From a virus, in IMG/VR virus record IMGVR_UViG_3300020057_000029, positions 1 to 64,000 of that record: a stretch of 64,000 bases of DNA; one strand, written 5' to 3'. Position numbers and translations under genes: made by a program. This document shows positions 1 to 64,000 of the stretch, in pieces. The notes below the pieces were generated by a model. It made no database searches. It worked only from the letters and a program-made list of their open reading frames with translations, and was not told the origin of the DNA. Each line of letters starts with the position of its first letter. Position 1 is the first letter of the stretch.

Positions 1-568
1 CAGACAGGTTAGCCCCAGACAGGATAGCCCCAGACAGGTCAGCCCCAGACAGGATAGCCCCAGACAGGATAGCCCCAGACAGGTCAGCCCCAGTCAGGTT
101 TGTCCAAGACAGGTCAGCCCTAGTCAGGTTTGCCCTAGTCAGGTTTGCCTTGGCCAGGTTTGCCTTAGTCAGGTTTGCCCTAGTCAGGTTTGCCCCAGAC
201 AGGCTTGCCCCAGACAGGTTTGCCTCAGACAGGTCAGCCTTGGTCAGGTTTGCCTCGAACAGGTTTGCCTGAGACAGTTTTGCTTTAGCCAGGAAAGCCC
301 TAGACAGGTTTGCCCCAAGAAGGTAGGTCCCAGACAGGTTTGCCCCGCGTAGGTCAACCCCAGTCAGGTTTGCCTGAGACAGGTCAGTCCAAGACATATT
401 TGCCTCAGACAGGTTTGCCCCAGTCAGGTTTGCTAAAGTCAGGTCAACCTTAGCCAGGTTTGCCCCGCGTAGGTCAACCCCAGACAGGTTTGCCCTTTCG
501 CCACTTTCTCCACCTTTTAAAAATATAGCGTGTAGTTTAAGGATGTTATCTAAAATTTGCTTATTCAT
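1..568 (-). CDS. Pentapeptide-repeat protein (paralog 1; runs off the window edge)
   Basis: ATG at 568 after GAGGTG SD; reads MNKQILDNILKLHAIFLKGGESGERANLSGVDLRGANL...; 15-nt A[DN]Lxx repeats continue to base 1. Confidence 0.9.
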   Translation of the reverse strand, partial: MNKQILDNILKLHAIFLKGGESGERANLSGVDLRGANLAKVDLTLANLTGANLSEANMSWTDLSQANLTGVDLRGANLSGTYLLGANLSRAFLAKAKLSQANLFEANLTKADLSEANLSGASLSGANLTRANLTKANLAKANLTRANLTRADLSWTNLTGADLSGAILSGAILSGADLSGAILSGANLS

Positions 569-638
569 AGTCACCTCTTTACTATACAATGCATTGACGG
601 TGCCAAACATAACTACGTGATATCATTAGATGCTAAAC
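566..638 (-). promoter_or_regulatory. sigma54-type promoter repeat copy 1 (truncated, no enhancer part)
   Basis: TTGGCACCGTCAATGCA (606-590) is GG-N10-GC; TATCACGTAGTTA IHF-like site; SD GAGGTG. Confidence 0.75.
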
Positions 639-649
639 TTCAATACCGA

Positions 650-868
650 TTATTGTTTGGTCAATTGTTCAATGCCTAAACAGTGCCTTTTGTATAACTT
701 TTTAGCGTCAATGAAGGTATCAGCGCAATCCCAAGCAACTCTAACACCATTTTTGTGGTTATACGTTCTAACATGATAGCAATCATGCTCCATCCAAAGC
801 GTTACCCTGTAACCCTTTTTTTCTTTTTCTTGCAAGTATCCGCATGAGAGTTCATATTTTGACAGCAT
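650..868 (-). CDS. Hypothetical phage protein
   Basis: ORF with AGGGG SD in a tightly packed operon. Confidence 0.7.
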   Translation of the reverse strand: MLSKYELSCGYLQEKEKKGYRVTLWMEHDCYHVRTYNHKNGVRVAWDCADTFIDAKKLYKRHCLGIEQLTKQ

Positions 869-880
869 AATGCCCCTTTG

Positions 881-1267
881 TTAAATTAAGTTACATTCTT
901 TTTCTAAAACGGCTTCATGTTTAAAAAAAATACATTGAAAGTCTGACGTTATAACATTGCTTGCATGATACACACTAAGCCTAAAGCCAAGATCTGTTAA
1001 ATTGTACAGTTCTTTAGAATTAAACCATTTTGCAAATTGCTCAAGAGAAATAAAGCCAAAAACATGGTAGGGATCATTTCCAAGACGTGATTCCAAATGC
1101 TTATTTAGCCCATCATCATAAGGCCCAGGACAGCCCGTTTCAAAGCTGTGCGTCCTAGTTGTCCATTCGGATACCCCATGCCCTACGATAGGGAAACTCC
1201 CACAATACGGCCCTAGCCCGTTTTTTTCCACGCGATACACTGTCACACAATCTAAAAACCTAATCAT
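881..1267 (-). CDS. Hypothetical phage protein, possible ADP-ribosyltransferase-like fold
   Basis: VYRVE..GPY / FGFxS.EQ..WF pattern; GGAG SD; fold is inference. Confidence 0.6.
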   Translation of the reverse strand: MIRFLDCVTVYRVEKNGLGPYCGSFPIVGHGVSEWTTRTHSFETGCPGPYDDGLNKHLESRLGNDPYHVFGFISLEQFAKWFNSKELYNLTDLGFRLSVYHASNVITSDFQCIFFKHEAVLEKECNLI

Positions 1268-1282
1268 ATTCGCTCCCTAAAT

Positions 1283-1918
1283 TTACTTATCGGCCAGGAT
1301 AGTATCAGTCAGGATAGTATCAGTCAGGTTTGCCCCGCGAAGGTTTGTCCCGAACAGGTCAGCCCCGATCAAGTTTGCCTTGGTCAGGTCAGCCCCAAAC
1401 AGGACGGCCCAAGTCAGGTCAGCCCCGCGTAGGTTTGCCCCAGACAGGCTTGCCTGAGACAGGTTTGCCTCGAACAGGTCAGCCTTAGCCAGGTTTGCCC
1501 CGCGTAGGTTTGCCCCAGACAGGTTTGCCTTGGTCAGGTCAGCCCCAAACAGGTCAGCCTCAGACAGGTCAACCCCAGACAGGTCAGCCCTAATCAGGTT
1601 TGCCCCAGCAAGGTTTGCCCCAGTCAGGAAAGCCCCAGTCAGGTTTGCCCTGGCCAGGTCAGCCCCGAATAGGTTTGCCCCAGACAGGTTTGCTAAAGCC
1701 AGGTCAGCCTTGAACAGGAAAGCCCCAGACAGGTCAGCCTTAGTCAGGTCAGCCCCGAACAGGATAGCCCCAGTCAGGTTTGCCCCAGATAGGTTTGCTA
1801 AAGCCAGGTCAGCCCCGTAAAGGTTTGCCCCGGTCAGGTTTGCCCTTTCCCCAGCCTTTTCACCTTTTAAAAACATAGCGTGTAGTTTAAGGATGTTATC
1901 TAAAATTTGCTTTTTCAT
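1283..1918 (-). CDS. Pentapeptide-repeat protein (paralog 2)
   Basis: A[DN]Lxx repeats; ATG at 1918 after GAGGTG. Confidence 0.92.
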   Translation of the reverse strand: MKKQILDNILKLHAMFLKGEKAGERANLTGANLYGADLALANLSGANLTGAILFGADLTKADLSGAFLFKADLALANLSGANLFGADLARANLTGAFLTGANLAGANLIRADLSGVDLSEADLFGADLTKANLSGANLRGANLAKADLFEANLSQASLSGANLRGADLTWAVLFGADLTKANLIGADLFGTNLRGANLTDTILTDTILADK

Positions 1919-2013
1919 AGTCACCTCTTAACTATACAATGCATTGACGGTGCCAAACATAACTACGTGATAACATTAGATGCTAAAAAACACTTTTGTA
2001 GAACTTTTAGACA
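1916..2013 (-). promoter_or_regulatory. sigma54-type promoter repeat copy 2
   Basis: -24/-12 box 1956-1940; IHF-like site; TGTAGAACTTTTAGACA at 1997-2013. Confidence 0.8.
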
Positions 2014-2053
2014 ATCGTACAATACCTGACCACTGGCCCTGTTCTAATGAATA

Positions 2054-2080
2054 CTTCAAGCCAAGTGATTAGGCTTGAAG
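2054..2080 (-). terminator. Stem-loop after 2118..2504
   Basis: CTTCAAGCC-N9-GGCTTGAAG inverted repeat; no clear U tail. Confidence 0.5.
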
Positions 2081-2117
2081 GTACGACAATTTTGCTTTTG
2101 CAACAATCATGCCACTC

Positions 2118-2504
2118 TTATTGTTTTTTGGGTATGGTTTTGTCAATGTAGCCAGTGTAACGGTAAACCTTGCACCACTGCGAATGCTGCCTTGTATAAT
2201 CTTTAAAACCTGTTTTGTATCCGCCACAATCGCAAAGGCTTTGAGGTTTTATCGTTGGTTCATTTTTTGCATCAGTCATTGCCCAGTAATTTCTAAATTC
2301 GTCAAGGTCTATCAAAACTATAGAATCATGATTAGAATGTGTTATATTGTTGAAACGCAAGCGTACTGAAATTGCATCCATATCTAGCAATTCTGCCGTA
2401 TTTCCAGTAATCAGTTTGACATATACAGCGCCTTTAAAAGCTTTGAAAACGCCATGGATATCCGAAAATTCATAACTACCTGCAATTGAGTCAATAGTTA
2501 GCAT
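2118..2504 (-). CDS. Hypothetical protein with C-terminal CxC...HxxxC motif
   Basis: ORF coupled to the upstream gene (TAATG overlap). Confidence 0.65.
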   Translation of the reverse strand: MLTIDSIAGSYEFSDIHGVFKAFKGAVYVKLITGNTAELLDMDAISVRLRFNNITHSNHDSIVLIDLDEFRNYWAMTDAKNEPTIKPQSLCDCGGYKTGFKDYTRQHSQWCKVYRYTGYIDKTIPKKQ

Positions 2505-2953
2505 TATGCCCCCATCTCATCCATAATTTCACGCATAGAGTCAAAAACACTGTTTGCAATTTTTACGCGCTCGTAAACTTGACCTTGCATCAAATCACCT
2601 GCTGCGCCAATGGCACTATGGCCCAGTTCTCGGGCTTGCTCATCGACGTAGCCCAAACGCTCAAGATTACTTGATACCCATGCTAAAAGATCACTTGTAT
2701 AGCTATCTGCTTCAATTTCATTTATTCTGTTTTCCATACCATCGTTTTCTGACTCAGATAGCATATACAGGGCATCTAGAGCATATTCATATTTATAGTC
2801 ATCGGGAGACATTCCCTCGTGAGCCGCCTGAACCAATTCTTTTAATTCTTTAGGCGCGCTATCTTTTAAAGAATAGAAACTAGCGCCATTAATGCGTTTT
2901 TTATGCTCAAATTGTTTCAAATAATCAGCGGCTAATTCTTGTATAGTTTTCAT
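2504..2953 (-). CDS. Acidic helical protein, possible Ocr-like anti-restriction DNA mimic
   Basis: D/E-rich; EIEADSYTSDLLAWVSS resembles the T7 Ocr core; inference. Confidence 0.55.
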   Translation of the reverse strand: MKTIQELAADYLKQFEHKKRINGASFYSLKDSAPKELKELVQAAHEGMSPDDYKYEYALDALYMLSESENDGMENRINEIEADSYTSDLLAWVSSNLERLGYVDEQARELGHSAIGAAGDLMQGQVYERVKIANSVFDSMREIMDEMGA

Positions 2954-2972
2954 ATATTTCCTTTTAATTAAG

Positions 2973-3206
2973 TTAAGCAGCTTTGCTAAAATTCACTTTT
3001 AGAATATTGCTATTGTTTTGCTCTAGTTCGACCATGCATTCCACGAAACGAAGGGCATCGATTGACTCATAAAGACTAGCAAGGCGCAGCATTATTTCAC
3101 TCATTTCCCTAGTGTCGTTTTGATTGCATTGTGCTAGTTCTTTCCGCACACTTTGGATTGCTTCAAAAGTCATCTTATAGCATTGTATTTTGGCTTCAGT
3201 TTTCAT
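2973..3206 (-). CDS. Hypothetical protein
   Basis: ORF with GAGG SD. Confidence 0.65.
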   Translation of the reverse strand: MKTEAKIQCYKMTFEAIQSVRKELAQCNQNDTREMSEIMLRLASLYESIDALRFVECMVELEQNNSNILKVNFSKAA

Positions 3207-3253
3207 ATTTACCTCTTTATTAAAATAATAAGATCAATTAGATTAGTTAACTA

Positions 3254-3685
3254 TCAAAAGGTCTGTTTGATGAATTCCATTTGTTCATATAATGTTAAGG
3301 CGTTCAAAAGAACTTCAAGCTTGGCGCATTGCTTTTCAGTTGTCTTTTCACCTCTCTCATAGCAGAACCCATTAGGATTAGGCGCTAAGCCATGAGATAC
3401 AATCTCAATTTCACTTTCAGCGCAAAGGTCAAGGATATTATCAAACTTTAATTGCGTTTTGGTTAGCAAAGGTAGCCCTTCCCGCAAACGCTCAATTTCC
3501 TTTGACTTTAGCTTGCGACAAGAAACATGGTGTTTACGCATAACGCCATGAATTGCGCAATATAAATAACCTTTTGTGTCAATATAGCTGACAGTAGCCT
3601 TGCAATCCTTAAACATATCACACTTAAGCATAATTATTCTCCCATGTAAAACAATGTTTTCTTGTTCATAGTTTAGCCCTTCCAT
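3254..3685 (-). CDS. Hypothetical protein (Cys/His-containing)
   Basis: ORF overlapping the upstream gene end. Confidence 0.6.
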   Translation of the reverse strand: MEGLNYEQENIVLHGRIIMLKCDMFKDCKATVSYIDTKGYLYCAIHGVMRKHHVSCRKLKSKEIERLREGLPLLTKTQLKFDNILDLCAESEIEIVSHGLAPNPNGFCYERGEKTTEKQCAKLEVLLNALTLYEQMEFIKQTF

Positions 3686-3885
3686 ACAACTTCAAAGCCT
3701 TGTTTCAAAGCGCCTTGAACCAATGCATCAAGGATAGTGCTTGCTTTGTATTCCTTGGAATGAATACCATCGAACCATACTGTCAAAGTATCACGGCCAT
3801 AATCTATGGCCATGCTTTGAGCATTCGGCACACGTTTGGCAAATGCTCTGAGTATTTCTGTTTTGCTTTGCTCTATTTTGTTCAT
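3673..3885 (-). CDS. Hypothetical protein
   Basis: ORF with AAGGGG SD. Confidence 0.7.
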   Translation of the reverse strand: MNKIEQSKTEILRAFAKRVPNAQSMAIDYGRDTLTVWFDGIHSKEYKASTILDALVQGALKQGFEVVWKG

Positions 3886-3897
3886 ATATCCCCTTAA

Positions 3898-4038
3898 AAG
3901 TCTAGCTGCGCGGTTACTGCTAGTAGTATTCCGAATTAGTTCGGCGACTTCGCCCGCTTGCCCTTGGCCCCTATTTACAGCTTCTAGTTAACCGATATTC
4001 GTCTGACTTATCCGCTGCGTATCCTTGCCAATCACTTA
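3898..4038 (-). ncRNA. Candidate structured leader / ncRNA
   Basis: GC-rich, no long minus-strand ORF, several complementary blocks; begins at the predicted +1 of promoter copy 3. Confidence 0.4.
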
Positions 4039-4044
4039 TTAGTA

Positions 4045-4163
4045 GTAATGCATTGACAATGCCAAACATAACTACGTGATATTACTAGATGCTAAAAAAC
4101 ACTTTTGTAGAACTTTTAGACAGTACCTGATATCATTGAATAATTCAGTAGTCACCTATACAG
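4045..4163 (-). promoter_or_regulatory. sigma54-type promoter repeat copy 3
   Basis: TTGGCATTGTCAATGCA 4065-4049; UAS-like 4106-4122; second site 4147-4162. Confidence 0.8.
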
Positions 4164-4207
4164 TTATGCCACAATATCATTACCATTTTTCAATTGATCG
4201 TATGCGC

Positions 4208-4402
4208 CTATTTCCATGGCCAAAGTCTTATAGTTTCTACAGCACTATCGAAACTGTCAATGGTTTCGCGGTGAAGTATCTGACCTTCCAATGTTTTGGT
4301 CACCTCATAACCTGCATGATCTTGTTCATAATCGTATACAGCAACCAACGAAACTGTCATTCCATTGTGCTCAATTCTTCTCATTGCTCTATTTAATTGC
4401 AT
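4208..4402 (-). CDS. Hypothetical protein, possibly frameshifted (alternate frame ends at TAA 4164-4166)
   Basis: AGGAG SD; alternate frame LAMEIGAYDQLKNGNDIVA* abuts repeat copy 3. Confidence 0.6.
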   Translation of the reverse strand: MQLNRAMRRIEHNGMTVSLVAVYDYEQDHAGYEVTKTLEGQILHRETIDSFDSAVETIRLWPWK

Positions 4403-4418
4403 ATTTAACTCCTAAATG

Positions 4419-4796
4419 TTATTCTAAATAAATTTGCCCATCGCCGCCGACAATGGCGTGCTGTTCTCCAAACTTTTTGCAAGCGTCGGTTAGTTTGTCC
4501 CCAATGTCGCCAAGGCCCCTATCCCAAAAGCCTACTCCATGCCGATTACGAGTTAACCAAAAATCATGGCCCGTTTGATCGGCGCACAATCCCTCTAATA
4601 GTGCAGCATTCTGTTCTACGAACTGTTCACAATCTTTTAGCGCCTTGGCATAGGATTCAGGCGCGATATCGTCAGCGTCGTAATTTCTTTCAAGAGGTAC
4701 CCCGCCTGACTCATTTGATTCATCAAGGCTGGACCATAAAGCGCACACAATATAGTGTTGAACCATTTCGTATATAAAAGCTTCTTTATTAAGCAT
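4419..4796 (-). CDS. Conserved acidic phage protein (GHDFWLTRNxHGxGFWDR family)
   Basis: Recognisable phage motif; AGGAG SD. Confidence 0.75.
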   Translation of the reverse strand: MLNKEAFIYEMVQHYIVCALWSSLDESNESGGVPLERNYDADDIAPESYAKALKDCEQFVEQNAALLEGLCADQTGHDFWLTRNRHGVGFWDRGLGDIGDKLTDACKKFGEQHAIVGGDGQIYLE

Positions 4797-4805
4797 ATTT
4801 AACTC

Positions 4806-5027
4806 CTAAAATTGTGTATGGAAAAGGCTTGCCGCTATCCCATGCCTGTAGGTATCGACAAAAATTTCGCCATAGATATCATTAGTCAAAAGATAGCTTA
4901 TAGTAACATCGCTTTCATTGCTTGCTTGTAGGGCTAGCCTATGCGCCTCTTTCAAGCTTGAAGTTTTCACAGAATCAATTGCTTGCTTATAGGCATAGCA
5001 TTTGCGTATCCAATATGTTTTTCTCAT
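4806..5027 (-). CDS. Hypothetical protein
   Basis: ORF with GAGG SD. Confidence 0.65.
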   Translation of the reverse strand: MRKTYWIRKCYAYKQAIDSVKTSSLKEAHRLALQASNESDVTISYLLTNDIYGEIFVDTYRHGIAASLFHTQF

Positions 5028-5034
5028 ATTTCCT

Positions 5035-5226
5035 CTATTCCATCCTAATTACGTGGCATGTATAATCACCATTACCAATTGCGCTAACAGGCTTTTTGGT
5101 ATGTTTCATCAAGAAGCCCATATAATCCATTGCAGCGCTTAACGTGGCAAAAGTCAAAACTGTATCAATTGCAATGCCTTTTAGTGGACCTTTTACGATA
5201 TACTTCATAAACTTTACTTTATACAT
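5035..5226 (-). CDS. Hypothetical protein
   Basis: ORF with GAGGAG SD. Confidence 0.7.
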   Translation of the reverse strand: MYKVKFMKYIVKGPLKGIAIDTVLTFATLSAAMDYMGFLMKHTKKPVSAIGNGDYTCHVIRME

Positions 5227-5276
5227 GATATCTCCTCAATAATTGATAACTTCAAAGACTTTCATACAGTACGTAA

Positions 5277-5392
5277 TGCATTGACAGTGCCAATGCTAAG
5301 TTGTTGATAACACTAAGGCACTAAAAAACACTTTTGTAGAACTTTTAGACAGTACCTGATATCACTAGATTATTCAGTAGACACCTAGACAG
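5277..5392 (-). promoter_or_regulatory. sigma54-type promoter repeat copy 4
   Basis: TTGGCACTGTCAATGCA 5293-5277; consensus IHF site TATCAACAACTTA; UAS-like 5335-5351. Confidence 0.8.
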
Positions 5393-6100
5393 TTATTCGG
5401 CCAAAATAGTATCAGACAGTTTTGCCCCGCGTAGGTCAGCCTCAGACAGGTCAGCCCCGAACAGGTTTGCCTTAGACAGGTTTGCCTTAGACAGTTTTGC
5501 CTTAGACAGTTTTGCCCAATACAGGTTTGCCCCAGTCAGGTTTGCCCCAGACAGGTTTGCCCCAGACAGGTTTGCCCCAGTCAGGTTTGCCTTAGACAGT
5601 TTTGCCTTAGACAGTTTTGCCCAATACAGGTTTGCCCTAGTCAGGTTTGCCCCAGCAAGGTAGGTCTTAGACAGGTTTGCCCCAGACAGGTTTGCCCCGC
5701 GAAGGTTTGCCCCAGTCAGGTCAGCCCCAGACAGGTCAGCCTTGAACAGGAAAGCCCCAGACAGGTCAGCCTTGAACAGGTTTGCCCCGGTCAGGTTTGC
5801 CTGAGACAGGTCAGCCCCAGTCAGGTTTGCCTTAGACAGGTTTGCCTTAGACAGGTTTGCCCCAAGAAGGTTTGCCCCGAATAGGTTTGCCCCAGTCAGG
5901 AAAGCCTCAGACAGGCTTGCCCTAGACAGGTTTGCCCTAGTCAGGATTGCCCCGAACAGGTTTGCCCCAGTCAGGTTTGCCCCAGTCAGGTCAGCCCCAA
6001 TCAGGTTTGCCCAAGACAGGTTTGCCCTTTCCCCAGTTTCTTCATCTTTTAAAAACATAGCATGTAGTTTAAGGATGTTATCTAAAATTTGCTTTTCCAT
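5393..6100 (-). CDS. Pentapeptide-repeat protein (paralog 3)
   Basis: A[DN]Lxx repeats; same N-terminus as paralogs 1 and 2; ATG at 6100. Confidence 0.92.
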   Translation of the reverse strand: MEKQILDNILKLHAMFLKDEETGERANLSWANLIGADLTGANLTGANLFGAILTRANLSRASLSEAFLTGANLFGANLLGANLSKANLSKANLTGADLSQANLTGANLFKADLSGAFLFKADLSGADLTGANLRGANLSGANLSKTYLAGANLTRANLYWAKLSKAKLSKANLTGANLSGANLSGANLTGANLYWAKLSKAKLSKANLSKANLFGADLSEADLRGAKLSDTILAE

Positions 6101-6110
6101 AGTCACCTTT

Positions 6111-6437
6111 TCAATCCTGGTTATTCATGGCGTCGATTCTATTCATTTCATCGCTTTCTACTACGCGGAAAGTATCGGGAGAAGGGACAAGATCGCATAT
6201 TAAATGGGCTATTTCCAAGGCCTCGCGCTTGGTAGAAGCCATAACGGCATTATATCCACCATTTACCCAATTGAAAACCCATTGTTTAGGGCCTTTGCCG
6301 AAACGACGCTCAAAAGCTTCATCGGAAAGGTCAAGAATTTTACTATAGTGGCGCTCGAATTCAAAAATGGTTCCTCCCTGCTGCGAGTGAAGGGCACAAA
6401 GGCGGGAAAGACGTGTTTCGGGCATTTTCTTATTCAT
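6111..6437 (-). CDS. Hypothetical protein
   Basis: First gene after promoter copy 5; GAGGT SD. Confidence 0.7.
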   Translation of the reverse strand: MNKKMPETRLSRLCALHSQQGGTIFEFERHYSKILDLSDEAFERRFGKGPKQWVFNWVNGGYNAVMASTKREALEIAHLICDLVPSPDTFRVVESDEMNRIDAMNNQD

Positions 6438-6440
6438 ACT

Positions 6441-6574
6441 GTTACCTCTTTACTATACAATGCATTGACAATGCCAATGCTAAGTTGTTGATATCATTAG
6501 ATGCTAAAAAACACTTTTGTAGAACTTTTGGTCAGTACCCGATATCATTGAATAATTCAGTAGTCACCTATACA
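6441..6574 (-). promoter_or_regulatory. sigma54-type promoter repeat copy 5
   Basis: Box 6477-6461; IHF TATCAACAACTTA; UAS-like 6518-6534. Confidence 0.8.
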
Positions 6575-7125
6575 CTAGCATAAGAAGGATTAGCATAAGA
6601 AGGATTACCGTAATAATCACATTTAACTATAGATGGAAAGTAACCTGACTTTTCCATGTAGGCTTCGATAAGCTTATTTCGGCTTTCTACAGTCTCGTAA
6701 TCACGCTTGGAGATAAACCATTTATTACTGTCTTGGTCTAATACATCACCTTCATGATTAATCACAATGCAAGGCCCTTCGGATGTAGTGATGCAGTCAT
6801 TTTCAAAATCAATACCGATAAATTCTAAATCAAAGTATTCTTTCAGCAATTCGCGCTCTAATTTATCTTTTGTATCAATCAATAGACTAAGGTCAACCCT
6901 AATCCATGCATGGAAACTATCATCGTACGGTACAGTAGTCAATTCTCTAGAATTGCCCAATGATTCTACCATCTTGGCAATGATAGCTCTCTTGGTTTTC
7001 ATTTCCATACTGAATACCCTTATAGCCTTGTCTTTTAATTTAATCAATTCCTTTTCTTTATCGGCACTGATTGCAACCATTTGTTTTTTGATACGGTTAA
7101 GCATACGAATTTTCATTTTCCACAT
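6568..7125 (-). CDS. Hypothetical protein
   Basis: 185-aa ORF; its stop codon lies inside repeat copy 5. Confidence 0.7.
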   Translation of the reverse strand: MWKMKIRMLNRIKKQMVAISADKEKELIKLKDKAIRVFSMEMKTKRAIIAKMVESLGNSRELTTVPYDDSFHAWIRVDLSLLIDTKDKLERELLKEYFDLEFIGIDFENDCITTSEGPCIVINHEGDVLDQDSNKWFISKRDYETVESRNKLIEAYMEKSGYFPSIVKCDYYGNPSYANPSYASV

Positions 7126-7370
7126 CCATCTTGGTCTAGCTCATAGATTTTTCCGCTATCGTCCTTTTCCAACAAAAACCATGCGCCTTGCCCACATTGG
7201 TATTCTCGGTGTAAAGTTCCATCCTCTAGTAGCCAAAAATTCCAGATGCCAGGAATTCCAGACACTTTTAATCTGCTTTTTGCCTTTTTGATTGCTTCGC
7301 GTTTTGTCATCTTCAGTTTCCTTTTTGCTGCCTTGATTGCTTCTTGCTTATTCATCAATCTCTCTCTCAT
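7113..7370 (-). CDS. Basic hypothetical protein (start uncertain)
   Basis: Internal duplicated KxEAIKxAK motif. Confidence 0.55.
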   Translation of the reverse strand: MRERLMNKQEAIKAAKRKLKMTKREAIKKAKSRLKVSGIPGIWNFWLLEDGTLHREYQCGQGAWFLLEKDDSGKIYELDQDGCGK

Positions 7371-7665
7371 GGGCTTCTCTTTCTGCCATATACCAAACAA
7401 GAAGGTTCTTGCGCGTATCAATAGCGTTTAGCATATCCTTGCGCTCAAAAGTAGCAGTCAATTCATCTATGCATTCGTAGCCCATGTCAAAAGCATCACA
7501 ATTCAAGGCTTCAAATATTTCATCTTCAAATTGATCATAAAGAGTTACGCAATCAGCAGTATAGGTTATATTAGGAAAACCTGCCTCACAACCATGATTA
7601 CGGATATCTTCGGCAAAATCAATCAAATGCTTATCAAACCATTGTTTAAAAGTCTGTTTTTCCAT
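7348..7665 (-). CDS. Acidic phage protein (HGCxxG...YxxD family), possible anti-defence
   Basis: ATG at 7665 after GAGGTG; D/E-rich. Confidence 0.7.
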   Translation of the reverse strand: MEKQTFKQWFDKHLIDFAEDIRNHGCEAGFPNITYTADCVTLYDQFEDEIFEALNCDAFDMGYECIDELTATFERKDMLNAIDTRKNLLVWYMAEREAHEREIDE

Positions 7666-7803
7666 AGTCACCTCTTAACTATGTAGTGCATTGACAATGC
7701 CAAACATAACTATGTGATATCATTAAGGCACCTAAAAAACGACAATGTAGAACTTTTGGTCAGTACCCGATATCATTGAATAATTCAGTAGTCACCTAGA
7801 CAC
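7663..7803 (-). promoter_or_regulatory. sigma54-type promoter repeat copy 6
   Basis: Box 7703-7687; UAS-like 7746-7762. Confidence 0.8.
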
Positions 7804-7807
7804 TTCT

Positions 7808-7970
7808 AAGGTACAAGGTATTAGCTATAGGCACAAGGAACAGGGCATAAGGTACAAGATATTAGCTATAAGCACGGGATAGGAAGGGAATAAGGCATAA
7901 GGCATAGGGAACAAGGAATAAGGAATAGGGATAGGGAATAGGGAATAGGAATAAGGAATAAGGAATAGGT
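7808..7970. repeat. Purine-rich degenerate short repeat tract (AAGGAAT/AGGGAAT/AAGGCAT)
   Basis: About 13 GGA motifs in ~135 nt. Confidence 0.85.
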
Positions 7971-8085
7971 TACGCGACAAGAAGCGGCCTGATATCGCGC
8001 ATCTTGCTAATGGCCACTATATAAGTCAAGTAAAGCAAAATCACGTAACCATATGATAATGCTGAGATAATAGCTACGTGGTCAA

Positions 8086-8101
8086 TTGGCATAAACTTTG
8101 C
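8086..8101 (+). promoter_or_regulatory. Candidate plus-strand sigma54 promoter
   Basis: TTGGCATAAACTTTGC matches the TGGCA-N6-TTGC consensus. Confidence 0.55.
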
Positions 8102-8176
8102 CATAAGCTCAAGTCTTATATAATCGTTATGGCCAAAAAATAGCAATATAAGGCCGTTTTGTGCCCCGCGCATCTC

Positions 8177-8280
8177 ACCTGACCAAGCTTTAAACAGGCT
8201 TCACCTGACCAAGCTTTAAACAGGCTTTACCTGACCAAGCTTTAAACAGGCTTTACCTGACCAAGCTTTAAACAGGCTTT
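8177..8280. repeat. 4 x 26-bp tandem repeat ACCTGACCAAGCTTTAAACAGGCTT(T/C)
   Basis: Copies start at 8177, 8203, 8229, 8255. Confidence 0.95.
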
Positions 8281-8489
8281 CTTTCTCTACGCTTTATGAT
8301 CTTTGCAGGATATTGTGGGCAATTCACACGGTATTCCTTAAGCCTTGTATTGGCTTCTTGTCTGGATTCTTCCGTCAATTCGTGTTCATAACCTTGCCCA
8401 TAGTCAACATGTAACTCCCATGTATCTATAGTTTTGCGCACGGCCTTTGATGGAAGGTTTACAAAAAAAGGCGTTAGTGGATTATTCAT
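8268..8489 (-). CDS. Hypothetical phage protein
   Basis: YGxGxE...EYRxNxP pattern; stop codon lies in the last repeat copy. Confidence 0.7.
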   Translation of the reverse strand: MNNPLTPFFVNLPSKAVRKTIDTWELHVDYGQGYEHELTEESRQEANTRLKEYRVNCPQYPAKIIKRRERKPV

Positions 8490-8490
8490 A

Positions 8491-8640
8491 TTATTCCTTT
8501 ACCGATAAAAATATCAAATTGCATTCTTTTACTTTTAGGCTCATTGCTGCGCCATGCATTGCATTCCGCATAGTACTGCCTTTAACGCTTATGGTTCGTG
8601 AGTCTAAGTTATTGCCAAAAACGAAAACTAAAAGCTTCAT
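8491..8640 (-). CDS. Small hypothetical protein (49 aa, MKLLVFVFGNNL...)
   Basis: ATG after GAGGT SD directly downstream of promoter copy 7; below the ORF-track cutoff. Confidence 0.7.
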   Translation of the reverse strand: MKLLVFVFGNNLDSRTISVKGSTMRNAMHGAAMSLKVKECNLIFLSVKE

Positions 8641-8776
8641 AGTTACCTCTTAACTATACAATGCATTGACAATGCCAAACATAACTACGTGATAACATTA
8701 AGGCACCGAAAAACGATAGTGTAGAACTTTTAGACAGTACCTGATATCATTGAATAATTCAGCAGACACCTATACA
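8638..8776 (-). promoter_or_regulatory. sigma54-type promoter repeat copy 7
   Basis: Box 8678-8662; UAS-like 8720-8736. Confidence 0.8.
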
Positions 8777-8850
8777 GTACAAGACACCTATACAGTAGAC
8801 ACTACAAGGCACAAGGCACCTATACAGTAGACACCTAGTCACCTAGTCAC
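8761..8850. repeat. Tandemly amplified GACACCTATACAGTA-like sites
   Basis: About 5-6 degenerate copies of the distal motif of the promoter repeat. Confidence 0.75.
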
Positions 8851-9209
8851 ATATATAGGATGAAAGCCCACAAGGTATCATAGAGGAGACTGTCAATAGT
8901 TTGGTCAAGGTAACTATGCGGTATGTATAGCAAATAGCCTACGACAATGCAAGGTGTCTAATGTTTAGTGTAAATGCCTCAGTGAGGAGATAGGTGTATC
9001 CTGACAGCTACACCTGTTATATCTCTGACATGTATCTGTGCAACTATGCGAAATATTGAGGGAAAACGTGTTTCCCGTGATTGGTGTATATAGTTTGGTC
9101 AACCCCTGAGGTATATGCTCAGACACAAACCAAAATTTCCTGATAATTTTTGTCAAAAAGACCTCTAAAATTTTTTTAAAATTTTTCCAGAAAAGTGCTA
9201 CAATATCAA

Positions 9210-9560
9210 TATGAAGACCTGTGCGCGATGTAAGGAACATAAAGACCCATCTCTTTAAGCCCAACATGAAGCTTAAATGTGGCCTGTCATCGTGGTGCAA
9301 GACCTATAGCTCCTAAGCCACCGCAAGTGTTTAACCCAGAGCGGGGTGTAAGAAATGCGGGCTCACAAAGCCAGCGAAGGCCTTTAAACCCAATCTTAAG
9401 CTCAGGTCTGGATTGAGCTCCTGGTGTACGGAGTGTCGAAATGGGTATGGAAAGGTTAGATATGTTCCAAAGACGCGCCTACGAAAAGAAAGGCCTGTAA
9501 CTATAAAAACCTCAGACCTAGGTGGAAAAAAGACAACATGGCGAAGGGATCTAATGTAAT
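9210..9560 (+). pseudogene. Frameshifted tandem CxxC...CxxC zinc-finger gene (N-terminal type of HNH/EndoVII-like nucleases)
   Basis: MKTCARCKEHKD../FKPNMKLKCGLSSWCK and CKKCGLTKPAKAFKPNLKLRSGLSSWCTEC are separated by frameshift/stops; extended -10 TGCTACAAT upstream. Confidence 0.6.
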
Positions 9561-9909
9561 GCAAGCCTATAAGAAACGCGCAAAAGGCGGTTGGAATCAG
9601 GGCAAGGCCTGTAAGGGTGACTCTGAAGAACGTATGTATTCCAAAGCTGAGATCAAACAACAGCTTGCTGAAGCAGAAGAGACTTACCTAGATAAGCACA
9701 AGGGCAAGCGTAAGCCCAACATGAAGGCTCGTCTCGAATATCGCGTGAAATGGTACGAAGAGATCCTCGAAGAGTACAGCGGCCAAAAATCCGTAATGGG
9801 CAACTGGATGGGCAACTGGATGCGCGATGGCTTGGAAAAAGCACAAAAGAAATTGGCCGAGCTTATTGAAAAAGAATCCACCCTAGGTAAATTCGAGAAA
9901 TTCAAATGA
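9538..9909 (+). CDS. Hypothetical basic protein
   Basis: ORF, coupled to the next gene. Confidence 0.7.
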   Translation: MAKGSNVMQAYKKRAKGGWNQGKACKGDSEERMYSKAEIKQQLAEAEETYLDKHKGKRKPNMKARLEYRVKWYEEILEEYSGQKSVMGNWMGNWMRDGLEKAQKKLAELIEKESTLGKFEKFK

Positions 9910-10319
9910 CAATGAAGGATGCTCAAGCTCTATTATTCTCTATGGACACAAACACTCTGGAAAGAATGAGGCCAGCAGGTGTTACGTTAGAAGATGTTAT
10001 TAAAATGGCTATAAGCGGTCTAACCGCCAATGAATTAGCCGACCTTGGCAATGTATATGGTCTAAAGCGTCAGTGGTATATGTATGGTGGTGAATCTGAC
10101 ACCGAGTTCGGTAAACGAATGGGCGATTATATTTTGTCTCAAGTTCCTTTTCAGATCCTTTCTAGCGGTGACTCTGTGATAGCAAATTACGGAGATGGTC
10201 CTATTGTTGAAAAAGAGATCAAAGTTCCCTGTTGGAGTCATAAGTGGAAACATTACGAAGGAATCATGGATTCCTTTGATTTCTGTGAAGTGTGCGATGA
10301 AAAGAGGCGTAAATGGTAA
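9906..10319 (+). CDS. Hypothetical protein with C-terminal CxxHxW...CxxC zinc motif
   Basis: ATGA overlap. Confidence 0.7.
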   Translation: MTMKDAQALLFSMDTNTLERMRPAGVTLEDVIKMAISGLTANELADLGNVYGLKRQWYMYGGESDTEFGKRMGDYILSQVPFQILSSGDSVIANYGDGPIVEKEIKVPCWSHKWKHYEGIMDSFDFCEVCDEKRRKW

Positions 10320-10573
10320 AGAAACCAAAGGCTTGAGCCGATAATTCACAAAGAATACAAGACCTTAACAATTCGTTTTACCTTCAGTACACGCGAAGGC
10401 CAGCTCGCGCTGGCTTTGCGCACTAATCTATAAGATATAGGGATGTCTAAGAACTTAAGAGACAGGTTGGTAATTTCGCTAACAGACAGGGCAGCCGCCA
10501 ATGAGCTATCCCAGCTACTTGGTCAAGGTGTTATGACTGAGCTTGAGATTATAGCTCTTACCGCCAATCTCTT

Positions 10574-10599
10574 AAAACCCACCATTGAGTGGGTTTTTT
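10574..10599 (+). terminator. Intrinsic terminator
   Basis: AAAACCCAC-N6-GTGGGTTTTTT. Confidence 0.65.
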
Positions 10600-10604
10600 A
10601 TTGC

Positions 10605-10633
10605 TTGACTAAAGGGGGTAACACTGCTATTCT
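10605..10633 (+). promoter_or_regulatory. sigma70-type promoter
   Basis: TTGACT-17-TATTCT with TG extension. Confidence 0.6.
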
Positions 10634-10683
10634 ATATTTAACAATGGTTAATTTTACCAAAACATATATGAAGGAAAATAAAG

Positions 10684-10899
10684 ATGAAAACCTGTAATTT
10701 AACAGACGCTGATTTGAAGATTGACGGCAAGAGCACTAGAGATAGGCTTAATAGATTGGAAGCCAGTAATTTAACAGACGCTGATTTGAAGATTGACGGC
10801 AAGAGCACTAGAGATAGGCTTAATAGATTGGAAGTCAGTGTAATTGTTCTCAACGTTGCGTCGATTTTTATCTTGTTAGTCATAATGTTTGGAAAATAA
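10684..10899 (+). CDS. Small membrane protein with 72-bp tandem duplication
   Basis: NLTDADLKIDGKSTRDRLNRLE x2 then a hydrophobic tail. Confidence 0.65.
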   Translation: MKTCNLTDADLKIDGKSTRDRLNRLEASNLTDADLKIDGKSTRDRLNRLEVSVIVLNVASIFILLVIMFGK

Positions 10900-11211
10900 T
10901 GAAAAGACTAAAGCGTGTAAAAATATCCCGTAGGTTTCTCAGTTTTATGACCTTTCTTGGCTTTTTATTCTTGCTAAAAGACGCAACAACCAATGTTGCT
11001 ATTGGTCTTAGCTTGTTCTATTTTAGCGGCGTGTTAAAGGAATGTCTATGACCGATCCCTGGAAACGCGCTGGTTTTTATTATGAAACAACCCTTGCATA
11101 TGCAAATGGTAGGGGTACACTTACTGTTTCTCTCGATTTTGTAACCTATCATTTTGTCAAATGGTATTACGGCGAATCAGAGCTCATTAAAATTGCCACG
11201 AGGCATGGGTA

Positions 11212-11574
11212 ATGTGGCCAAAACCAAGTCGTAAGGCTATCCCAAAAAAGCTCCGCGAGCAAGTGAAGGCTAAATATGACCATCACTGCGGATATTGTGG
11301 TGAGAAACCCGAAAAGCTCCAGATTGACCATATTAGAGCAATTGAGTATGGTGGAACAGACGATATCGAGAATTTGATGCCCTCTTGCTTCGCTTGCAAT
11401 AACTACAAGAACGTACTGTCCTTAGAGACGTTCCGTAAAAACCTTGAAGAACAGGTCACCAGAGCACGAAAAACAAGCGTAAACTTTCGTTTGGCTGAGA
11501 AATACGGTCAGATTACCGTAAAAGAATTTCCTATAATGTTTCATTTTGAAAAGGCGCGATATGAAGAAACGTAA
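11212..11574 (+). CDS. HNH endonuclease
   Basis: CGYCG...IDHI...GG.D..NL.PSC..CN..K. Confidence 0.9.
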   Translation: MWPKPSRKAIPKKLREQVKAKYDHHCGYCGEKPEKLQIDHIRAIEYGGTDDIENLMPSCFACNNYKNVLSLETFRKNLEEQVTRARKTSVNFRLAEKYGQITVKEFPIMFHFEKARYEET

Positions 11575-11899
11575 GCTGATTAGAACATTTTCGATACCAT
11601 CAGTGGCCAACGGTGGCCCCGTAGACGAGGTAATTGCTGATCTGAGCAATTCCTTGTTAGAGCTAATTCGCGAAATCAAACAGGCAGAGCAAGTTGCCAT
11701 GACCAAGGGATATGTTAGTATCGAAATCACTGAAGCTGGCGAACACAGCGGAGAAACATGGCTTGAGTTACGTGGGCATAGGTTTTCCCAAAAAAAGACA
11801 AAACAGGAAGAGCCAAAACAACAGCTAACACAGTCGGCCATAACTGGCTTCAAAACGGGCGCTACCCTGGTAAAGGGTCGTTTGATTTACAATAAATAG
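11561..11899 (+). CDS. Hypothetical protein
   Basis: ORF in operon; start uncertain. Confidence 0.6.
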   Translation: MKKRKLIRTFSIPSVANGGPVDEVIADLSNSLLELIREIKQAEQVAMTKGYVSIEITEAGEHSGETWLELRGHRFSQKKTKQEEPKQQLTQSAITGFKTGATLVKGRLIYNK

Positions 11900-12130
11900 G
11901 TGTTTATGATTTCCGACAGGATTTTGACAAGGATAAACAAGCGCACAATAAAAATTCCATATCAAGGAAATACTGAATACAGCGTGATATTAGCAGCTAT
12001 CCCAGTTGATATCCGCGTTCAAAAGATCTTTTCTGCCGTAGTAAGAGAAAAGGCTTTAAGTTATTTAAAAATCGAGATAATTGGAAAAATTCCCAAACGC
12101 GGTCTTTGGATATACATGGTGGTTATTTAA
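11900..12130 (+). CDS. Hypothetical protein
   Basis: ORF in operon. Confidence 0.55.
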   Translation: MFMISDRILTRINKRTIKIPYQGNTEYSVILAAIPVDIRVQKIFSAVVREKALSYLKIEIIGKIPKRGLWIYMVVI

Positions 12131-12720
12131 TGAGTATCAAAAAATTGTATTTAATAAGACACGGTAAAAGCGAAGCTAACGAGAATTACGATATCTTGTT
12201 TACGAAGGATGACAAAGACATTCAGCTTGCAGAGCAGGGGTATCACGATGCTGTTCAGGTTGGTAAAACTCTTAAGGAAATGTTAACCCCAGGAGCATCC
12301 ACGATCTTTGTGGTTTCTCCTTGGACCAGAGCTTTTCAGACCTACAGGATCGCTTCAACCGTGCTGAAAGATTTTTCTGAACCGTGCATCCACGAGGGTA
12401 TTGTTGAGCACGACATGAATCTTAAAGACCATCCTGTTAACTGGGAAAAATTTCTCAAGTACAAACATAGCAAATGGTCTGTGGAGCAACATCTTCATGT
12501 AAGATTCGATGGTGGCGAAAGTTTAGCCGATGTTAGGGAGCGGGCCAAGACCTTCCTGGGATTCGTAGAAGAGCTCGCCCACGCGCTGGGCCATGACAAT
12601 ATCGTGGTTGTATCGCACGGACAATTTATCAAAATGGTCTTGGCCGAAATGGACGGAACGGACCCACAAACAATGACTCATCCTAAGAATGGTGAAATAA
12701 TTGTAAGGGAAGTCAAATGA
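12130..12720 (+). CDS. Histidine phosphatase (phosphoglycerate mutase family)
   Basis: LIRHG, SPW.RA.QT, GES, VSHG motifs. Confidence 0.9.
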   Translation: MSIKKLYLIRHGKSEANENYDILFTKDDKDIQLAEQGYHDAVQVGKTLKEMLTPGASTIFVVSPWTRAFQTYRIASTVLKDFSEPCIHEGIVEHDMNLKDHPVNWEKFLKYKHSKWSVEQHLHVRFDGGESLADVRERAKTFLGFVEELAHALGHDNIVVVSHGQFIKMVLAEMDGTDPQTMTHPKNGEIIVREVK

Positions 12721-12836
12721 AAAAGGAAACGCAGTAAAATCAGGCGCTTAGACGTGTTCATTGTTAGCGAACAAAGATCTGTTAGTGAACAAAGATTTTT
12801 ATTGAATACCTTCTCTAGATTTGGTAGGATTAAAAG

Positions 12837-13124
12837 ATGGAAAACGTTATTAGTTTGAAGAAGGCTCGCATTGAAAAAGACTGCGTCACGTTGTTTGCTG
12901 GGTATAAAGCAAGGATTGTTCTTATGGACAAAGAGGAAATTGCTGTAGAAATTTCTCGCTTCCAAAAAGAGATGCACAATTATCCAAACCATCTTTTGAC
13001 CCTGGTTAAAGGAAGAATCCTTCTAAATGCCCTTATCGCCCGTGGCAATGTGAATCCGGCAATTCCCAAATTGCTTCAAACTATTCGCGACAGATTTCAA
13101 GAGCGCATGAGAGATCTGCGATGA
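12837..13124 (+). CDS. Hypothetical protein
   Basis: ORF. Confidence 0.65.
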   Translation: MENVISLKKARIEKDCVTLFAGYKARIVLMDKEEIAVEISRFQKEMHNYPNHLLTLVKGRILLNALIARGNVNPAIPKLLQTIRDRFQERMRDLR

Positions 13125-13197
13125 CTACGCGACAAAAGCTAAAGACTAAAACCAATATAGAAGCAATTGCAGACAAAATTATCAAAAGGAGCTCCAA

Positions 13198-13386
13198 ATG
13201 AAACCATCTGAAAAACTTCAAAGCCTGTTAAAATATCGTGCTGACCACGAGACACGTTTGATCAGTCCCGTTCCAGAAAAACATAAGAATCACCCTGAAG
13301 CCCACAAAGACTATCTCCGGCTGGAGATCAAAAAAACAACCGCAAAAATCGACAAACTTAAAATGTCAGTGTCCGAAGGAAAATAA
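13198..13386 (+). CDS. Hypothetical protein
   Basis: AGGAG SD. Confidence 0.65.
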   Translation: MKPSEKLQSLLKYRADHETRLISPVPEKHKNHPEAHKDYLRLEIKKTTAKIDKLKMSVSEGK

Positions 13387-13596
13387 GTGTCAAAAGATAG
13401 TCCTGTACCCGTTGTCCCCAAAAACACCAAAACTTTGAAACATGACACTGAAATTACATTGCCCGATGGTGTACATCTGAAGATAGACTGGAATAATTCC
13501 GCTCTTACTATTAAGCTGAATGGTCGTGTAATTGATGTTTCATCCAAATCCACCCGCGTTGTTGTTGGTCGAAATCCAGAAGCTACAGATTCGTAG
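13387..13596 (+). CDS. Hypothetical protein
   Basis: GTG start adjacent to the upstream stop. Confidence 0.55.
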   Translation: MSKDSPVPVVPKNTKTLKHDTEITLPDGVHLKIDWNNSALTIKLNGRVIDVSSKSTRVVVGRNPEATDS

Positions 13597-13651
13597 CCCT
13601 CTTTTCGTCAAAAATACTATAGATTTATCCTAATTCTTCTTTGGAGCCCAA

Positions 13652-15277
13652 ATGAAAAGCGCTTACGATGTTTTCACAAACAAATATTCTTATGACACCT
13701 TCCTTCAAAAATATTCTAAGGATGGAGTAGAAACCTGGGCCGATACGGCCAAAAGAGTTGTAGAATCGGTATGTGCCCAACTCGTAGACAACAAGACTAG
13801 AGAGAAAATCTATCAGCTTATTCTAGAGCGCAAATTCATTCCAGGCGGTCGTTATTTATATGCTGCTGGTCGAGAATTTCACCAAGTAAACAATTGTTTT
13901 CTCTTCCGCCCAGAGGACAGTCGCGAGTCATGGGCCGAACTCCAGTCAAAAGGCTGTACATCCCTGATGACAGGCGGTGGCATTGGCGCTGAGTATTCTA
14001 AAATCCGTGAAGAAGGTGCTATCATTCGTCGCACTGGCGGAAGATCAACTGGTCCAATAGCTCTAATGAATATGGTAAACGAGTCTGGACGATATATCAT
14101 GCAGGGTGGCCAGCGCAGATCGGCTATTTGGGCAGGCTTGAATTGGTCACATCCAGATATTTTAAAGTTTATGGTCATGAAAAACTACTCACCAGCATTA
14201 AAAGCCGCCAAAAAAGCCGATTTAACCTTTCCCTTGCCAATGGAGCTCACCAACATTTCTGTGGTTTATGACACAGAATTTTTTATTGCAATTGAGAATG
14301 TAGATCATCCAAAACATCAATTGGCTTTAAAAGTGTATCTGCAGAACTGTTTTCAGGCCTTTTCGACTGCAGAGCCAGGTATGAGTTTTAATTTCCGTAA
14401 GGACAATGAGAACCTTCGTAATGCCTGCACTGAAGTCGTAAGTGAAGATGACTCTGACAAATGCAATCTTGGGACAGTATGGATGAATCGCTGTAAAACC
14501 AAAGTGGAATTTGCTGAAGCATGTAAATATGGGACAATTTTCTTGCTTTGTGGCGGAATTTACAGCCATGTACCTACTGAAAAAATTCGTGAAGTCGGCC
14601 TTAGAAACAACCGCATTGGTTTGGGCCTTGGCGGTATTCATGAATGGCTCATGATTCGTGGATCTGAATATGAAGCCACTCCAGAGCTACACAAATGGCT
14701 CTCGATTTACGAACAAGAAAGCGATTCAGCCGCATTTGTTGGCGCAAAGCAGCTAGGAGTATCAGTTCCTAAAGGCGTCCGTGCCATTGCCCCCACAGGC
14801 ACTATTGGCATTATTGCAGAAACCACTACCGGCATAGAGCCTTTGTTCTGTAAGGCCTACAAGCGCAGGTATTTCAAAGATGGTAGGTGGCTACACCAGT
14901 TCGTAGTAGATGGATCAGTTAAACGCCTAATGGACATGGGTGTTAAATTAGAAAACATTAAAGATTCTTATGATTTGACGTTCAAGCAAAGAGTGAAATT
15001 CCAAGCAGATGTTCAGAATCATGTAGATATGCCTATCTCTTCGACATGTAACATGCCACCGTGGGGTTCTGAATCAAATAATGAAAGTAATTATGAGAAG
15101 AATGCTAACATGCTTCTTAAATATGCTAAACGATTGCGTGGATTTACAGTGTATCCAGACGGATGCAGAGATGGTCAACCTCTGACCAGGGTTGATCTAA
15201 AAGAAGCCCTAGAGTCCGAAGGCAAGGTGTTTGAAGAAAACGAAAACAACTGTGTTAACGGAGTTTGTGGATTATAG
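13652..15277 (+). CDS. nrdJ: Ribonucleotide reductase, probably class II (B12-dependent)
   Basis: PGGR..., NNC, GGGIG, NACTE, CNLG, APTGT, TTGIEP, C-terminal CVNGVC; no beta-subunit gene in the window. Confidence 0.85.
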   Translation: MKSAYDVFTNKYSYDTFLQKYSKDGVETWADTAKRVVESVCAQLVDNKTREKIYQLILERKFIPGGRYLYAAGREFHQVNNCFLFRPEDSRESWAELQSKGCTSLMTGGGIGAEYSKIREEGAIIRRTGGRSTGPIALMNMVNESGRYIMQGGQRRSAIWAGLNWSHPDILKFMVMKNYSPALKAAKKADLTFPLPMELTNISVVYDTEFFIAIENVDHPKHQLALKVYLQNCFQAFSTAEPGMSFNFRKDNENLRNACTEVVSEDDSDKCNLGTVWMNRCKTKVEFAEACKYGTIFLLCGGIYSHVPTEKIREVGLRNNRIGLGLGGIHEWLMIRGSEYEATPELHKWLSIYEQESDSAAFVGAKQLGVSVPKGVRAIAPTGTIGIIAETTTGIEPLFCKAYKRRYFKDGRWLHQFVVDGSVKRLMDMGVKLENIKDSYDLTFKQRVKFQADVQNHVDMPISSTCNMPPWGSESNNESNYEKNANMLLKYAKRLRGFTVYPDGCRDGQPLTRVDLKEALESEGKVFEENENNCVNGVCGL

Positions 15278-15280
15278 TGG

Positions 15281-15309
15281 TTGACTAAAGAAGAGTGATT
15301 TGATATGAT
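15281..15309 (+). promoter_or_regulatory. sigma70-type promoter, likely giving a leaderless mRNA (ATG 15317)
   Basis: TTGACT-17-TATGAT. Confidence 0.6.
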
Positions 15310-15316
15310 TGAATTC

Positions 15317-15664
15317 ATGTTCTACCAATTATTTATAATATCTCTATGTTCAGGAACCTCAGGCAATTATAATCAAGCCTGTAACAAAACTGTTGAAGCC
15401 ACCTCTATCACTGTGGGCGTAAACCAATTTGAGAATCAGATTACTCAATATGGAAATGAAAAAGGCCAACGCATTTTTGGCAAAGAAGCCTGGAACACAA
15501 CTGGATTTATTGGCGGTATAACCTATCAGAGTGTGGTTAAGAAAAGTGTGGCCTATAAGATTAAGACTAAAAAAGAGTTTATCGGTGCTGATTTTGTCAA
15601 GCCCCAACTTGACTATAAAGATGGTCAACGCGGTGCTTCCATGTCTTTAGGATGGTCCTGGTGA
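15317..15664 (+). CDS. Putative exported/outer-membrane protein
   Basis: Hydrophobic N-terminus; C-terminal alternating strand ending in W. Confidence 0.6.
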   Translation: MFYQLFIISLCSGTSGNYNQACNKTVEATSITVGVNQFENQITQYGNEKGQRIFGKEAWNTTGFIGGITYQSVVKKSVAYKIKTKKEFIGADFVKPQLDYKDGQRGASMSLGWSW

Positions 15665-15909
15665 GGCTTCCAGAATATTCTCTCAAAAAAGGCATCCAGG
15701 TAAAAGATCCGTCTACCCCTCACGGTGATCCTGTGGAATTCCCTTCTGGCACTCTAGTATTTCCATTTTGGAACGAAACCTTGCTTCCAGAACATGTTTA
15801 CGAACAGCTCAAAGAGGCAACTCGTTATGGTAAAGAAAAGCTAATTATGTGTTTGATAGGGCGTACTTGGATTCCACTTCCAAAGCAAGTTATCAGGGAT
15901 AACCGATGA
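15661..15909 (+). CDS. Hypothetical protein
   Basis: ORF overlapping its neighbours. Confidence 0.6.
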   Translation: MRLPEYSLKKGIQVKDPSTPHGDPVEFPSGTLVFPFWNETLLPEHVYEQLKEATRYGKEKLIMCLIGRTWIPLPKQVIRDNR

Positions 15910-16661
15910 GTATCAAATATGACATCCAAGAATTTGAAAATCTTGTAAAAGAAGGCTACCTGAGAAGCTCTACTAAAGGGGGTTTGATCCTTTTTGACTA
16001 TACCGACAAAACCGCTTTCGAGCGCAACTGGAGTCAATTTACCAAGATCTCGCGCGGTTTGATTCTAGAAGCTGATACAGGGTTGCTTGTAGCAAAACCA
16101 TTTCCCAAATTTTTCAACCTGGGCGAGACGGAAGAGACATCTATAGATAGGCTTCCTATGCAACAGGGCTACAAATCATTTGAGAAGGTGGATGGCTCTT
16201 TAGGTATCATCTTCAATTATCAAGGCTACTGGAACATATCTACTCGCGATAGCTTCTATTCTGACCAAGCCGGTGTAGCTCAAATCATGCTTAAGCAATA
16301 CAATATGATGTCGATCCCAGACAGCATCACGCTTTTGGTTGAAATTATCTATCCAGAAAACAAGATTGTGGTAGACTGCAGGGGTCAAAAGAAGCTCGTG
16401 TTTCTTGGTGCCTTTGACCGTGAAACGGGTGAAGAGGTTCCTCCAGAGCAAGCTGAAAAGTATGCTAGTTTAATGTTTATGGAGTGCGCTAAAAAATATG
16501 ACCTTACCATTGAGCAGATGATCGTCCTGCAAAAGACCCTTTCTGAGGATGATGAAGGTTTTGTGGTGCGTTTCAACAATGGTTTGCGCGTGAAGATCAA
16601 AGGTGAAGAATATCTCAGAATTGCCAAGATAATTTCTCAAATGTCTCTAGTTTCTTTTTAG
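15906..16661 (+). CDS. T4 Rnl1-like RNA ligase (possibly truncated by TAG)
   Basis: RGLI, KPFPKFFN, EKVDGSL, EII, EGFVV, VKIK motifs. Confidence 0.85.
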   Translation: MSIKYDIQEFENLVKEGYLRSSTKGGLILFDYTDKTAFERNWSQFTKISRGLILEADTGLLVAKPFPKFFNLGETEETSIDRLPMQQGYKSFEKVDGSLGIIFNYQGYWNISTRDSFYSDQAGVAQIMLKQYNMMSIPDSITLLVEIIYPENKIVVDCRGQKKLVFLGAFDRETGEEVPPEQAEKYASLMFMECAKKYDLTIEQMIVLQKTLSEDDEGFVVRFNNGLRVKIKGEEYLRIAKIISQMSLVSF

Positions 16662-16728
16662 GAATCCATGAAAGATAAGACGTTAAAGCTACAAAAACCT
16701 ATTTGTGAAGTGATTATTAGGAGTTACA

Positions 16729-17058
16729 ATGTTGCACGGTGATGTTCCAGAAGGTGACAAGAAGACCGCTGAAGCCTTGAGAAAGATGGAAATTGACATG
16801 GAAGAACAGGCTACCCTTTCTCCACAATATACAGCACAGGCCTTTGTATGTTTAGCTCACGACTGGTACGAAATGGGCTCTGAAGAGGAAGGCCACAGAC
16901 TGCTTAAAAAGGCCGATATCGTCTGTCCAGAATATTTTAGAAAACATATGCAATCTCATACTTTGGAAAATTCAGCATTTGAGCTATTAGTGAACAGACT
17001 GTTCGCAATGTTGGGCTGGCAGTTACTTGACAGTCTTAAGGATAAAAACAATGTGTGA
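16729..17058 (+). CDS. Hypothetical helical protein
   Basis: AGGAG SD. Confidence 0.65.
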   Translation: MLHGDVPEGDKKTAEALRKMEIDMEEQATLSPQYTAQAFVCLAHDWYEMGSEEEGHRLLKKADIVCPEYFRKHMQSHTLENSAFELLVNRLFAMLGWQLLDSLKDKNNV

Positions 17059-17275
17059 TATTTGCACTAGATGGAAGAAACGCGAAATTAATGGTAAAGA
17101 AGCTATGGTTTTGATCGGAACCGCTTTAAAAACTGCCGAAAAAGTCAGCAAGGAACACTTGACAAAGCTGGCCTCTAAAATACTAGACGATGAAGTTCCT
17201 TTTAGTCACACTGATCCACAAGCAGAACGAGCCTTCTGGCACAGGACTCATAGGAGAGAAAATGAAGAAAGCTAG
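17051..17275 (+). CDS. Hypothetical protein (MCDIC start)
   Basis: ORF. Confidence 0.6.
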   Translation: MCDICTRWKKREINGKEAMVLIGTALKTAEKVSKEHLTKLASKILDDEVPFSHTDPQAERAFWHRTHRRENEES

Positions 17276-17388
17276 CCCTAAGACCGTGATTTGCTTGACG
17301 GTAATCTATGTTGGATTTGCGCTCGTCACAGGTTACAATATTTATGAGGGGTGTGAAAAACCTTACTATGAAATGAGCAAAATATCTT

Positions 17389-17877
17389 ATGGAAATTTTA
17401 AAATTCCCAAACCCTAGCCTGTCTGTTGTCTGCAGCAAGGTAACGGTCTTTGGACCTGAACTTAAGATTATATTACGGTCAATGTGGGACACTTTAAAGG
17501 CTACCAAAGGGATCGGACTGGCCGCAAATCAAGTTGGTCTTAAATATCGCATATTTGTAATGGAAGGTCCAGACAAAGAACAGTTGTTTTTTATCAATCC
17601 TGTGATATCATCCAGTTCCCTAAAAATAAGCTCTTTAAAAGAAGGGTGTCTTTCTGCTCCAGGCGAGATTATATGTACCGGAACACGCTGGGATTCGGTA
17701 TCGATTAGATTTCAAGACGAAAAAGGCCAAGAATGCACTAAAGTTTTTAAGGGGATTCACGCTGTTTGCGTACAGCATGAGATCGAACATTTAAATGGTA
17801 AAAATTTTATGAGTTCTAAGTATATCCCAAGAGAACGTAGGAAATATTTGGTCAAAAAATGGGGCCTTAAAAAGTGA
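17389..17877 (+). CDS. def: Peptide deformylase
   Basis: GIGLAANQ, EGCLS, QHEIEHLNG. Confidence 0.95.
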   Translation: MEILKFPNPSLSVVCSKVTVFGPELKIILRSMWDTLKATKGIGLAANQVGLKYRIFVMEGPDKEQLFFINPVISSSSLKISSLKEGCLSAPGEIICTGTRWDSVSIRFQDEKGQECTKVFKGIHAVCVQHEIEHLNGKNFMSSKYIPRERRKYLVKKWGLKK

Positions 17878-18098
17878 AAAAGATTTTTAGAGAAACCAAA
17901 AAGACATTTAAAAAACTTCCAGTGCTCATATGGGCAGTTGCCATCGTTGTGCCTGGTGGTTTTTTAGCAATTGGGGTTTATGCGGCAACTAAAATTTACT
18001 TAAACAGAAGAAAAAATGGCAAAAAAGAATAAATTAATTGCCATTTTTCGTTATGAGGCTATAGAGATGAGAGAATACGAAGACTGTGACGGATTTTA

Positions 18099-18320
18099 AT
18101 GAAAACTTTAAAAACTAAACTCAGCAATCCTGACGCTATTCGTAAAGCTGTAGCCAAACTACTAGATGATTCTGCTAAAGCCGCTCAGTTCAACGATATG
18201 GTTTTTCGATCCGTTGATTTAAACGCTAAGAATGTTGGTAATTTTAACAGCAAAGATCTGGCCGTTCTTCAGGTTTGCGATCTTGCTAAAATGTACGGTA
18301 TAGCCGTGGAGTGTGTATGA
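18099..18320 (+). CDS. Hypothetical protein
   Basis: ORF. Confidence 0.6.
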   Translation: MKTLKTKLSNPDAIRKAVAKLLDDSAKAAQFNDMVFRSVDLNAKNVGNFNSKDLAVLQVCDLAKMYGIAVECV

Positions 18321-19216
18321 TCGAAGTCAAAATCGTAGCTGATTCTATGTCCAAGGCCGGTAAGCGCATAACAACCTTTGTTCTTACCTACCCTCGCTTT
18401 ATCCATGCTGAATTTATGACGCACAGAGTTTTGTCTCGTAATGCATCAAGCTCCCGCGCTATACCTGTAAAGAAACAAATTGCAATGGTTCGTTCTAACA
18501 TGGTGATACCGATTCATATCGGCGCAAACAGACCTGGTATGCAAGCAAAAGAAGAAGTGTCTGCTTTAAAAAAGAAAGCTGCCGTATTCATATGGAAGGC
18601 TTTAGGACATACCGCTTGTATTGCAGCTTCTATTTTGGACCGACTTGGGGTTCATAAACAGGTCGCCAATCGCGTGCTGGAGCCCTGGAATCATATTACC
18701 GTTGTAGTAACAGCTACAGAGTGGGATAATTTTTTTGCTCTGCGTGTTCACCCAGACGCTCAGCCTGAGATCCACGCTCTTGCTGCTAAGATGTATGATC
18801 TCTATTCTTCAATTGATATTAAAACCGTAAACCCTGGATATTGGCACCTTCCCTTTATGGACAAGGAATCTCTGGCTGAATGCAGTATTTTGTACGGGGT
18901 GTCCTGTGTAGCAGACGAAGAAGAAGCGATGACCCTTGCGATTAAGCGTTCAGTGGCCCGTTGCGCTCGCGTATCCTATATGAACCACGATGGGACCAAG
19001 TCTACTATTCAGCAGGATCTCGACCTGTATCAGCGTCTTTTGGGTAACACTCCAATTCACGCATCTCCATCTGAGCATCAGGCTATGGCGATGTTCGAGC
19101 CAGATTTTCAATCAGGGAATTTTCGTGGCTGGATGCAATACAGGAAGACTATTCCTAACGAAAATATTGACAAATACGAAATAAAAACATTGCTCGAAAA
19201 AGGTTGCCCTGGCTAG
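18317..19216 (+). CDS. thyX: Flavin-dependent thymidylate synthase (phage-type Thy1)
   Basis: THRVLSRNASSSRAIP, HKQ..NR.LEP, AQPEI, ARVSY, HASP.EH. Confidence 0.9.
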   Translation: MIEVKIVADSMSKAGKRITTFVLTYPRFIHAEFMTHRVLSRNASSSRAIPVKKQIAMVRSNMVIPIHIGANRPGMQAKEEVSALKKKAAVFIWKALGHTACIAASILDRLGVHKQVANRVLEPWNHITVVVTATEWDNFFALRVHPDAQPEIHALAAKMYDLYSSIDIKTVNPGYWHLPFMDKESLAECSILYGVSCVADEEEAMTLAIKRSVARCARVSYMNHDGTKSTIQQDLDLYQRLLGNTPIHASPSEHQAMAMFEPDFQSGNFRGWMQYRKTIPNENIDKYEIKTLLEKGCPG

Positions 19217-19261
19217 TTTTATCGACTATTCTAACCTTGTAGGTACAATCAGGAGTAACAA

Positions 19262-19552
19262 ATGAGATTAGATATTGGGTTATATAAAGGTAGCAAGAAA
19301 ATAGCGCAGGATTGGTACAAGAGAGAGGGTCATAAAAATCCCAAAGACGCCATTTCAGCAATATCTATGTTGACCGGCGTTCCCTGTATTGTATCTGCTT
19401 ATTGGATTGGCGAGATTGACAACTATCCTGCTCATGTGATAAAATCAATGAAAGGACTAATCAAGTTTTATGGTTACACTTCTGTCGAAAATCCCACTCC
19501 TGGCGCTCCTCCTTTTGAGCAGTTGCTCCAGCACTCTACCGAATCCGAATAG
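19262..19552 (+). CDS. Hypothetical protein
   Basis: AGGAG SD. Confidence 0.65.
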   Translation: MRLDIGLYKGSKKIAQDWYKREGHKNPKDAISAISMLTGVPCIVSAYWIGEIDNYPAHVIKSMKGLIKFYGYTSVENPTPGAPPFEQLLQHSTESE

Positions 19553-19661
19553 TTTCTGCGGCAAGCCTATGGTTCGCAAAATCTACCGCAGTGTCCTTTA
19601 TAGCCCTGATATTAAAGAAGAAACAGAAGTCACTGTAACCTGCCCAATCGCTATTTGGTAG
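19470..19661 (+). CDS. Putative small lipoprotein
   Basis: LLALLLLSSC lipobox; overlaps the previous gene. Confidence 0.45.
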   Translation: MVTLLSKIPLLALLLLSSCSSTLPNPNSFCGKPMVRKIYRSVLYSPDIKEETEVTVTCPIAIW

Positions 19662-19777
19662 TGATTTCGGCTATATACCAATAATGTAGACCATATTTGC
19701 AATTTTCTGAATATGATTTGCATTGCCGATAAAACTAGTTTACTCTATATCTAGATACTAAATTTAAGGAGAAATCA

Positions 19778-20113
19778 ATGAAACTCACTCGCAAACTCGA
19801 AATTGGAATCAACGCGGTCAATATTCTCAAGACGAAAACTGGTCCTACCAGAGTGGTAGATATGACTGTTGACGTTGGAACCACTGTAAACTTCCTAGAA
19901 CAGATTATGCGCAATCTGCGTGAAGCTGGCATTGTAAGCGTAAAACGCGGTCCTGGCGGCGGCTATATCCTAAACAAGGGGTCTATTGTTACTGCTATGA
20001 CGGTGGCCAATGCAATTGGTGAAGACCTTGGAAGTCTTCAGCTCGATGAAGTGACACCAGTAGGTCGTCTTCGTACTGCTGTTGTAAACGCGTTTTTGAA
20101 CACTTCTATCTAG
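19778..20113 (+). CDS. Rrf2/IscR-family transcriptional regulator lacking Fe-S cysteines
   Basis: FLEQIMRNLREAGIVSVKRGPGGGY; AAGGAG SD. Confidence 0.9.
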   Translation: MKLTRKLEIGINAVNILKTKTGPTRVVDMTVDVGTTVNFLEQIMRNLREAGIVSVKRGPGGGYILNKGSIVTAMTVANAIGEDLGSLQLDEVTPVGRLRTAVVNAFLNTSI

Positions 20114-20121
20114 AGGTTGCC

Positions 20122-20985
20122 ATGGAATTCAAATCCTTTCCCGAGATTAAAAAGCTTAGTTCCGTCAAATTTTCTATCACCCAGAAAATCCACGGCTCTA
20201 ATGCCCAAATTATGATCGTACCATTGGACCCAGAAATTGCGATTTTTAGAAAATCCAATAAAGACGTGGGTATTGTTGAACTAAATGGTCAATACTTTGA
20301 TTTTCGCTGCGGCTCACGCACTAGATGGATTGTTCCTGGCGACGACAATTATGGTTTTGCTGCATTCGCATATGCCAATAAAGAAGCGTTTGTAGAGAAG
20401 CTTGGTCCTGGTCAGCATTTTGGCGAATGGGCTGGTCTAGGGATTAATTCCGGCGAAGGGCTTAAGGAAAAGTTTTTTATTCTGTTTGATTATTGGCGAT
20501 ACGACCCTGCGATCCTTCCTCCCCAGACCGTCCTGGTACCGGTTCTCTACAAAGGAAAATTCGATCTTGGTCAAGTGAAAATTGCGATGGATGATCTAAA
20601 GACCAATGGCTCCAAATTAGCCCTAGGGTTTATGCACCCTGAGGGAGTCGTAGTGCAGATTATAGGCTCTCGTTACAAAGAAGTCTTTACGGCAGAAGAG
20701 ACTCAGTGGACCAAATCAAGAGGCGACAAAGCGCCTAAAGAAAAAGGCCCTGACTATTCCCACCTGCTTCAACCTATTAGACTAGAGAAACTTTTGTCTA
20801 AGGATGAACGCTATGTTGTGGAATATCCCGCTTCTCTAAAACAGATCGCTTTTGATTATTTTGATGACCTCGTAAAAGAAGGTCAGATTGTAGGAACTGA
20901 GCAAGAGCTTATGAGTATCAAGAGGCAATCTCTTAGCTGGATCTTTAGCTTCATCAAAAGCATCTTCAAAGAAAAGAATCTATAA
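20122..20985 (+). CDS. Rnl2-like RNA ligase / nucleotidyltransferase
   Basis: QKIHGSN, GSR, FGEW, LFD, PEGVV. Confidence 0.75.
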   Translation: MEFKSFPEIKKLSSVKFSITQKIHGSNAQIMIVPLDPEIAIFRKSNKDVGIVELNGQYFDFRCGSRTRWIVPGDDNYGFAAFAYANKEAFVEKLGPGQHFGEWAGLGINSGEGLKEKFFILFDYWRYDPAILPPQTVLVPVLYKGKFDLGQVKIAMDDLKTNGSKLALGFMHPEGVVVQIIGSRYKEVFTAEETQWTKSRGDKAPKEKGPDYSHLLQPIRLEKLLSKDERYVVEYPASLKQIAFDYFDDLVKEGQIVGTEQELMSIKRQSLSWIFSFIKSIFKEKNL

Positions 20986-21000
20986 CCTGGACGCGAATCG

Positions 21001-21088
21001 GGACAAATAGACGTATTTAAGCCTCTTAATTGTCCCGATTAGGACAAATAGACGTATTTAAGCCTCTTAATTGTCCCGATTAGGACAA
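21001..21088. repeat. 2.1 x 41-bp tandem hairpin repeat between convergent genes
   Basis: GGACAAATAGACGTATTTAAGCCTCTTAATTGTCCCGATTA x2 + GGACAA; 11-bp IR AATCGGGACAA/TTGTCCCGATT. Confidence 0.9.
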
Positions 21089-21108
21089 TCAAGAAGCTTG
21101 ATTATTTT

Positions 21109-21252
21109 CTAGTTGTAGAGGCGACCACGGGGTTCGCTAGGCTCTCTAGGCTCGCAGCGAGTAACGCCGTCTTTCTTACGACAGCGGTCGGTTTCTGTGT
21201 TAGCACAACCGGTAACAACAAGAGCCAGTAAAAGTAGCATTAAGTATCTCAT
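21109..21252 (-). CDS. Small lipoprotein (47 aa)
   Basis: MRYLMLLLLALVVTGC lipobox; AAGGA SD. Confidence 0.7.
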   Translation of the reverse strand: MRYLMLLLLALVVTGCANTETDRCRKKDGVTRCEPREPSEPRGRLYN

Positions 21253-21253
21253 A

Positions 21254-21703
21254 TTATCCTTTTGATCCAGTAGAACCAAATCCACCAGATCCACGTTCAG
21301 TTTCATCCAGGCTATCGACCTCTGTGATCTCAGCTTGGACCACAGGAACGATTACGCCCTGTGCAATTCGATCACCTTTTTTGACAATCACATCCTTGTT
21401 ATCTTTAATGGTTAGAGAGTTTGTCATTATGATTCCTACTGGCCCTCTGAAATCTGAATCGATAGTGCCAGGGGTGTTGGCCACTCGTAGGGTGGTTTTT
21501 AAAGTAAGCCCAGAGCGAGGACGAACCTGAACTTCAAACCCTTCTTCTATGGCCAAGGAAATACCGGTCGATACGACCTTGGTTTCTCCTGGACCAATTC
21601 GAACATCTTCAACAGCAACGAAATCAAAACCAGACGCACCTTTGCTTTGGTATTTGGGAAGAACAGCATCTGGATGAAGTTTTTTTACACGTAGTTTTTG
21701 CAT
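21254..21703 (-). CDS. dut: Trimeric dUTPase
   Basis: GASGFD, RPRSGL, GTIDSDFRG, RIAQ, RGSGGFGSTG. Confidence 0.97.
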   Translation of the reverse strand: MQKLRVKKLHPDAVLPKYQSKGASGFDFVAVEDVRIGPGETKVVSTGISLAIEEGFEVQVRPRSGLTLKTTLRVANTPGTIDSDFRGPVGIIMTNSLTIKDNKDVIVKKGDRIAQGVIVPVVQAEITEVDSLDETERGSGGFGSTGSKG

Positions 21704-21711
21704 AACACCTT

Positions 21712-21975
21712 TTATTTGGCCATTGGGAATTTTTTGCTACCATGAACGATTTTAAGTTTAGGGTGTTTTCTAGTCTTCTTACACCATGAGCAATGGTAAT
21801 TTGATTTTCTAACGCCATGCTCATGTCTGTACATTTTGTGAACCCCTATTTTGCACAGTGGTATTGCTTTGAACTTGATCAAGCTTCCCATGGACCTGAA
21901 CACCAATACCACAAACATAAACCCTATTGCAAGCATAAGCAAATACAACAGAATTATGTCCAAATGTTCGAGCAT
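21712..21975 (-). CDS. Membrane protein with CxxGxH...CxxC motif
   Basis: N-terminal TM helix. Confidence 0.6.
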   Translation of the reverse strand: MLEHLDIILLYLLMLAIGFMFVVLVFRSMGSLIKFKAIPLCKIGVHKMYRHEHGVRKSNYHCSWCKKTRKHPKLKIVHGSKKFPMAK

Positions 21976-22208
21976 CTTCCATTATATCTTATTTCTTTGT
22001 GTATTGCTCTTGTTTTTATCAAATTTTCCAGTTTGGCTCGCTGTCTGTCAGCCTGACCCCTAAAGAACATGTCGATTTCGGTATTGTTAGGGCTAATCAT
22101 TTTTTCGGAGTGTGCAATCAGCCGCTTAAGGAATTCTTCCTCATTTTTAGGAAGACTGTCCAGTAAAGAAAACTTCCTGATCTTTTGGCTTTTTTTGTTT
22201 TTATGCAC
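21954..22208 (-). CDS. Hypothetical protein
   Basis: AAGGAG SD. Confidence 0.55.
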   Translation of the reverse strand: MHKNKKSQKIRKFSLLDSLPKNEEEFLKRLIAHSEKMISPNNTEIDMFFRGQADRQRAKLENLIKTRAIHKEIRYNGRCSNIWT

Positions 22209-22341
22209 TTTTTATCTCCTTCTGTAGATACTGCGGGAATCGCAGGGATTAGTCAAGCAATAGAATATGGTCTGTTTTAAGCCCATTACGTGATAAATAG
22301 TGATACGAGGCATGAGCGTAATCTTAAAAGGTGAGATATTT

Positions 22342-22455
22342 ATGCTAGTTTACAAAATTGCTAATAAAATCAATGGAAAGGCCTGTGTCGGGCAGATCGT
22401 ACAAAATCTTAAATACGGATGGAATTTCATGTCTGTAAGCGTAGTGGTTGACTAA
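22342..22455 (+). pseudogene. GIY-YIG homing endonuclease N-terminal remnant
   Basis: MLVYKIANKINGKACVGQIVQNLKYGW resembles IYKITNKINGKxYIGQT; 37 aa. Confidence 0.65.
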
Positions 22456-24948
22456 ATGCGTAAAGAATTAATTATCTCAGCAAAATTCGATACTTCCGAC
22501 TTTGATAAAAGTGTTGAGTCTATGCAGCGCAAGCTGAAAGAGCTTTACACGCCCAAAGACCAGCAAAAAACCGCTCAAAATCTTCAAAGCATAGGCATGG
22601 GAGGAGCTGGCGGCTCCACCCCAGGCGGCATGTCTCAACAAAGCATGGAAGCCTACAAAAGATCTACCCAATCAGCCCGCCGTGAGCTTGATCAGATGAT
22701 CAAGGAAGAAGCCAAGGGTCAACAACAACTTGTTAAACTAATCGAACAGCGTACTGGCAAGCTAAGAGAAATGAAAGAACTGCAAAAACAGGCGGTTAAG
22801 GATTCTGCTGAAGAGCTTAAGCTCAAAGAACAGATTGCACGAGTGGAAGAAAACAATTCTAGAGCCAAACAGGCTTATAAGCAACGTGACGCTCAATTAA
22901 ATCAGCTTGTGGAAGCTCGCCAAAATGCAACACCCCAAGGTGCTCAGCGCCTAATGAATGCCTACCAGGGAGGTGGCATGGGCGGTGCAATGACTGCAGG
23001 CGGGCGTATGGCGGCAGCCAATCCAGGTGCAGCTCTGGGTATGTTTGGTTCTCTGATGGCCGGTGTAGGAACTATTGGTCAAATGGGCGTTGATACGTAT
23101 CGTGGTTTTGGCCAAGCTCCAATTCAGACCCAACAAGCGACCGGAAATGCTGTTCAGGGAGTGCTGGGAAGAGATGTAGGGAATATTTACAGCAAACGTA
23201 CAGCGTTTGAACAGATGTGGAATCCTGAGCGTGCCAAGGCTGCTCAGATGGCACTTGCTCAATCACGTAATGCTCAGAACGCAGATCTGATGAGTTTGCC
23301 TATGGGCATTCTTAAATCTACCGGCGCTGGAATTGCAGGAGGTGCCGGATCTGGTTTTGTGGGCGGTGCTGCCCTAGGATCTTTGGCCGGTGGCGTAGGC
23401 GCTATTCCAGGCGCTGCGGCTGGCGCACTAGGCGGCGGAATTCTTGGTGGTATGGGGGGTTTCGCATACGGCGTAGGAGGTATTCTAACCGACAAGAGAA
23501 AACGGGCTCTGGCTCTTTCTCCATTTTCTAGCACTATGTCTAATCAATATCAATCTATGATAGCAGAAGAGCTTTCTTCCGGTTTCCAGGGCTCATTAGA
23601 GGCTCAGAAGAAAATGAATCCCTTTAAACAACGAGCTATTTCTGAATATGAACAGGATTTCCAGGGAAGACTTGGCTCTCAGCGCGGAATGGGAATGCGA
23701 AACAGAGATTTTTATGGCCCAGGCGGATTCTTAAAACAGGGTATTGATGCCGGTTTCACTCCAGAGATGTCTCAACAGATGAGCTCAGGAATTCTTGCGG
23801 CAGGCGGTTCTACTCGCGCAGCAAGAGGGTCTGTTCTTGGAAATCAGATGGAGCGCGGCTTCGACCTTACAAACGCTTCTCAGATTATGGGAAGTATTTC
23901 AGGCGGCGTAGGATCAGGCGAAGCTACTAAGCAGGCGACCATCAAGATTTTGTCTGAAGGTATGCGTTTAGGTTTAGATGATAGTAAATTTGCGGAAGAA
24001 AATCGCAGATTCACCGCAGTCGCTGCGGAGGCTATAGGTCGTTCTGGTGCTAAAACCGATAGTGACTTTGAGCGTATTTCTGGTGGATTGGGCAGATATT
24101 TGTCTGAAAATACCACCAAGGGTATTGAGGCTTCAAAGACCGCCTATGAGCAATATCAGCAAATTTCTTCCACAACATCTGGCCCTCGTGGCGTTATGCG
24201 GGCTGCTGGCTTTATGAGAGATTCTAAGCTTTCTCAGCTTTCTACAATACAAAAGCAGGCAATCATGCAGATTAAAGAAGAGGACCTTAACGAAAGCAAT
24301 TTCTTGATTAAAGGCGCTGCCGACTTTCTTAAGATTGATCCAAAAGAACTTGTAAAGAAAATTTCTAATGTAAATGAAGGCGCTGTAAGCCGTTTTAGCG
24401 AATCAGACAGCCTACGAGACAAAATTCGTAGCAAGCTCAAGGATATTGGTGTTGAGAAGGTAACTGACGAAAATTTTAGCAAACTTCCAAAAGACATACA
24501 GCAAGACTTGTCCAATCTAGGTATGTTCCACGCTGCAGAGTTGGGCTATAAAGGACAGCGAGAACAGCAAGCTTTTACCTTTGGCAGCGTAGGGAAAATA
24601 CCAGGTGCAGAACAATACGGACCAGGAGCCCCAGGTGATACCGCTGTAGAAGGCCGATTGGGCAGTAGAGACACTGGTCGCATGGAAGACAGTACTATCC
24701 AAGCGATGGCAGCAGATGCTGGAACGGTATTGAAAAATTTTAACGAAATGAGTGGTAGCATGGATGCTGCTTCCAAATCCGCTGCTCTGTTTACCCATAA
24801 GGTTCGAGAAATGAATGCTGAGCTTCAGAAAGCCCTAGAAGAAGGCAAGGGAAGCAAAGACTTGAGCCTATTCGAAAAAATTCTTAATAAATATGCGGCA
24901 CTGGGTGGCGCTGAGAATCAAGATCAGGCCGGAAAGCCCACCCAATAA
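22456..24948 (+). CDS. Tape-measure-like protein
   Basis: N-terminal coiled coil, Gly/Ala hydrophobic segment, position before hub and spike genes. Confidence 0.7.
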   Translation: MRKELIISAKFDTSDFDKSVESMQRKLKELYTPKDQQKTAQNLQSIGMGGAGGSTPGGMSQQSMEAYKRSTQSARRELDQMIKEEAKGQQQLVKLIEQRTGKLREMKELQKQAVKDSAEELKLKEQIARVEENNSRAKQAYKQRDAQLNQLVEARQNATPQGAQRLMNAYQGGGMGGAMTAGGRMAAANPGAALGMFGSLMAGVGTIGQMGVDTYRGFGQAPIQTQQATGNAVQGVLGRDVGNIYSKRTAFEQMWNPERAKAAQMALAQSRNAQNADLMSLPMGILKSTGAGIAGGAGSGFVGGAALGSLAGGVGAIPGAAAGALGGGILGGMGGFAYGVGGILTDKRKRALALSPFSSTMSNQYQSMIAEELSSGFQGSLEAQKKMNPFKQRAISEYEQDFQGRLGSQRGMGMRNRDFYGPGGFLKQGIDAGFTPEMSQQMSSGILAAGGSTRAARGSVLGNQMERGFDLTNASQIMGSISGGVGSGEATKQATIKILSEGMRLGLDDSKFAEENRRFTAVAAEAIGRSGAKTDSDFERISGGLGRYLSENTTKGIEASKTAYEQYQQISSTTSGPRGVMRAAGFMRDSKLSQLSTIQKQAIMQIKEEDLNESNFLIKGAADFLKIDPKELVKKISNVNEGAVSRFSESDSLRDKIRSKLKDIGVEKVTDENFSKLPKDIQQDLSNLGMFHAAELGYKGQREQQAFTFGSVGKIPGAEQYGPGAPGDTAVEGRLGSRDTGRMEDSTIQAMAADAGTVLKNFNEMSGSMDAASKSAALFTHKVREMNAELQKALEEGKGSKDLSLFEKILNKYAALGGAENQDQAGKPTQ

Positions 24949-24950
24949 TC

Positions 24951-26780
24951 ATGACAGACAATAGAGCCTACACATTCGACATAGATCCTATCGGGACCAG
25001 TGACAGCGAGTTTAATCGCGTTCACCAGGTAAGTCCTGCGTGGCTTCTTACGTTTGTAAGATGGGAAAATAGAGATACTCTTAGAAACGCAAATGTTGCT
25101 TCAACTGAAGTTCGCGATCCTCTTATTGTAGAAAACGACTGTCTATCTGTAACCACGACCGGAAGCAAAGGGGCACTAACACCTTCTATGACGGCCACTC
25201 TAGTGATGACCGATGTAAACTATCTTACTGCAATCGCACCAGGAGATTTCGTTTTAGTAAACATGTTAAATTGGGAAGCCGAAGCTAAACGCGTAGCCCA
25301 GAAAGCATTTAATAAGCAAGCCATCAATGGTCCTACGGACGGTTTTAAGGGCATTTTTAAAGTACAGGGCGTAAGAGAAATAGAAACAACAGATCCGCAG
25401 ACTGGCACTAAAATTGTTCTTTTTAAGATTAACGGATTTGCTTTCACTGAATTCAACAATACTATTTATTTTAATCCCTATCTAATCGATCCAAATCAAG
25501 ACAAGAAGAATGAACTTCTGTTTGCCAGTTTTATCGGCAAAGATTGGGCCAACCTTGTCGGCAAAAAGGGTCTAACAAACGTTCAAGACGTTATTGCGGT
25601 TTTGATCCAAAGTTTTATTGGTACCGGCATTCAAGGTAAGGGTCAAGCGGACAAGTCAGGTCTAAAGACTCATAATGTGCATTTTTTCATTCCAGACCTT
25701 GTAGGAAGATTGTTAGGCGTACAGGGGGCCAAGGCCGCTAAAGACATCTACATATATCTTTTTGGCATCCAGAAATATGCTTCTGGTTCTGCACAGTCTG
25801 TTGGTTCAGGTACTAATCCGGCAGGTATTAGGCAAAAATTTAAGAATTTCTGGTACACTCCAGCTGAATGTCAAGGCGACACTCTTTTAAAGGCAGAGTA
25901 TTGGAACCAAATAAAAACCTGGGCTATCTTGAATCAATACACTAACGCTCCATTGAATGAAATGTATACTGCTTTTCGTACAGATCCAGGCAATAAAGTG
26001 ATGCCTACATTGGTGTTCCGACAGATGCCTTTCAGTACGGAAGATTTCAAAGGCGCTGCCAACACAAAGTTTTTAAATTTGCCCAGATGGAAAGTCAACC
26101 CAGCTTTGATCATGGATAAAGATTTGGGCAGAGAAGAAGCCGCTCGTGTGAATTTTGTTCAATATTTCGGTAGATCTTCCGTTGGTCAAGAAGGCGCTGA
26201 TATTGCCCAGCAGCTGGACCAGGGAAACTACGTATATGATATCAAAGATGTTCAACGCAGTGGACTAAGACCCTATATCGTAACAACTCAATTTGATGAG
26301 CCTACTACTATTTATAAAAATTATCGCAGTCCAGGATGGGCAAGGGTTATGGGTAATATTTTGATTGGCGGTCATCTTAAGCTTAACGGAACAATCACCT
26401 GTGCTGGCCTAGTAGACCCCATAGCGGTAGGCGATAATCTAGAATTAGACAGTGTTGTGTATCACATTGAGCAGATCACGCACTCTGCCGCTATGGTTGG
26501 GCCAAAAGGTGCTAGACAGTTTAGATCTGTAATCAATGTGAGCAGTGGTATTAGCATCGACAGTTCGGCAAAAGGCACTCGCTACGCTGAAATGACAAAT
26601 ACGGCTGCCGATCTTGAGCGCAAGAGGGATTTTGACAATGAAGAAATGTTGCCAGGAGTATCTGAATCTCAAGATATTATCAAAAGACATGGCAATGTAG
26701 ATGCTCAACAGGCTACCAACAAATCTTTTCCCCAACCTGCTTTTCGTAGTTTTAGGAAAAAGAAAAAGGCTAAGAAATAA
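24951..26780 (+). CDS. Putative baseplate hub / tail protein
   Basis: Position; GTITC...VGDNL...YHIEQITH C-terminal barrel pattern. Confidence 0.6.
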   Translation: MTDNRAYTFDIDPIGTSDSEFNRVHQVSPAWLLTFVRWENRDTLRNANVASTEVRDPLIVENDCLSVTTTGSKGALTPSMTATLVMTDVNYLTAIAPGDFVLVNMLNWEAEAKRVAQKAFNKQAINGPTDGFKGIFKVQGVREIETTDPQTGTKIVLFKINGFAFTEFNNTIYFNPYLIDPNQDKKNELLFASFIGKDWANLVGKKGLTNVQDVIAVLIQSFIGTGIQGKGQADKSGLKTHNVHFFIPDLVGRLLGVQGAKAAKDIYIYLFGIQKYASGSAQSVGSGTNPAGIRQKFKNFWYTPAECQGDTLLKAEYWNQIKTWAILNQYTNAPLNEMYTAFRTDPGNKVMPTLVFRQMPFSTEDFKGAANTKFLNLPRWKVNPALIMDKDLGREEAARVNFVQYFGRSSVGQEGADIAQQLDQGNYVYDIKDVQRSGLRPYIVTTQFDEPTTIYKNYRSPGWARVMGNILIGGHLKLNGTITCAGLVDPIAVGDNLELDSVVYHIEQITHSAAMVGPKGARQFRSVINVSSGISIDSSAKGTRYAEMTNTAADLERKRDFDNEEMLPGVSESQDIIKRHGNVDAQQATNKSFPQPAFRSFRKKKKAKK

Positions 26781-27835
26781 TGAAACTTAAGAATGGAGCA
26801 GTATTGCCGCACGGCCTGCTAAGCAGTGATCCTAGCCAAATGATGGCGGGCTTTAATAAGAGTTATAAAAACCTTGCACTTCGCATTGGTGTGATCAAGG
26901 AAGCTTACCCTGTCTCCAACGATCTTAATAAATCAAAGCTTACTACTGAGTATGACGTAACCGTTATCGAACAGAACGAAGACAAGGGTGTGACTACTAT
27001 TCTTTATAGGAACTGTATGTCTGCTGAAGGCCTAGGCTCTGTTGCAGATTTTTTTGAAAAAGCTCTCAGGAAGACCAAGAAGAAGACCAAGAAGGGCGAT
27101 GCCGTAAACACCAAAGGCCAAAACGGTGCCATTGTCCTTCTTTTGTGTTTAGACGGCATGTCAGAAAAGGCTGTAATTATTGGAGCTCTGACGCATCCAG
27201 ATCGTAAGACCACCTTGAAGAACGAAGAGCCCTACCTAGAAGGCGAATACAATGGCTGTAACATCAAGGTGGCTACTGATGGCAGCTGCACGTTTACGTT
27301 CAAGGGTGCTACCGACAACGATGGCAAGATAACAGATTCTTCACAAGGTCCAACCGTTGTCAAGATAGAAAAAGATGGTTCCTGTCAGATTGATCACAAA
27401 ACTATCAAAATGCGTCTTGACAAAAGTGGCAAGGCCAGTCTGATCGCCGATGATAATATTGAGAATACTTCCAAGAAAAGCTTTAAGGTTACGACCACTG
27501 AAAATATCAATCTGAAGGCTGAAAAGGATTTCACCTTAAATTGCGATATGTTAACCGCTAAAGCAACTGGATCTGCTCTTTTAGAATGCCAAAAGATCAC
27601 GATGAAGTCTGAGTCTGAATTTGACATGAAAGGCAGCACTGTTGCCTTAGAAGCAGAAAGCCTGGTAAAGATCAAGGGAAGTATTGTGATTGTCGATGGA
27701 ATTGTTTATCTCGGCGGCGCGGGCGGCTTGCCTGTTTTAACCCTGCTCACAATGACTCTCGGGATTGGGAACCTTGGGATGCCCGTAATCAGCTTTCCAA
27801 TTTCTGGCTATGCGACCTCTGTATTTGCAAAATAA
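26780..27835 (+). CDS. Baseplate spike (gpV/gp5-like)
   Basis: OB-fold-like N-terminus, beta-helix-like repeats. Confidence 0.65.
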   Translation: MKLKNGAVLPHGLLSSDPSQMMAGFNKSYKNLALRIGVIKEAYPVSNDLNKSKLTTEYDVTVIEQNEDKGVTTILYRNCMSAEGLGSVADFFEKALRKTKKKTKKGDAVNTKGQNGAIVLLLCLDGMSEKAVIIGALTHPDRKTTLKNEEPYLEGEYNGCNIKVATDGSCTFTFKGATDNDGKITDSSQGPTVVKIEKDGSCQIDHKTIKMRLDKSGKASLIADDNIENTSKKSFKVTTTENINLKAEKDFTLNCDMLTAKATGSALLECQKITMKSESEFDMKGSTVALEAESLVKIKGSIVIVDGIVYLGGAGGLPVLTLLTMTLGIGNLGMPVISFPISGYATSVFAK

Positions 27836-27867
27836 CAGTAAAATGATACAATAAGATAGGAGAAAAC

Positions 27868-28419
27868 ATGACTTTTAAAGAAATGGCGATAAACATGTTC
27901 CCCTTTTGGATCATTGGCACTGTAATATTGTTCGCCACGATCAGGGCTGGTTACGGAAAATTTGTAAGAATTGAGAAAAAGGCTGTAAAACGATTCCTTT
28001 CTCTTATGGCCATGGTCACTGTTCTTAGGGTGGTCTTGCTTAGTATTTTTCCAAAAATTATAGACTTTTTGCCAGGCGATACCAAGGCCGCTATAGACAT
28101 GATACCTCTAGGAGCAACAGCTTTTGTATTTTGGGAAGACATGGTTCATATTTTACCATTAGTTCTTCTGTTTTCTTTTTTCAATGACAGTAAATTTGCC
28201 AATCGCGTCCGAATGGCAATAACCATCGCGGTTATGTTTGCCTTTGGAATGGGCCATACCTATCAAGGTTTTATAGCAGCATTTCTTTTGTCTTTTTATA
28301 TTCCAATAGTAACTAAATTAGGGGAAAAATATGGAGTAGGGACGGTTATGATTTGTCATACTTTCTACGATTTAACCACACTGATAACACTCAGGCTAAT
28401 ATTGGGGCAATATGTCTAA
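27868..28419 (+). CDS. CPBP/Abi (CAAX-like) intramembrane metalloprotease
   Basis: WEDxxH, FGMGH, HxxYD motifs; multi-TM. Confidence 0.75.
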   Translation: MTFKEMAINMFPFWIIGTVILFATIRAGYGKFVRIEKKAVKRFLSLMAMVTVLRVVLLSIFPKIIDFLPGDTKAAIDMIPLGATAFVFWEDMVHILPLVLLFSFFNDSKFANRVRMAITIAVMFAFGMGHTYQGFIAAFLLSFYIPIVTKLGEKYGVGTVMICHTFYDLTTLITLRLILGQYV

Positions 28420-28681
28420 AAAGAAAAATGGTGAAAAAAACCCCTATAGGTATTCTGCCACGGATCTTCGCATTGCCGAACAGGGCTTTTGGATTCAGAT
28501 TGGGACAGAAGTTTATATTTCGGACGGTATCATAGTGTTTCCTCCAGAAATCATAGAGCAAGTCAGCAAGGCTGTTTTGAAAGAATTAAGAAATATATTA
28601 GATAATGGCGCTGACGAAGAGAAAGATAGTGCTATGCTGGCTCTAGCTAGTTTCTATATACACCCATTGAGGGTACACTAA
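28412..28681 (+). CDS. Hypothetical protein
   Basis: ORF coupled on both sides. Confidence 0.6.
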   Translation: MSKKKNGEKNPYRYSATDLRIAEQGFWIQIGTEVYISDGIIVFPPEIIEQVSKAVLKELRNILDNGADEEKDSAMLALASFYIHPLRVH

Positions 28682-30066
28682 TGCCATTGTCACAAGATGA
28701 CCGTATTGCGTTTTCTCTAAAAATTGTAAATACGGAAAAAGAAATTCAAGGATTGCTATCCGCAAAAGAACAGATTCAGGTTCAGGTAGACTCTATTTAC
28801 AAATTAGACCAGGCCAATAAGCGTCTTTTTGACCCAGTCAATGATCTTGTTAACGCCTATCAGCTAGAGTCAAACTATCTAACTGGTCAGATTCGTACTC
28901 AAATTTCTGAAACTGACATACAAGATGCCGCAAAAAGAATATTGAGAAATAGTTTTTTTCCCAATGATGTTCAGACTTCTGTTCCTAGCTTAGCTGCCTA
29001 TAGCAATATATGGGTTAGGTTCAAGCCATACGCACTCAGTTTTGCCATTGGTAAGAAATATTCTGAAACTTACGATGCTACCACAAAAGAGGGCGATGTT
29101 ATAAACGCGGCTCTTGCTTTTATCACTAGCGCCTCTTCCTATGCAGACATACAGAACACGTCTGGCCAAGAATGTCAGGCAAGCGGAACCTGTTCTGACA
29201 TTTTGTATACTGATCAGGCTACCTGTATATTGAATGGTGAAACTTGGACACCTGGACCGGATGTAATCTCTTCTTATCCAGCGGTGGAAACCTTAAAAAC
29301 AAATTTAGTGAATACTGTAAACCAACTTCGAAGTTTACTGCTTGCAGAAGCCGCTGTAATCGTAATGAATGATGTGAATATCGGTCGTCAAGCCCAGAAT
29401 CAGGCGGCCATAGATTATATTAATAATACTATTGTTCCTGCCCTGGATTTGTGGTTAGCCTATTCGGATTTCAATACCGCCCACGGACAGACTACCTGTG
29501 CAGGCTTTAGCGGTTACAATGCGAATCTGTTAGCGCCTACAAAGCTGCATTCTTCAGAGCTAACCGCCCTACAGACAGCGCTGAACACTCGTTTGACAAA
29601 TATCACTAGCAGGCTTGGTGAGCTAAACTTGAACCTGGGATCAATCAATCAGGATTTAACCACTGGGGATATAGTTTCGAGCAGCGGTTTCTATGGACAG
29701 CGCTATTCTTTTTTGGTTTTAAGGCTCAATACTCTAGGCGGATCTTTGACCCTTTTGAACGGTCTTCAAACATCTTCCCAAGTTCAAGATCAGATTGCCG
29801 CAAGCGCTATTGAAACCAAGGCTTTATATGAAACGGTTATAAGAGTAAGCTTGTTTGCCGCTCCAGCCTCTAGCACGGCAACTCTTCACCTTAGGGATGC
29901 TAGCTTTTTGTCCGTGGGCGATCTGGTATATGTAATAGCAGAAGGTCAGGAAGAATTGTTAAGAGCCGTAAAATCTATAAATGGCAAATCTGTTATTTTG
30001 AACGGCATCGTTCCGTCTAAATATAGACCTAGAGAAAACGGTCGCCTGTACAAAGTCTTAATCTAA
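28681..30066 (+). CDS. Putative virion protein (coiled-coil)
   Basis: 461-aa ORF in the structural block. Confidence 0.65.
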   Translation: MPLSQDDRIAFSLKIVNTEKEIQGLLSAKEQIQVQVDSIYKLDQANKRLFDPVNDLVNAYQLESNYLTGQIRTQISETDIQDAAKRILRNSFFPNDVQTSVPSLAAYSNIWVRFKPYALSFAIGKKYSETYDATTKEGDVINAALAFITSASSYADIQNTSGQECQASGTCSDILYTDQATCILNGETWTPGPDVISSYPAVETLKTNLVNTVNQLRSLLLAEAAVIVMNDVNIGRQAQNQAAIDYINNTIVPALDLWLAYSDFNTAHGQTTCAGFSGYNANLLAPTKLHSSELTALQTALNTRLTNITSRLGELNLNLGSINQDLTTGDIVSSSGFYGQRYSFLVLRLNTLGGSLTLLNGLQTSSQVQDQIAASAIETKALYETVIRVSLFAAPASSTATLHLRDASFLSVGDLVYVIAEGQEELLRAVKSINGKSVILNGIVPSKYRPRENGRLYKVLI

Positions 30067-30408
30067 AACAATAAACTTGACGTGGGATAAGGCTAAATAA
30101 TATTGAAAGACGTATTTATTTTTTATATGTAGCATTCCGGTTTCATTCCAAAGTTTTAATATAGCCGCAACCGCCTCCATGAGCATGGGAACCATGCAGA
30201 GTTTAGGAGAGTGATTTAGCTTACAGCGAACGTTTCCCGTGCTATGCGTGTCGAATAAAACCTGTGCTTCATTCGCCAATTCGACATTTGTCAGGCTCTC
30301 CAAAAGACAAAGGCTATCGTCTAGATCGTCCCAAGAGTTCAAATGTTCGCTTTGGACAAATTTACTGTAAACTTCAGAAACTATTTGTTGCTCATCTCTA
30401 GTCATCAT
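30058..30408 (-). CDS. Hypothetical protein
   Basis: ORF; start uncertain. Confidence 0.55.
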   Translation of the reverse strand: MMTRDEQQIVSEVYSKFVQSEHLNSWDDLDDSLCLLESLTNVELANEAQVLFDTHSTGNVRCKLNHSPKLCMVPMLMEAVAAILKLWNETGMLHIKNKYVFQYYLALSHVKFIVLD

Positions 30409-30428
30409 ATTGATTATAGCAAAATTGA

Positions 30429-31007
30429 TTACCAAACTCTACAATTGTTAAACATTTCATCAACATAGTGATCGTAATGATTGAACATACAAGTACTACT
30501 TACTACGACTGGGTGCATAAGAGTTCTTGCACAGCCATCTTCAAAATAAGGACGCTCTGTTTCGGGTATTTCTGTTTCGTCTATTTCAGTTCTTAACTTT
30601 TCAATAATTTTTTCAAAAATTCCATCAGGATATTGAATCCTTGTTTTGCTGCCATAAGTGTGATTGCGATTACAGTAACAATGTGTCAACTCGTGAAATA
30701 TCAAAGCTTTTGTTTGGAGATAACCTCTACTTTTGAAGAATTTTTCATCAATATCGATTTCTCTCCATCTATGGCCATATGTGCATATTCCTATAACGCC
30801 GCCAGAAGCATCAGATTGAGTATTGGCGAATCCCATGGTCACATCTCTGTTAAAGACGATCCCACGAACAACAGCCAGCTCCATAAACTCATCCTTGTAC
30901 TCCTGAAGCCTTGGGTCAGTGCCTTTATATGCAGGTTCGTTCTTAGGAACAGGGGAGCTACAGGATGTGAATAGGACCAAAAATGTCAGTAAAAATAGGG
31001 TCTTCAT
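30429..31007 (-). CDS. Lipoprotein zinc metallopeptidase (HExxH)
   Basis: LFTSC lipobox; FHELTHC...H; LMHP Met-turn-like. Confidence 0.75.
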   Translation of the reverse strand: MKTLFLLTFLVLFTSCSSPVPKNEPAYKGTDPRLQEYKDEFMELAVVRGIVFNRDVTMGFANTQSDASGGVIGICTYGHRWREIDIDEKFFKSRGYLQTKALIFHELTHCYCNRNHTYGSKTRIQYPDGIFEKIIEKLRTEIDETEIPETERPYFEDGCARTLMHPVVVSSTCMFNHYDHYVDEMFNNCRVW

Positions 31008-31077
31008 GTGATAATCTTATATCAGGGACGGTCTGATCCTGACAGCATAATCTTATATTGAAGGAATAAAAAAACAA

Positions 31078-33669
31078 ATGTCCATCCCAAGCACCCCTCA
31101 ACCTACTGGAATTGCAAACAATCTCTCTAAGCAATTTCAAGCACTTGTCAGGGATCTGAATAATACTCAAAATAACCAAGCAAGTTCAATGCCTTGGAGC
31201 AATGTTCAATCTGCTTTTTTTCCTTTTATTCATATTGAGCCTAAGCGATGGGACCAGCTGTTTCCATATCGATTACTTGTTATTGACACTCGCAAGGGGA
31301 ATCGGGTGGTAAACGGTGGAAATACTGCCAAGGTTACAGTTTCAAATAGTCAGAATAATTCAATAGTTAACTTTGAAACACTGAGTAAAAAATGGGTTTT
31401 TACCCTTCCTATTAGCCCTCAACAGCTGAGCATCACTGATTCCTATGCTATTCAAACGACCGCTACCTTAAAAGGCATACTGGAAGAACACGGCGGTCTT
31501 AGGTTTAAGACGATTAACGCCACGGGAACCATGGGAGTATGGCCTTATCGCCAGAGCGTGACTGCTCCCCCACAAAGTCCGTCCGTCCTTGAATCTATTT
31601 TTGGTGGAACTATTGAGGCAGTAGGTAACCTGTTTGGTCAAGTAAATCGTGTTATTAACGCAGCTACCTCTGGACATCCGGCAAGCAAGCCTAGCTCAAA
31701 GCGCCCTGAAACCTCACCCGAAGGCTCATCGAGCACTGGTTACCACCACGCACTGGCCCTTCAGCAGTTTCTCGAACAATATGCAGAAGCCAAGAAAAAC
31801 CCTGACAATGCTGGCTGGCGCTTGGTATTCGATATTCCTAAGCAGAACGCTTCTTATGTAGTTACTCCAGAGCAATTTGTTTGGCAACAAAGCGTTGCCA
31901 AGGCGATGGAAGTCACCTACGTAATGCAGTTGAAGGCCTGGAGACGCATTGATCTTCAGGAGAAGGTCTCTGCTGTTGTACCAAATTTGCAAAAAATTGA
32001 TTCGGGTATTTTACAGCGTATTATGAGCACTATTACGGAAGCTCGCCGTACAATGTCCGCTGCAATCGATCTTATTAGTGCGGTTAGATCTGACGTAGGA
32101 AAACCTCTTGAAGTTTTGCGTCAAACCGCATTGTTTGTAAAAGATCTTTCAGGCGTAGTTACCAGCGTGGCCGACCTCCCATCTCAGATCCAGAAAGATT
32201 ATTCTAGTTCTATTAAGGAATCGATGAGGATTTTGAAGGATTCAATATCTTCATCTTCTAGCGATCCAAGGGTTATATCTGCCTTATCTGCAATTGTAAC
32301 AAGCTCTCTACTAACCGAGGGATTGAGCATTGCTGCTATAGCCGGTGGTCAACTTGGCGATCAGGCCGCTATAAATCAGACCCTAGATCCTTCTAATAAT
32401 ATTTTTGATAATCCAGAGCGCAACTTTGATCTCATGGATATGGTTCCCGTGTTCAGTCTGCAGCTAAACGATGCTCAGCAGTTTGCTGTCGATACGATTA
32501 TAGAAGATGCTCGCGAAACTACCGTGGACGATCTTCGTGAATTCCGCGCCGTAATTGCAGATCTAACCACCCAGCTCTCAAATAATTTTGGAGCAGGGGA
32601 TGCATATTACAGTCAGATCTATGGTCGCCCACCTCCCAAATCACGCATTCAGTCCATGACACTGGACGAATACGGTATTTTAAAGGCCCTGTATGAAGTC
32701 TTGCAGTCTTATGATATTTTAACTGCTACTACGGATATTGACGATTTGAACAAGAAAACCAATATGGAATACGTAGCTGGCTTGGCCGATGCTGCAGGTA
32801 TTCCTTTTGACCTGCCAAATAGTAAAATCCTTGTTCCAGTTCCTTTTGGTAAAAACGTTGAACAGATTGCCCTGCGCTATCTTGGGGATGCTCAGAAATG
32901 GCTTGAAATCGTCACCTTGAATAATTTGAGAGATCCTTATATTGATGAAGACGGTTTTAAACGATCACTGCTGTCCAATGCAACTGGAAGGCAAATCACA
33001 ATAAACAACATAGAGAATCTTTACATAGGACAACGCGTACTGATTGGATCAACTGCTCAGGCCCAGTCTGCTCGTAGAATTTTAGATCTAGGTCGTCTTT
33101 CTGATACTTCTTTTCTGGTCACCTTGGATGGAGAAGCTGATTTAGATCCATATACGATTGCAGATCTTGCTTATATGCAGGCCTATCTGCCTGGCACCGT
33201 AAACAGTCAGCAAAAAATCTTCATTCCTAGCACTTTACCGGTTCCTGAAAGTGACAATATCGTGATCCCTGCCTCTGTACAGGCCGTAGACCTAGTAGGG
33301 CTTAGCAAGGTGGACTGGTTATTGACCGAATCAGGCGATCTAGCAACGAATAGTTATGGTGATTTTAGATACGCTGCTGGTATTACTAATTTAATTCAAG
33401 CCATAAGAATCAAGCTTTCTACCCCAAAAGGAAGACTTATAACCCATCCAGAGTTTGGGATGGGTATAAGACCAGGTGTTATGACTTCTGAAGTGGACGT
33501 TCAGGATATCTACAATTCTATTAACAAAATGATCGAAGATGACTCACGTTATCAAGGGCTTGACAGTCTTCAGATTACTATTAATGGACCAACTTTGTCA
33601 ATCAATATGGGCGTAATGATTGCTGGTCAACAAGGGGTTTTCCCTCTTAGTTTCCAAATGCCCATATAG
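31078..33669 (+). CDS. Tail/baseplate protein with LysM-like segment and C-terminal gp25-like domain
   Basis: EQIALRYLGD..KW.EI..LN; NLIQAIRIKLSTPKG...HPEFG. Confidence 0.7.
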   Translation: MSIPSTPQPTGIANNLSKQFQALVRDLNNTQNNQASSMPWSNVQSAFFPFIHIEPKRWDQLFPYRLLVIDTRKGNRVVNGGNTAKVTVSNSQNNSIVNFETLSKKWVFTLPISPQQLSITDSYAIQTTATLKGILEEHGGLRFKTINATGTMGVWPYRQSVTAPPQSPSVLESIFGGTIEAVGNLFGQVNRVINAATSGHPASKPSSKRPETSPEGSSSTGYHHALALQQFLEQYAEAKKNPDNAGWRLVFDIPKQNASYVVTPEQFVWQQSVAKAMEVTYVMQLKAWRRIDLQEKVSAVVPNLQKIDSGILQRIMSTITEARRTMSAAIDLISAVRSDVGKPLEVLRQTALFVKDLSGVVTSVADLPSQIQKDYSSSIKESMRILKDSISSSSSDPRVISALSAIVTSSLLTEGLSIAAIAGGQLGDQAAINQTLDPSNNIFDNPERNFDLMDMVPVFSLQLNDAQQFAVDTIIEDARETTVDDLREFRAVIADLTTQLSNNFGAGDAYYSQIYGRPPPKSRIQSMTLDEYGILKALYEVLQSYDILTATTDIDDLNKKTNMEYVAGLADAAGIPFDLPNSKILVPVPFGKNVEQIALRYLGDAQKWLEIVTLNNLRDPYIDEDGFKRSLLSNATGRQITINNIENLYIGQRVLIGSTAQAQSARRILDLGRLSDTSFLVTLDGEADLDPYTIADLAYMQAYLPGTVNSQQKIFIPSTLPVPESDNIVIPASVQAVDLVGLSKVDWLLTESGDLATNSYGDFRYAAGITNLIQAIRIKLSTPKGRLITHPEFGMGIRPGVMTSEVDVQDIYNSINKMIEDDSRYQGLDSLQITINGPTLSINMGVMIAGQQGVFPLSFQMPI

Positions 33670-33706
33670 GCTATGATATAAGTCTTACAAGGACAATCTT
33701 TATACT

Positions 33707-36700
33707 ATGAGTGACTTGCCAAATCCAAAATCTTATGAAGCAGTGCTTGCAGATATGCTCTCAACCTATGCTACTAAGCAGGGTATTAACGATTTTAACG
33801 TAGGATCAGCTGTAACCAGTTTTTTTGAGACTGTAGCCCTTGCTACTGTTCGCGCATCTGGCGACGTATTTCAGATTCTCCGTGATTTTTCTGTAGATCG
33901 TGCAACCGGTGACACACTTAAGCGCTTGGCTATCGAGAATCGTGTAGCTCCTGTTACCGCAAAACCAGCCACTGGTCAGGTTACTGTTACCGATACTGGT
34001 TTTACCAAGAAATCCACTAAGATATACGCTGGCGCTATGTCTCCAAATATCGGCTCTACCTCTATCAAGGTTAGCGATACTACCGCCTGGACGGCCACTG
34101 GGTCAATCTATATTGGTCGTGGAACCCCTAATATTGAAGGGCCAATTCCTTACGTCTCCATTGCGCCTTCTGGTAGTTTTTTCGTTATCAATCTCAGTGT
34201 TCCTACGACTAAGTTCCATAACGTAGGCGAGACTGTAATTTTAGCTCAGGGCGGAAATCGCTCTATTCCTGTAAATTCCATCGCTGTTTCTCCAGCTGTA
34301 GGCTCTAGTTCTGATCTTCAGTTTGCTGTAACCACTGCTGCTATAATTCTTGATGGTGAAGTTTCTGTTGGCAATGTGCAAGTTGCTTCTTTGACACCTG
34401 GAGCTGACGGAAACGTACCGCGCGGCGCTATTAAGCAGTTTTCAAACCCTCCTTTTGCCGGTGCTGCTGTAACCAACACCCTTCCGTTTATTACCGGCAA
34501 GGATTCTGAGACTGATGATCAGCTTCGAGTGCGTATCAAACGTGCTATCGAATCTCGTGGCCTTGGCACGGCAACTGCTGTAAAAAATTCTGTAATCGGA
34601 GCAGCTCCTTCTGATGAAGATGCCACTATTGTTAGCTCTGACATATTGTCAAATTCAGACGGCGCTATTCTTTACATTGACGATGGTTCTGGATATGAGG
34701 CCAAAAATACTGGCGTAGGGCTTGAAGCAATTGTAAATAGTGCTATCGGTGGTGAACAGTTTTTTCAATTATCTACCGGTGGACGCCAAACATCTGTAAC
34801 CAAAGCATTCTTGATTTCTACTCTTTCTGCTCCATTTGATATTATCGATGGCGATACGCTGGCGTTAATTGTTGGCGAAACCACTTATCAGCATGTGTTT
34901 ACTTCTTCTGACTTTCGCTCTCCAGGTGGTGTTACTGCCAATGAAGTTACGGCTTCTGTGAATGCTAACCCCGAACTTGGTTTTGAGGCTACCACTTCAG
35001 GCGGTGGTCTATATGTTGTTTTCCGCTCTAAAACAGAAGGCAGTGACAATATAAAAATTTCCACTCCCACTACTTCTGGGCGCGACGCTTCTGTACAGCT
35101 GGGCTTGTCAGAAAACGAAATCCAAACCCTACGTCTTTATAAGAACAAAATACCCCTAAACAAAGATGGTAAAACAGCCTCTGTGTTTACGCAGGAGCAG
35201 TCTTTGTGGTCGCCAACCATTGTTACGGGTGACACACTCATTCTTTTGGTCGATGGAACTGCCGCTATTACTTACACTGTTTATGATGCCGACTTTATTG
35301 CCACAGGGCTTTACACCAGTGTTTCTTCTGCGAACTCTCTAGACTCCTGGGCAGAAGTTCTAACGGCAAAACTTACTGGAGTAACAGTATCTGTAGTTGG
35401 CCAACGTTTGAGAATTACTTCTAATCTAGGCTCTAACAATCGTGCGGAAGTTGTCATAGATGGAGCATCTTCGTTAGTTACAAAGGGAATGCTTAGTTCT
35501 CTAACAGGTCTTTCTGCTCAAGGTAAGGCTTCTGATTTTATTCTTTCTAGAAATACCGCCCAGATAGAACTGGCTGTACCCTTGGTTGCTGGAGATGTCT
35601 TAGAAGCTGGAACTACCCAGACTGAAGCTAGAATCCAATCTCTTGAGATTCCAGGTGGAAGTGTTGCTTTTTCTGCAGATGCTCATATCTGGCTGTTGAT
35701 TGATAATCCAGGGGAAATCATTGTTACTGGTGTAGCTGGAAATACGATTATAGACGTGACCAAGCCAGCCACTAATACCGTTCGTTATGTGACCACTATC
35801 CCAAGCGCATTTGACAATGTTGTGGTTGGTGACTACATAATTATTTGGTCTGAAGAGTTAAACATAAATAACCGCCTAGAAGGTCGGGTACATGCCAAGA
35901 CCGGCACCACGCTAGATATTGTTGTAACCGCCGCCGAATGGGCTGCAGCCGTAGCCGAATCTGGAATCCTTTTTTCTGAAGGCTTTGTAATCCTTCGCAG
36001 TACTTTAGCTCCGCAAAAATTTCGTATCACGCTTGGTCCTAAGACCCTTGATGATATTACCCAAGAGCTTCAGGATCAAACCAACAGTCTGATTTTCTCT
36101 GTTCTTGAAGACAGATATATAGTTGTGCGCTCTAGGACAAAAAACACCAATGGTTATGTACTGGTTGTAACCGCCGACCTAGAAGGAAAACTTTTAAATC
36201 TACCTGCAAATACGAGCAATACGAGCAAAGATTCTCTTATAGCTTTTTACGACAGTCGGACTCGTGAGGGTCAGCTGCCTCGTTTTGTGCATTCTTCGTT
36301 TGCTGCCGGTTCTGCCGCCAATCCTCCAGATAGTTTTACAGCATCGGTTACTTCAAATATTTCTTTTGCCGGTCGCGATCCTAATGAATTGATCTGCGAA
36401 CTCCATCCCTATGGCGCAATACCAGACTCACAGCCATACGGAGAATGCGCACAGGTCAAGAGTATTGCCGGTCCTGTAGTAACTATTGCCGAGCAAGCTT
36501 TGATTCGCAGAATGCGCATTGATGATCGCTTCTTTATTGCCAACCCCTTGGACTTTGGCTTCTCAGACACTGCTGTAGTTGTCTTGGACAACGACACTAC
36601 CGCTAAATCTTTTGAAATGCCGTTCTATCGCAGAGCTGTAACTAACACTTCGTTTGCCAACAATCCTTCTAGTTTTAACGCATATGATGTTGATGCCGGT

Positions 36701-39700
36701 CCTGTTGTAAACTTTGCATCTTCTTTTGGCCCTGGCTTTGATTTTCAACAATTCAAAGTATTAATGCAGGCAAAAAAAGTATTAAAACACGCTCTTCCTG
36801 AGACAGCATTGCTTTATCGCTCAGCACGCTGGGGTCGTTCTGGTGAAAAAATTACCGTAGGATACGATTACCCAGGCGGTCCCAACGCTCTTGTCACCAG
36901 CAATATAGATGTAAGTAACTCAGTTGATATCCGTATCGTATTAGCCTCTGGTGCCGCAATAGCAAGCGCTGTAGATGGTTCTACTGAATGGGATATCACT
37001 GTTACCCCAAATACTCCAATCGCCGGAGTAGACCAAGTCACGTACACCTGGACTGGACTGGGTACCAATCCCTCCATAACCCTTTCGGGCGGTGAATATG
37101 TAAATATTACCAATCAAACTGAATTTGATGAAGCTAATATTGGGATTTTCCGTATTTCTTCAGAAGTAGGGTTCACACCTACTCCCACTAGTTTTTCTGT
37201 TCAAAGACCTACCGCCGCAGCCGTAGCCGAATCCAATAAATCCACTCTCGTACCAGGAGCAATATCGTTTTATGCGTCTGCTTCTACGACTGCAGCCGAT
37301 GTAAAAGCTTATGTAGACACCGACCTGGCCCTTTATGTCACCGCTACTATCGTGAACGATGGCGGTACTTCCGGCTCAGGCGTCTTTGTAGAAAGCACAT
37401 ACGAAGATTCTGGTTTCTCGTATGACAGGGTAAGTCTTTTAGATGGTATTAACTGGATTGCTTCTAACGATTTGTCAGTAAGCCCTCAGTTTACTTTTAA
37501 GAAACCCCTCGATCTCTCAAGCGACGTAGGCTATGCCTTCAATAGTTCAGAGGAGGTAAGACTTGTTCCTACCACTCACGAACAGGTTAAACGCTTACTT
37601 TCCGTTTTGGCAGTAACTGGTTTCACGACTGTAGGCACAATCGGCACAACCGAACGTGCTTCCAGACTAGAACTAGCAACACAAATCCTTGGAAGCAAGG
37701 GTGCTGTGCAAATTATTGGCGGCTTAGCTAACAAATACGAAGTTCCCGTTCTAGATATTGCTACCCGTTTAAACAACACTGTAATGAGCGTTTCTGCTGA
37801 TCGCGTATCTGCTCAGGGCGTTCATTCAGATCAGTGGTTCCGACTTGAAGCAACCGTAAAACAACGCAAAGAAACGCTTCTTTCTTCTAACAGCGGTGTA
37901 ACCATTATTGGGAATAGTCCTGCTTCTGGCAAATCCACTGTTATGTTTAACAATAGAGAGCTCAATCAGCGTTATTTTGGCAAGCCAAGACACCATGTTC
38001 GATCACGCGGAAATACTTTTCGTGTAGAAAAACAAGGTAATTTGGTTTGTATCAGCTGGAATCTAGTTGGCACAAGCCCTGACTTCCTACTGTCTGCTGT
38101 AGATTTCAATGACGCAGGCGGCGGAACCCTCAACGTTTCTAAAGTAACTGGAGGCAATGACGTTGAGTATATCGTTTTAACTGGCAATGCCAACTTTAAT
38201 GGCCTGTCCATCGGAGACTTGGTTACTGTTGCCAACATGCCTGATCCAGATAACAACGGTACATTCCTTGTAACCGGAGTATCCAGTAACGGTAAAACCC
38301 TACGAGTTTTAAATTCTGCTTCTGTAAACGAATTCTCGTCTGGAACCTTCACGTTTTCTGCCAATTCCACTGCAGGTGACCAGTTTACAATCGGTATTAC
38401 GAATTTAATCGCCGGTACCAATTTTGCAATTGGCGCTACTGCCGCTGATACTGCTGCTAATCTATCGGCTGTAATTGGCACCGTTCCAGGCGCAAACAGT
38501 ACTGTTAACGGTCTTGTTGTCACTGTAACCGCAAACGCTCCCAGTTCTACTTTGGCTTTGGCGTATTCTGGCACACTGGTTGTAACCGTATCAGGCGCTT
38601 CCATCGTAGGTCAATCCTTTAACGCCTCTGATTTCTCAGCTTCTACTGAAGTATCTGAAGGTGACACTCTAATCATGAGCAATCCTTTTGCTGTACTTAA
38701 CCAGGGCAAGTTTCTCGTAATTCGCAGATATGACGATAGTATCTGGATTGAAAACCCTAATGTAGTTGAAGAAGAAGTTACCCTTCCTGCAAATCTGATC
38801 AGTTTGGGCTTTGATGCAACGACTTCTTTCAAGGTAAACGCTACCAATCATACTCAATATTTAAATTGGAATGGCGTAGGGCTTGAGCCAAGTCTTGGAA
38901 ATGCCAAAGTAGGCGACGTGGTACGTTTTGGAACAGACTTTGCCGTTGCCAACCAGGGCAATTTCATGGTCATCTCTGCTGGCGCTAAGAAACAACAAAT
39001 TGAAAGATTTGTGATGCCTACTGGTGCTCAATTTACTATTGGTGGCCCAGGCAAGTATTTCCTATTGAACTCTGCCGGTGACGTGAATCAATACTATGTA
39101 TGGTTTAACATAAACGGTTCTAACTCAGATCCAGCCCCAGGCGGTCTAACACCAGTGCTGGCAGCAATTCTCAGCGGCGATAGCTCTGCACAGGTAGCCG
39201 CAAAAACTGCCTTAGCTATCACTGGAACTTCAGATATTTCAGCAACTTCTCTAAACAATGAAGTTACTTCTACGACTAGCGGTTTCCAAGAAACCACTGC
39301 AGCGTCTAACTTCAACGTTCCGGCCCCTTTCACTGCTGCTTTGGTACAAGCTGGTAAGCGTTCATTTCTTGAAGCAACAAATCCTTCTGCCGTAAACGAA
39401 GCTGCGGTATTCGTTATTGGAAGTGTTCTGGAAGACCACAGACCTCAGATGCAATTCCTTGAAATCGAAGCTTCGGTTTTTGGCGATAAGGTTGTTGCTA
39501 CTGGAGACACTCTGACCCTTTCGAACGCAGGGTCTTGGGTGATTGATGAGGTTATAGATCGCAATACTGCAGTCGTTATTGGCACCATGGCAAATGTAGA
39601 CAATGCAAGTCTGAACAACAGAGAGTCTTCGGTCTTCGTAGAAGAAGCTGCATTCTATTTTGGTTACAAACACGTACTTCTGGTTTCTGCTCAAGCTGGC

Positions 39701-40252
39701 GCTCCTCAACGTACACAAATCGTATTCGACACGAATGCCCAGTCTTCTAAGATCAACGAAGCAGCTGGCGTACAACTGATTTCTGTTAACAAGATGGATT
39801 TTAACACCCTTATAAAGAAAGGCCTGGACAGTTATAGATACGATACAGGTCTAATCGGTGAGGCCAATAGAATTGTCTACGGTGACCCTAGAGATTCCAC
39901 TACGTATCCAGGTTCTGGTGCAGCTGGTGCCGAGATATTTGTTCGCGAACCTCTCGACCGACGAATTCAAGTTTCTATCAATATTAGAATTGCCACCGGA
40001 GCCCCTTTTGCTCAGCTTGCAGAACAGGTAAGAACTAACGTAAGCTCTCTTATCAACTCTAATAAAATTGGTGTTCCTATCGACTTTAGCTCTATCGTTA
40101 GTGTTGTGAAAGCAGTTCCAGGCGTAGTTTCAGTAGCTATCAGCAGCCCGCAATACGATTCTACTCACGATATTATCTTCATTGCTCCAGGCGAAAAAGC
40201 CAGAATCCTCGATCCAGGACTAGATATTGGCGTGTCTCAGATTGGAACTTAA
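33707..40252 (+). CDS. Very large baseplate J-like wedge protein
   Basis: ATG..L..LA, G.D.ETDDQLR.R, C-terminal IG......IV..V..VPGV.SV. Confidence 0.8.
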   Translation: MSDLPNPKSYEAVLADMLSTYATKQGINDFNVGSAVTSFFETVALATVRASGDVFQILRDFSVDRATGDTLKRLAIENRVAPVTAKPATGQVTVTDTGFTKKSTKIYAGAMSPNIGSTSIKVSDTTAWTATGSIYIGRGTPNIEGPIPYVSIAPSGSFFVINLSVPTTKFHNVGETVILAQGGNRSIPVNSIAVSPAVGSSSDLQFAVTTAAIILDGEVSVGNVQVASLTPGADGNVPRGAIKQFSNPPFAGAAVTNTLPFITGKDSETDDQLRVRIKRAIESRGLGTATAVKNSVIGAAPSDEDATIVSSDILSNSDGAILYIDDGSGYEAKNTGVGLEAIVNSAIGGEQFFQLSTGGRQTSVTKAFLISTLSAPFDIIDGDTLALIVGETTYQHVFTSSDFRSPGGVTANEVTASVNANPELGFEATTSGGGLYVVFRSKTEGSDNIKISTPTTSGRDASVQLGLSENEIQTLRLYKNKIPLNKDGKTASVFTQEQSLWSPTIVTGDTLILLVDGTAAITYTVYDADFIATGLYTSVSSANSLDSWAEVLTAKLTGVTVSVVGQRLRITSNLGSNNRAEVVIDGASSLVTKGMLSSLTGLSAQGKASDFILSRNTAQIELAVPLVAGDVLEAGTTQTEARIQSLEIPGGSVAFSADAHIWLLIDNPGEIIVTGVAGNTIIDVTKPATNTVRYVTTIPSAFDNVVVGDYIIIWSEELNINNRLEGRVHAKTGTTLDIVVTAAEWAAAVAESGILFSEGFVILRSTLAPQKFRITLGPKTLDDITQELQDQTNSLIFSVLEDRYIVVRSRTKNTNGYVLVVTADLEGKLLNLPANTSNTSKDSLIAFYDSRTREGQLPRFVHSSFAAGSAANPPDSFTASVTSNISFAGRDPNELICELHPYGAIPDSQPYGECAQVKSIAGPVVTIAEQALIRRMRIDDRFFIANPLDFGFSDTAVVVLDNDTTAKSFEMPFYRRAVTNTSFANNPSSFNAYDVDAGPVVNFASSFGPGFDFQQFKVLMQAKKVLKHALPETALLYRSARWGRSGEKITVGYDYPGGPNALVTSNIDVSNSVDIRIVLASGAAIASAVDGSTEWDITVTPNTPIAGVDQVTYTWTGLGTNPSITLSGGEYVNITNQTEFDEANIGIFRISSEVGFTPTPTSFSVQRPTAAAVAESNKSTLVPGAISFYASASTTAADVKAYVDTDLALYVTATIVNDGGTSGSGVFVESTYEDSGFSYDRVSLLDGINWIASNDLSVSPQFTFKKPLDLSSDVGYAFNSSEEVRLVPTTHEQVKRLLSVLAVTGFTTVGTIGTTERASRLELATQILGSKGAVQIIGGLANKYEVPVLDIATRLNNTVMSVSADRVSAQGVHSDQWFRLEATVKQRKETLLSSNSGVTIIGNSPASGKSTVMFNNRELNQRYFGKPRHHVRSRGNTFRVEKQGNLVCISWNLVGTSPDFLLSAVDFNDAGGGTLNVSKVTGGNDVEYIVLTGNANFNGLSIGDLVTVANMPDPDNNGTFLVTGVSSNGKTLRVLNSASVNEFSSGTFTFSANSTAGDQFTIGITNLIAGTNFAIGATAADTAANLSAVIGTVPGANSTVNGLVVTVTANAPSSTLALAYSGTLVVTVSGASIVGQSFNASDFSASTEVSEGDTLIMSNPFAVLNQGKFLVIRRYDDSIWIENPNVVEEEVTLPANLISLGFDATTSFKVNATNHTQYLNWNGVGLEPSLGNAKVGDVVRFGTDFAVANQGNFMVISAGAKKQQIERFVMPTGAQFTIGGPGKYFLLNSAGDVNQYYVWFNINGSNSDPAPGGLTPVLAAILSGDSSAQVAAKTALAITGTSDISATSLNNEVTSTTSGFQETTAASNFNVPAPFTAALVQAGKRSFLEATNPSAVNEAAVFVIGSVLEDHRPQMQFLEIEASVFGDKVVATGDTLTLSNAGSWVIDEVIDRNTAVVIGTMANVDNASLNNRESSVFVEEAAFYFGYKHVLLVSAQAGAPQRTQIVFDTNAQSSKINEAAGVQLISVNKMDFNTLIKKGLDSYRYDTGLIGEANRIVYGDPRDSTTYPGSGAAGAEIFVREPLDRRIQVSINIRIATGAPFAQLAEQVRTNVSSLINSNKIGVPIDFSSIVSVVKAVPGVVSVAISSPQYDSTHDIIFIAPGEKARILDPGLDIGVSQIGT

Positions 40253-40255
40253 CAA

Positions 40256-41875
40256 ATGGCAATAACAACTCCAGAAGAACAGTACAAAAGACTGCGCTCA
40301 TATTTAAACCCTGCTATTAAGGGCAAAAGTGTAGATGCTGTCCTCGACGCCTTGGCTGTAGGCAATGCTGCCCACTTGATCAACAACGTTCGCGCAGTAA
40401 ATGACCAACTTTATATCGCCACGGCCTCAGGTCGTTATCTGGATGAGCGCTTGGCAGATGCTAACATTTCTCGTCCACCCGCCGTAGGTCTTTCAGACGA
40501 AGTATTCCGGCAAATCGGTATTGAAGTAAAGAACCGTAAACAGATTCGTGATCTGATAAACAATCTCTTGAGTGCCATTTTTGGAGATGAATTTGTTCGC
40601 GCAAGTTCCTCTGCTCGTGCATTTGCGCCGTACAATCTTCAAGATGGCGATACTTTTCTGATCAATTTTGATGAAAAAACCGATGCTATTATCACTTTTA
40701 ACACTGGTGAATTTCAAAACATAGCAGCGGCTTCAGCCCAGGAAGTAGCAGATGCTATTACCAAAGAGCTGCGCTCAGCCGGTCTTACTGGCACTGCTGT
40801 TGCAAAAGACGATGGTAATGGCCCCTATACCCAAATCTTTTCTGATACTATTGGTCCAGCGTCTTCCGTAACCATTAAAGGCGGTCGCGCTCAGAATGAG
40901 CTTCTTTTTGATTCTACTGTGGCAGCTGGTGGAAACATGTCTACTCAATGGACCCTATCCCTCCAGCCAGGCGGTAACATTCGCTTTACATGGACTGGTG
41001 GAGCCAATCCACAGCTGGGCAAGGTTACTCCAAACGATTATGTGAACGTATTCGGCGGCGGGTTTTCCGCTTCTGCAAACGAAGGCAGCTATACAATTAT
41101 TGCCTCACGCGGAGGCGCAGTTGGTGTGCAGTATTTTGAGGTTTTCAATCCTTTGGGTACAACTGGAATTGTGGTTCAAGGAATCAATGATGCTGTTTTG
41201 TTCTTCAGGGCCGTGAAGAAAACCCTTTCTTCTTTACTCTCCTATGCTGCCGCATATCAAACACAGTCTAAGGTCTTACAGGTATTTTTACCTGCTGCTA
41301 CCAAGGTGGTACGTCGCGACCGTAGAGGTTCTTCTCACTTGCACGATCCTTCTGATCCCGTTTCTTTGCTTCCCAATCAGGAAGGCCCTTATGCCTATGA
41401 TCTAACCCAGCCTTTCACCGTAAGCCATATTGGAACATTGTTAACTCAGGATTTAGACGGATCTGTTTCCAGAGTTGTTAGTGTAGCAAATGCCTCTGCG
41501 TTCCCAGACGAACAAGGAAATTTAATCTTAGGGTACGGCACTAGCCACCAAGAAGGCCCTGTACCTTACATTGCCCGTCCTTCTTCTACCACACTGTTGA
41601 TCAGTCCTGCCTACAACGTTAAAAAGTTTCACCCAAACGGAACAGACGTTGCCTTGGTTTCTCAGAAGACCGCTTCTGATATCAGCAGTGATGGTTATGA
41701 TTACCCATTTTATATTACCGATGTAGTAGCAGGACGTATTTACGCTCAGGATCTGATCAAGAGCGTGGCTGCAACTGGTATCACTATTATCTTTACCGTA
41801 CTGTATCCATCAGATATTGGGCTCGGCAAGTGGGGTACGCAATATAGCGAAAACCCCCAAATTTGGGGGGAATAA
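40256..41875 (+). CDS. Baseplate wedge protein (gpI-like)
   Basis: TASGRYLD...RP...LSDEVFR; follows the J-like gene. Confidence 0.65.
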   Translation: MAITTPEEQYKRLRSYLNPAIKGKSVDAVLDALAVGNAAHLINNVRAVNDQLYIATASGRYLDERLADANISRPPAVGLSDEVFRQIGIEVKNRKQIRDLINNLLSAIFGDEFVRASSSARAFAPYNLQDGDTFLINFDEKTDAIITFNTGEFQNIAAASAQEVADAITKELRSAGLTGTAVAKDDGNGPYTQIFSDTIGPASSVTIKGGRAQNELLFDSTVAAGGNMSTQWTLSLQPGGNIRFTWTGGANPQLGKVTPNDYVNVFGGGFSASANEGSYTIIASRGGAVGVQYFEVFNPLGTTGIVVQGINDAVLFFRAVKKTLSSLLSYAAAYQTQSKVLQVFLPAATKVVRRDRRGSSHLHDPSDPVSLLPNQEGPYAYDLTQPFTVSHIGTLLTQDLDGSVSRVVSVANASAFPDEQGNLILGYGTSHQEGPVPYIARPSSTTLLISPAYNVKKFHPNGTDVALVSQKTASDISSDGYDYPFYITDVVAGRIYAQDLIKSVAATGITIIFTVLYPSDIGLGKWGTQYSENPQIWGE

Positions 41876-42303
41876 TGGCTGCACCAATAATTCTAGCTGG
41901 GGCACATATAAAATTATACCTAAACAACAAGCTGTATAAAGTTGCTCAAAGCGTTTCTTTTACCGTCGATTACGACGAAACCGCTATTTATGGTATTGAT
42001 TCCATGTATGCTCAAGAAATTTGCGCTAACAGAATTTCAGTAAGCGGTAACGTGAGTGGTTTACGTGTTAGGCAAAGCGGTGGACTGCAGGCGCAAGAGC
42101 TTCGCCCTTTGTTTCAGGATGCTGCCGCCGCACCGTACATATCCCTTCGCGTACAAGACAGGTCAACTGGAGAAGATATTATTTTTATTCCCAATTGCAA
42201 GGTGTCTAACGAAGGCCATACCGCTGCGGTGAGGGGTACTTATAAGCTTAACTTTAGTTTCGTCGGCCAGATCCCACTATTTGCACTAGACAGATCTTCT
42301 TAA
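41875..42303 (+). CDS. Tail tube-like protein
   Basis: 142-aa beta pattern (GA.IKLY...QSVSF...YGID). Confidence 0.6.
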   Translation: MAAPIILAGAHIKLYLNNKLYKVAQSVSFTVDYDETAIYGIDSMYAQEICANRISVSGNVSGLRVRQSGGLQAQELRPLFQDAAAAPYISLRVQDRSTGEDIIFIPNCKVSNEGHTAAVRGTYKLNFSFVGQIPLFALDRSS

Positions 42304-42310
42304 GACTTTT

Positions 42311-42517
42311 TTAGCTTTTTCTTTTGATCGCACGAACGGGTTGAAATTCCATTCCCTGGATATCGCCAACCTTAAACTGACCCTTACTCTTTAAATCAAG
42401 AACGGTAGTTTTTGACAGGTTTTTGTTATTAAAATGCTCTACTAGCATTTCTTCTTTGTCAAAGCCGTCCATCTCAAATCCGAATACATATCCGTCTTTT
42501 AGGATTACGATTACCAT
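42311..42517 (-). CDS. Hypothetical protein
   Basis: TAATG coupling. Confidence 0.55.
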   Translation of the reverse strand: MVIVILKDGYVFGFEMDGFDKEEMLVEHFNNKNLSKTTVLDLKSKGQFKVGDIQGMEFQPVRAIKRKS

Positions 42518-43155
42518 TATTTGTTTCCGTGTTTTGCCTTGATTTGTTCGTTTGCTATCCAAGATTCTATTAGGCTCAAGCTTACGGGCTTATACGCATT
42601 TGCTCTAACGCCCACGTCGTATTGACGATCAGTAGATCGCGGCTTAGTTTTGCCATCGGAATGAATATGCCCGTGAAGGTGGAAGTCTACCGTAAGATCT
42701 TGAGAAGTAAATCGTTGATTCTTATGCTCGCCATGCCAGTTTTCGTTTTCTTTGGCACCTTTCATATTCGCAACGTCTTCTCGAAAGATCCCAGGAAGCG
42801 GACAGTGACTCATGGAAATACGTTTATCTCCAAGGTATATCACAGCAGTATTAAGAACTACGTCAAAACCCACACCGTACATTGAATAGGTGTTCTTGTC
42901 ATGATTACCCAGGATCAAAACTTTGGTGCCGTTAAGCCGTTCAATCACTTTTTTGAGAACATCTCCACTGCCCATACCCATGTCGCCAAGAAAATAGCAA
43001 ACATCTCCATCGCGCACTGATGCGTTGTAATTATTTACCAGCACTCTGTGCATGTGGTTTAGATCTTCGAAAGGTCTTTTGTCATAAATCAATACGTTAG
43101 CATGTCCTACATGCCAATCCGAAGTTATAAATATGTTTTTTCGATGATTGCTCAT
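42517..43155 (-). CDS. Calcineurin-like metallophosphoesterase
   Basis: SDWH, LGD, GNHD, SH, HGHIH. Confidence 0.92.
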   Translation of the reverse strand: MSNHRKNIFITSDWHVGHANVLIYDKRPFEDLNHMHRVLVNNYNASVRDGDVCYFLGDMGMGSGDVLKKVIERLNGTKVLILGNHDKNTYSMYGVGFDVVLNTAVIYLGDKRISMSHCPLPGIFREDVANMKGAKENENWHGEHKNQRFTSQDLTVDFHLHGHIHSDGKTKPRSTDRQYDVGVRANAYKPVSLSLIESWIANEQIKAKHGNK

Positions 43156-43571
43156 TCATTACACTCTAAATGTTCATGTAGTTCTTCTTCAAGATATTTG
43201 CGCACCTTTTTGATATACGCGTGATTTGTAGGTTTGCCAAGGTTTTTCTTGCTAGGAAAATAAGTTCCCGAATTGTAGGCTGCAGATGCCTTGCACCAAT
43301 TCTGATCATATCGGTCTAGCTGGTATTTTAAATATTTTGCTGCTGCGGCGACATTGTTTTTAGGGGTCATCAGTTCTTTTTCAGTACCCTCATATCCGAA
43401 CATTTTTGCGGTATCGGATTTTACCTGGCAAATTCCATAACTTGGGCTGCCACCGTCATTTGGCACCACAACGTTCTTAAGACCGCTCTCATGTGAGCAG
43501 ATTGCCATTAAAAGAGAGATCGGTACGCCTATTTTTTGAGCTGCCAATGTGATAATATTTTCATAAACCAT
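43152..43571 (-). CDS. Lytic transglycosylase (SLT)
   Basis: HESG, GICQV, AAYNSG; AGGAG SD. Confidence 0.9.
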   Translation of the reverse strand: MVYENIITLAAQKIGVPISLLMAICSHESGLKNVVVPNDGGSPSYGICQVKSDTAKMFGYEGTEKELMTPKNNVAAAAKYLKYQLDRYDQNWCKASAAYNSGTYFPSKKNLGKPTNHAYIKKVRKYLEEELHEHLECNE

Positions 43572-43588
43572 GCTTTTCTCCTATTTAA

Positions 43589-43617
43589 ATAGTAGCCTAT
43601 AGTTGGCTGTTAGTCAA
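43589..43617 (-). promoter_or_regulatory. sigma70-type promoter
   Basis: TTGACT-17-TACTAT. Confidence 0.6.
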
Positions 43618-43658
43618 GGCTGAACCCTTCCATCACAATCTTAGAAACAGGAGTGATT

Positions 43659-44474
43659 ATGCCTAATTATCAGTTAAATCAGGTAAACACCGTACTTTTG
43701 CCAGAATTTCAAAATTGGGTAGACGAATACGGCCTGAACTCTGATCGTAAAAACGACGGTGTATCTGGCAATGGAACCCTTTACACTGCCCATTATGCTC
43801 TTGGTCTAAAAATCAAAGGCTTGTTGACTGAGAAAGAACGTAACCGATTAATAGAAGCCGTATCACTTTGCTTTGACGCACCTGGCCTGATTGACCGTTC
43901 TGTTGCTAAGGAGCTCGATTATCAGGCTCATGACGATTATCTTGGCCTCCTAACGCTTGCGATGATATTGGATAAGCCAGAATGGACCCAGCAAGTGCTT
44001 GAGTATGGAAAAAACGTCCGCTGTGACGGAATTGACGAATCCGAGACAGATCCAAAAAAAGCAAAACTGAACAAACTGGCCTTTACCGCTCTGAAGATCT
44101 TGAAATTTGGAAAAGTGAACTGGGTATGGAATAACCGTAACTATGGAAAATTCCACGTATCCTCTTGGCTAGGAAGACGTTTTGATGTAACCGCCACCAT
44201 GAAGCTAGCTGCTGGCAAGGCCATCAACCCAATTCATTGGTTGTACTGGTCTTTTTACATACTTACGGTTGGCGACAAGAGCTCGCACGATTCTTGGATC
44301 TTACGTTTCCACATGGTCACTGCTTGTGAAAGCCGAGGCTTTTTGACCAAATTCGTGATTAAAAAATTCAAGGTTAAAATGGTCAATAAATTCGGTGATT
44401 TTGGGAATTTGCTTGCTCAGTATTTCAATAACCCAGAAAACCCACTCCCTAAGTTTCTAGAGGGCGTCAAATAG
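43659..44474 (+). CDS. Hypothetical helical protein
   Basis: AGGAG SD; AATCTT upstream. Confidence 0.7.
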   Translation: MPNYQLNQVNTVLLPEFQNWVDEYGLNSDRKNDGVSGNGTLYTAHYALGLKIKGLLTEKERNRLIEAVSLCFDAPGLIDRSVAKELDYQAHDDYLGLLTLAMILDKPEWTQQVLEYGKNVRCDGIDESETDPKKAKLNKLAFTALKILKFGKVNWVWNNRNYGKFHVSSWLGRRFDVTATMKLAAGKAINPIHWLYWSFYILTVGDKSSHDSWILRFHMVTACESRGFLTKFVIKKFKVKMVNKFGDFGNLLAQYFNNPENPLPKFLEGVK

Positions 44475-44854
44475 CTATTTCTTAACAATTCCGCGAACAT
44501 GTTTGTTGTACGGCTGTAGCTTGGTTCGATTAGAACAACTCGTACATTTGCGATAATAATGCAATGAATCCAACTTGTTAAGTAACGTTATTTCTAGATA
44601 ACCCTCACCGCATTTAGAACATTGCCATTCGCGCTGTAGAGCTTCTAGGCCTTTGCGTTCTTTTTCCGCAAACGCCTCTTTATCTTCGTTTTCGTAATAT
44701 TTCTGAACAATATCGCGCACATTGGCAGATCTGTCTAAGTCAACTCTTGCTAATTGTTTGCGAAGAAAGCTAACTATTCGTTTTAACTTATCATTTTCGT
44801 GTTGAAGCTTTTGTTCACGGGTATTACCTCTGTTGTCGCGCCTGGATTTGCTCA
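44475..44854 (-). CDS. Coiled-coil + Zn-ribbon protein
   Basis: CSKC...CTSC; GGAGG SD before GTG. Confidence 0.65.
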
Positions 44855-45016
44855 CGCTTACCTCCACTGAGTGTTACAACTAAGATTCATCCTTGATATA
44901 TCATATATGATAAAGACCTATTAGGCAAGGGTTCTTGAAAACCGCGACTTGAGACAATCTTTACTAGAGAAGAAGGCTATCTTAGTTTTATCTAAGACCA
45001 GAACAGGACCAAAATC

Positions 45017-47698
45017 ATGGCAGTAAAAAGACGGGTATCTTGGATTAGCCAGCAAAGAGTTGATGTACCAGACATGCGAGCTCTGGAATCTGCTGCGTCC
45101 AATGATTTCGACGAGTTAGTCAAGGCATTGTTCACTGGCGAAGAAGAAGGCTACATACTACGTGGCTTTGAGCTTTCAATGGCTGGTGCTATTGGGGGTG
45201 CCTCTAGCGCCCTCCAAATGTTCGTTGCTGAAGCAGCTGTTCTCCACACCAGATCTAGCCAGTCTGGAGCCTATCTGGTGGTTCCTGCCGGAACTCCTCC
45301 TGAACCTCTGAATTCTGCGACCAACACTATTGTTGACGGCGCATTTGCTCCAAACGCGATCAATTATGTTGGTCTTGAGTATGAGCGTTTTATTGATGAC
45401 ACTACTTCTGCACAGGTGTATATCTGGAACCCTACTACCGACAGTGAAACTACAAAGGTAGCCCCTCGCGCTCAAATTCTTCGCTATCGCATTAAGATCA
45501 CTGCTTCAACCTGGGCCACAAATGTTTTGCCAATTTGCACTGTAACCACAGATGCTGGCAACAACGTAACGGATATAGGCGACTCACGTCGTGACTTTTT
45601 TCGTCTTGGTACGGCAGGCCGTTCTACCGCAAACCCCTTTTACGTTTATCCCTGGACCGCCCAATCCGAAGGCCGTGTAGAAAACCCTCCTTCCTCGAAT
45701 AGCAACGCTGTCAATCCATTCCATGGTGGTGACAAAATGCTTGGCACATTCAAGGACTGGATGGATGCCGTCATGTCTCAGATTCTTGAGATCAAAGGGA
45801 CCACCTATTGGTACTCCCTTGGCACCTCAGGATCTCTTGCTAGCTTGCGTCAGGATTTGGGTAACACCATTTCAACTGGCGCTGGTATTATTTCACACAG
45901 TGCAGACACCGCAGGCTTGATCAATTGGGATGAAGACATTCATTTCAAAGTGGTTGGTTCACGTCTTGATTACGTTCTTCTTGCTAACCCCTCCTCTATC
46001 GATATCACTCTGAATGACAACCAGGTTGCCTATGTGAATCTGGTGCGCGGCGTTCTTGTAACTCCAAACCTTATTTTTACAAACGGCTCTGCAATTATAA
46101 CTTCAGTTGGTAACGTTGCTTGGACTGCTCCTCTTGCTGCTGGCGACTGGGTAAAAGCTGGTGCGGATACGGATGCTGGCTACTACAAAATCCAAACCGT
46201 AGATTCCCTTTCTCAAATAACCCTGACCGAAAACTTTGGCGGAACTTCTACGGGTGCAGCTGGTGCAAAAGCAAAATACGCTTTTGGCTCATATTCTACT
46301 TCCCCAGCCCCTTCTACTGGTCGTCACATTTTTATCGCAGACCGCGAAGACGTTCCAGAAGGTGAAAATATCTTTTGGTTCCTGCTTCGCGCAGATAACG
46401 GTGGCGTAATACCTAAAGTGTATGTTCGCTTTATTGGCTCCGAGCTAGAACTGGGCGAATCTGAAGAAATCGACGACGGAGTGTCCAGACAGCTCCTTCA
46501 GTATATCGGATCACCTTTAGAATCTGCAAGCAAGCCACAGTATGCCTCTGCACTCAATCCAGGTTCGTTACCAGAGAAGACTACGATTACAACTGGCGAT
46601 GCTACCACGATGGTGTCCAACCAGTATTTTTTCATCAACTCTTCTGCTGACTCTCGCAGATACGCTGTATGGGTGAACAAGGATGGGACCGGTGTTCAGC
46701 CAAATGCCCCATTCGTAAATGCATATGTTGAATGGATTATCAGCACTGGTCAGACTGCTACGCAAACGGCCCAGGCCCTTGCCACTGTTCTTGCTTCAAC
46801 CGATGATGAAGATTTTACTACTGTAGCGGGTATCGCGCAAGTATTGGTAACCAACAAATCTGCTGGTACATGTGCCGATGCTGTAAATTTTAACGTTGGC
46901 GCTCCTTTTGCTGTAACCGTAACACAACAGGGTACTGGTTCAGGCAATTTTGCTATCAATGATGGTGACAGTTTAACCCTTGCTATTAAGAAACTTGACG
47001 AAGCCATTCGCGAAATTTCTTCTCTTCTTGATGAGCCTGGTTATTGCGAATACGTTGACATAGTTGCTTCTGGCGGCGTTCCACCTGCTTCTATCGACGT
47101 TCCTGTTATTTCAGGCGATCTAATTCAATTGCCAGACAATAGTCGTCTTGGCAATTTACCTCAAAAATACACAGTAGGACAAGGCGTTTTAGAACTAGAC
47201 CTAAATGGAATTGAACTCGCCTATGGACGAGATTTTAATGAAGTTGGAGCAGCTGGTACCGCAAGTGACCAAATTGAAATTCTCAGAAGCCTTTTTGCCG
47301 GTGACAGTCTAGGGTTTAAAATTCTAGTCCAAGGTGGCCCAGGCGGCGGCGGCGGCGTAGGCGTACAAGGCCCTCCTGGACCAATGGGCGTACCTGGCAA
47401 TGATGCTATCGGCGGTCCTATTGCTATCAGCACTAAGATTGTTGACTACACAGTGATGACCAGTGACAACATGTTGCGAGCAGACGCTTCTAGTGGAACT
47501 GTAACTTTTAGTCTTCCTCCGGCTGCATCAGCAGTTGGAAATGTGTTCTTTTTAAAGAAAGTAGACGCTTCTGCAAATCCTATGATCGTTGAAGCAGATG
47601 GATCAGAGCTTATCGATGGCTTCAATACTCAACAAACCACAGTTCAATACGAATCTTTCACCATTGTCTCAAACGGCACTGGGTGGGATATTTTCTAA
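45017..47698 (+). CDS. Baseplate/tail-fibre attachment protein with short collagen-like segment
   Basis: GVQGPPGPMGVPG; shares a domain with the J-like protein. Confidence 0.7.
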   Translation: MAVKRRVSWISQQRVDVPDMRALESAASNDFDELVKALFTGEEEGYILRGFELSMAGAIGGASSALQMFVAEAAVLHTRSSQSGAYLVVPAGTPPEPLNSATNTIVDGAFAPNAINYVGLEYERFIDDTTSAQVYIWNPTTDSETTKVAPRAQILRYRIKITASTWATNVLPICTVTTDAGNNVTDIGDSRRDFFRLGTAGRSTANPFYVYPWTAQSEGRVENPPSSNSNAVNPFHGGDKMLGTFKDWMDAVMSQILEIKGTTYWYSLGTSGSLASLRQDLGNTISTGAGIISHSADTAGLINWDEDIHFKVVGSRLDYVLLANPSSIDITLNDNQVAYVNLVRGVLVTPNLIFTNGSAIITSVGNVAWTAPLAAGDWVKAGADTDAGYYKIQTVDSLSQITLTENFGGTSTGAAGAKAKYAFGSYSTSPAPSTGRHIFIADREDVPEGENIFWFLLRADNGGVIPKVYVRFIGSELELGESEEIDDGVSRQLLQYIGSPLESASKPQYASALNPGSLPEKTTITTGDATTMVSNQYFFINSSADSRRYAVWVNKDGTGVQPNAPFVNAYVEWIISTGQTATQTAQALATVLASTDDEDFTTVAGIAQVLVTNKSAGTCADAVNFNVGAPFAVTVTQQGTGSGNFAINDGDSLTLAIKKLDEAIREISSLLDEPGYCEYVDIVASGGVPPASIDVPVISGDLIQLPDNSRLGNLPQKYTVGQGVLELDLNGIELAYGRDFNEVGAAGTASDQIEILRSLFAGDSLGFKILVQGGPGGGGGVGVQGPPGPMGVPGNDAIGGPIAISTKIVDYTVMTSDNMLRADASSGTVTFSLPPAASAVGNVFFLKKVDASANPMIVEADGSELIDGFNTQQTTVQYESFTIVSNGTGWDIF

Positions 47699-47708
47699 GG
47701 AATCAGAT

Positions 47709-48170
47709 ATGAGCTATAGTCCAAATTTTAGAGGAGATACTACAAATGCGACAAGTCGTTCTAGTAGATCTTTGACCTCTAACTACCAAAATGGGTCTGG
47801 TTTCTCTTTAGATCAATGCACCCCAGTAGCAGTGAACTCTTTTGGTCAACTTATTTCGGTAAACGTATCCAGTGTGGCAAATATAAAAGCTTTCTTGGGC
47901 GTAGCTGGAGAAGATCTCCCAAATGCCGCTTTTGGATCAGTCTACGACGGTGGCCGTCTAGAAGAGGTTGATCTGCCAGCTTTTTCTGTTGGCGACGCTC
48001 TTTATGTAGCAAAAGACGGTTTTTTAACCAATGTTACCCCTGAAATCGGCATGGCCGGATTCGTTGCAGGCGATCATATCGTTTTCATTGGTGTTGTTGT
48101 AAAAAACGAATTTAATCCACTTTTAAAAGATTTGAAGATTATGTTTGATACGAAAATAGGTCGGCTGTAA
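47709..48170 (+). CDS. Virion structural protein (cement/fibre-like beta domain)
   Basis: AAGGA SD, ATG 47709; GD.LYV...G.L motif shared with the C-terminus of the next gene. Confidence 0.6.
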   Translation: MSYSPNFRGDTTNATSRSSRSLTSNYQNGSGFSLDQCTPVAVNSFGQLISVNVSSVANIKAFLGVAGEDLPNAAFGSVYDGGRLEEVDLPAFSVGDALYVAKDGFLTNVTPEIGMAGFVAGDHIVFIGVVVKNEFNPLLKDLKIMFDTKIGRL

Positions 48171-48218
48171 GGACTAATCTTAATGGTAACCACAATTTAA
48201 CTGTAAACGGAGCATAAA

Positions 48219-50267
48219 ATGGCAGATATCGTAAAACTTCTAGAGCTTTCTTCTGGAATAGCTACTGGATTGGATATAACGGCAAACACTGGTGTTTGGC
48301 TGTCCATCAAGGTGGGCGGTGGAGTATCCAATACTGAACTAACCAAAACTATTTTGGACAGGCTTGTTTCCTTACAAGATGGAACTGATGTTGCTGCTGC
48401 TTATCACACTCACGATAGCAGGTACTTTACAGAAACCGAGCTTGGATCTGCAGTTGGTACTTCCGGCGCACAGCTAATTGGGGTCAAGGCCACTCCGGTC
48501 AATTACACACCTGGTTCTGCTGATGTTGAGGCCCACTTGGCAGGTATCGACAGCGCTTTAGCCTCTGCTGGCGGGAATGATTTTCTTGATTCTGTTTTTC
48601 GTATTTCGGACAATGCTGATCCTACTAAGAAAATTGCCTTTGAAAGTTCTGGTATTTCTACTTCTACGGTTCGTACAATTACGATGCCAGACGCAAACGT
48701 TGATCTTGGCAAGATAGCATCTGCTTTACAAAAAGACGGCTCTGTAACAGTTACTGCCGATCTGCCAATGGGCGGATTTAAGCTTACTGGAATGGCTGCC
48801 GGTTCTGCTGCTGGACACTCAGTTCGCTATGAACAATCGATTCTTGTTTCGGGCGCAAACGCTTTTACTGCTGCCCAGTCCATGGGTGGGTTTAATCTGA
48901 CCAGCGTGGCAGACCCCACAGCGCCTCAACATGCCGCTACAAAGGCTTACGTAGATGCTGTAGCCCAAGGTCTTCGTCCTAAACAGGCCGTGCGCGTTGC
49001 TTCTTTGGCAGATATAGCTCTTGCCAGTGCGCTAGAAAACGGCGATACTGTTGACGGTATCACTCTTGTCACAGGCGACCGCGTATTGGTTAAAAACCAA
49101 ACTCTGCCTGAAGAAAATGGTATTTATATTGTACAAGCTTCTGGCGCAGCTGTTCGTGCGCCAGACATGGACTCGCTTACGCCTATAGATGAGATTAACG
49201 GAGCCTACACCTTTATTCAATCTGGTACGCAAGCAGGTCAGGGCTGGGTTGAGCAAAGCAATGTAGCTGTTTTAGATACTGACCCAATGGTTTGGGTATA
49301 TTTCAATTCTGCTGCTGCTATTATCGGTGGCGATATGGTCACCGTAACTGGTCAGACCATTTCTCTCGATCTTGCCACTGCAAGCGGTCTTGAATCTAGT
49401 AACCCAAGCAACTCAGCTGGTCAGTTACGTATCAAACTTGAAGCTTCTAACCCAAGCTTAAAATTCTCTGGTTCTAATGAGCTTGGCCTCAAAATGGATG
49501 CAGCTGGAGCTCTTGCTTCAGGCGCTTCCGGCGCGGCTGTACAGGTTGATGGCTCAACGATTGAGATTAGCTCTAACGCCCTTCGCGTAAAAGACGCTGG
49601 TATCACCTTGGCCAAAATGGCTTCTAATTCTGTAGATGAGAATAAAATCGCAGCATCAGCTTTTAACGCAGCTGGCGCGATCACAGGTGGCGGCGCATCT
49701 AAGCTTGCTGTACAGGTTGATGGTTCTACCTTAGAAATTAGCGCAAACGCTCTTCGTCAAAAAGACGCTGGAACTACTGCTGCAAAACTCAATACAGACG
49801 TAGCAGACCAAACAACCATTGCTGGTGGTGCTGGTACTGCTCTTAACGTCCTTGCCGCTCCTTTGGTTTCAAGAACTCTAGTTGCCGGTGAAGCTTTTGC
49901 TGCAGATGTTTCCTTTTCAGTTCGATGGGCTTTAACTGGTGAAACTGCTGGAAGAGTATATAAAGCCGACAAAGACGCTTCGGCATCTGCTAAATACATG
50001 GGTATCGGTATCGGTCGTTCAGTAGCAGGCGTATCAGCTGGTGGAAATATTCAGGTGATCATGTTGGGAACCTCTGCTCTTGGTGCTAACGATTCTGCTT
50101 TTGCCGCTGGCGATGTAGGAAAAGAGTTATATGTAGGCACAACTGGAGCTTTCATCTTAGGCTCTGCCTTGGCTGATACTACAAATGAGGCCGCTTTCTG
50201 TATCGGAACGATTCAGTCAACATCTTCAATTTGGGTAGATTTCAAGCAGCTTAGAGGTATCAACTAA
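48219..50267 (+). CDS. Tail/head fibre protein
   Basis: AATKAYVD, DGITL..GDRVLVKNQ...ENGIY, repeated VQVDGST.EI. Confidence 0.8.
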   Translation: MADIVKLLELSSGIATGLDITANTGVWLSIKVGGGVSNTELTKTILDRLVSLQDGTDVAAAYHTHDSRYFTETELGSAVGTSGAQLIGVKATPVNYTPGSADVEAHLAGIDSALASAGGNDFLDSVFRISDNADPTKKIAFESSGISTSTVRTITMPDANVDLGKIASALQKDGSVTVTADLPMGGFKLTGMAAGSAAGHSVRYEQSILVSGANAFTAAQSMGGFNLTSVADPTAPQHAATKAYVDAVAQGLRPKQAVRVASLADIALASALENGDTVDGITLVTGDRVLVKNQTLPEENGIYIVQASGAAVRAPDMDSLTPIDEINGAYTFIQSGTQAGQGWVEQSNVAVLDTDPMVWVYFNSAAAIIGGDMVTVTGQTISLDLATASGLESSNPSNSAGQLRIKLEASNPSLKFSGSNELGLKMDAAGALASGASGAAVQVDGSTIEISSNALRVKDAGITLAKMASNSVDENKIAASAFNAAGAITGGGASKLAVQVDGSTLEISANALRQKDAGTTAAKLNTDVADQTTIAGGAGTALNVLAAPLVSRTLVAGEAFAADVSFSVRWALTGETAGRVYKADKDASASAKYMGIGIGRSVAGVSAGGNIQVIMLGTSALGANDSAFAAGDVGKELYVGTTGAFILGSALADTTNEAAFCIGTIQSTSSIWVDFKQLRGIN

Positions 50268-50309
50268 TCAATTGCAGGGAAAACCTCTGTAATATGATAA
50301 GTTACACGT

Positions 50310-50609
50310 ATGGCAAAAGTAACCCGCTTAATTAAAGGACAGCTTAAATCGGTCAGTGTTGACCAGGAAGTTTCCATTGTTGATGCTACGTCTTTTGTTG
50401 TCGTAAATTTTCCTGCTACGCTACAAACCGCAAACGCAAACCCTAGAGTTGTTGCCTGGATGGTAAACACTGTTGATTCTAATCCACAATTTCAAGACGT
50501 TTTGATCACGGTCAGGTCTGCTACTGCCTTTACGGCCACTTGGAACGCTCCAGTTGATAGTTCTAACTACAAACTGGCCTATATCGTACTTGACGGATTT
50601 ATCACTTAA
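50310..50609 (+). CDS. Small fibre-associated beta-domain protein
   Basis: NPQFQ...WNAP.DS.NY domain also present twice in the next gene. Confidence 0.65.
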   Translation: MAKVTRLIKGQLKSVSVDQEVSIVDATSFVVVNFPATLQTANANPRVVAWMVNTVDSNPQFQDVLITVRSATAFTATWNAPVDSSNYKLAYIVLDGFIT

Positions 50610-50618
50610 GGAACGTAG

Positions 50619-51671
50619 ATGCAAAGAAATCCTTTCGCAAACCAGACTATATCGAGAGACTTGCTCCAGCAAATCTTTCCGTACCTATCTGGCCAGCAGC
50701 TAGACACTCTGCTTAAGTCTATAGACAAGGACTTGCAGGCACCCTTACGCGTTGATGCAAGCTCTACGCCCGATCTTGTTGTTACCATTGGTCCTGCCAT
50801 TGTAAACAACACAATCTCTGGTCGTCAGAAATCTATTCCGCATATCCAAAACGCAATTCCAGCTTTTACGTCTGGTACGATTACTTTCCCTAGTCTAAAT
50901 GGCGGAAACATCACCGTTTCTCCTGGCTCAAACACAACTCTAACCTGCCCACCAAACGAATACATCAAAGTCCTCATTTCTCTGGATTCCTCTGGTGATT
51001 TGATTGTTACTCAAGGTGTTTCTGACTTAGCTGAGGCAAACGCAATTGTTCCAGCCCCTGTTGCCAACACCTTGCCTGTGGCTTATATCAGTCTTTTTAA
51101 TAATGCTGGTATAGTTCAGAGTGTTGTTCAGAACAAGATTTTCCAGTTCGGTGGCGGCGGTGGCGGTGGCTCAGGATCGATTCAGGCAGGTTTTGCTCAA
51201 GAAATCGCTATACCAGATGCTGTCCAAAGTGTTGCGGTCAACTTTCCAAGCGCTCTACCTGGCACTAATTATGTAATTCAGGCTCAGTTTGTCAACATCA
51301 CTGATATTAACCCTCAGTTTCAAGATATTATTATTACTAATAAAACTATCAATGGTTTCACTGCAAATTGGAATGCGCCTACAGATTCAGCAAACTATCT
51401 CTTATCGTACATTGTACCTGTTGTCCAGGAGCACACTGGCGAGAAAGAAATTCCAGATACTGCAGATACTTTAGTGATTTCACTACCTTATACGTATGCT
51501 GGAACAAACTATACAATTGTGGCTACTATGGTCAATATAATTGATCCTAATCCACAATTTCAGGCAGTAATCGTAACTGCCAAGACCAACCTAACCTTTA
51601 CAGTATCATGGAATAGTCCAGTGGATTCCGCGAATTATAGACTCGGATTTCACGTCGCTCAATTCCAGTAA
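50619..51671 (+). CDS. Fibre-associated protein with two C-terminal beta domains
   Basis: Gly linker followed by two NPQFQ domains. Confidence 0.7.
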   Translation: MQRNPFANQTISRDLLQQIFPYLSGQQLDTLLKSIDKDLQAPLRVDASSTPDLVVTIGPAIVNNTISGRQKSIPHIQNAIPAFTSGTITFPSLNGGNITVSPGSNTTLTCPPNEYIKVLISLDSSGDLIVTQGVSDLAEANAIVPAPVANTLPVAYISLFNNAGIVQSVVQNKIFQFGGGGGGGSGSIQAGFAQEIAIPDAVQSVAVNFPSALPGTNYVIQAQFVNITDINPQFQDIIITNKTINGFTANWNAPTDSANYLLSYIVPVVQEHTGEKEIPDTADTLVISLPYTYAGTNYTIVATMVNIIDPNPQFQAVIVTAKTNLTFTVSWNSPVDSANYRLGFHVAQFQ

Positions 51672-51719
51672 GATACGATATAGATACTATGGCGTTGGTG
51701 TGAAGAACACGGAGAGAAG

Positions 51720-54155
51720 ATGGCCTATAGGAAACAAGGTGCGTTAGTTGAAAGAGTGAACACCACTAATACAAGTGGCGCTACACTAACGCTTGTTGCG
51801 TCTTCTGCGTCATATCAGAGATTTACCGGCACCACTACTCACATTGTAGTTCTACCTGTCGGAACCACCATTCCTATTGGTGGCAAGTTCGCCGTCCTCA
51901 ACCGCTCCACTGGCATTGTTACTGTAAACTACAACGGTGGATCTCTAGCCGCCACTGTAAATGGTGACTCTCAGACTATCTTTCGCTGCACTGACAACTC
52001 AACCGCTGCTGGAGCTTGGGATGCTACGGTTGAGTCAAGTGGGGGTGGTTCTGTCACCCTTACTTCTCTTGAAAAACTTGGAGCATTATCAGCTCTTGCT
52101 GGTTCTTTTTACCAAGACTCTCAAACTGACGCGGTGACGTTGCAGATAAACCCCGAAGAAATCGGTGGAAATTTTTGGACTACGAAAACTCCTCTGTCTT
52201 CTGTCCGCAGATACACCGGGTCATTCACTCTGGGCGGCTTTATTTACTCCTTGGGTGGAGAGAATCCTGTTTCTACAAAAGTTACTACTGTTGAGCGTTA
52301 TAATGATGACTCTAATGCTGTTTTGGCAAGAACTGCTCTGACCACTGCCACGACTCAGGTTGGTGGATTTGCACTGACCCTTGGATATGCTTCTGGCGGA
52401 TTCCAAGCATCTCAAACCGCTGTCGTTCAAGCTTATGACGATGTGCTGGACTCATGGTCTGCAAAAGCCGCTCTACCAGCTACTAGAGCATCGTACACTC
52501 CAGCAGTGCTTGATGGGTATGGGATTTTATCTGGTGGAGACCTTTCTGGCTCTCCTACTGCCACATCTTTAATTTACGACTCTGTTGCTAATGTTTGGTA
52601 TTCAAGAGCTGATCGCCCCATCTCCAGAAGAGAAACTTTAGGCTTCGCTTCTCCAAATAAATATTATTCTATCGGCGGAGAAACTGCTGCTACGAATCTT
52701 GGTTACGCTTTTTCTTCTGTTTCCAATTCTTGGGTATCTATTGCAAATCATCCTGCCACAACTATTCAAAATGGCCCAGCTACGTTCGCCAGCGGAACCG
52801 GATACTCGATGGGTGGTCAAGGGCCAGCGTACAGCGCTGTAAACTACCGCTACAATGTAGACGCCAACTTGTGGAATACAATGTCTCCAAAACCCACTGG
52901 AGCGCATTCTAATTTAACCTCTGGTGCCTCACTTAATGGTGTAGCCTATGTGCTAGGCGGCGAGACCACCGGCGTAACCCTCATCTCCTCAATTGAGAGC
53001 TACACCCCTTTCTCCTTCTTAGCTGTCCCTCTCTCCAAGAAATCCACCTCCGCTCCAACTAGCATCTTTGTTGCCGCTGCGCTTAGTGGAGTAGTGACCA
53101 GTGTGCCAGTGAGAATCCGCACCGATGGTACAAATTGGAAGAACCTTACTGCCAACGCAGATTCAGTTTTAAAGCAGGGCGAGACTTTTGCTAAGTTTGC
53201 CGCGAATGGAAGTGGATATTACAACTACGAACTCCAGATCGGCTTGCCCACTTACTTGGCCGCTACTGGTGGTGGTCAGTGGGTAACTAAAGCAAATTTA
53301 TCTTTTGTGTCTCAACACAGTTGTTCATTTACTGTTGGGACACAAGTCTATGGGGCCTACGGGCTTGATGTTGGTGGGCGTCACAAGAAGACTCAAAGAT
53401 TTGATACTTTGCTAAATGCTTCAGTACGAGAGACTGACGGAAACCTAAGTGAAGCGTATACTGGTGGGCTAACCTCCTCGTCCACTCTTTACGGCAGAGG
53501 ATTCACTAATGGCCACAATGGTGCTGTTTTGCTTGACGGCGGTACTATGCTCTACGATACCATTCTCAAAGCGTGGACTACGGTGGCTACTGGTGGTGGC
53601 TCCGGGCAATTAAACGGAAACTTGGTGCTTAATGGTTTTGCGTATTCTGCTTCTGGTGGTCCAACAGTCCCGGCACATCAATTATCTACATATCGCTACA
53701 CCCTTTCCACGAATTCATGGAGTTCGAACATAGCCACGCTGAACAACATTCACTACGGCGGAATGATGTCGGCTCTTAATGGATTTGGTTACATGGTTGG
53801 TGGGACCAGTACAATAAACGAGAGGTTTAATGACGCTTCTGGAAGTTGGCTTACCATGGCCGCCACGGCAGCGAACGTGGAATCAGCTAGCAGTTTTGTA
53901 ATAGAAGATGGTTGGCATATTGCAGCTCCGTACAGCGGGGGTAATTCTACTATTCATTATCTCTTTAAGGACGGAATAAATGCGTGGATTAGTAAGACTG
54001 CATATCCAATATCAGCCTACGGGCCTGTTGGTGGGTCAGTAGGTAATAGCGGATATTCCATGGGGGGCAACAATGGAGCTTATCTCTCCAACGTGTACCA
54101 GTGGGCTTCAGCAATTCAAAACGTAGTCTTGGGCGCAGCCTTGAGGATTAGCTAA
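51720..54155 (+). CDS. Kelch-repeat receptor-binding-like protein (2 propeller regions)
   Basis: Y..GG...Y.....W repeats. Confidence 0.8.
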   Translation: MAYRKQGALVERVNTTNTSGATLTLVASSASYQRFTGTTTHIVVLPVGTTIPIGGKFAVLNRSTGIVTVNYNGGSLAATVNGDSQTIFRCTDNSTAAGAWDATVESSGGGSVTLTSLEKLGALSALAGSFYQDSQTDAVTLQINPEEIGGNFWTTKTPLSSVRRYTGSFTLGGFIYSLGGENPVSTKVTTVERYNDDSNAVLARTALTTATTQVGGFALTLGYASGGFQASQTAVVQAYDDVLDSWSAKAALPATRASYTPAVLDGYGILSGGDLSGSPTATSLIYDSVANVWYSRADRPISRRETLGFASPNKYYSIGGETAATNLGYAFSSVSNSWVSIANHPATTIQNGPATFASGTGYSMGGQGPAYSAVNYRYNVDANLWNTMSPKPTGAHSNLTSGASLNGVAYVLGGETTGVTLISSIESYTPFSFLAVPLSKKSTSAPTSIFVAAALSGVVTSVPVRIRTDGTNWKNLTANADSVLKQGETFAKFAANGSGYYNYELQIGLPTYLAATGGGQWVTKANLSFVSQHSCSFTVGTQVYGAYGLDVGGRHKKTQRFDTLLNASVRETDGNLSEAYTGGLTSSSTLYGRGFTNGHNGAVLLDGGTMLYDTILKAWTTVATGGGSGQLNGNLVLNGFAYSASGGPTVPAHQLSTYRYTLSTNSWSSNIATLNNIHYGGMMSALNGFGYMVGGTSTINERFNDASGSWLTMAATAANVESASSFVIEDGWHIAAPYSGGNSTIHYLFKDGINAWISKTAYPISAYGPVGGSVGNSGYSMGGNNGAYLSNVYQWASAIQNVVLGAALRIS

Positions 54156-57100
54156 TGAGCACTTATTATAAACTTGGAAGTTTGGTCGAGGGATTAACCT
54201 CCACCGCCACGGCGGCGGGGACCACAACGCTCACGGCCTCAAGCAGACCCATTCAGCAGTTCACCGGAACTACCACGCAGACTGTGGTGCTTCCTGATGC
54301 TACTACTTTAAGCATCGGCAGACGTTTCGATATCAACAATCGCTCCACCGGAGCAATCACCGTCAATGCTAATGGTGGGGGAGCCGTTGGGGTTGTAGCC
54401 GCCGGAACCCAGCGATATTTCTTGGTGAGCGACATTTCTTTAGCTGCCGGTGTGTGGCGCGTTGGTGGCGTAACTGGCTCTGGTGGTGGTGGTGTAACGG
54501 ATGCCGATAAGCTGAAACTGCTCCAAGGCATGGCTGGGCTAAATCTCCAGACCGACAACATCGTGGCGAAGGTTATCAAGACTAATCCCGAAGAGGTGGG
54601 TGGAAATTTTTGGATTACCAAGAGTCCTGGCACTCCTATCGGGTATGGTGGTTTTTTCTCAGCTAGTGGTTTTTATTACCAATCAACGGGACTTAATTCG
54701 GCCTCTGTTGAAACTGGAATCACCAGTAGATATTCTGATGATGATAATTACTGGCTGGCCAGGACTTCTGCTCCATCAGCAAGGTACGGCGCTATATGTT
54801 TTTCGCTGACCGATAATTATGTTGTGGGTGGAAATAACGTAAATCCCGTTACATCCAATCAATCATTTAATGTTTTAACAAATGCCTGGACTTCTAATTT
54901 GGCGCTTCCTGTGGCCACAGATTTCGGCGGCGGATTTGCCTTGAATGGTTATGGATTCATAGTTGGCGGAAGAACCACGAACTCTCTCATTGGCGTAAAC
55001 GCAGTTTATCAATACGATTCCGTTTTGAATAGCTGGACGCTGCGCTCGCCAACTTTAGCTACGGCTTCGCAAAGAAGCTATACTCAAACAGCTGACTTGG
55101 GTGGGTTTGGTTATTCTGTTGGAGGTTCTGACGCTGGGAACACGACCAACACCTCCATCGTGAACGTATACGACATAGCCACGAATTCTTGGTCAACGGC
55201 TCCAAGTATGATCACCACTCGCTCTTTCTTTGGAATTAGTAATAATGTGGTTGGCTCTATCATGGCTTTTGCTGGCTCTGTCCCTAGCAATAGCAATCTG
55301 TCTGAGCAGTTTTTTGATACTACGAAAACCTGGAAGGCCACCGCAACGCTTGGCACTGCAAAGAACTCCGTGGCAGGTGGATCTTTGAATGGCTCAGCCA
55401 TGTGTGTCGGCTCCTCAGTCTTTGCGGCCGTTGTTGAGTCTTTCATTCCCGCATCGTTCTTCAACCTTGGCTCCGTAAAAGTCTCCACTACTGCTCCGAC
55501 CAGCATCCTCGCTGCGGTATTGATGAGCGACTTGGCTTATTCCGTTCCCGTTCAGATTCGTACTGATGGCGACAGTTGGAAGACCTTTACGTCTGGTGGA
55601 AGCGTACTAAAGACTGGCGAAACACTATCTGCAAAATTCCAGCATTCTCCGGCTTCTGGAATGGTAGTTGGCGGCGCATCCACCACGTCTGAATCTTACG
55701 GAAAAAGCCAGAACGCATGGACCACTAGAGCCTCAATCCCCGCCAATCGTGGCCAATACTACGGGTTTTCTCTTAACGACAGACTTTATATAGTGGGTGG
55801 AACTGGCGGTGTGAGTTCCGGTCTCAGGTTTGACGAAATCAAAAATACATTTACTACCCTGTCTTCTTCTCTGTTGTCCGGTAAAATGAATGGAGCTGGC
55901 GCTCTCCTCAACGGCTTCGGGTATGTCACTGGTGGCGCTGCCACCAGCACAACTACGGGATTTACTGCACACGATCGCTATAATGACACCCTAGATTCCT
56001 GGTTGGCCAGAACCGGACTTACTGCGGGCAAAACGTATGTAGGCGGGACTGCTGCTGAAGGTAGAATTTTTGTTTACACTGGCTATTCGACTGGGACAAG
56101 AACCAGCAGCGGAGAAGGATACTCCGATTCTACCGACAGCTGGAGCGCAATTGCAGCTTACGGGCTTGGTATTATTGCTGAAATGCCCACCATGTCTATC
56201 GGCGGCTATGCCTATGGTTGTGGGGGGTATAACGGCTCTAACGTGTCCAGCGTATACCGCTACACACCGTCAACCAATATTTGGGCCGCGAGGACCAACC
56301 TAAATACGGCTAAATATTCCGCTGTAACATTCGTTCTCGAAGGCTTTGGGTATGTGGCAAACGGCTTCGTCGCCGGAAATTCAAACGCACTCGAAGAGCA
56401 CAACCCAGACGCCAATACCTGGACAAATAGACAAACCTCCACGTTCTCCAAGTCAGAGCTTTCTTATTCGCAAACACATACCACCCCCTACCGTAACTAC
56501 GAAATGCGCGTTGGCATCCCAGCGTTCTATGCTGGAGTGGGCGGTGGAGTGTGGGTAACGAAAACGACGAACCCATCGAACAATACTTTTAGCGCAGCCG
56601 GAACTTCTGGTTCAACGGTGTTCCTGAGCTGTTCCGCTTCTTCGGCCTCGTATGCTTATGACTACCTCTCAGATTCCTATGTGAGAATCCAGGACTACCC
56701 ACAATCCCCGCAAGGGCAGCAGAACTGCTCTATATCCACAACGGTGGGGGATATTATTTACTCCACTGGCGGACCTACAGCGTCGGCGGCTCCAGTATTC
56801 GCACTGTCTCCCTACACTCGCGTGTACACCACGCTTGCGAATATGCCGGTGTACACCAACTCCGGATGCTTTTCTGCCCTCAATGGAATGATGTACTATA
56901 TCGGCGGAAACCCTGGAGGACTGGGAGCTTCGACCCGTACACAGAAATATAACCCAACAACGAATGCGTGGACAGATCATGGCAACCTCTTGCCATCGTC
57001 TGGCGTCTACAATATTGGTGGTGCCTATAATGGATTCATTTACGTCACTGGCGGGAACAATTCCACCAACAACTACCAGTTCAATGACGCATCCGTGGCT

Positions 57101-57406
57101 TTCACATCTAAGACTGGCCCCACCGCTTCTGTAGCTCTTGGACTTGCCGCCGTTGTAAACGGAGAATACTTCACGTCAATGGGCTTCGGACCACTTACCG
57201 CTGCGTCACAATCCTACCGGGATTCTGCAAACGTGTGGGCCACTAAAACTTCTGCGCCGAGTGCTTTCCAAGACACCCAAGGTGGGACGGTCGGTGATAC
57301 CGCATTCTTCTCCGGTGGATACAATGCCGGTGGCTTCGGAACTAGCCACGCCTATGTCTCTTCAATCAAGCAAGCAGTGCTCGGCATCGCTTTAGAGGTG
57401 AAATAA
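54155..57406 (+). CDS. Kelch-repeat receptor-binding-like protein (3 propeller regions)
   Basis: Kelch repeats; scaffold shared with paralogs. Confidence 0.8.
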   Translation: MSTYYKLGSLVEGLTSTATAAGTTTLTASSRPIQQFTGTTTQTVVLPDATTLSIGRRFDINNRSTGAITVNANGGGAVGVVAAGTQRYFLVSDISLAAGVWRVGGVTGSGGGGVTDADKLKLLQGMAGLNLQTDNIVAKVIKTNPEEVGGNFWITKSPGTPIGYGGFFSASGFYYQSTGLNSASVETGITSRYSDDDNYWLARTSAPSARYGAICFSLTDNYVVGGNNVNPVTSNQSFNVLTNAWTSNLALPVATDFGGGFALNGYGFIVGGRTTNSLIGVNAVYQYDSVLNSWTLRSPTLATASQRSYTQTADLGGFGYSVGGSDAGNTTNTSIVNVYDIATNSWSTAPSMITTRSFFGISNNVVGSIMAFAGSVPSNSNLSEQFFDTTKTWKATATLGTAKNSVAGGSLNGSAMCVGSSVFAAVVESFIPASFFNLGSVKVSTTAPTSILAAVLMSDLAYSVPVQIRTDGDSWKTFTSGGSVLKTGETLSAKFQHSPASGMVVGGASTTSESYGKSQNAWTTRASIPANRGQYYGFSLNDRLYIVGGTGGVSSGLRFDEIKNTFTTLSSSLLSGKMNGAGALLNGFGYVTGGAATSTTTGFTAHDRYNDTLDSWLARTGLTAGKTYVGGTAAEGRIFVYTGYSTGTRTSSGEGYSDSTDSWSAIAAYGLGIIAEMPTMSIGGYAYGCGGYNGSNVSSVYRYTPSTNIWAARTNLNTAKYSAVTFVLEGFGYVANGFVAGNSNALEEHNPDANTWTNRQTSTFSKSELSYSQTHTTPYRNYEMRVGIPAFYAGVGGGVWVTKTTNPSNNTFSAAGTSGSTVFLSCSASSASYAYDYLSDSYVRIQDYPQSPQGQQNCSISTTVGDIIYSTGGPTASAAPVFALSPYTRVYTTLANMPVYTNSGCFSALNGMMYYIGGNPGGLGASTRTQKYNPTTNAWTDHGNLLPSSGVYNIGGAYNGFIYVTGGNNSTNNYQFNDASVAFTSKTGPTASVALGLAAVVNGEYFTSMGFGPLTAASQSYRDSANVWATKTSAPSAFQDTQGGTVGDTAFFSGGYNAGGFGTSHAYVSSIKQAVLGIALEVK

Positions 57407-57407
57407 T

Positions 57408-60400
57408 ATGTTTTTCAAGCAAGGCGCACTAGTAGAGCGGAGTTTGGTAACTGCCACCAGCGCAGGGACTTTGACTCTGATCAACACCTCTGAGACATAC
57501 CAAATCTTCACAGGGTCAACCACGCACACACTGAAGCTGCCAGACTCCACGACGATGCCTAATGGTCGACGCTTCGAGGTAGTCAACGCTTCCACTGGTG
57601 ATATTACTGTTCAAGATTCAACGGCGGCTGTGATCGGCACCTTGACCACTGGGATTTCTAAAATCTTTCGCCTTGCTGACAACTCCACTGCTGCTGGTAC
57701 GTTTGATATTACTGCGGCATCTTCTGGTGGTGCTGCTGCATTGTCCACTCAGGAAAGTAGTCAGTTTAATGCTCTCACAGCGAAAGGTTTCAGCCCAACT
57801 TCGGTAGTTTTGAAATACAACCCCGAAGAAATCGGTGGAAATTTTTGGACTACGAAGGCTCCTGTTTCCGTTGCCAAGGCGTGGCCCTCCAACTTTACTT
57901 TGAATGGATTTGTTTACAACGCTTTTGGTATAACAAATGCCCCCACCAACGCGACAACCAACGAGCGGTACGACACAGACTTAAACTATTTCTTAAGTAG
58001 AGCCTCCGGAATCACTGCCTGTAATACCAGGGCTCCATTCGTTCTTTCTGGGATTGCGTATGTGGTCAACGGTGACCCCAGCATCAACGCCGTTGAAAGA
58101 TACGATGACGTTCTCAATTCGTGGTCTGCTCGCACAGCGATTGGAACCGCCTTTTATGGTGCCGCGTCCTGGTCTCTTGGTTCTCTAGGCTACATTGCCG
58201 GTGGCCAAGGAAGCGGGACCACGACTTCCGCTTATGAAGCGGTGGCGAACGTATGGTCTGCCAGGGCTGCTGTCCCAGTTTCTACCACCAGGGTTTGCCA
58301 AGGCGGGTCAGAACACAATGGCTTTGGTCATATTGTCAGTGGGACTTCTGTAACCACGGTTCGCAGATACGACCCAGCATTAAATTCGTACTCTTCCTTG
58401 GCTTCCTCTACCGTTGGCCACGCCCACGGTGGAGTGGCGTCTGTGAGTGGGGTCCTTTTGGCCTCTGGTGGGGAAAATACGAGTAGCGTACATATCACCA
58501 CTGTCGAAAAATTTTATGATGGTGCTGGCGCATGGGTCACTGTTGCTCCTATTTCTCAGGCGAGAAATGGGTGTGGCGCTGTTTCCGGTGGCCTATTTAT
58601 GTCCATCAGTGGTGGTGTTGGGACTGGCGTAGCATACACGCCGGTCGAGGCATACACTTCTAATTCATTATTTACGACCGCTATCTCTTTACGATCAACC
58701 ACTACCCCTACTGCAATTTCCGCTTCAGTGATCATGAATGGCCTTACGCAGTCCGTTCCTGTTCAGATTCGTACTGATGGAGACAACTGGAAGACTATAA
58801 TGTCGAACGGTGGCAGTGCGCTGAAGACTGGTGAGACCCTCACTGCTAAGTTCCAGCACTCTCCCTCAGCGGGACTTGTTGGTGGAGCAAATGGGCTTTC
58901 CTCAAACGAATCTTTTAATGATATACAGAATTTATGGACACTTAGAACATCCTTGTCTGCTGTAAAAACTGGTGGGGCTGGCTTCACTATTGATGGCACC
59001 TCTTACATCGCTGCTGGTGAGAATGGCGCAGCAGATGCATTCACCAACGAACAATACAAGGACCTAGAGAATACCATCACCGCTAGAACTGCAATTCCAA
59101 ATACCACTGCTCTCGGTGCCAGTTTTGGCCTCAATGGATTTGGATATGCTGTGTGTGGTCGTATTAGGTCAACTCTGGCAGTCCAAACATTAAATCAGCA
59201 GTTCAACCCAGCAGCGAACTCATGGACGAATAGAGCCGCTGCCACAACGTCTTCCAGAGTATTTTTGCCAGGCACCGATCTTCAAGGATTTGGATTTATT
59301 TTCAGCGGCTACACCAATGCTACTGGTGGAGGTGGCTCAGTTATTACCTCTTCTGAAAGATATAGTGATACCACCAATGCGTGGAATACAATCTCATCAG
59401 TTGGCAGAGAGAACCACACTGCGTTTGCTCTAAACGGATTCGCATATTTCACACAAGGCGATAGCGCTCCAACTGGCGAAAATAACACTTATAAATATGA
59501 CCCAACCGCTAGCTCTTTTAGCTTAATGTCCGGTGGTCTGAACACAGCGCGTCCTAGTAGCCCTGGTTCATTTAGATTAAACGGGTACGCCTATATAACG
59601 GGTGGTTCAGGTAATACTTCCGAGAGATTCAATGTTGAGGCGAACACCTACACAAACATGGCCAACATGAACTCCTCCAGGCAGCAAATGGCCTCTCCTA
59701 ATAATGGTCCAGGTGCTTACCGTAACTACGAAATGCGCGTCGGCATTCCTGCCTACTACGCTGGAGTGGGCAATTGGGTAACGGTAACTAGAATCGCAGT
59801 CCCCGTTTCTGCTTATGGATTTGGCTTTGTACTAAGTGACCGGTCTTACCAACCTGTAGGCAATAACAACCTTTGGTATGAGCAAAACACCACTCTTAAT
59901 TCATGGGCAGCTATCGCCAACAGCACTTATTCTGCTCAGTTCAAGGCGACTTTTTCTCTGCTTGGCTTCGGATACGCAGCCGGTGGCAACACTGGACTGA
60001 CCTCGACAAGTCAATACAACCCATCGTCTGCGGTGTGGGCTTCTACTGGAACACTAAATAATTCTGTTGGATACGCGGCAGGAGCCACGCTAAACGGCTC
60101 AGGGTATTTGCTCGGTGGCCATAATGGTGGGTTGACTACCTTCATTCAGAAGTACAATCCATCATTGGGAACGTGGGCATCTGCGGGCAGCTTGAACAGC
60201 GCAAAATACAGTCTCGATGGTGATTCTTGTGCCGGGTTTATATACCTGGGTGGCAATTCAAGCTTGGCTTTTGAGCGATACAATGACGTGACCCAAACAA
60301 CCACCTTAATGGCCACTGTATTGGTGGCTGACGACACAGATGGAATGGCTGGGTGTAAGGGCGATAAGTTTTACTACTTGGGTGGGTCGGCTGGGTCACC

Positions 60401-60596
60401 GAGGGTTTCCGAATACAGCACCCAGGGGAATTTCTGGACCATTAAACCATCCATCACCAACCGCTATTATATCGCTGGTGGCAACATTGGCGGAAATTTC
60501 TACCTATCTGGCGGAAACACCGGTCTCACAACAAATGAAGCCTACGTGGATTCACTAAAACAAGCGGTCCTGTCCGCAGGGCTGAACATCTCTTAA
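57408..60596 (+). CDS. Kelch-repeat receptor-binding-like protein (3 propeller regions)
   Basis: Kelch repeats; scaffold shared with paralogs. Confidence 0.8.
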   Translation: MFFKQGALVERSLVTATSAGTLTLINTSETYQIFTGSTTHTLKLPDSTTMPNGRRFEVVNASTGDITVQDSTAAVIGTLTTGISKIFRLADNSTAAGTFDITAASSGGAAALSTQESSQFNALTAKGFSPTSVVLKYNPEEIGGNFWTTKAPVSVAKAWPSNFTLNGFVYNAFGITNAPTNATTNERYDTDLNYFLSRASGITACNTRAPFVLSGIAYVVNGDPSINAVERYDDVLNSWSARTAIGTAFYGAASWSLGSLGYIAGGQGSGTTTSAYEAVANVWSARAAVPVSTTRVCQGGSEHNGFGHIVSGTSVTTVRRYDPALNSYSSLASSTVGHAHGGVASVSGVLLASGGENTSSVHITTVEKFYDGAGAWVTVAPISQARNGCGAVSGGLFMSISGGVGTGVAYTPVEAYTSNSLFTTAISLRSTTTPTAISASVIMNGLTQSVPVQIRTDGDNWKTIMSNGGSALKTGETLTAKFQHSPSAGLVGGANGLSSNESFNDIQNLWTLRTSLSAVKTGGAGFTIDGTSYIAAGENGAADAFTNEQYKDLENTITARTAIPNTTALGASFGLNGFGYAVCGRIRSTLAVQTLNQQFNPAANSWTNRAAATTSSRVFLPGTDLQGFGFIFSGYTNATGGGGSVITSSERYSDTTNAWNTISSVGRENHTAFALNGFAYFTQGDSAPTGENNTYKYDPTASSFSLMSGGLNTARPSSPGSFRLNGYAYITGGSGNTSERFNVEANTYTNMANMNSSRQQMASPNNGPGAYRNYEMRVGIPAYYAGVGNWVTVTRIAVPVSAYGFGFVLSDRSYQPVGNNNLWYEQNTTLNSWAAIANSTYSAQFKATFSLLGFGYAAGGNTGLTSTSQYNPSSAVWASTGTLNNSVGYAAGATLNGSGYLLGGHNGGLTTFIQKYNPSLGTWASAGSLNSAKYSLDGDSCAGFIYLGGNSSLAFERYNDVTQTTTLMATVLVADDTDGMAGCKGDKFYYLGGSAGSPRVSEYSTQGNFWTIKPSITNRYYIAGGNIGGNFYLSGGNTGLTTNEAYVDSLKQAVLSAGLNIS

Positions 60597-60604
60597 GGAG
60601 CAAA

Positions 60605-60904
60605 ATGCTACGATGTGCAAAAAATAGTAATGGCGTGATTATCGCTATGGGCAATGACGAGAACCAATCTGGTAACTATCCCTCTGAGGGAGCCGTGATG
60701 GGTACCTGGTGCTCCTGGACTGTGGCAGAGGGAGATCTTCCATCATTCTCTCCAGTAGACGGTGCCGACGAACGCGCCTTTCGATTTGAAGAAAATCTAG
60801 ATGGCGATGGCATCGAATTACGCACAGACGAAGAAATTATCGCAACGCCAGACGGCATTGAATTGCCGCCAGACGAAGAAATTCCCGTAACGCCAGACGA
60901 ATAG
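60605..60904 (+). CDS. Acidic small protein (possible fibre chaperone) with 15-aa duplication
   Basis: AAGGAG SD; DGIEL..DEEI..TP x2. Confidence 0.65.
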   Translation: MLRCAKNSNGVIIAMGNDENQSGNYPSEGAVMGTWCSWTVAEGDLPSFSPVDGADERAFRFEENLDGDGIELRTDEEIIATPDGIELPPDEEIPVTPDE

Positions 60905-61014
60905 ATACGATATATAATATGTAGGCATTTCGCTTACAGCTCTTATGAGGTTTGAGAACACTATCCTGTTTAGTGTTGCTCTGCTCATAAGGGGAAACAT
61001 GAACAGGAGTAAAT

Positions 61015-61884
61015 ATGTCAATTAGAGTAGAAGTTGTTGAAAATACCGTGCAAAAGTCCTACCAAGAGATCATTGAAGCAGATCAAGATCAAAACAAATC
61101 TAGAGCCCAAGATCTAGCGATCCTACCAACTGAAGCCAGAAAGAATATCGTAGAAGCTACAAAATATTCTAGCTACTTCCCAAACCCAATCACCTCGGAA
61201 TTTATGGAGAAATATATTTTAGCTCCAATCGAATTTCCTACTGTCGGATCGGGTTTGGCCCAAAGCTTGACTGAATTGAACGTAAGAATCGACAACCTAT
61301 TCAATGACGCTTACACGTCAGAGAAAACCAAGCTAGAAGCAGAAGACTTAGAGCTTCAGATTGAAGAGATCATGGTGAGCGAGATAACTTCTTCTGCTCG
61401 TGTATTGGTAGAAGAAGGTTGCGTTACAATGTCTGACACTAAAAACCTTTCCGGTCACGACCGTCGCGGAATTAACAAGATCAAACTTTTGCGTCTAGAA
61501 CATACTAACAAAAAACATTCTCTCAAGAAGATCGAGTTGGCAGCAATGGCTCGTTACAACGAAGCTATGGGCTGGAAGACTCTGGTTGAGAAGAAGATGG
61601 CTGAGATGAAGGTCAAAGATCTCTCAGAGGTTGACTTCAACAGTATTCGTATGGATGAAATGCACGCCAAGATCAAAAAATGGGGCGAACTGCACGCTCA
61701 AGGCGCTTTGGAGCTCACTCCTTCTAAGTTTAATGCTATCGATTCCAACCAAGGCGCTTTCGTAGAAGGTATTCAGGAAGGCGAAGGCAGGAAGCAAATG
61801 GCTCAACTTGCCAATCAAGAGGCTCAAAAACAGCTTCAATCTGCGCAGGGCGTAGCCTCTCCACAGTCTCGCAGACCGCAATAG
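61015..61884 (+). CDS. Hypothetical coiled-coil protein
   Basis: AGGAG SD. Confidence 0.75.
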   Translation: MSIRVEVVENTVQKSYQEIIEADQDQNKSRAQDLAILPTEARKNIVEATKYSSYFPNPITSEFMEKYILAPIEFPTVGSGLAQSLTELNVRIDNLFNDAYTSEKTKLEAEDLELQIEEIMVSEITSSARVLVEEGCVTMSDTKNLSGHDRRGINKIKLLRLEHTNKKHSLKKIELAAMARYNEAMGWKTLVEKKMAEMKVKDLSEVDFNSIRMDEMHAKIKKWGELHAQGALELTPSKFNAIDSNQGAFVEGIQEGEGRKQMAQLANQEAQKQLQSAQGVASPQSRRPQ

Positions 61885-61905
61885 AATATCACAGTCGTGA
61901 TGCGC

Positions 61906-61940
61906 AATAAGGCTGGCAGAAATGCTGGCCTTATTTTTTT
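61906..61940 (+). terminator. Intrinsic terminator
   Basis: AATAAGGCTGGCA-GAAA-TGCTGGCCTTATT + T run. Confidence 0.85.
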
Positions 61941-61950
61941 ATAATGAATC

Positions 61951-62027
61951 TTGAACAGATAGCTGAACAGATCTTTACAAATAAAAACGGGCATTTAAGC
62001 CCATTTTGAACAGATAGCTGAACAGAT
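61951..62027. repeat. Two 22-bp direct repeats TTGAACAGATAGCTGAACAGAT separated by 33 bp
   Basis: Direct reading. Confidence 0.8.
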
Positions 62028-62037
62028 TTATAATGAA

Positions 62038-62253
62038 TTAGCTAAGATCTCGTTCTTTGAGCTCTAGCCTGAGATCTTCAATAGTCTGTTTAAGATGTTC
62101 TATCTCGATCTTTAGAGCCCTAGTATCCTTGGTATAGCTGCTTTTCCACTCTAAGGCAAGCTCTTCAAAGTCTTTTACGTTCTTCTCAGACTCTTCTAAT
62201 TTGATCTTGAGCTCTTCGTTTTCATTGTGAAGACTGTTTGTCATCGAATCCAT
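62038..62253 (-). CDS. Coiled-coil hypothetical protein
   Basis: TAATG coupling. Confidence 0.65.
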   Translation of the reverse strand: MDSMTNSLHNENEELKIKLEESEKNVKDFEELALEWKSSYTKDTRALKIEIEHLKQTIEDLRLELKERDLS

Positions 62254-63266
62254 TATCCATCAGCTTTTAAGATATCGCTAATCATAAGCTTAGTAGCTTG
62301 ATTAGAATTTGCCATGTTAATTCTGGCTGACATCCTAGGATCGCCGCAGAATTTGCCACTCATAACCTTCACAGAAGCTTTATCTAGGATCTTCAGGATC
62401 TTATTGTCTACTTCGAACAGGGCAAACATACCCGTCTCAGGTATCTTTTGGCCTCCGAACAGCTTGTCTAGACGCTGCATTTCAGTGCGATTACTGTCCA
62501 AAAGGGCCTTGGAAAGACTGTAAAAGGGGTCTAAATCAATGTTCTCCAGTAGTTTGGCAGCTACCATCTGTGAAGGCATGGAAACGCCGCACAGGTCATT
62601 TGTGACGTAATCATAAGCCTTGTTGTAGATACCATCATCATCGGTAGCAAGCCAGCCTACGCGTAACCCATTGAGCCCAGTAAGCTTATTTAGGCTGCCA
62701 GCCATAGCGTCGTGTGGCGGAATTATCTTTGGATTCTTAAGCGTTAGGTTCTTAGCAAGAATACCACAGTAGGTTGGTGAAAAATAAGCAGCATCCCAAA
62801 CCCTGTTTGCCCCACCGCATTCGTTGGTTAAAGGGCAGAGCACCCCTAGGGGATTCGAGGGAGAGTCGATGATCTGAATCTCACGATCACCCGTATTGGT
62901 TATTTCAGTTGGCACATGAATCAAACCAGCGTTCTCTATGATACCAGGATAGAAGCCAAAATAGAGCTTGTTGGTCAAAACGTGTGTTTTCTTGTCGTTA
63001 GACCTGTTTTTCGCGGCATATAGATAGGCGTTTAAAGCATTAGTAGCGCCATTGGTCACCAAAACATGCTTGTAGTCGTAGCCAGTAAGATTTCTAATCA
63101 GCAAGCGAAGCCGTAGGATTAGGCGATCTTCGCCCTCATGTTTAGGGTAGCCACAGTCTTTCCAAAGGCCGATCAAGGATTGATTCAATATAGCGCCAGC
63201 ATGAGCTACAAATAAATCGCGAATACCCCTTGTGTCACCAAACCCAAAGTCGTGTTTAGGAGTCAT
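62253..63266 (-). CDS. PLP-dependent aminotransferase class I/II-like
   Basis: TNGAT, SPSNP, DAAY, SLNK..G..GLRVGW, R.N. Confidence 0.88.
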   Translation of the reverse strand: MTPKHDFGFGDTRGIRDLFVAHAGAILNQSLIGLWKDCGYPKHEGEDRLILRLRLLIRNLTGYDYKHVLVTNGATNALNAYLYAAKNRSNDKKTHVLTNKLYFGFYPGIIENAGLIHVPTEITNTGDREIQIIDSPSNPLGVLCPLTNECGGANRVWDAAYFSPTYCGILAKNLTLKNPKIIPPHDAMAGSLNKLTGLNGLRVGWLATDDDGIYNKAYDYVTNDLCGVSMPSQMVAAKLLENIDLDPFYSLSKALLDSNRTEMQRLDKLFGGQKIPETGMFALFEVDNKILKILDKASVKVMSGKFCGDPRMSARINMANSNQATKLMISDILKADG

Positions 63267-63718
63267 CTTTTCCCCCCTCGCTTCTTAGCCCGTTGCATAT
63301 CAGCCATCATAGCAGCAATAAGACCACCAGGCACAGCCTCTTGTTTATGTATCAAATCCTTGAGCTCATTGCGTAGGCTTTCGTCTGGAATCTTATCGGA
63401 AAATCCATACAGGGCAACAAAAATGTGGACAAAGGTGTTACAAAGCGCCTCGCCTTGGGCCGTCAAATTGGCCTTAACAGCGCGTGTAGCCTTGTTCTTT
63501 ACGCGAGCAGCTACTTTATAGATGCTTTCGGACTCATCTTGACCTTTTTCCCACGCGACAGCTTCGTCTTCAGTTTTTGGGATAGGCTTTTTAACTTCTT
63601 CTTCATGTTTTTCCCCAAAGTGCTTAGCGACTTCATTAGCCGACATTGTTTCGCCTTGACTGTTTTCTTCTTGGTTAAGTTTTGCTTCTTCATATGCTTT
63701 GCTCCAATTGTTGTTCAT
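63263..63718 (-). CDS. Hypothetical protein
   Basis: ATGA overlap. Confidence 0.65.
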   Translation of the reverse strand: MNNNWSKAYEEAKLNQEENSQGETMSANEVAKHFGEKHEEEVKKPIPKTEDEAVAWEKGQDESESIYKVAARVKNKATRAVKANLTAQGEALCNTFVHIFVALYGFSDKIPDESLRNELKDLIHKQEAVPGGLIAAMMADMQRAKKRGGKR

Positions 63719-63753
63719 TTGTTGTTCTTTCAGGAATATTTAAACCGTTGCTT

Positions 63754-63960
63754 CTATTTATCATATACTTTCCAAGAAAGAATGTCTTGTCTTTTTATTT
63801 CTATTGTTTCGATAATTCCTAAAGGGAAGGACGAAACAGTACCCACGTTCCACCAAGCTACTCTTGCCTTAACCCTTTTAATATCAAAGTATTGTACTTT
63901 TAGAACTTCAATAAACACGTCAGTACAGTTTGCGTGCTTGTACTTATTATTTGCTTTCAC
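63754..63960 (-). CDS. Hypothetical protein
   Basis: GTG start after AGGA. Confidence 0.55.
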   Translation of the reverse strand: MKANNKYKHANCTDVFIEVLKVQYFDIKRVKARVAWWNVGTVSSFPLGIIETIEIKRQDILSWKVYDK

Positions 63961-64000
63961 GTTGTTTTCCTATCATCTCTATAGCGTCCATGGCTGCGAG

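Follow-up and report, generated by a model that had tools for sequence, protein, structure and literature searches.

Repeated cassettes with probable sigma54-class promoters in the accessory-gene arm of a large Mx1-like myovirus

Promoters of the sigma54 (RpoN) class are silent until they are opened by an ATP-driven activator, and those with an IHF-assisted loop include glnAp2, nifH, Pu and pspA. Phage YuA reportedly uses a few such promoters, serving its particle-formation and lysis region. Two later papers, which cite Ceyssens et al. 2008 (J Bacteriol 190:1429), describe YuA as strictly dependent on host sigma54 (PMC5053324; PMC10914365), and the literature terms phage use of host sigma54 promoters 'rare but not unprecedented'. 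The strategy is documented in very few phages, YuA being the one well-documented case that we found in the literature. Another arrangement of repeated promoters, the T4-type PeSL (promoter-early stem-loop), consists of a terminator hairpin and a sigma70 early promoter (PMC2839356, PMC4122927).

We analyzed a window of 64,000 nt (positions 1 to 64,000 of the 155,223-bp record IMGVR_UViG_3300020057_000029), the rest of that record and a set of related phages. Alignment of seven repeat copies delimited cassettes of 100–140 bp, which share an invariant core, TTGGCAYYGTCAATGCA, present on the minus strand in all seven and absent from the rest of the 155-kb genome. An exact search with the pattern TGGCAYNGTCAATGCA gave seven minus-strand matches (590, 1940, 4049, 5277, 6461, 7687 and 8662) and none on the plus strand, against 0.37 in shuffled sequences; no further match appeared in the whole record with one mismatch allowed, so that these boxes are confined to one strand of one gene arm. 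The cassettes and neighboring features, including two upstream elements that we call UAS1 and UAS2, are as follows (all on the minus strand; window coordinates unless marked as genome positions).

566..664, minus: copy 1; core 590-605 (TGGCACCGTCAATGCA), predicted +1 at 579; Shine-Dalgarno (SD) sequence and ATG of a pentapeptide-repeat gene directly after
about 618-625, minus: TGATATCA / IHF-like variant of copy 1
652-664, minus: degenerate UAS1 remnant of copy 1, TTGACCAAACAAT
1916..2014, minus: copy 2; core 1940-1955, UAS1 (TTGTCTAAAAGTTCTACA) 1996-2014, predicted +1 at 1929; heads a pentapeptide-repeat paralogue
2099..2114, minus: stand-alone candidate box TGGCATGATTGTTGCA, just past the stop codon of ORF 2118-2504; no UAS1
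about 2054-2080, minus: hairpin with a 9-bp stem, after the candidate box at 2099-2114
4025..4162, minus: copy 3; core 4049-4064, UAS1 4105-4123, UAS2 (TGTATAGGTGACTACTG) 4146-4162, palindromes TGAATTATTCA and TGATATCA, predicted +1 at 4038; gene start at 3885, behind a leader of about 160 nt
5253..5391, minus: copy 4; core 5277-5292, UAS1 5334-5352, UAS2 5375-5391, exact IHF-consensus string TATCAACAACTTA, predicted +1 at 5266; gene start at 5226, behind a leader of about 50 nt
6437..6574, minus: copy 5; core 6461-6476, UAS1 6517-6535, UAS2 6558-6574, exact IHF-consensus string, predicted +1 at 6450; SD and ATG at 6437
7663..7802, minus: copy 6; core 7687-7702, UAS1 7745-7763, UAS2 7786-7802, predicted +1 at 7676; heads the DUF7222 gene at 7348-7665
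8638..8776, minus: copy 7, first along transcription; core 8662-8677, UAS1 8719-8737, first UAS2 8760-8776, predicted +1 at 8651
8776..8850, minus: four additional TAGGTG.CT units forming a UAS2-type array, immediately upstream of copy 7
8896..9102, minus: non-coding control region upstream of the arm
about 8896-8908 and 9090-9102, minus: two UAS1-like half-sites (TTGACCAAACTAT) in the control region
genome 154045, minus: diverged site TGGCATAACCAGTGCA, non-coding, shortly before a start codon
genome 150752, minus: diverged site TGGCACTAATCCTGCA, non-coding, shortly before a start codon

The established sigma54 consensus is TGGCAC-N5-TTGCW (Barrios et al. 1999). The seven copies and the two diverged sites all read TGGCAY-N6-TGCA, match 9-10 of the 11 consensus positions and hold GG and GC exactly 10 nt apart, although single matches of 9-10/11 are common, with about 60 in this genome. 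At position -15, all seven cassette copies carry A where the consensus has T. Genome-wide, TGGCAY-N6-TGCA occurs 12 times against 1.07 expected, whereas spacings altered by -2, -1, +1 and +2 occur 0, 0, 1 and 1 times and show no enrichment. Ten of the 12 boxes are non-coding, though 92.8% of the genome is coding by a crude ORF call. The initial annotation had counted seven copies; all seven boxes lie where it placed them, but this was an undercount, the sites at 154045 and 150752 and the box at 2099-2114 being additional. Its five-copy claim for a GAGGT SD held in the alignment, with GAGGT and then ATG 21-23 nt past the box in copies 1, 2, 5, 6 and 7 and longer leaders in copy 4 (about 50 nt) and copy 3 (about 160 nt). 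Its seven predicted +1 positions are arithmetically right given the C of the GC pair at -12.

The first and last 136 nt of the record are 99.3% identical, which indicates a circular or terminally redundant record and thus places the sites at 154045 and 150752 in the same arm as the cassettes. This arm runs on one strand from 146 kb of the genome, through the record end, to 9.3 kb and holds about 38 small accessory genes, among them pentapeptide-repeat paralogues, a DUF7222 protein, an HNH endonuclease and many without a family match. Both diverged sites keep TGGCAY-N6-TGCA, and that at 150752 also keeps UAS1; the remaining cassette features are lost.

Upstream of the core, UAS1 (TGNYYAAAAGWT) starts at -84 to -86 in 7/7 cassette copies and at site 150752, and its position is thus fixed within about 1 bp. 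In the form TG(TCT/ACC)AAAAGTTCTACA it lies at a fixed offset in copies 2-7. The initial annotation had described this fixed-offset site as absent in copy 1, where we found it degenerate (TTGACCAAACAAT) at the same offset rather than wholly missing; its placement in copies 2-7 stands. On the minus strand of the genome, 8/9 UAS1 cores adjoin a box. TGNYYAAAAGWT also starts at -85 in four sites of the relative G005, with only 40-55% identity between the two phages in the linker from UAS1 to the box. The enhancer-like site first proposed here, at about -85 to -69, thus keeps its position in this phage and in one relative, and we regard the element as real and as a candidate activator site, though its dyad symmetry is weak, unlike that of most sites for bacterial enhancer-binding proteins (bEBPs). 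The second upstream site claimed for copies 3-7 was recovered as UAS2, TGT(A/C)TAGGTG.CT(A/G)CTG, at about -125; its TAGGTG.CT motif has 12 minus-strand matches genome-wide, 10/12 of them in the cassette-bearing stretch.

The reported IHF strings were confirmed letter for letter by alignment and motif positions: TATCAACAACTTA in copies 4 and 5 and TATCAC(G/A)TAGTTA in the other five. Calling them IHF sites fared less well. The consensus WATCAANNNNTTR is exact in 2/7 copies (4 and 5), the others having ATCAC; it has 32 exact matches genome-wide and is absent at sites 154045 and 150752 and at the G005 sites. The IHF-like stretch is also a second copy of the palindrome TGATATCA, which recurs at -97.

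Through alignment of a conserved 609-aa protein, of unknown function and adjoining baseplate genes, we identified 13 related records, which contain 30 TGGCAY-N6-TGCA boxes, compared with 2 matches to a reversed-pattern control. The strict spacing, whose conservation in related phages had been proposed as a check, is kept. The boxes cluster (seven in 5 kb in G002, five in 7 kb in G005, four in 4.4 kb in G009), and G001 has four against 0.4 expected and none at every other spacing. They occur in small-gene regions, mostly in non-coding DNA and oriented toward an ORF, with variable spacer sequences. No box was found in Mx1, G003 or G004, three relatives with large records. In a logo of 44 non-redundant sites, information is concentrated in two blocks, both fixed by the search pattern itself; the interior (-20 to -16) holds about 0.13-0.16 bit per position, with preferences for T/Y at -27 and A/T-T-A at -10 to -8 and no fixed -10 hexamer. 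Past TGCA, start codons are concentrated at 11-13 nt and 23-24 nt; with +1 placed 12 nt from the GC, these are the distances that nearly leaderless and short-SD mRNAs would show.

We searched for the proteins that such promoters would involve. No sigma54 gene and no bEBP gene (PF00158) was found in this phage or in ten relatives, which extends beyond the window the initial observation of no activator gene and leaves the required activator hypothetical. In this genome, sigma70 region 2 gave no match and region 4 a single weak one, in an ORF for which Pfam gives an HNH endonuclease domain and nothing else; the search for a T7-type RNA polymerase found none, its control likewise having no match. 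Both of two Bacteroidota MAGs with related phage contigs carry Sigma54_DBD genes, binning being weak evidence of a host, and SD use (45% of phage ORFs vs 8.5% background) fits Bacteroidota poorly. The enhancer motif, which had been suggested as a search query in candidate host genomes, showed no occurrence next to sigma54-type boxes in the chromosomal sequences of these two MAGs.

Two short blocks at strict spacing, a free interior and boxes that face genes and are almost only non-coding bear out the sigma54-type core described initially. We consider it probable that the cassettes are sigma54 (RpoN)-class promoters heading the operons of the arm. Since they are repeated before small accessory genes, expression of these genes probably requires sigma54, the alternative sigma factor of the host, and an activator. 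TGGCAY would provide the -24 GG and (A/T)TGCA the -12 GC, host RNA polymerase with sigma54 would bind the box as a closed complex, and an ATP-dependent activator bound upstream would open it. Its best candidate site is UAS1 (TGNYYAAAAGWT..ACA), starting at -85; UAS2, the TGATATCA sites and the A/T-rich linker, lying between or beyond, may aid bending or looping. With the predicted start site 12 nt past the C of the GC pair, leaders would be about 10-13 nt long and open just before the Shine-Dalgarno sequence. At least nine promoters would head successive operons, together comprising the 38 or so accessory genes. These genes may, as proposed, be expressed early and be gated by a host bEBP, through which the phage might sense host state.

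The box could in principle be read by host core polymerase under an unrecognized phage specificity factor, such as a divergent sigma or a sigma appropriator, instead of host sigma54. The lack of an encoded activator in the phage and ten relatives would fit, as would the sub-clade-specific distribution of the boxes, missing in Mx1, G003 and G004, and large phages often carry sigma-like proteins that Pfam misses. The conserved letters and strict one-turn spacing are, however, exactly those of the sigma54 class, the searches for sigma70 regions 2 and 4, sigma54 and T7-type polymerase gave nothing usable, and if the genes are early the factor would need to be carried in the virion; we judge this explanation unlikely. 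A conventional sigma70-type promoter is highly improbable. TTGGCA as -35 matches TTGACA at 5/6 positions and TATAGT as -10, in five copies, matches TATAAT at 5/6, and many relatives have A/T-rich, TA-containing strings after TGCA, but the 14-bp spacer is outside the working range and TATAGT is missing in copies 3 and 4, where the box is invariant. Moreover, the TA string lies at a varying distance (14-17 bp) in relatives, the logo has no fixed hexamer, the ATG falls 1-2 nt past it in four related sites, too close for a sigma70 start, and a sigma70-consensus scan found no minus-strand promoter at the cassettes.

Two further explanations concern the repeats as DNA elements. Four of the seven copies contain a perfect 6+1+6 palindrome, GCATTG-T-CAATGC, which, together with the palindromes TGATATCA and TGAATTATTCA elsewhere in the cassette, could make the core a 13-bp operator of a dimeric repressor or partition-type protein rather than a promoter. 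We find this very unlikely: copies 1, 2 and 4 and both diverged sites lose the palindrome and retain TGGCAY and TGCA, position -15 is free to vary in relatives, and the asymmetric motif is almost always oriented toward a downstream gene whose start codon lies a set distance away. The repeats might instead be mainly recombination patches that shuffle gene modules in the manner of T4-type PeSL elements, their promoter content being incidental. The copies are indeed mosaics, with sub-blocks in two alternative versions (e.g. CATC-T vs TGCCTT, ACGTAGTTATGT vs AACAACTTAGCA), and they bound small accessory gene modules. This mosaic structure suggests that the cassettes may double as homology patches among gene modules, a role compatible with promoter function. 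As the main explanation, recombination appears quite unlikely, as it leaves unexplained the retention, in diverged sites and distant relatives, of the two boxes, UAS1 and the spacing alone, and the repeats have no terminator hairpin.

Under the sigma54 reading, the gene block would be tied either to a host signal or to a phage-delivered factor. We tentatively extend this to an entire sub-clade of large Mx1-like myoviruses from the environment, which might possibly express the accessory arm only from sigma54 promoters with a fixed-position upstream site and encode no AAA+ activator. If so, the genes would be gated by the signaling state of one specific enhancer-binding protein of the host, or these phages would themselves supply a mechanism, new and non-canonical, by which sigma54 closed complexes are opened. 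The design recurs in a group of uncultured 100-170-kb phages, and these provide a comparative set with two boxes, an upstream site fixed at -85 and predicted starts that are nearly leaderless.

Like bacterial sigma54 promoters, the cassettes combine a GG-N10-GC core with an upstream site about 60-100 bp away and an A/T-rich linker; here, however, the activator is putative, UAS1 has little dyad symmetry and a position fixed to about 1 bp, and only two copies carry the exact IHF consensus. They resemble T4-type PeSL elements in being short regulatory cassettes that are repeated between small, variable genes in a large myovirus and whose mosaic structure suggests exchange between copies, but no minus-strand terminator-like hairpin was found at the cassettes and the promoter is probably of sigma54 type, which sets them outside the PeSL class. 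YuA is the precedent: this virulent Pseudomonas aeruginosa phage relies on RpoN -24/-12 promoters, read with the host's sigma factor, in part of its program and encodes neither sigma54 nor the activator. Its dependence was shown in an rpoN mutant, whereas that of the present phage is proposed from sequence. YuA is a 59-kb siphovirus; the present phage is a 155-kb Mx1-like myovirus with at least nine multi-element cassettes that would head operons of small accessory genes and carry a fixed-position upstream element, a feature common to a group of uncultured relatives.

The minus-strand pattern TGGCAYNGTCAATGCA occurs seven times, at positions 590, 1940, 4049, 5277, 6461, 7687 and 8662, compared with 0.37 occurrences in shuffled sequences, with no further match elsewhere in the 155,223-bp genome. 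The pattern search bears out the seven cassette copies described in the initial annotation, and alignment of the copies together with motif coordinates confirms that every sub-element listed there lies at a fixed offset. If the C in the GC pair is numbered -12, the elements upstream of the box (TGGCAY-N6-TGCA, a candidate sigma54 -24/-12 element) are the following, on the minus strand:

-43 (start, from motif coordinates): IHF-like string
-84 to -86 (start): upstream element UAS1, TG.YYAAAAGTTCTACA; in copy 1, a degenerate remnant at the same position
about -125: upstream element UAS2, TGT(A/C)TAGGTG.CT, in copies 3–7
upstream of copy 7: four more UAS2-type units

Past the box, GAGGT and an ATG follow within 21–23 nt in five copies. 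The alignment of all seven reveals that they are mosaic in make-up, which suggests that the cassettes may also act as exchange points, a role compatible with promoter function. Behind copy 3 lies a leader of ~160 nt (window 3886–4048, minus strand) that is rather G+C-rich and contains no ORF; a structured RNA is not supported here, as the Rfam scan of 1–12 kb gave no match, in the leader or elsewhere, and folding was no better than that of shuffles (z = +0.74). A hairpin with a perfect 9-bp stem comes after a stand-alone box, TGGCATGATTGTTGCA, that is located just past a stop codon (window 2054–2114, minus strand). The box may belong to a small RNA or be a chance one beside a terminator.

The record has an estimated completeness of 96%, and the window represents its first 64 kb. 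The terminal 136 nt at either end (window 1–136 and genome 155088–155223) are 99.3% identical, so the genome is circular or terminally redundant and the minus-strand arm starting at ~9.3 kb continues leftward past position 1 to ~146 kb; a pentapeptide-repeat gene open at position 1 ends at the far end of the record. According to a crude ORF call, the arm holds ~38 small minus-strand ORFs (median 112 aa) and the coding fraction of the genome is 92.8%. The phage, a myovirus, carries baseplate-wedge homologues. Among cultured phages it has a single relative, Myxococcus phage Mx1, which is 29.5% identical over a conserved 609-aa protein, of unknown function, encoded beside the baseplate genes, and Megablast searches with 9.6 kb or 24 kb of sequence returned no match to cultured phages. 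The opposite arm (window 12106–20985, plus strand) encodes a histidine phosphatase, ribonucleotide reductase, two RNA-ligase-family proteins, peptide deformylase and ThyX.

At least six pentapeptide-repeat paralogues are dispersed over the minus-strand arm, including window 2–610, 1283–1924 and 5393–6106, and 2200–3318 and 9130–9648 of the far-end stretch L175; five were checked against Pfam. Cassette copies 1 and 2 are each followed directly by one of them, and the three window copies, whose starts were read, have the head M.KQILDNILKLHA.FLK in common. These proteins could be DNA mimics. Other repeats in the arm comprise three 26-nt tandem units (98–100% identical) with a decayed fourth (67%) spanning the stop codon of gene 8268–8489 (window 8177–8306), and ~170 nt of short pyrimidine-rich repeats that separate the end of a gene from cassette copy 6 (window 7810–7975; CCTTATT-like when read on the minus strand).

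Resemblance of the core to a sigma54 element is not decisive in itself, since ~60 matches to TGGCAC-N5-TTGCW at 9–10 of 11 positions occur in the genome and are thus not rare singly, and since the core of four copies forms a perfect palindrome, GCATTG-T-CAATGC. Two diverged sites lie in the continuation of the arm, at genome positions 154045 and 150752. Both are non-coding, a short distance before a start codon, and have in common with the cassette only TGGCAY, TGCA and UAS1. Their interiors, AACCAG and TAATCC, break the palindrome. An HNH_3 homing-endonuclease gene (L175 4718–5359, minus strand; genome 149717–150358) lies in the operon behind the second site. Genome-wide, TGGCAY-N6-TGCA was observed 12 times against 1.07 expected, with 10 of the boxes non-coding, and spacing shifts of one or two bases yielded 0–1 matches. 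In a logo of 44 non-redundant sites, information is confined to the two blocks, which are fixed by the search pattern itself, and the interior is essentially free; T/Y is favoured at -27 and A/T-T-A at -10 to -8, with no fixed -10 hexamer. Start codons are concentrated 11–13 nt and 23–24 nt past TGCA, distances consistent with transcription starting, as predicted, 12 nt past the GC pair.

A pair of blocks separated by one helical turn, strictly spaced, with a free interior and facing genes, is the signature of sigma54-class promoters. A palindromic operator fits poorly with the two-block structure, strict spacing, free interior and gene-facing orientation of the boxes, and with the loss of the palindrome at the diverged sites. 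A sigma70 promoter fits poorly as well: its spacer would have to be 14 bp, copies 3 and 4 have no TATAGT, and the consensus scan gave no minus-strand match at the cassettes.

Related phages were found via alignment (A2) of the 609-aa protein. Their 13 records contain 30 boxes, versus 2 for a reversed-pattern control. Tight clusters were observed in G002 (seven boxes in 5 kb), G005 (five in 7 kb) and G009 (four in 4.4 kb), and G001 carries three within a divergent control region at the ends of its record; most boxes face an ORF and lie in stretches lacking a long open frame. The same divergent control regions with multiple boxes are seen in phage contigs from the bins of two MAGs, and having several -24/-12 boxes in one control region seems usual for these phages. 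Based on the diverged sites, the spacing enrichment, the related phages and the logo, we regard a sigma54-class promoter as the best explanation of the cassettes, now with comparative support, and as a fairly probable one; the cassette reading originally proposed is supported to this extent by its strict spacing, free interior and the boxes of relatives.

On phage-like contigs of the Flavobacteriaceae MAG, L171 (11807–12033) bears four boxes, two per strand, in ~230 bp, and L172 (499–599) three tandem boxes in ~115 bp. The full cassette core was not found in G001, and sites in relatives were recovered solely by the loosened bipartite pattern; searching IMG/VR for exact occurrences of the 17-mer core yielded no more than single matches per locus, compatible with chance. 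No close relatives emerged from searches with the early-gene proteins, and the 185-aa ORF had no match. The DUF7222 protein matched only unrelated phages (~36% identity), with a -24/-12 box at none of three loci; at one of them a sigma70-like promoter was read by eye in front of the gene. The 12-mer AAAAGTGTTTTT, the same string as at ~-68 in cassette copies 2–5, occurs five times in G001 (L129 8315, 11415, 11907, 12693 and 15010, plus strand), four of these immediately preceding a Shine-Dalgarno sequence and ATG; the string could represent a second regulatory signal common to the phage group.

Among the accessory sites, UAS1 has the best support. Nine minus-strand matches to its core, TGNYYAAAAGWT, occur in the genome, eight of them beside a box, and UAS1 starts at -84 to -86 at site 150752 and in every one of the seven cassette copies, at -97 at site 154045, and at -85 in four sites of G005. 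Between G005 and this phage the 42-bp linker is 40–55% identical and UAS1 up to 85% in the best pair; selection has thus maintained both UAS1 and its distance from the box. The enhancer initially proposed at about -76 is partly supported by this conserved position here and in G005, its dyad symmetry being only weak. An antisense sigma70-like promoter on the plus strand (TAGACA-16-AATAAT), overlapping UAS1 in copies 3–7, was rejected as the cause of this conservation because sites 154045 and 150752, inspected by eye, lack a suitably placed -10-like hexamer. The case for the proposed IHF site is weak: only two copies match the consensus exactly, neither the diverged sites nor the relatives have it, and it occurs 32 times genome-wide. 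The IHF-like stretch also doubles as the second occurrence of a TGATATCA palindrome that recurs at -97. The A/T-rich linker would fit bending by any nucleoid protein.

The window contains no activator gene, as originally noted, and neither bEBP (Sigma54_activat, PF00158) nor sigma54 genes were found in this genome or ten relatives. A host bEBP as the activator is the economical guess. Sigma70 region 2 was not found in the genome, and a weak sigma70 region-4 match in the arm was rejected as a sigma gene, the only Pfam match of its ORF being an HNH_3 endonuclease domain. No T7-type polymerase matched in the genome; this search was blank in control genomes too, so absence is not shown. Homologues of the 609-aa protein are located on contigs binned with a Saprospiraceae and a Flavobacteriaceae MAG, both carrying rpoN. 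Against a Bacteroidota host, Shine-Dalgarno usage (core in 45% of phage ORFs vs 8.5% background) and the TTGACT-17 promoter of canonical form at 10605 fit the phylum poorly. A search for the UAS1 motif beside a box yielded none in the chromosomes of the two MAGs. The ESM Atlas clusters of the phage peptide deformylase were mixed viral, Bacillota and Pseudomonadota and point to no single host. Early expression is proposed from gene content and position alone, and sensing of host state is a conjecture.

In T4-type phages, regulatory cassettes repeated between small variable genes are called PeSLs; in these, a terminator hairpin is joined to a sigma70 promoter (PMC2839356, PMC4122927). The cassettes described here share this repeated arrangement among small variable genes, but have neither the terminator hairpin nor the sigma70 promoter. 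Phage use of host sigma54, which they would likewise entail, is described as rare and has been documented in Pseudomonas phage YuA (PMC5053324; PMC10914365).
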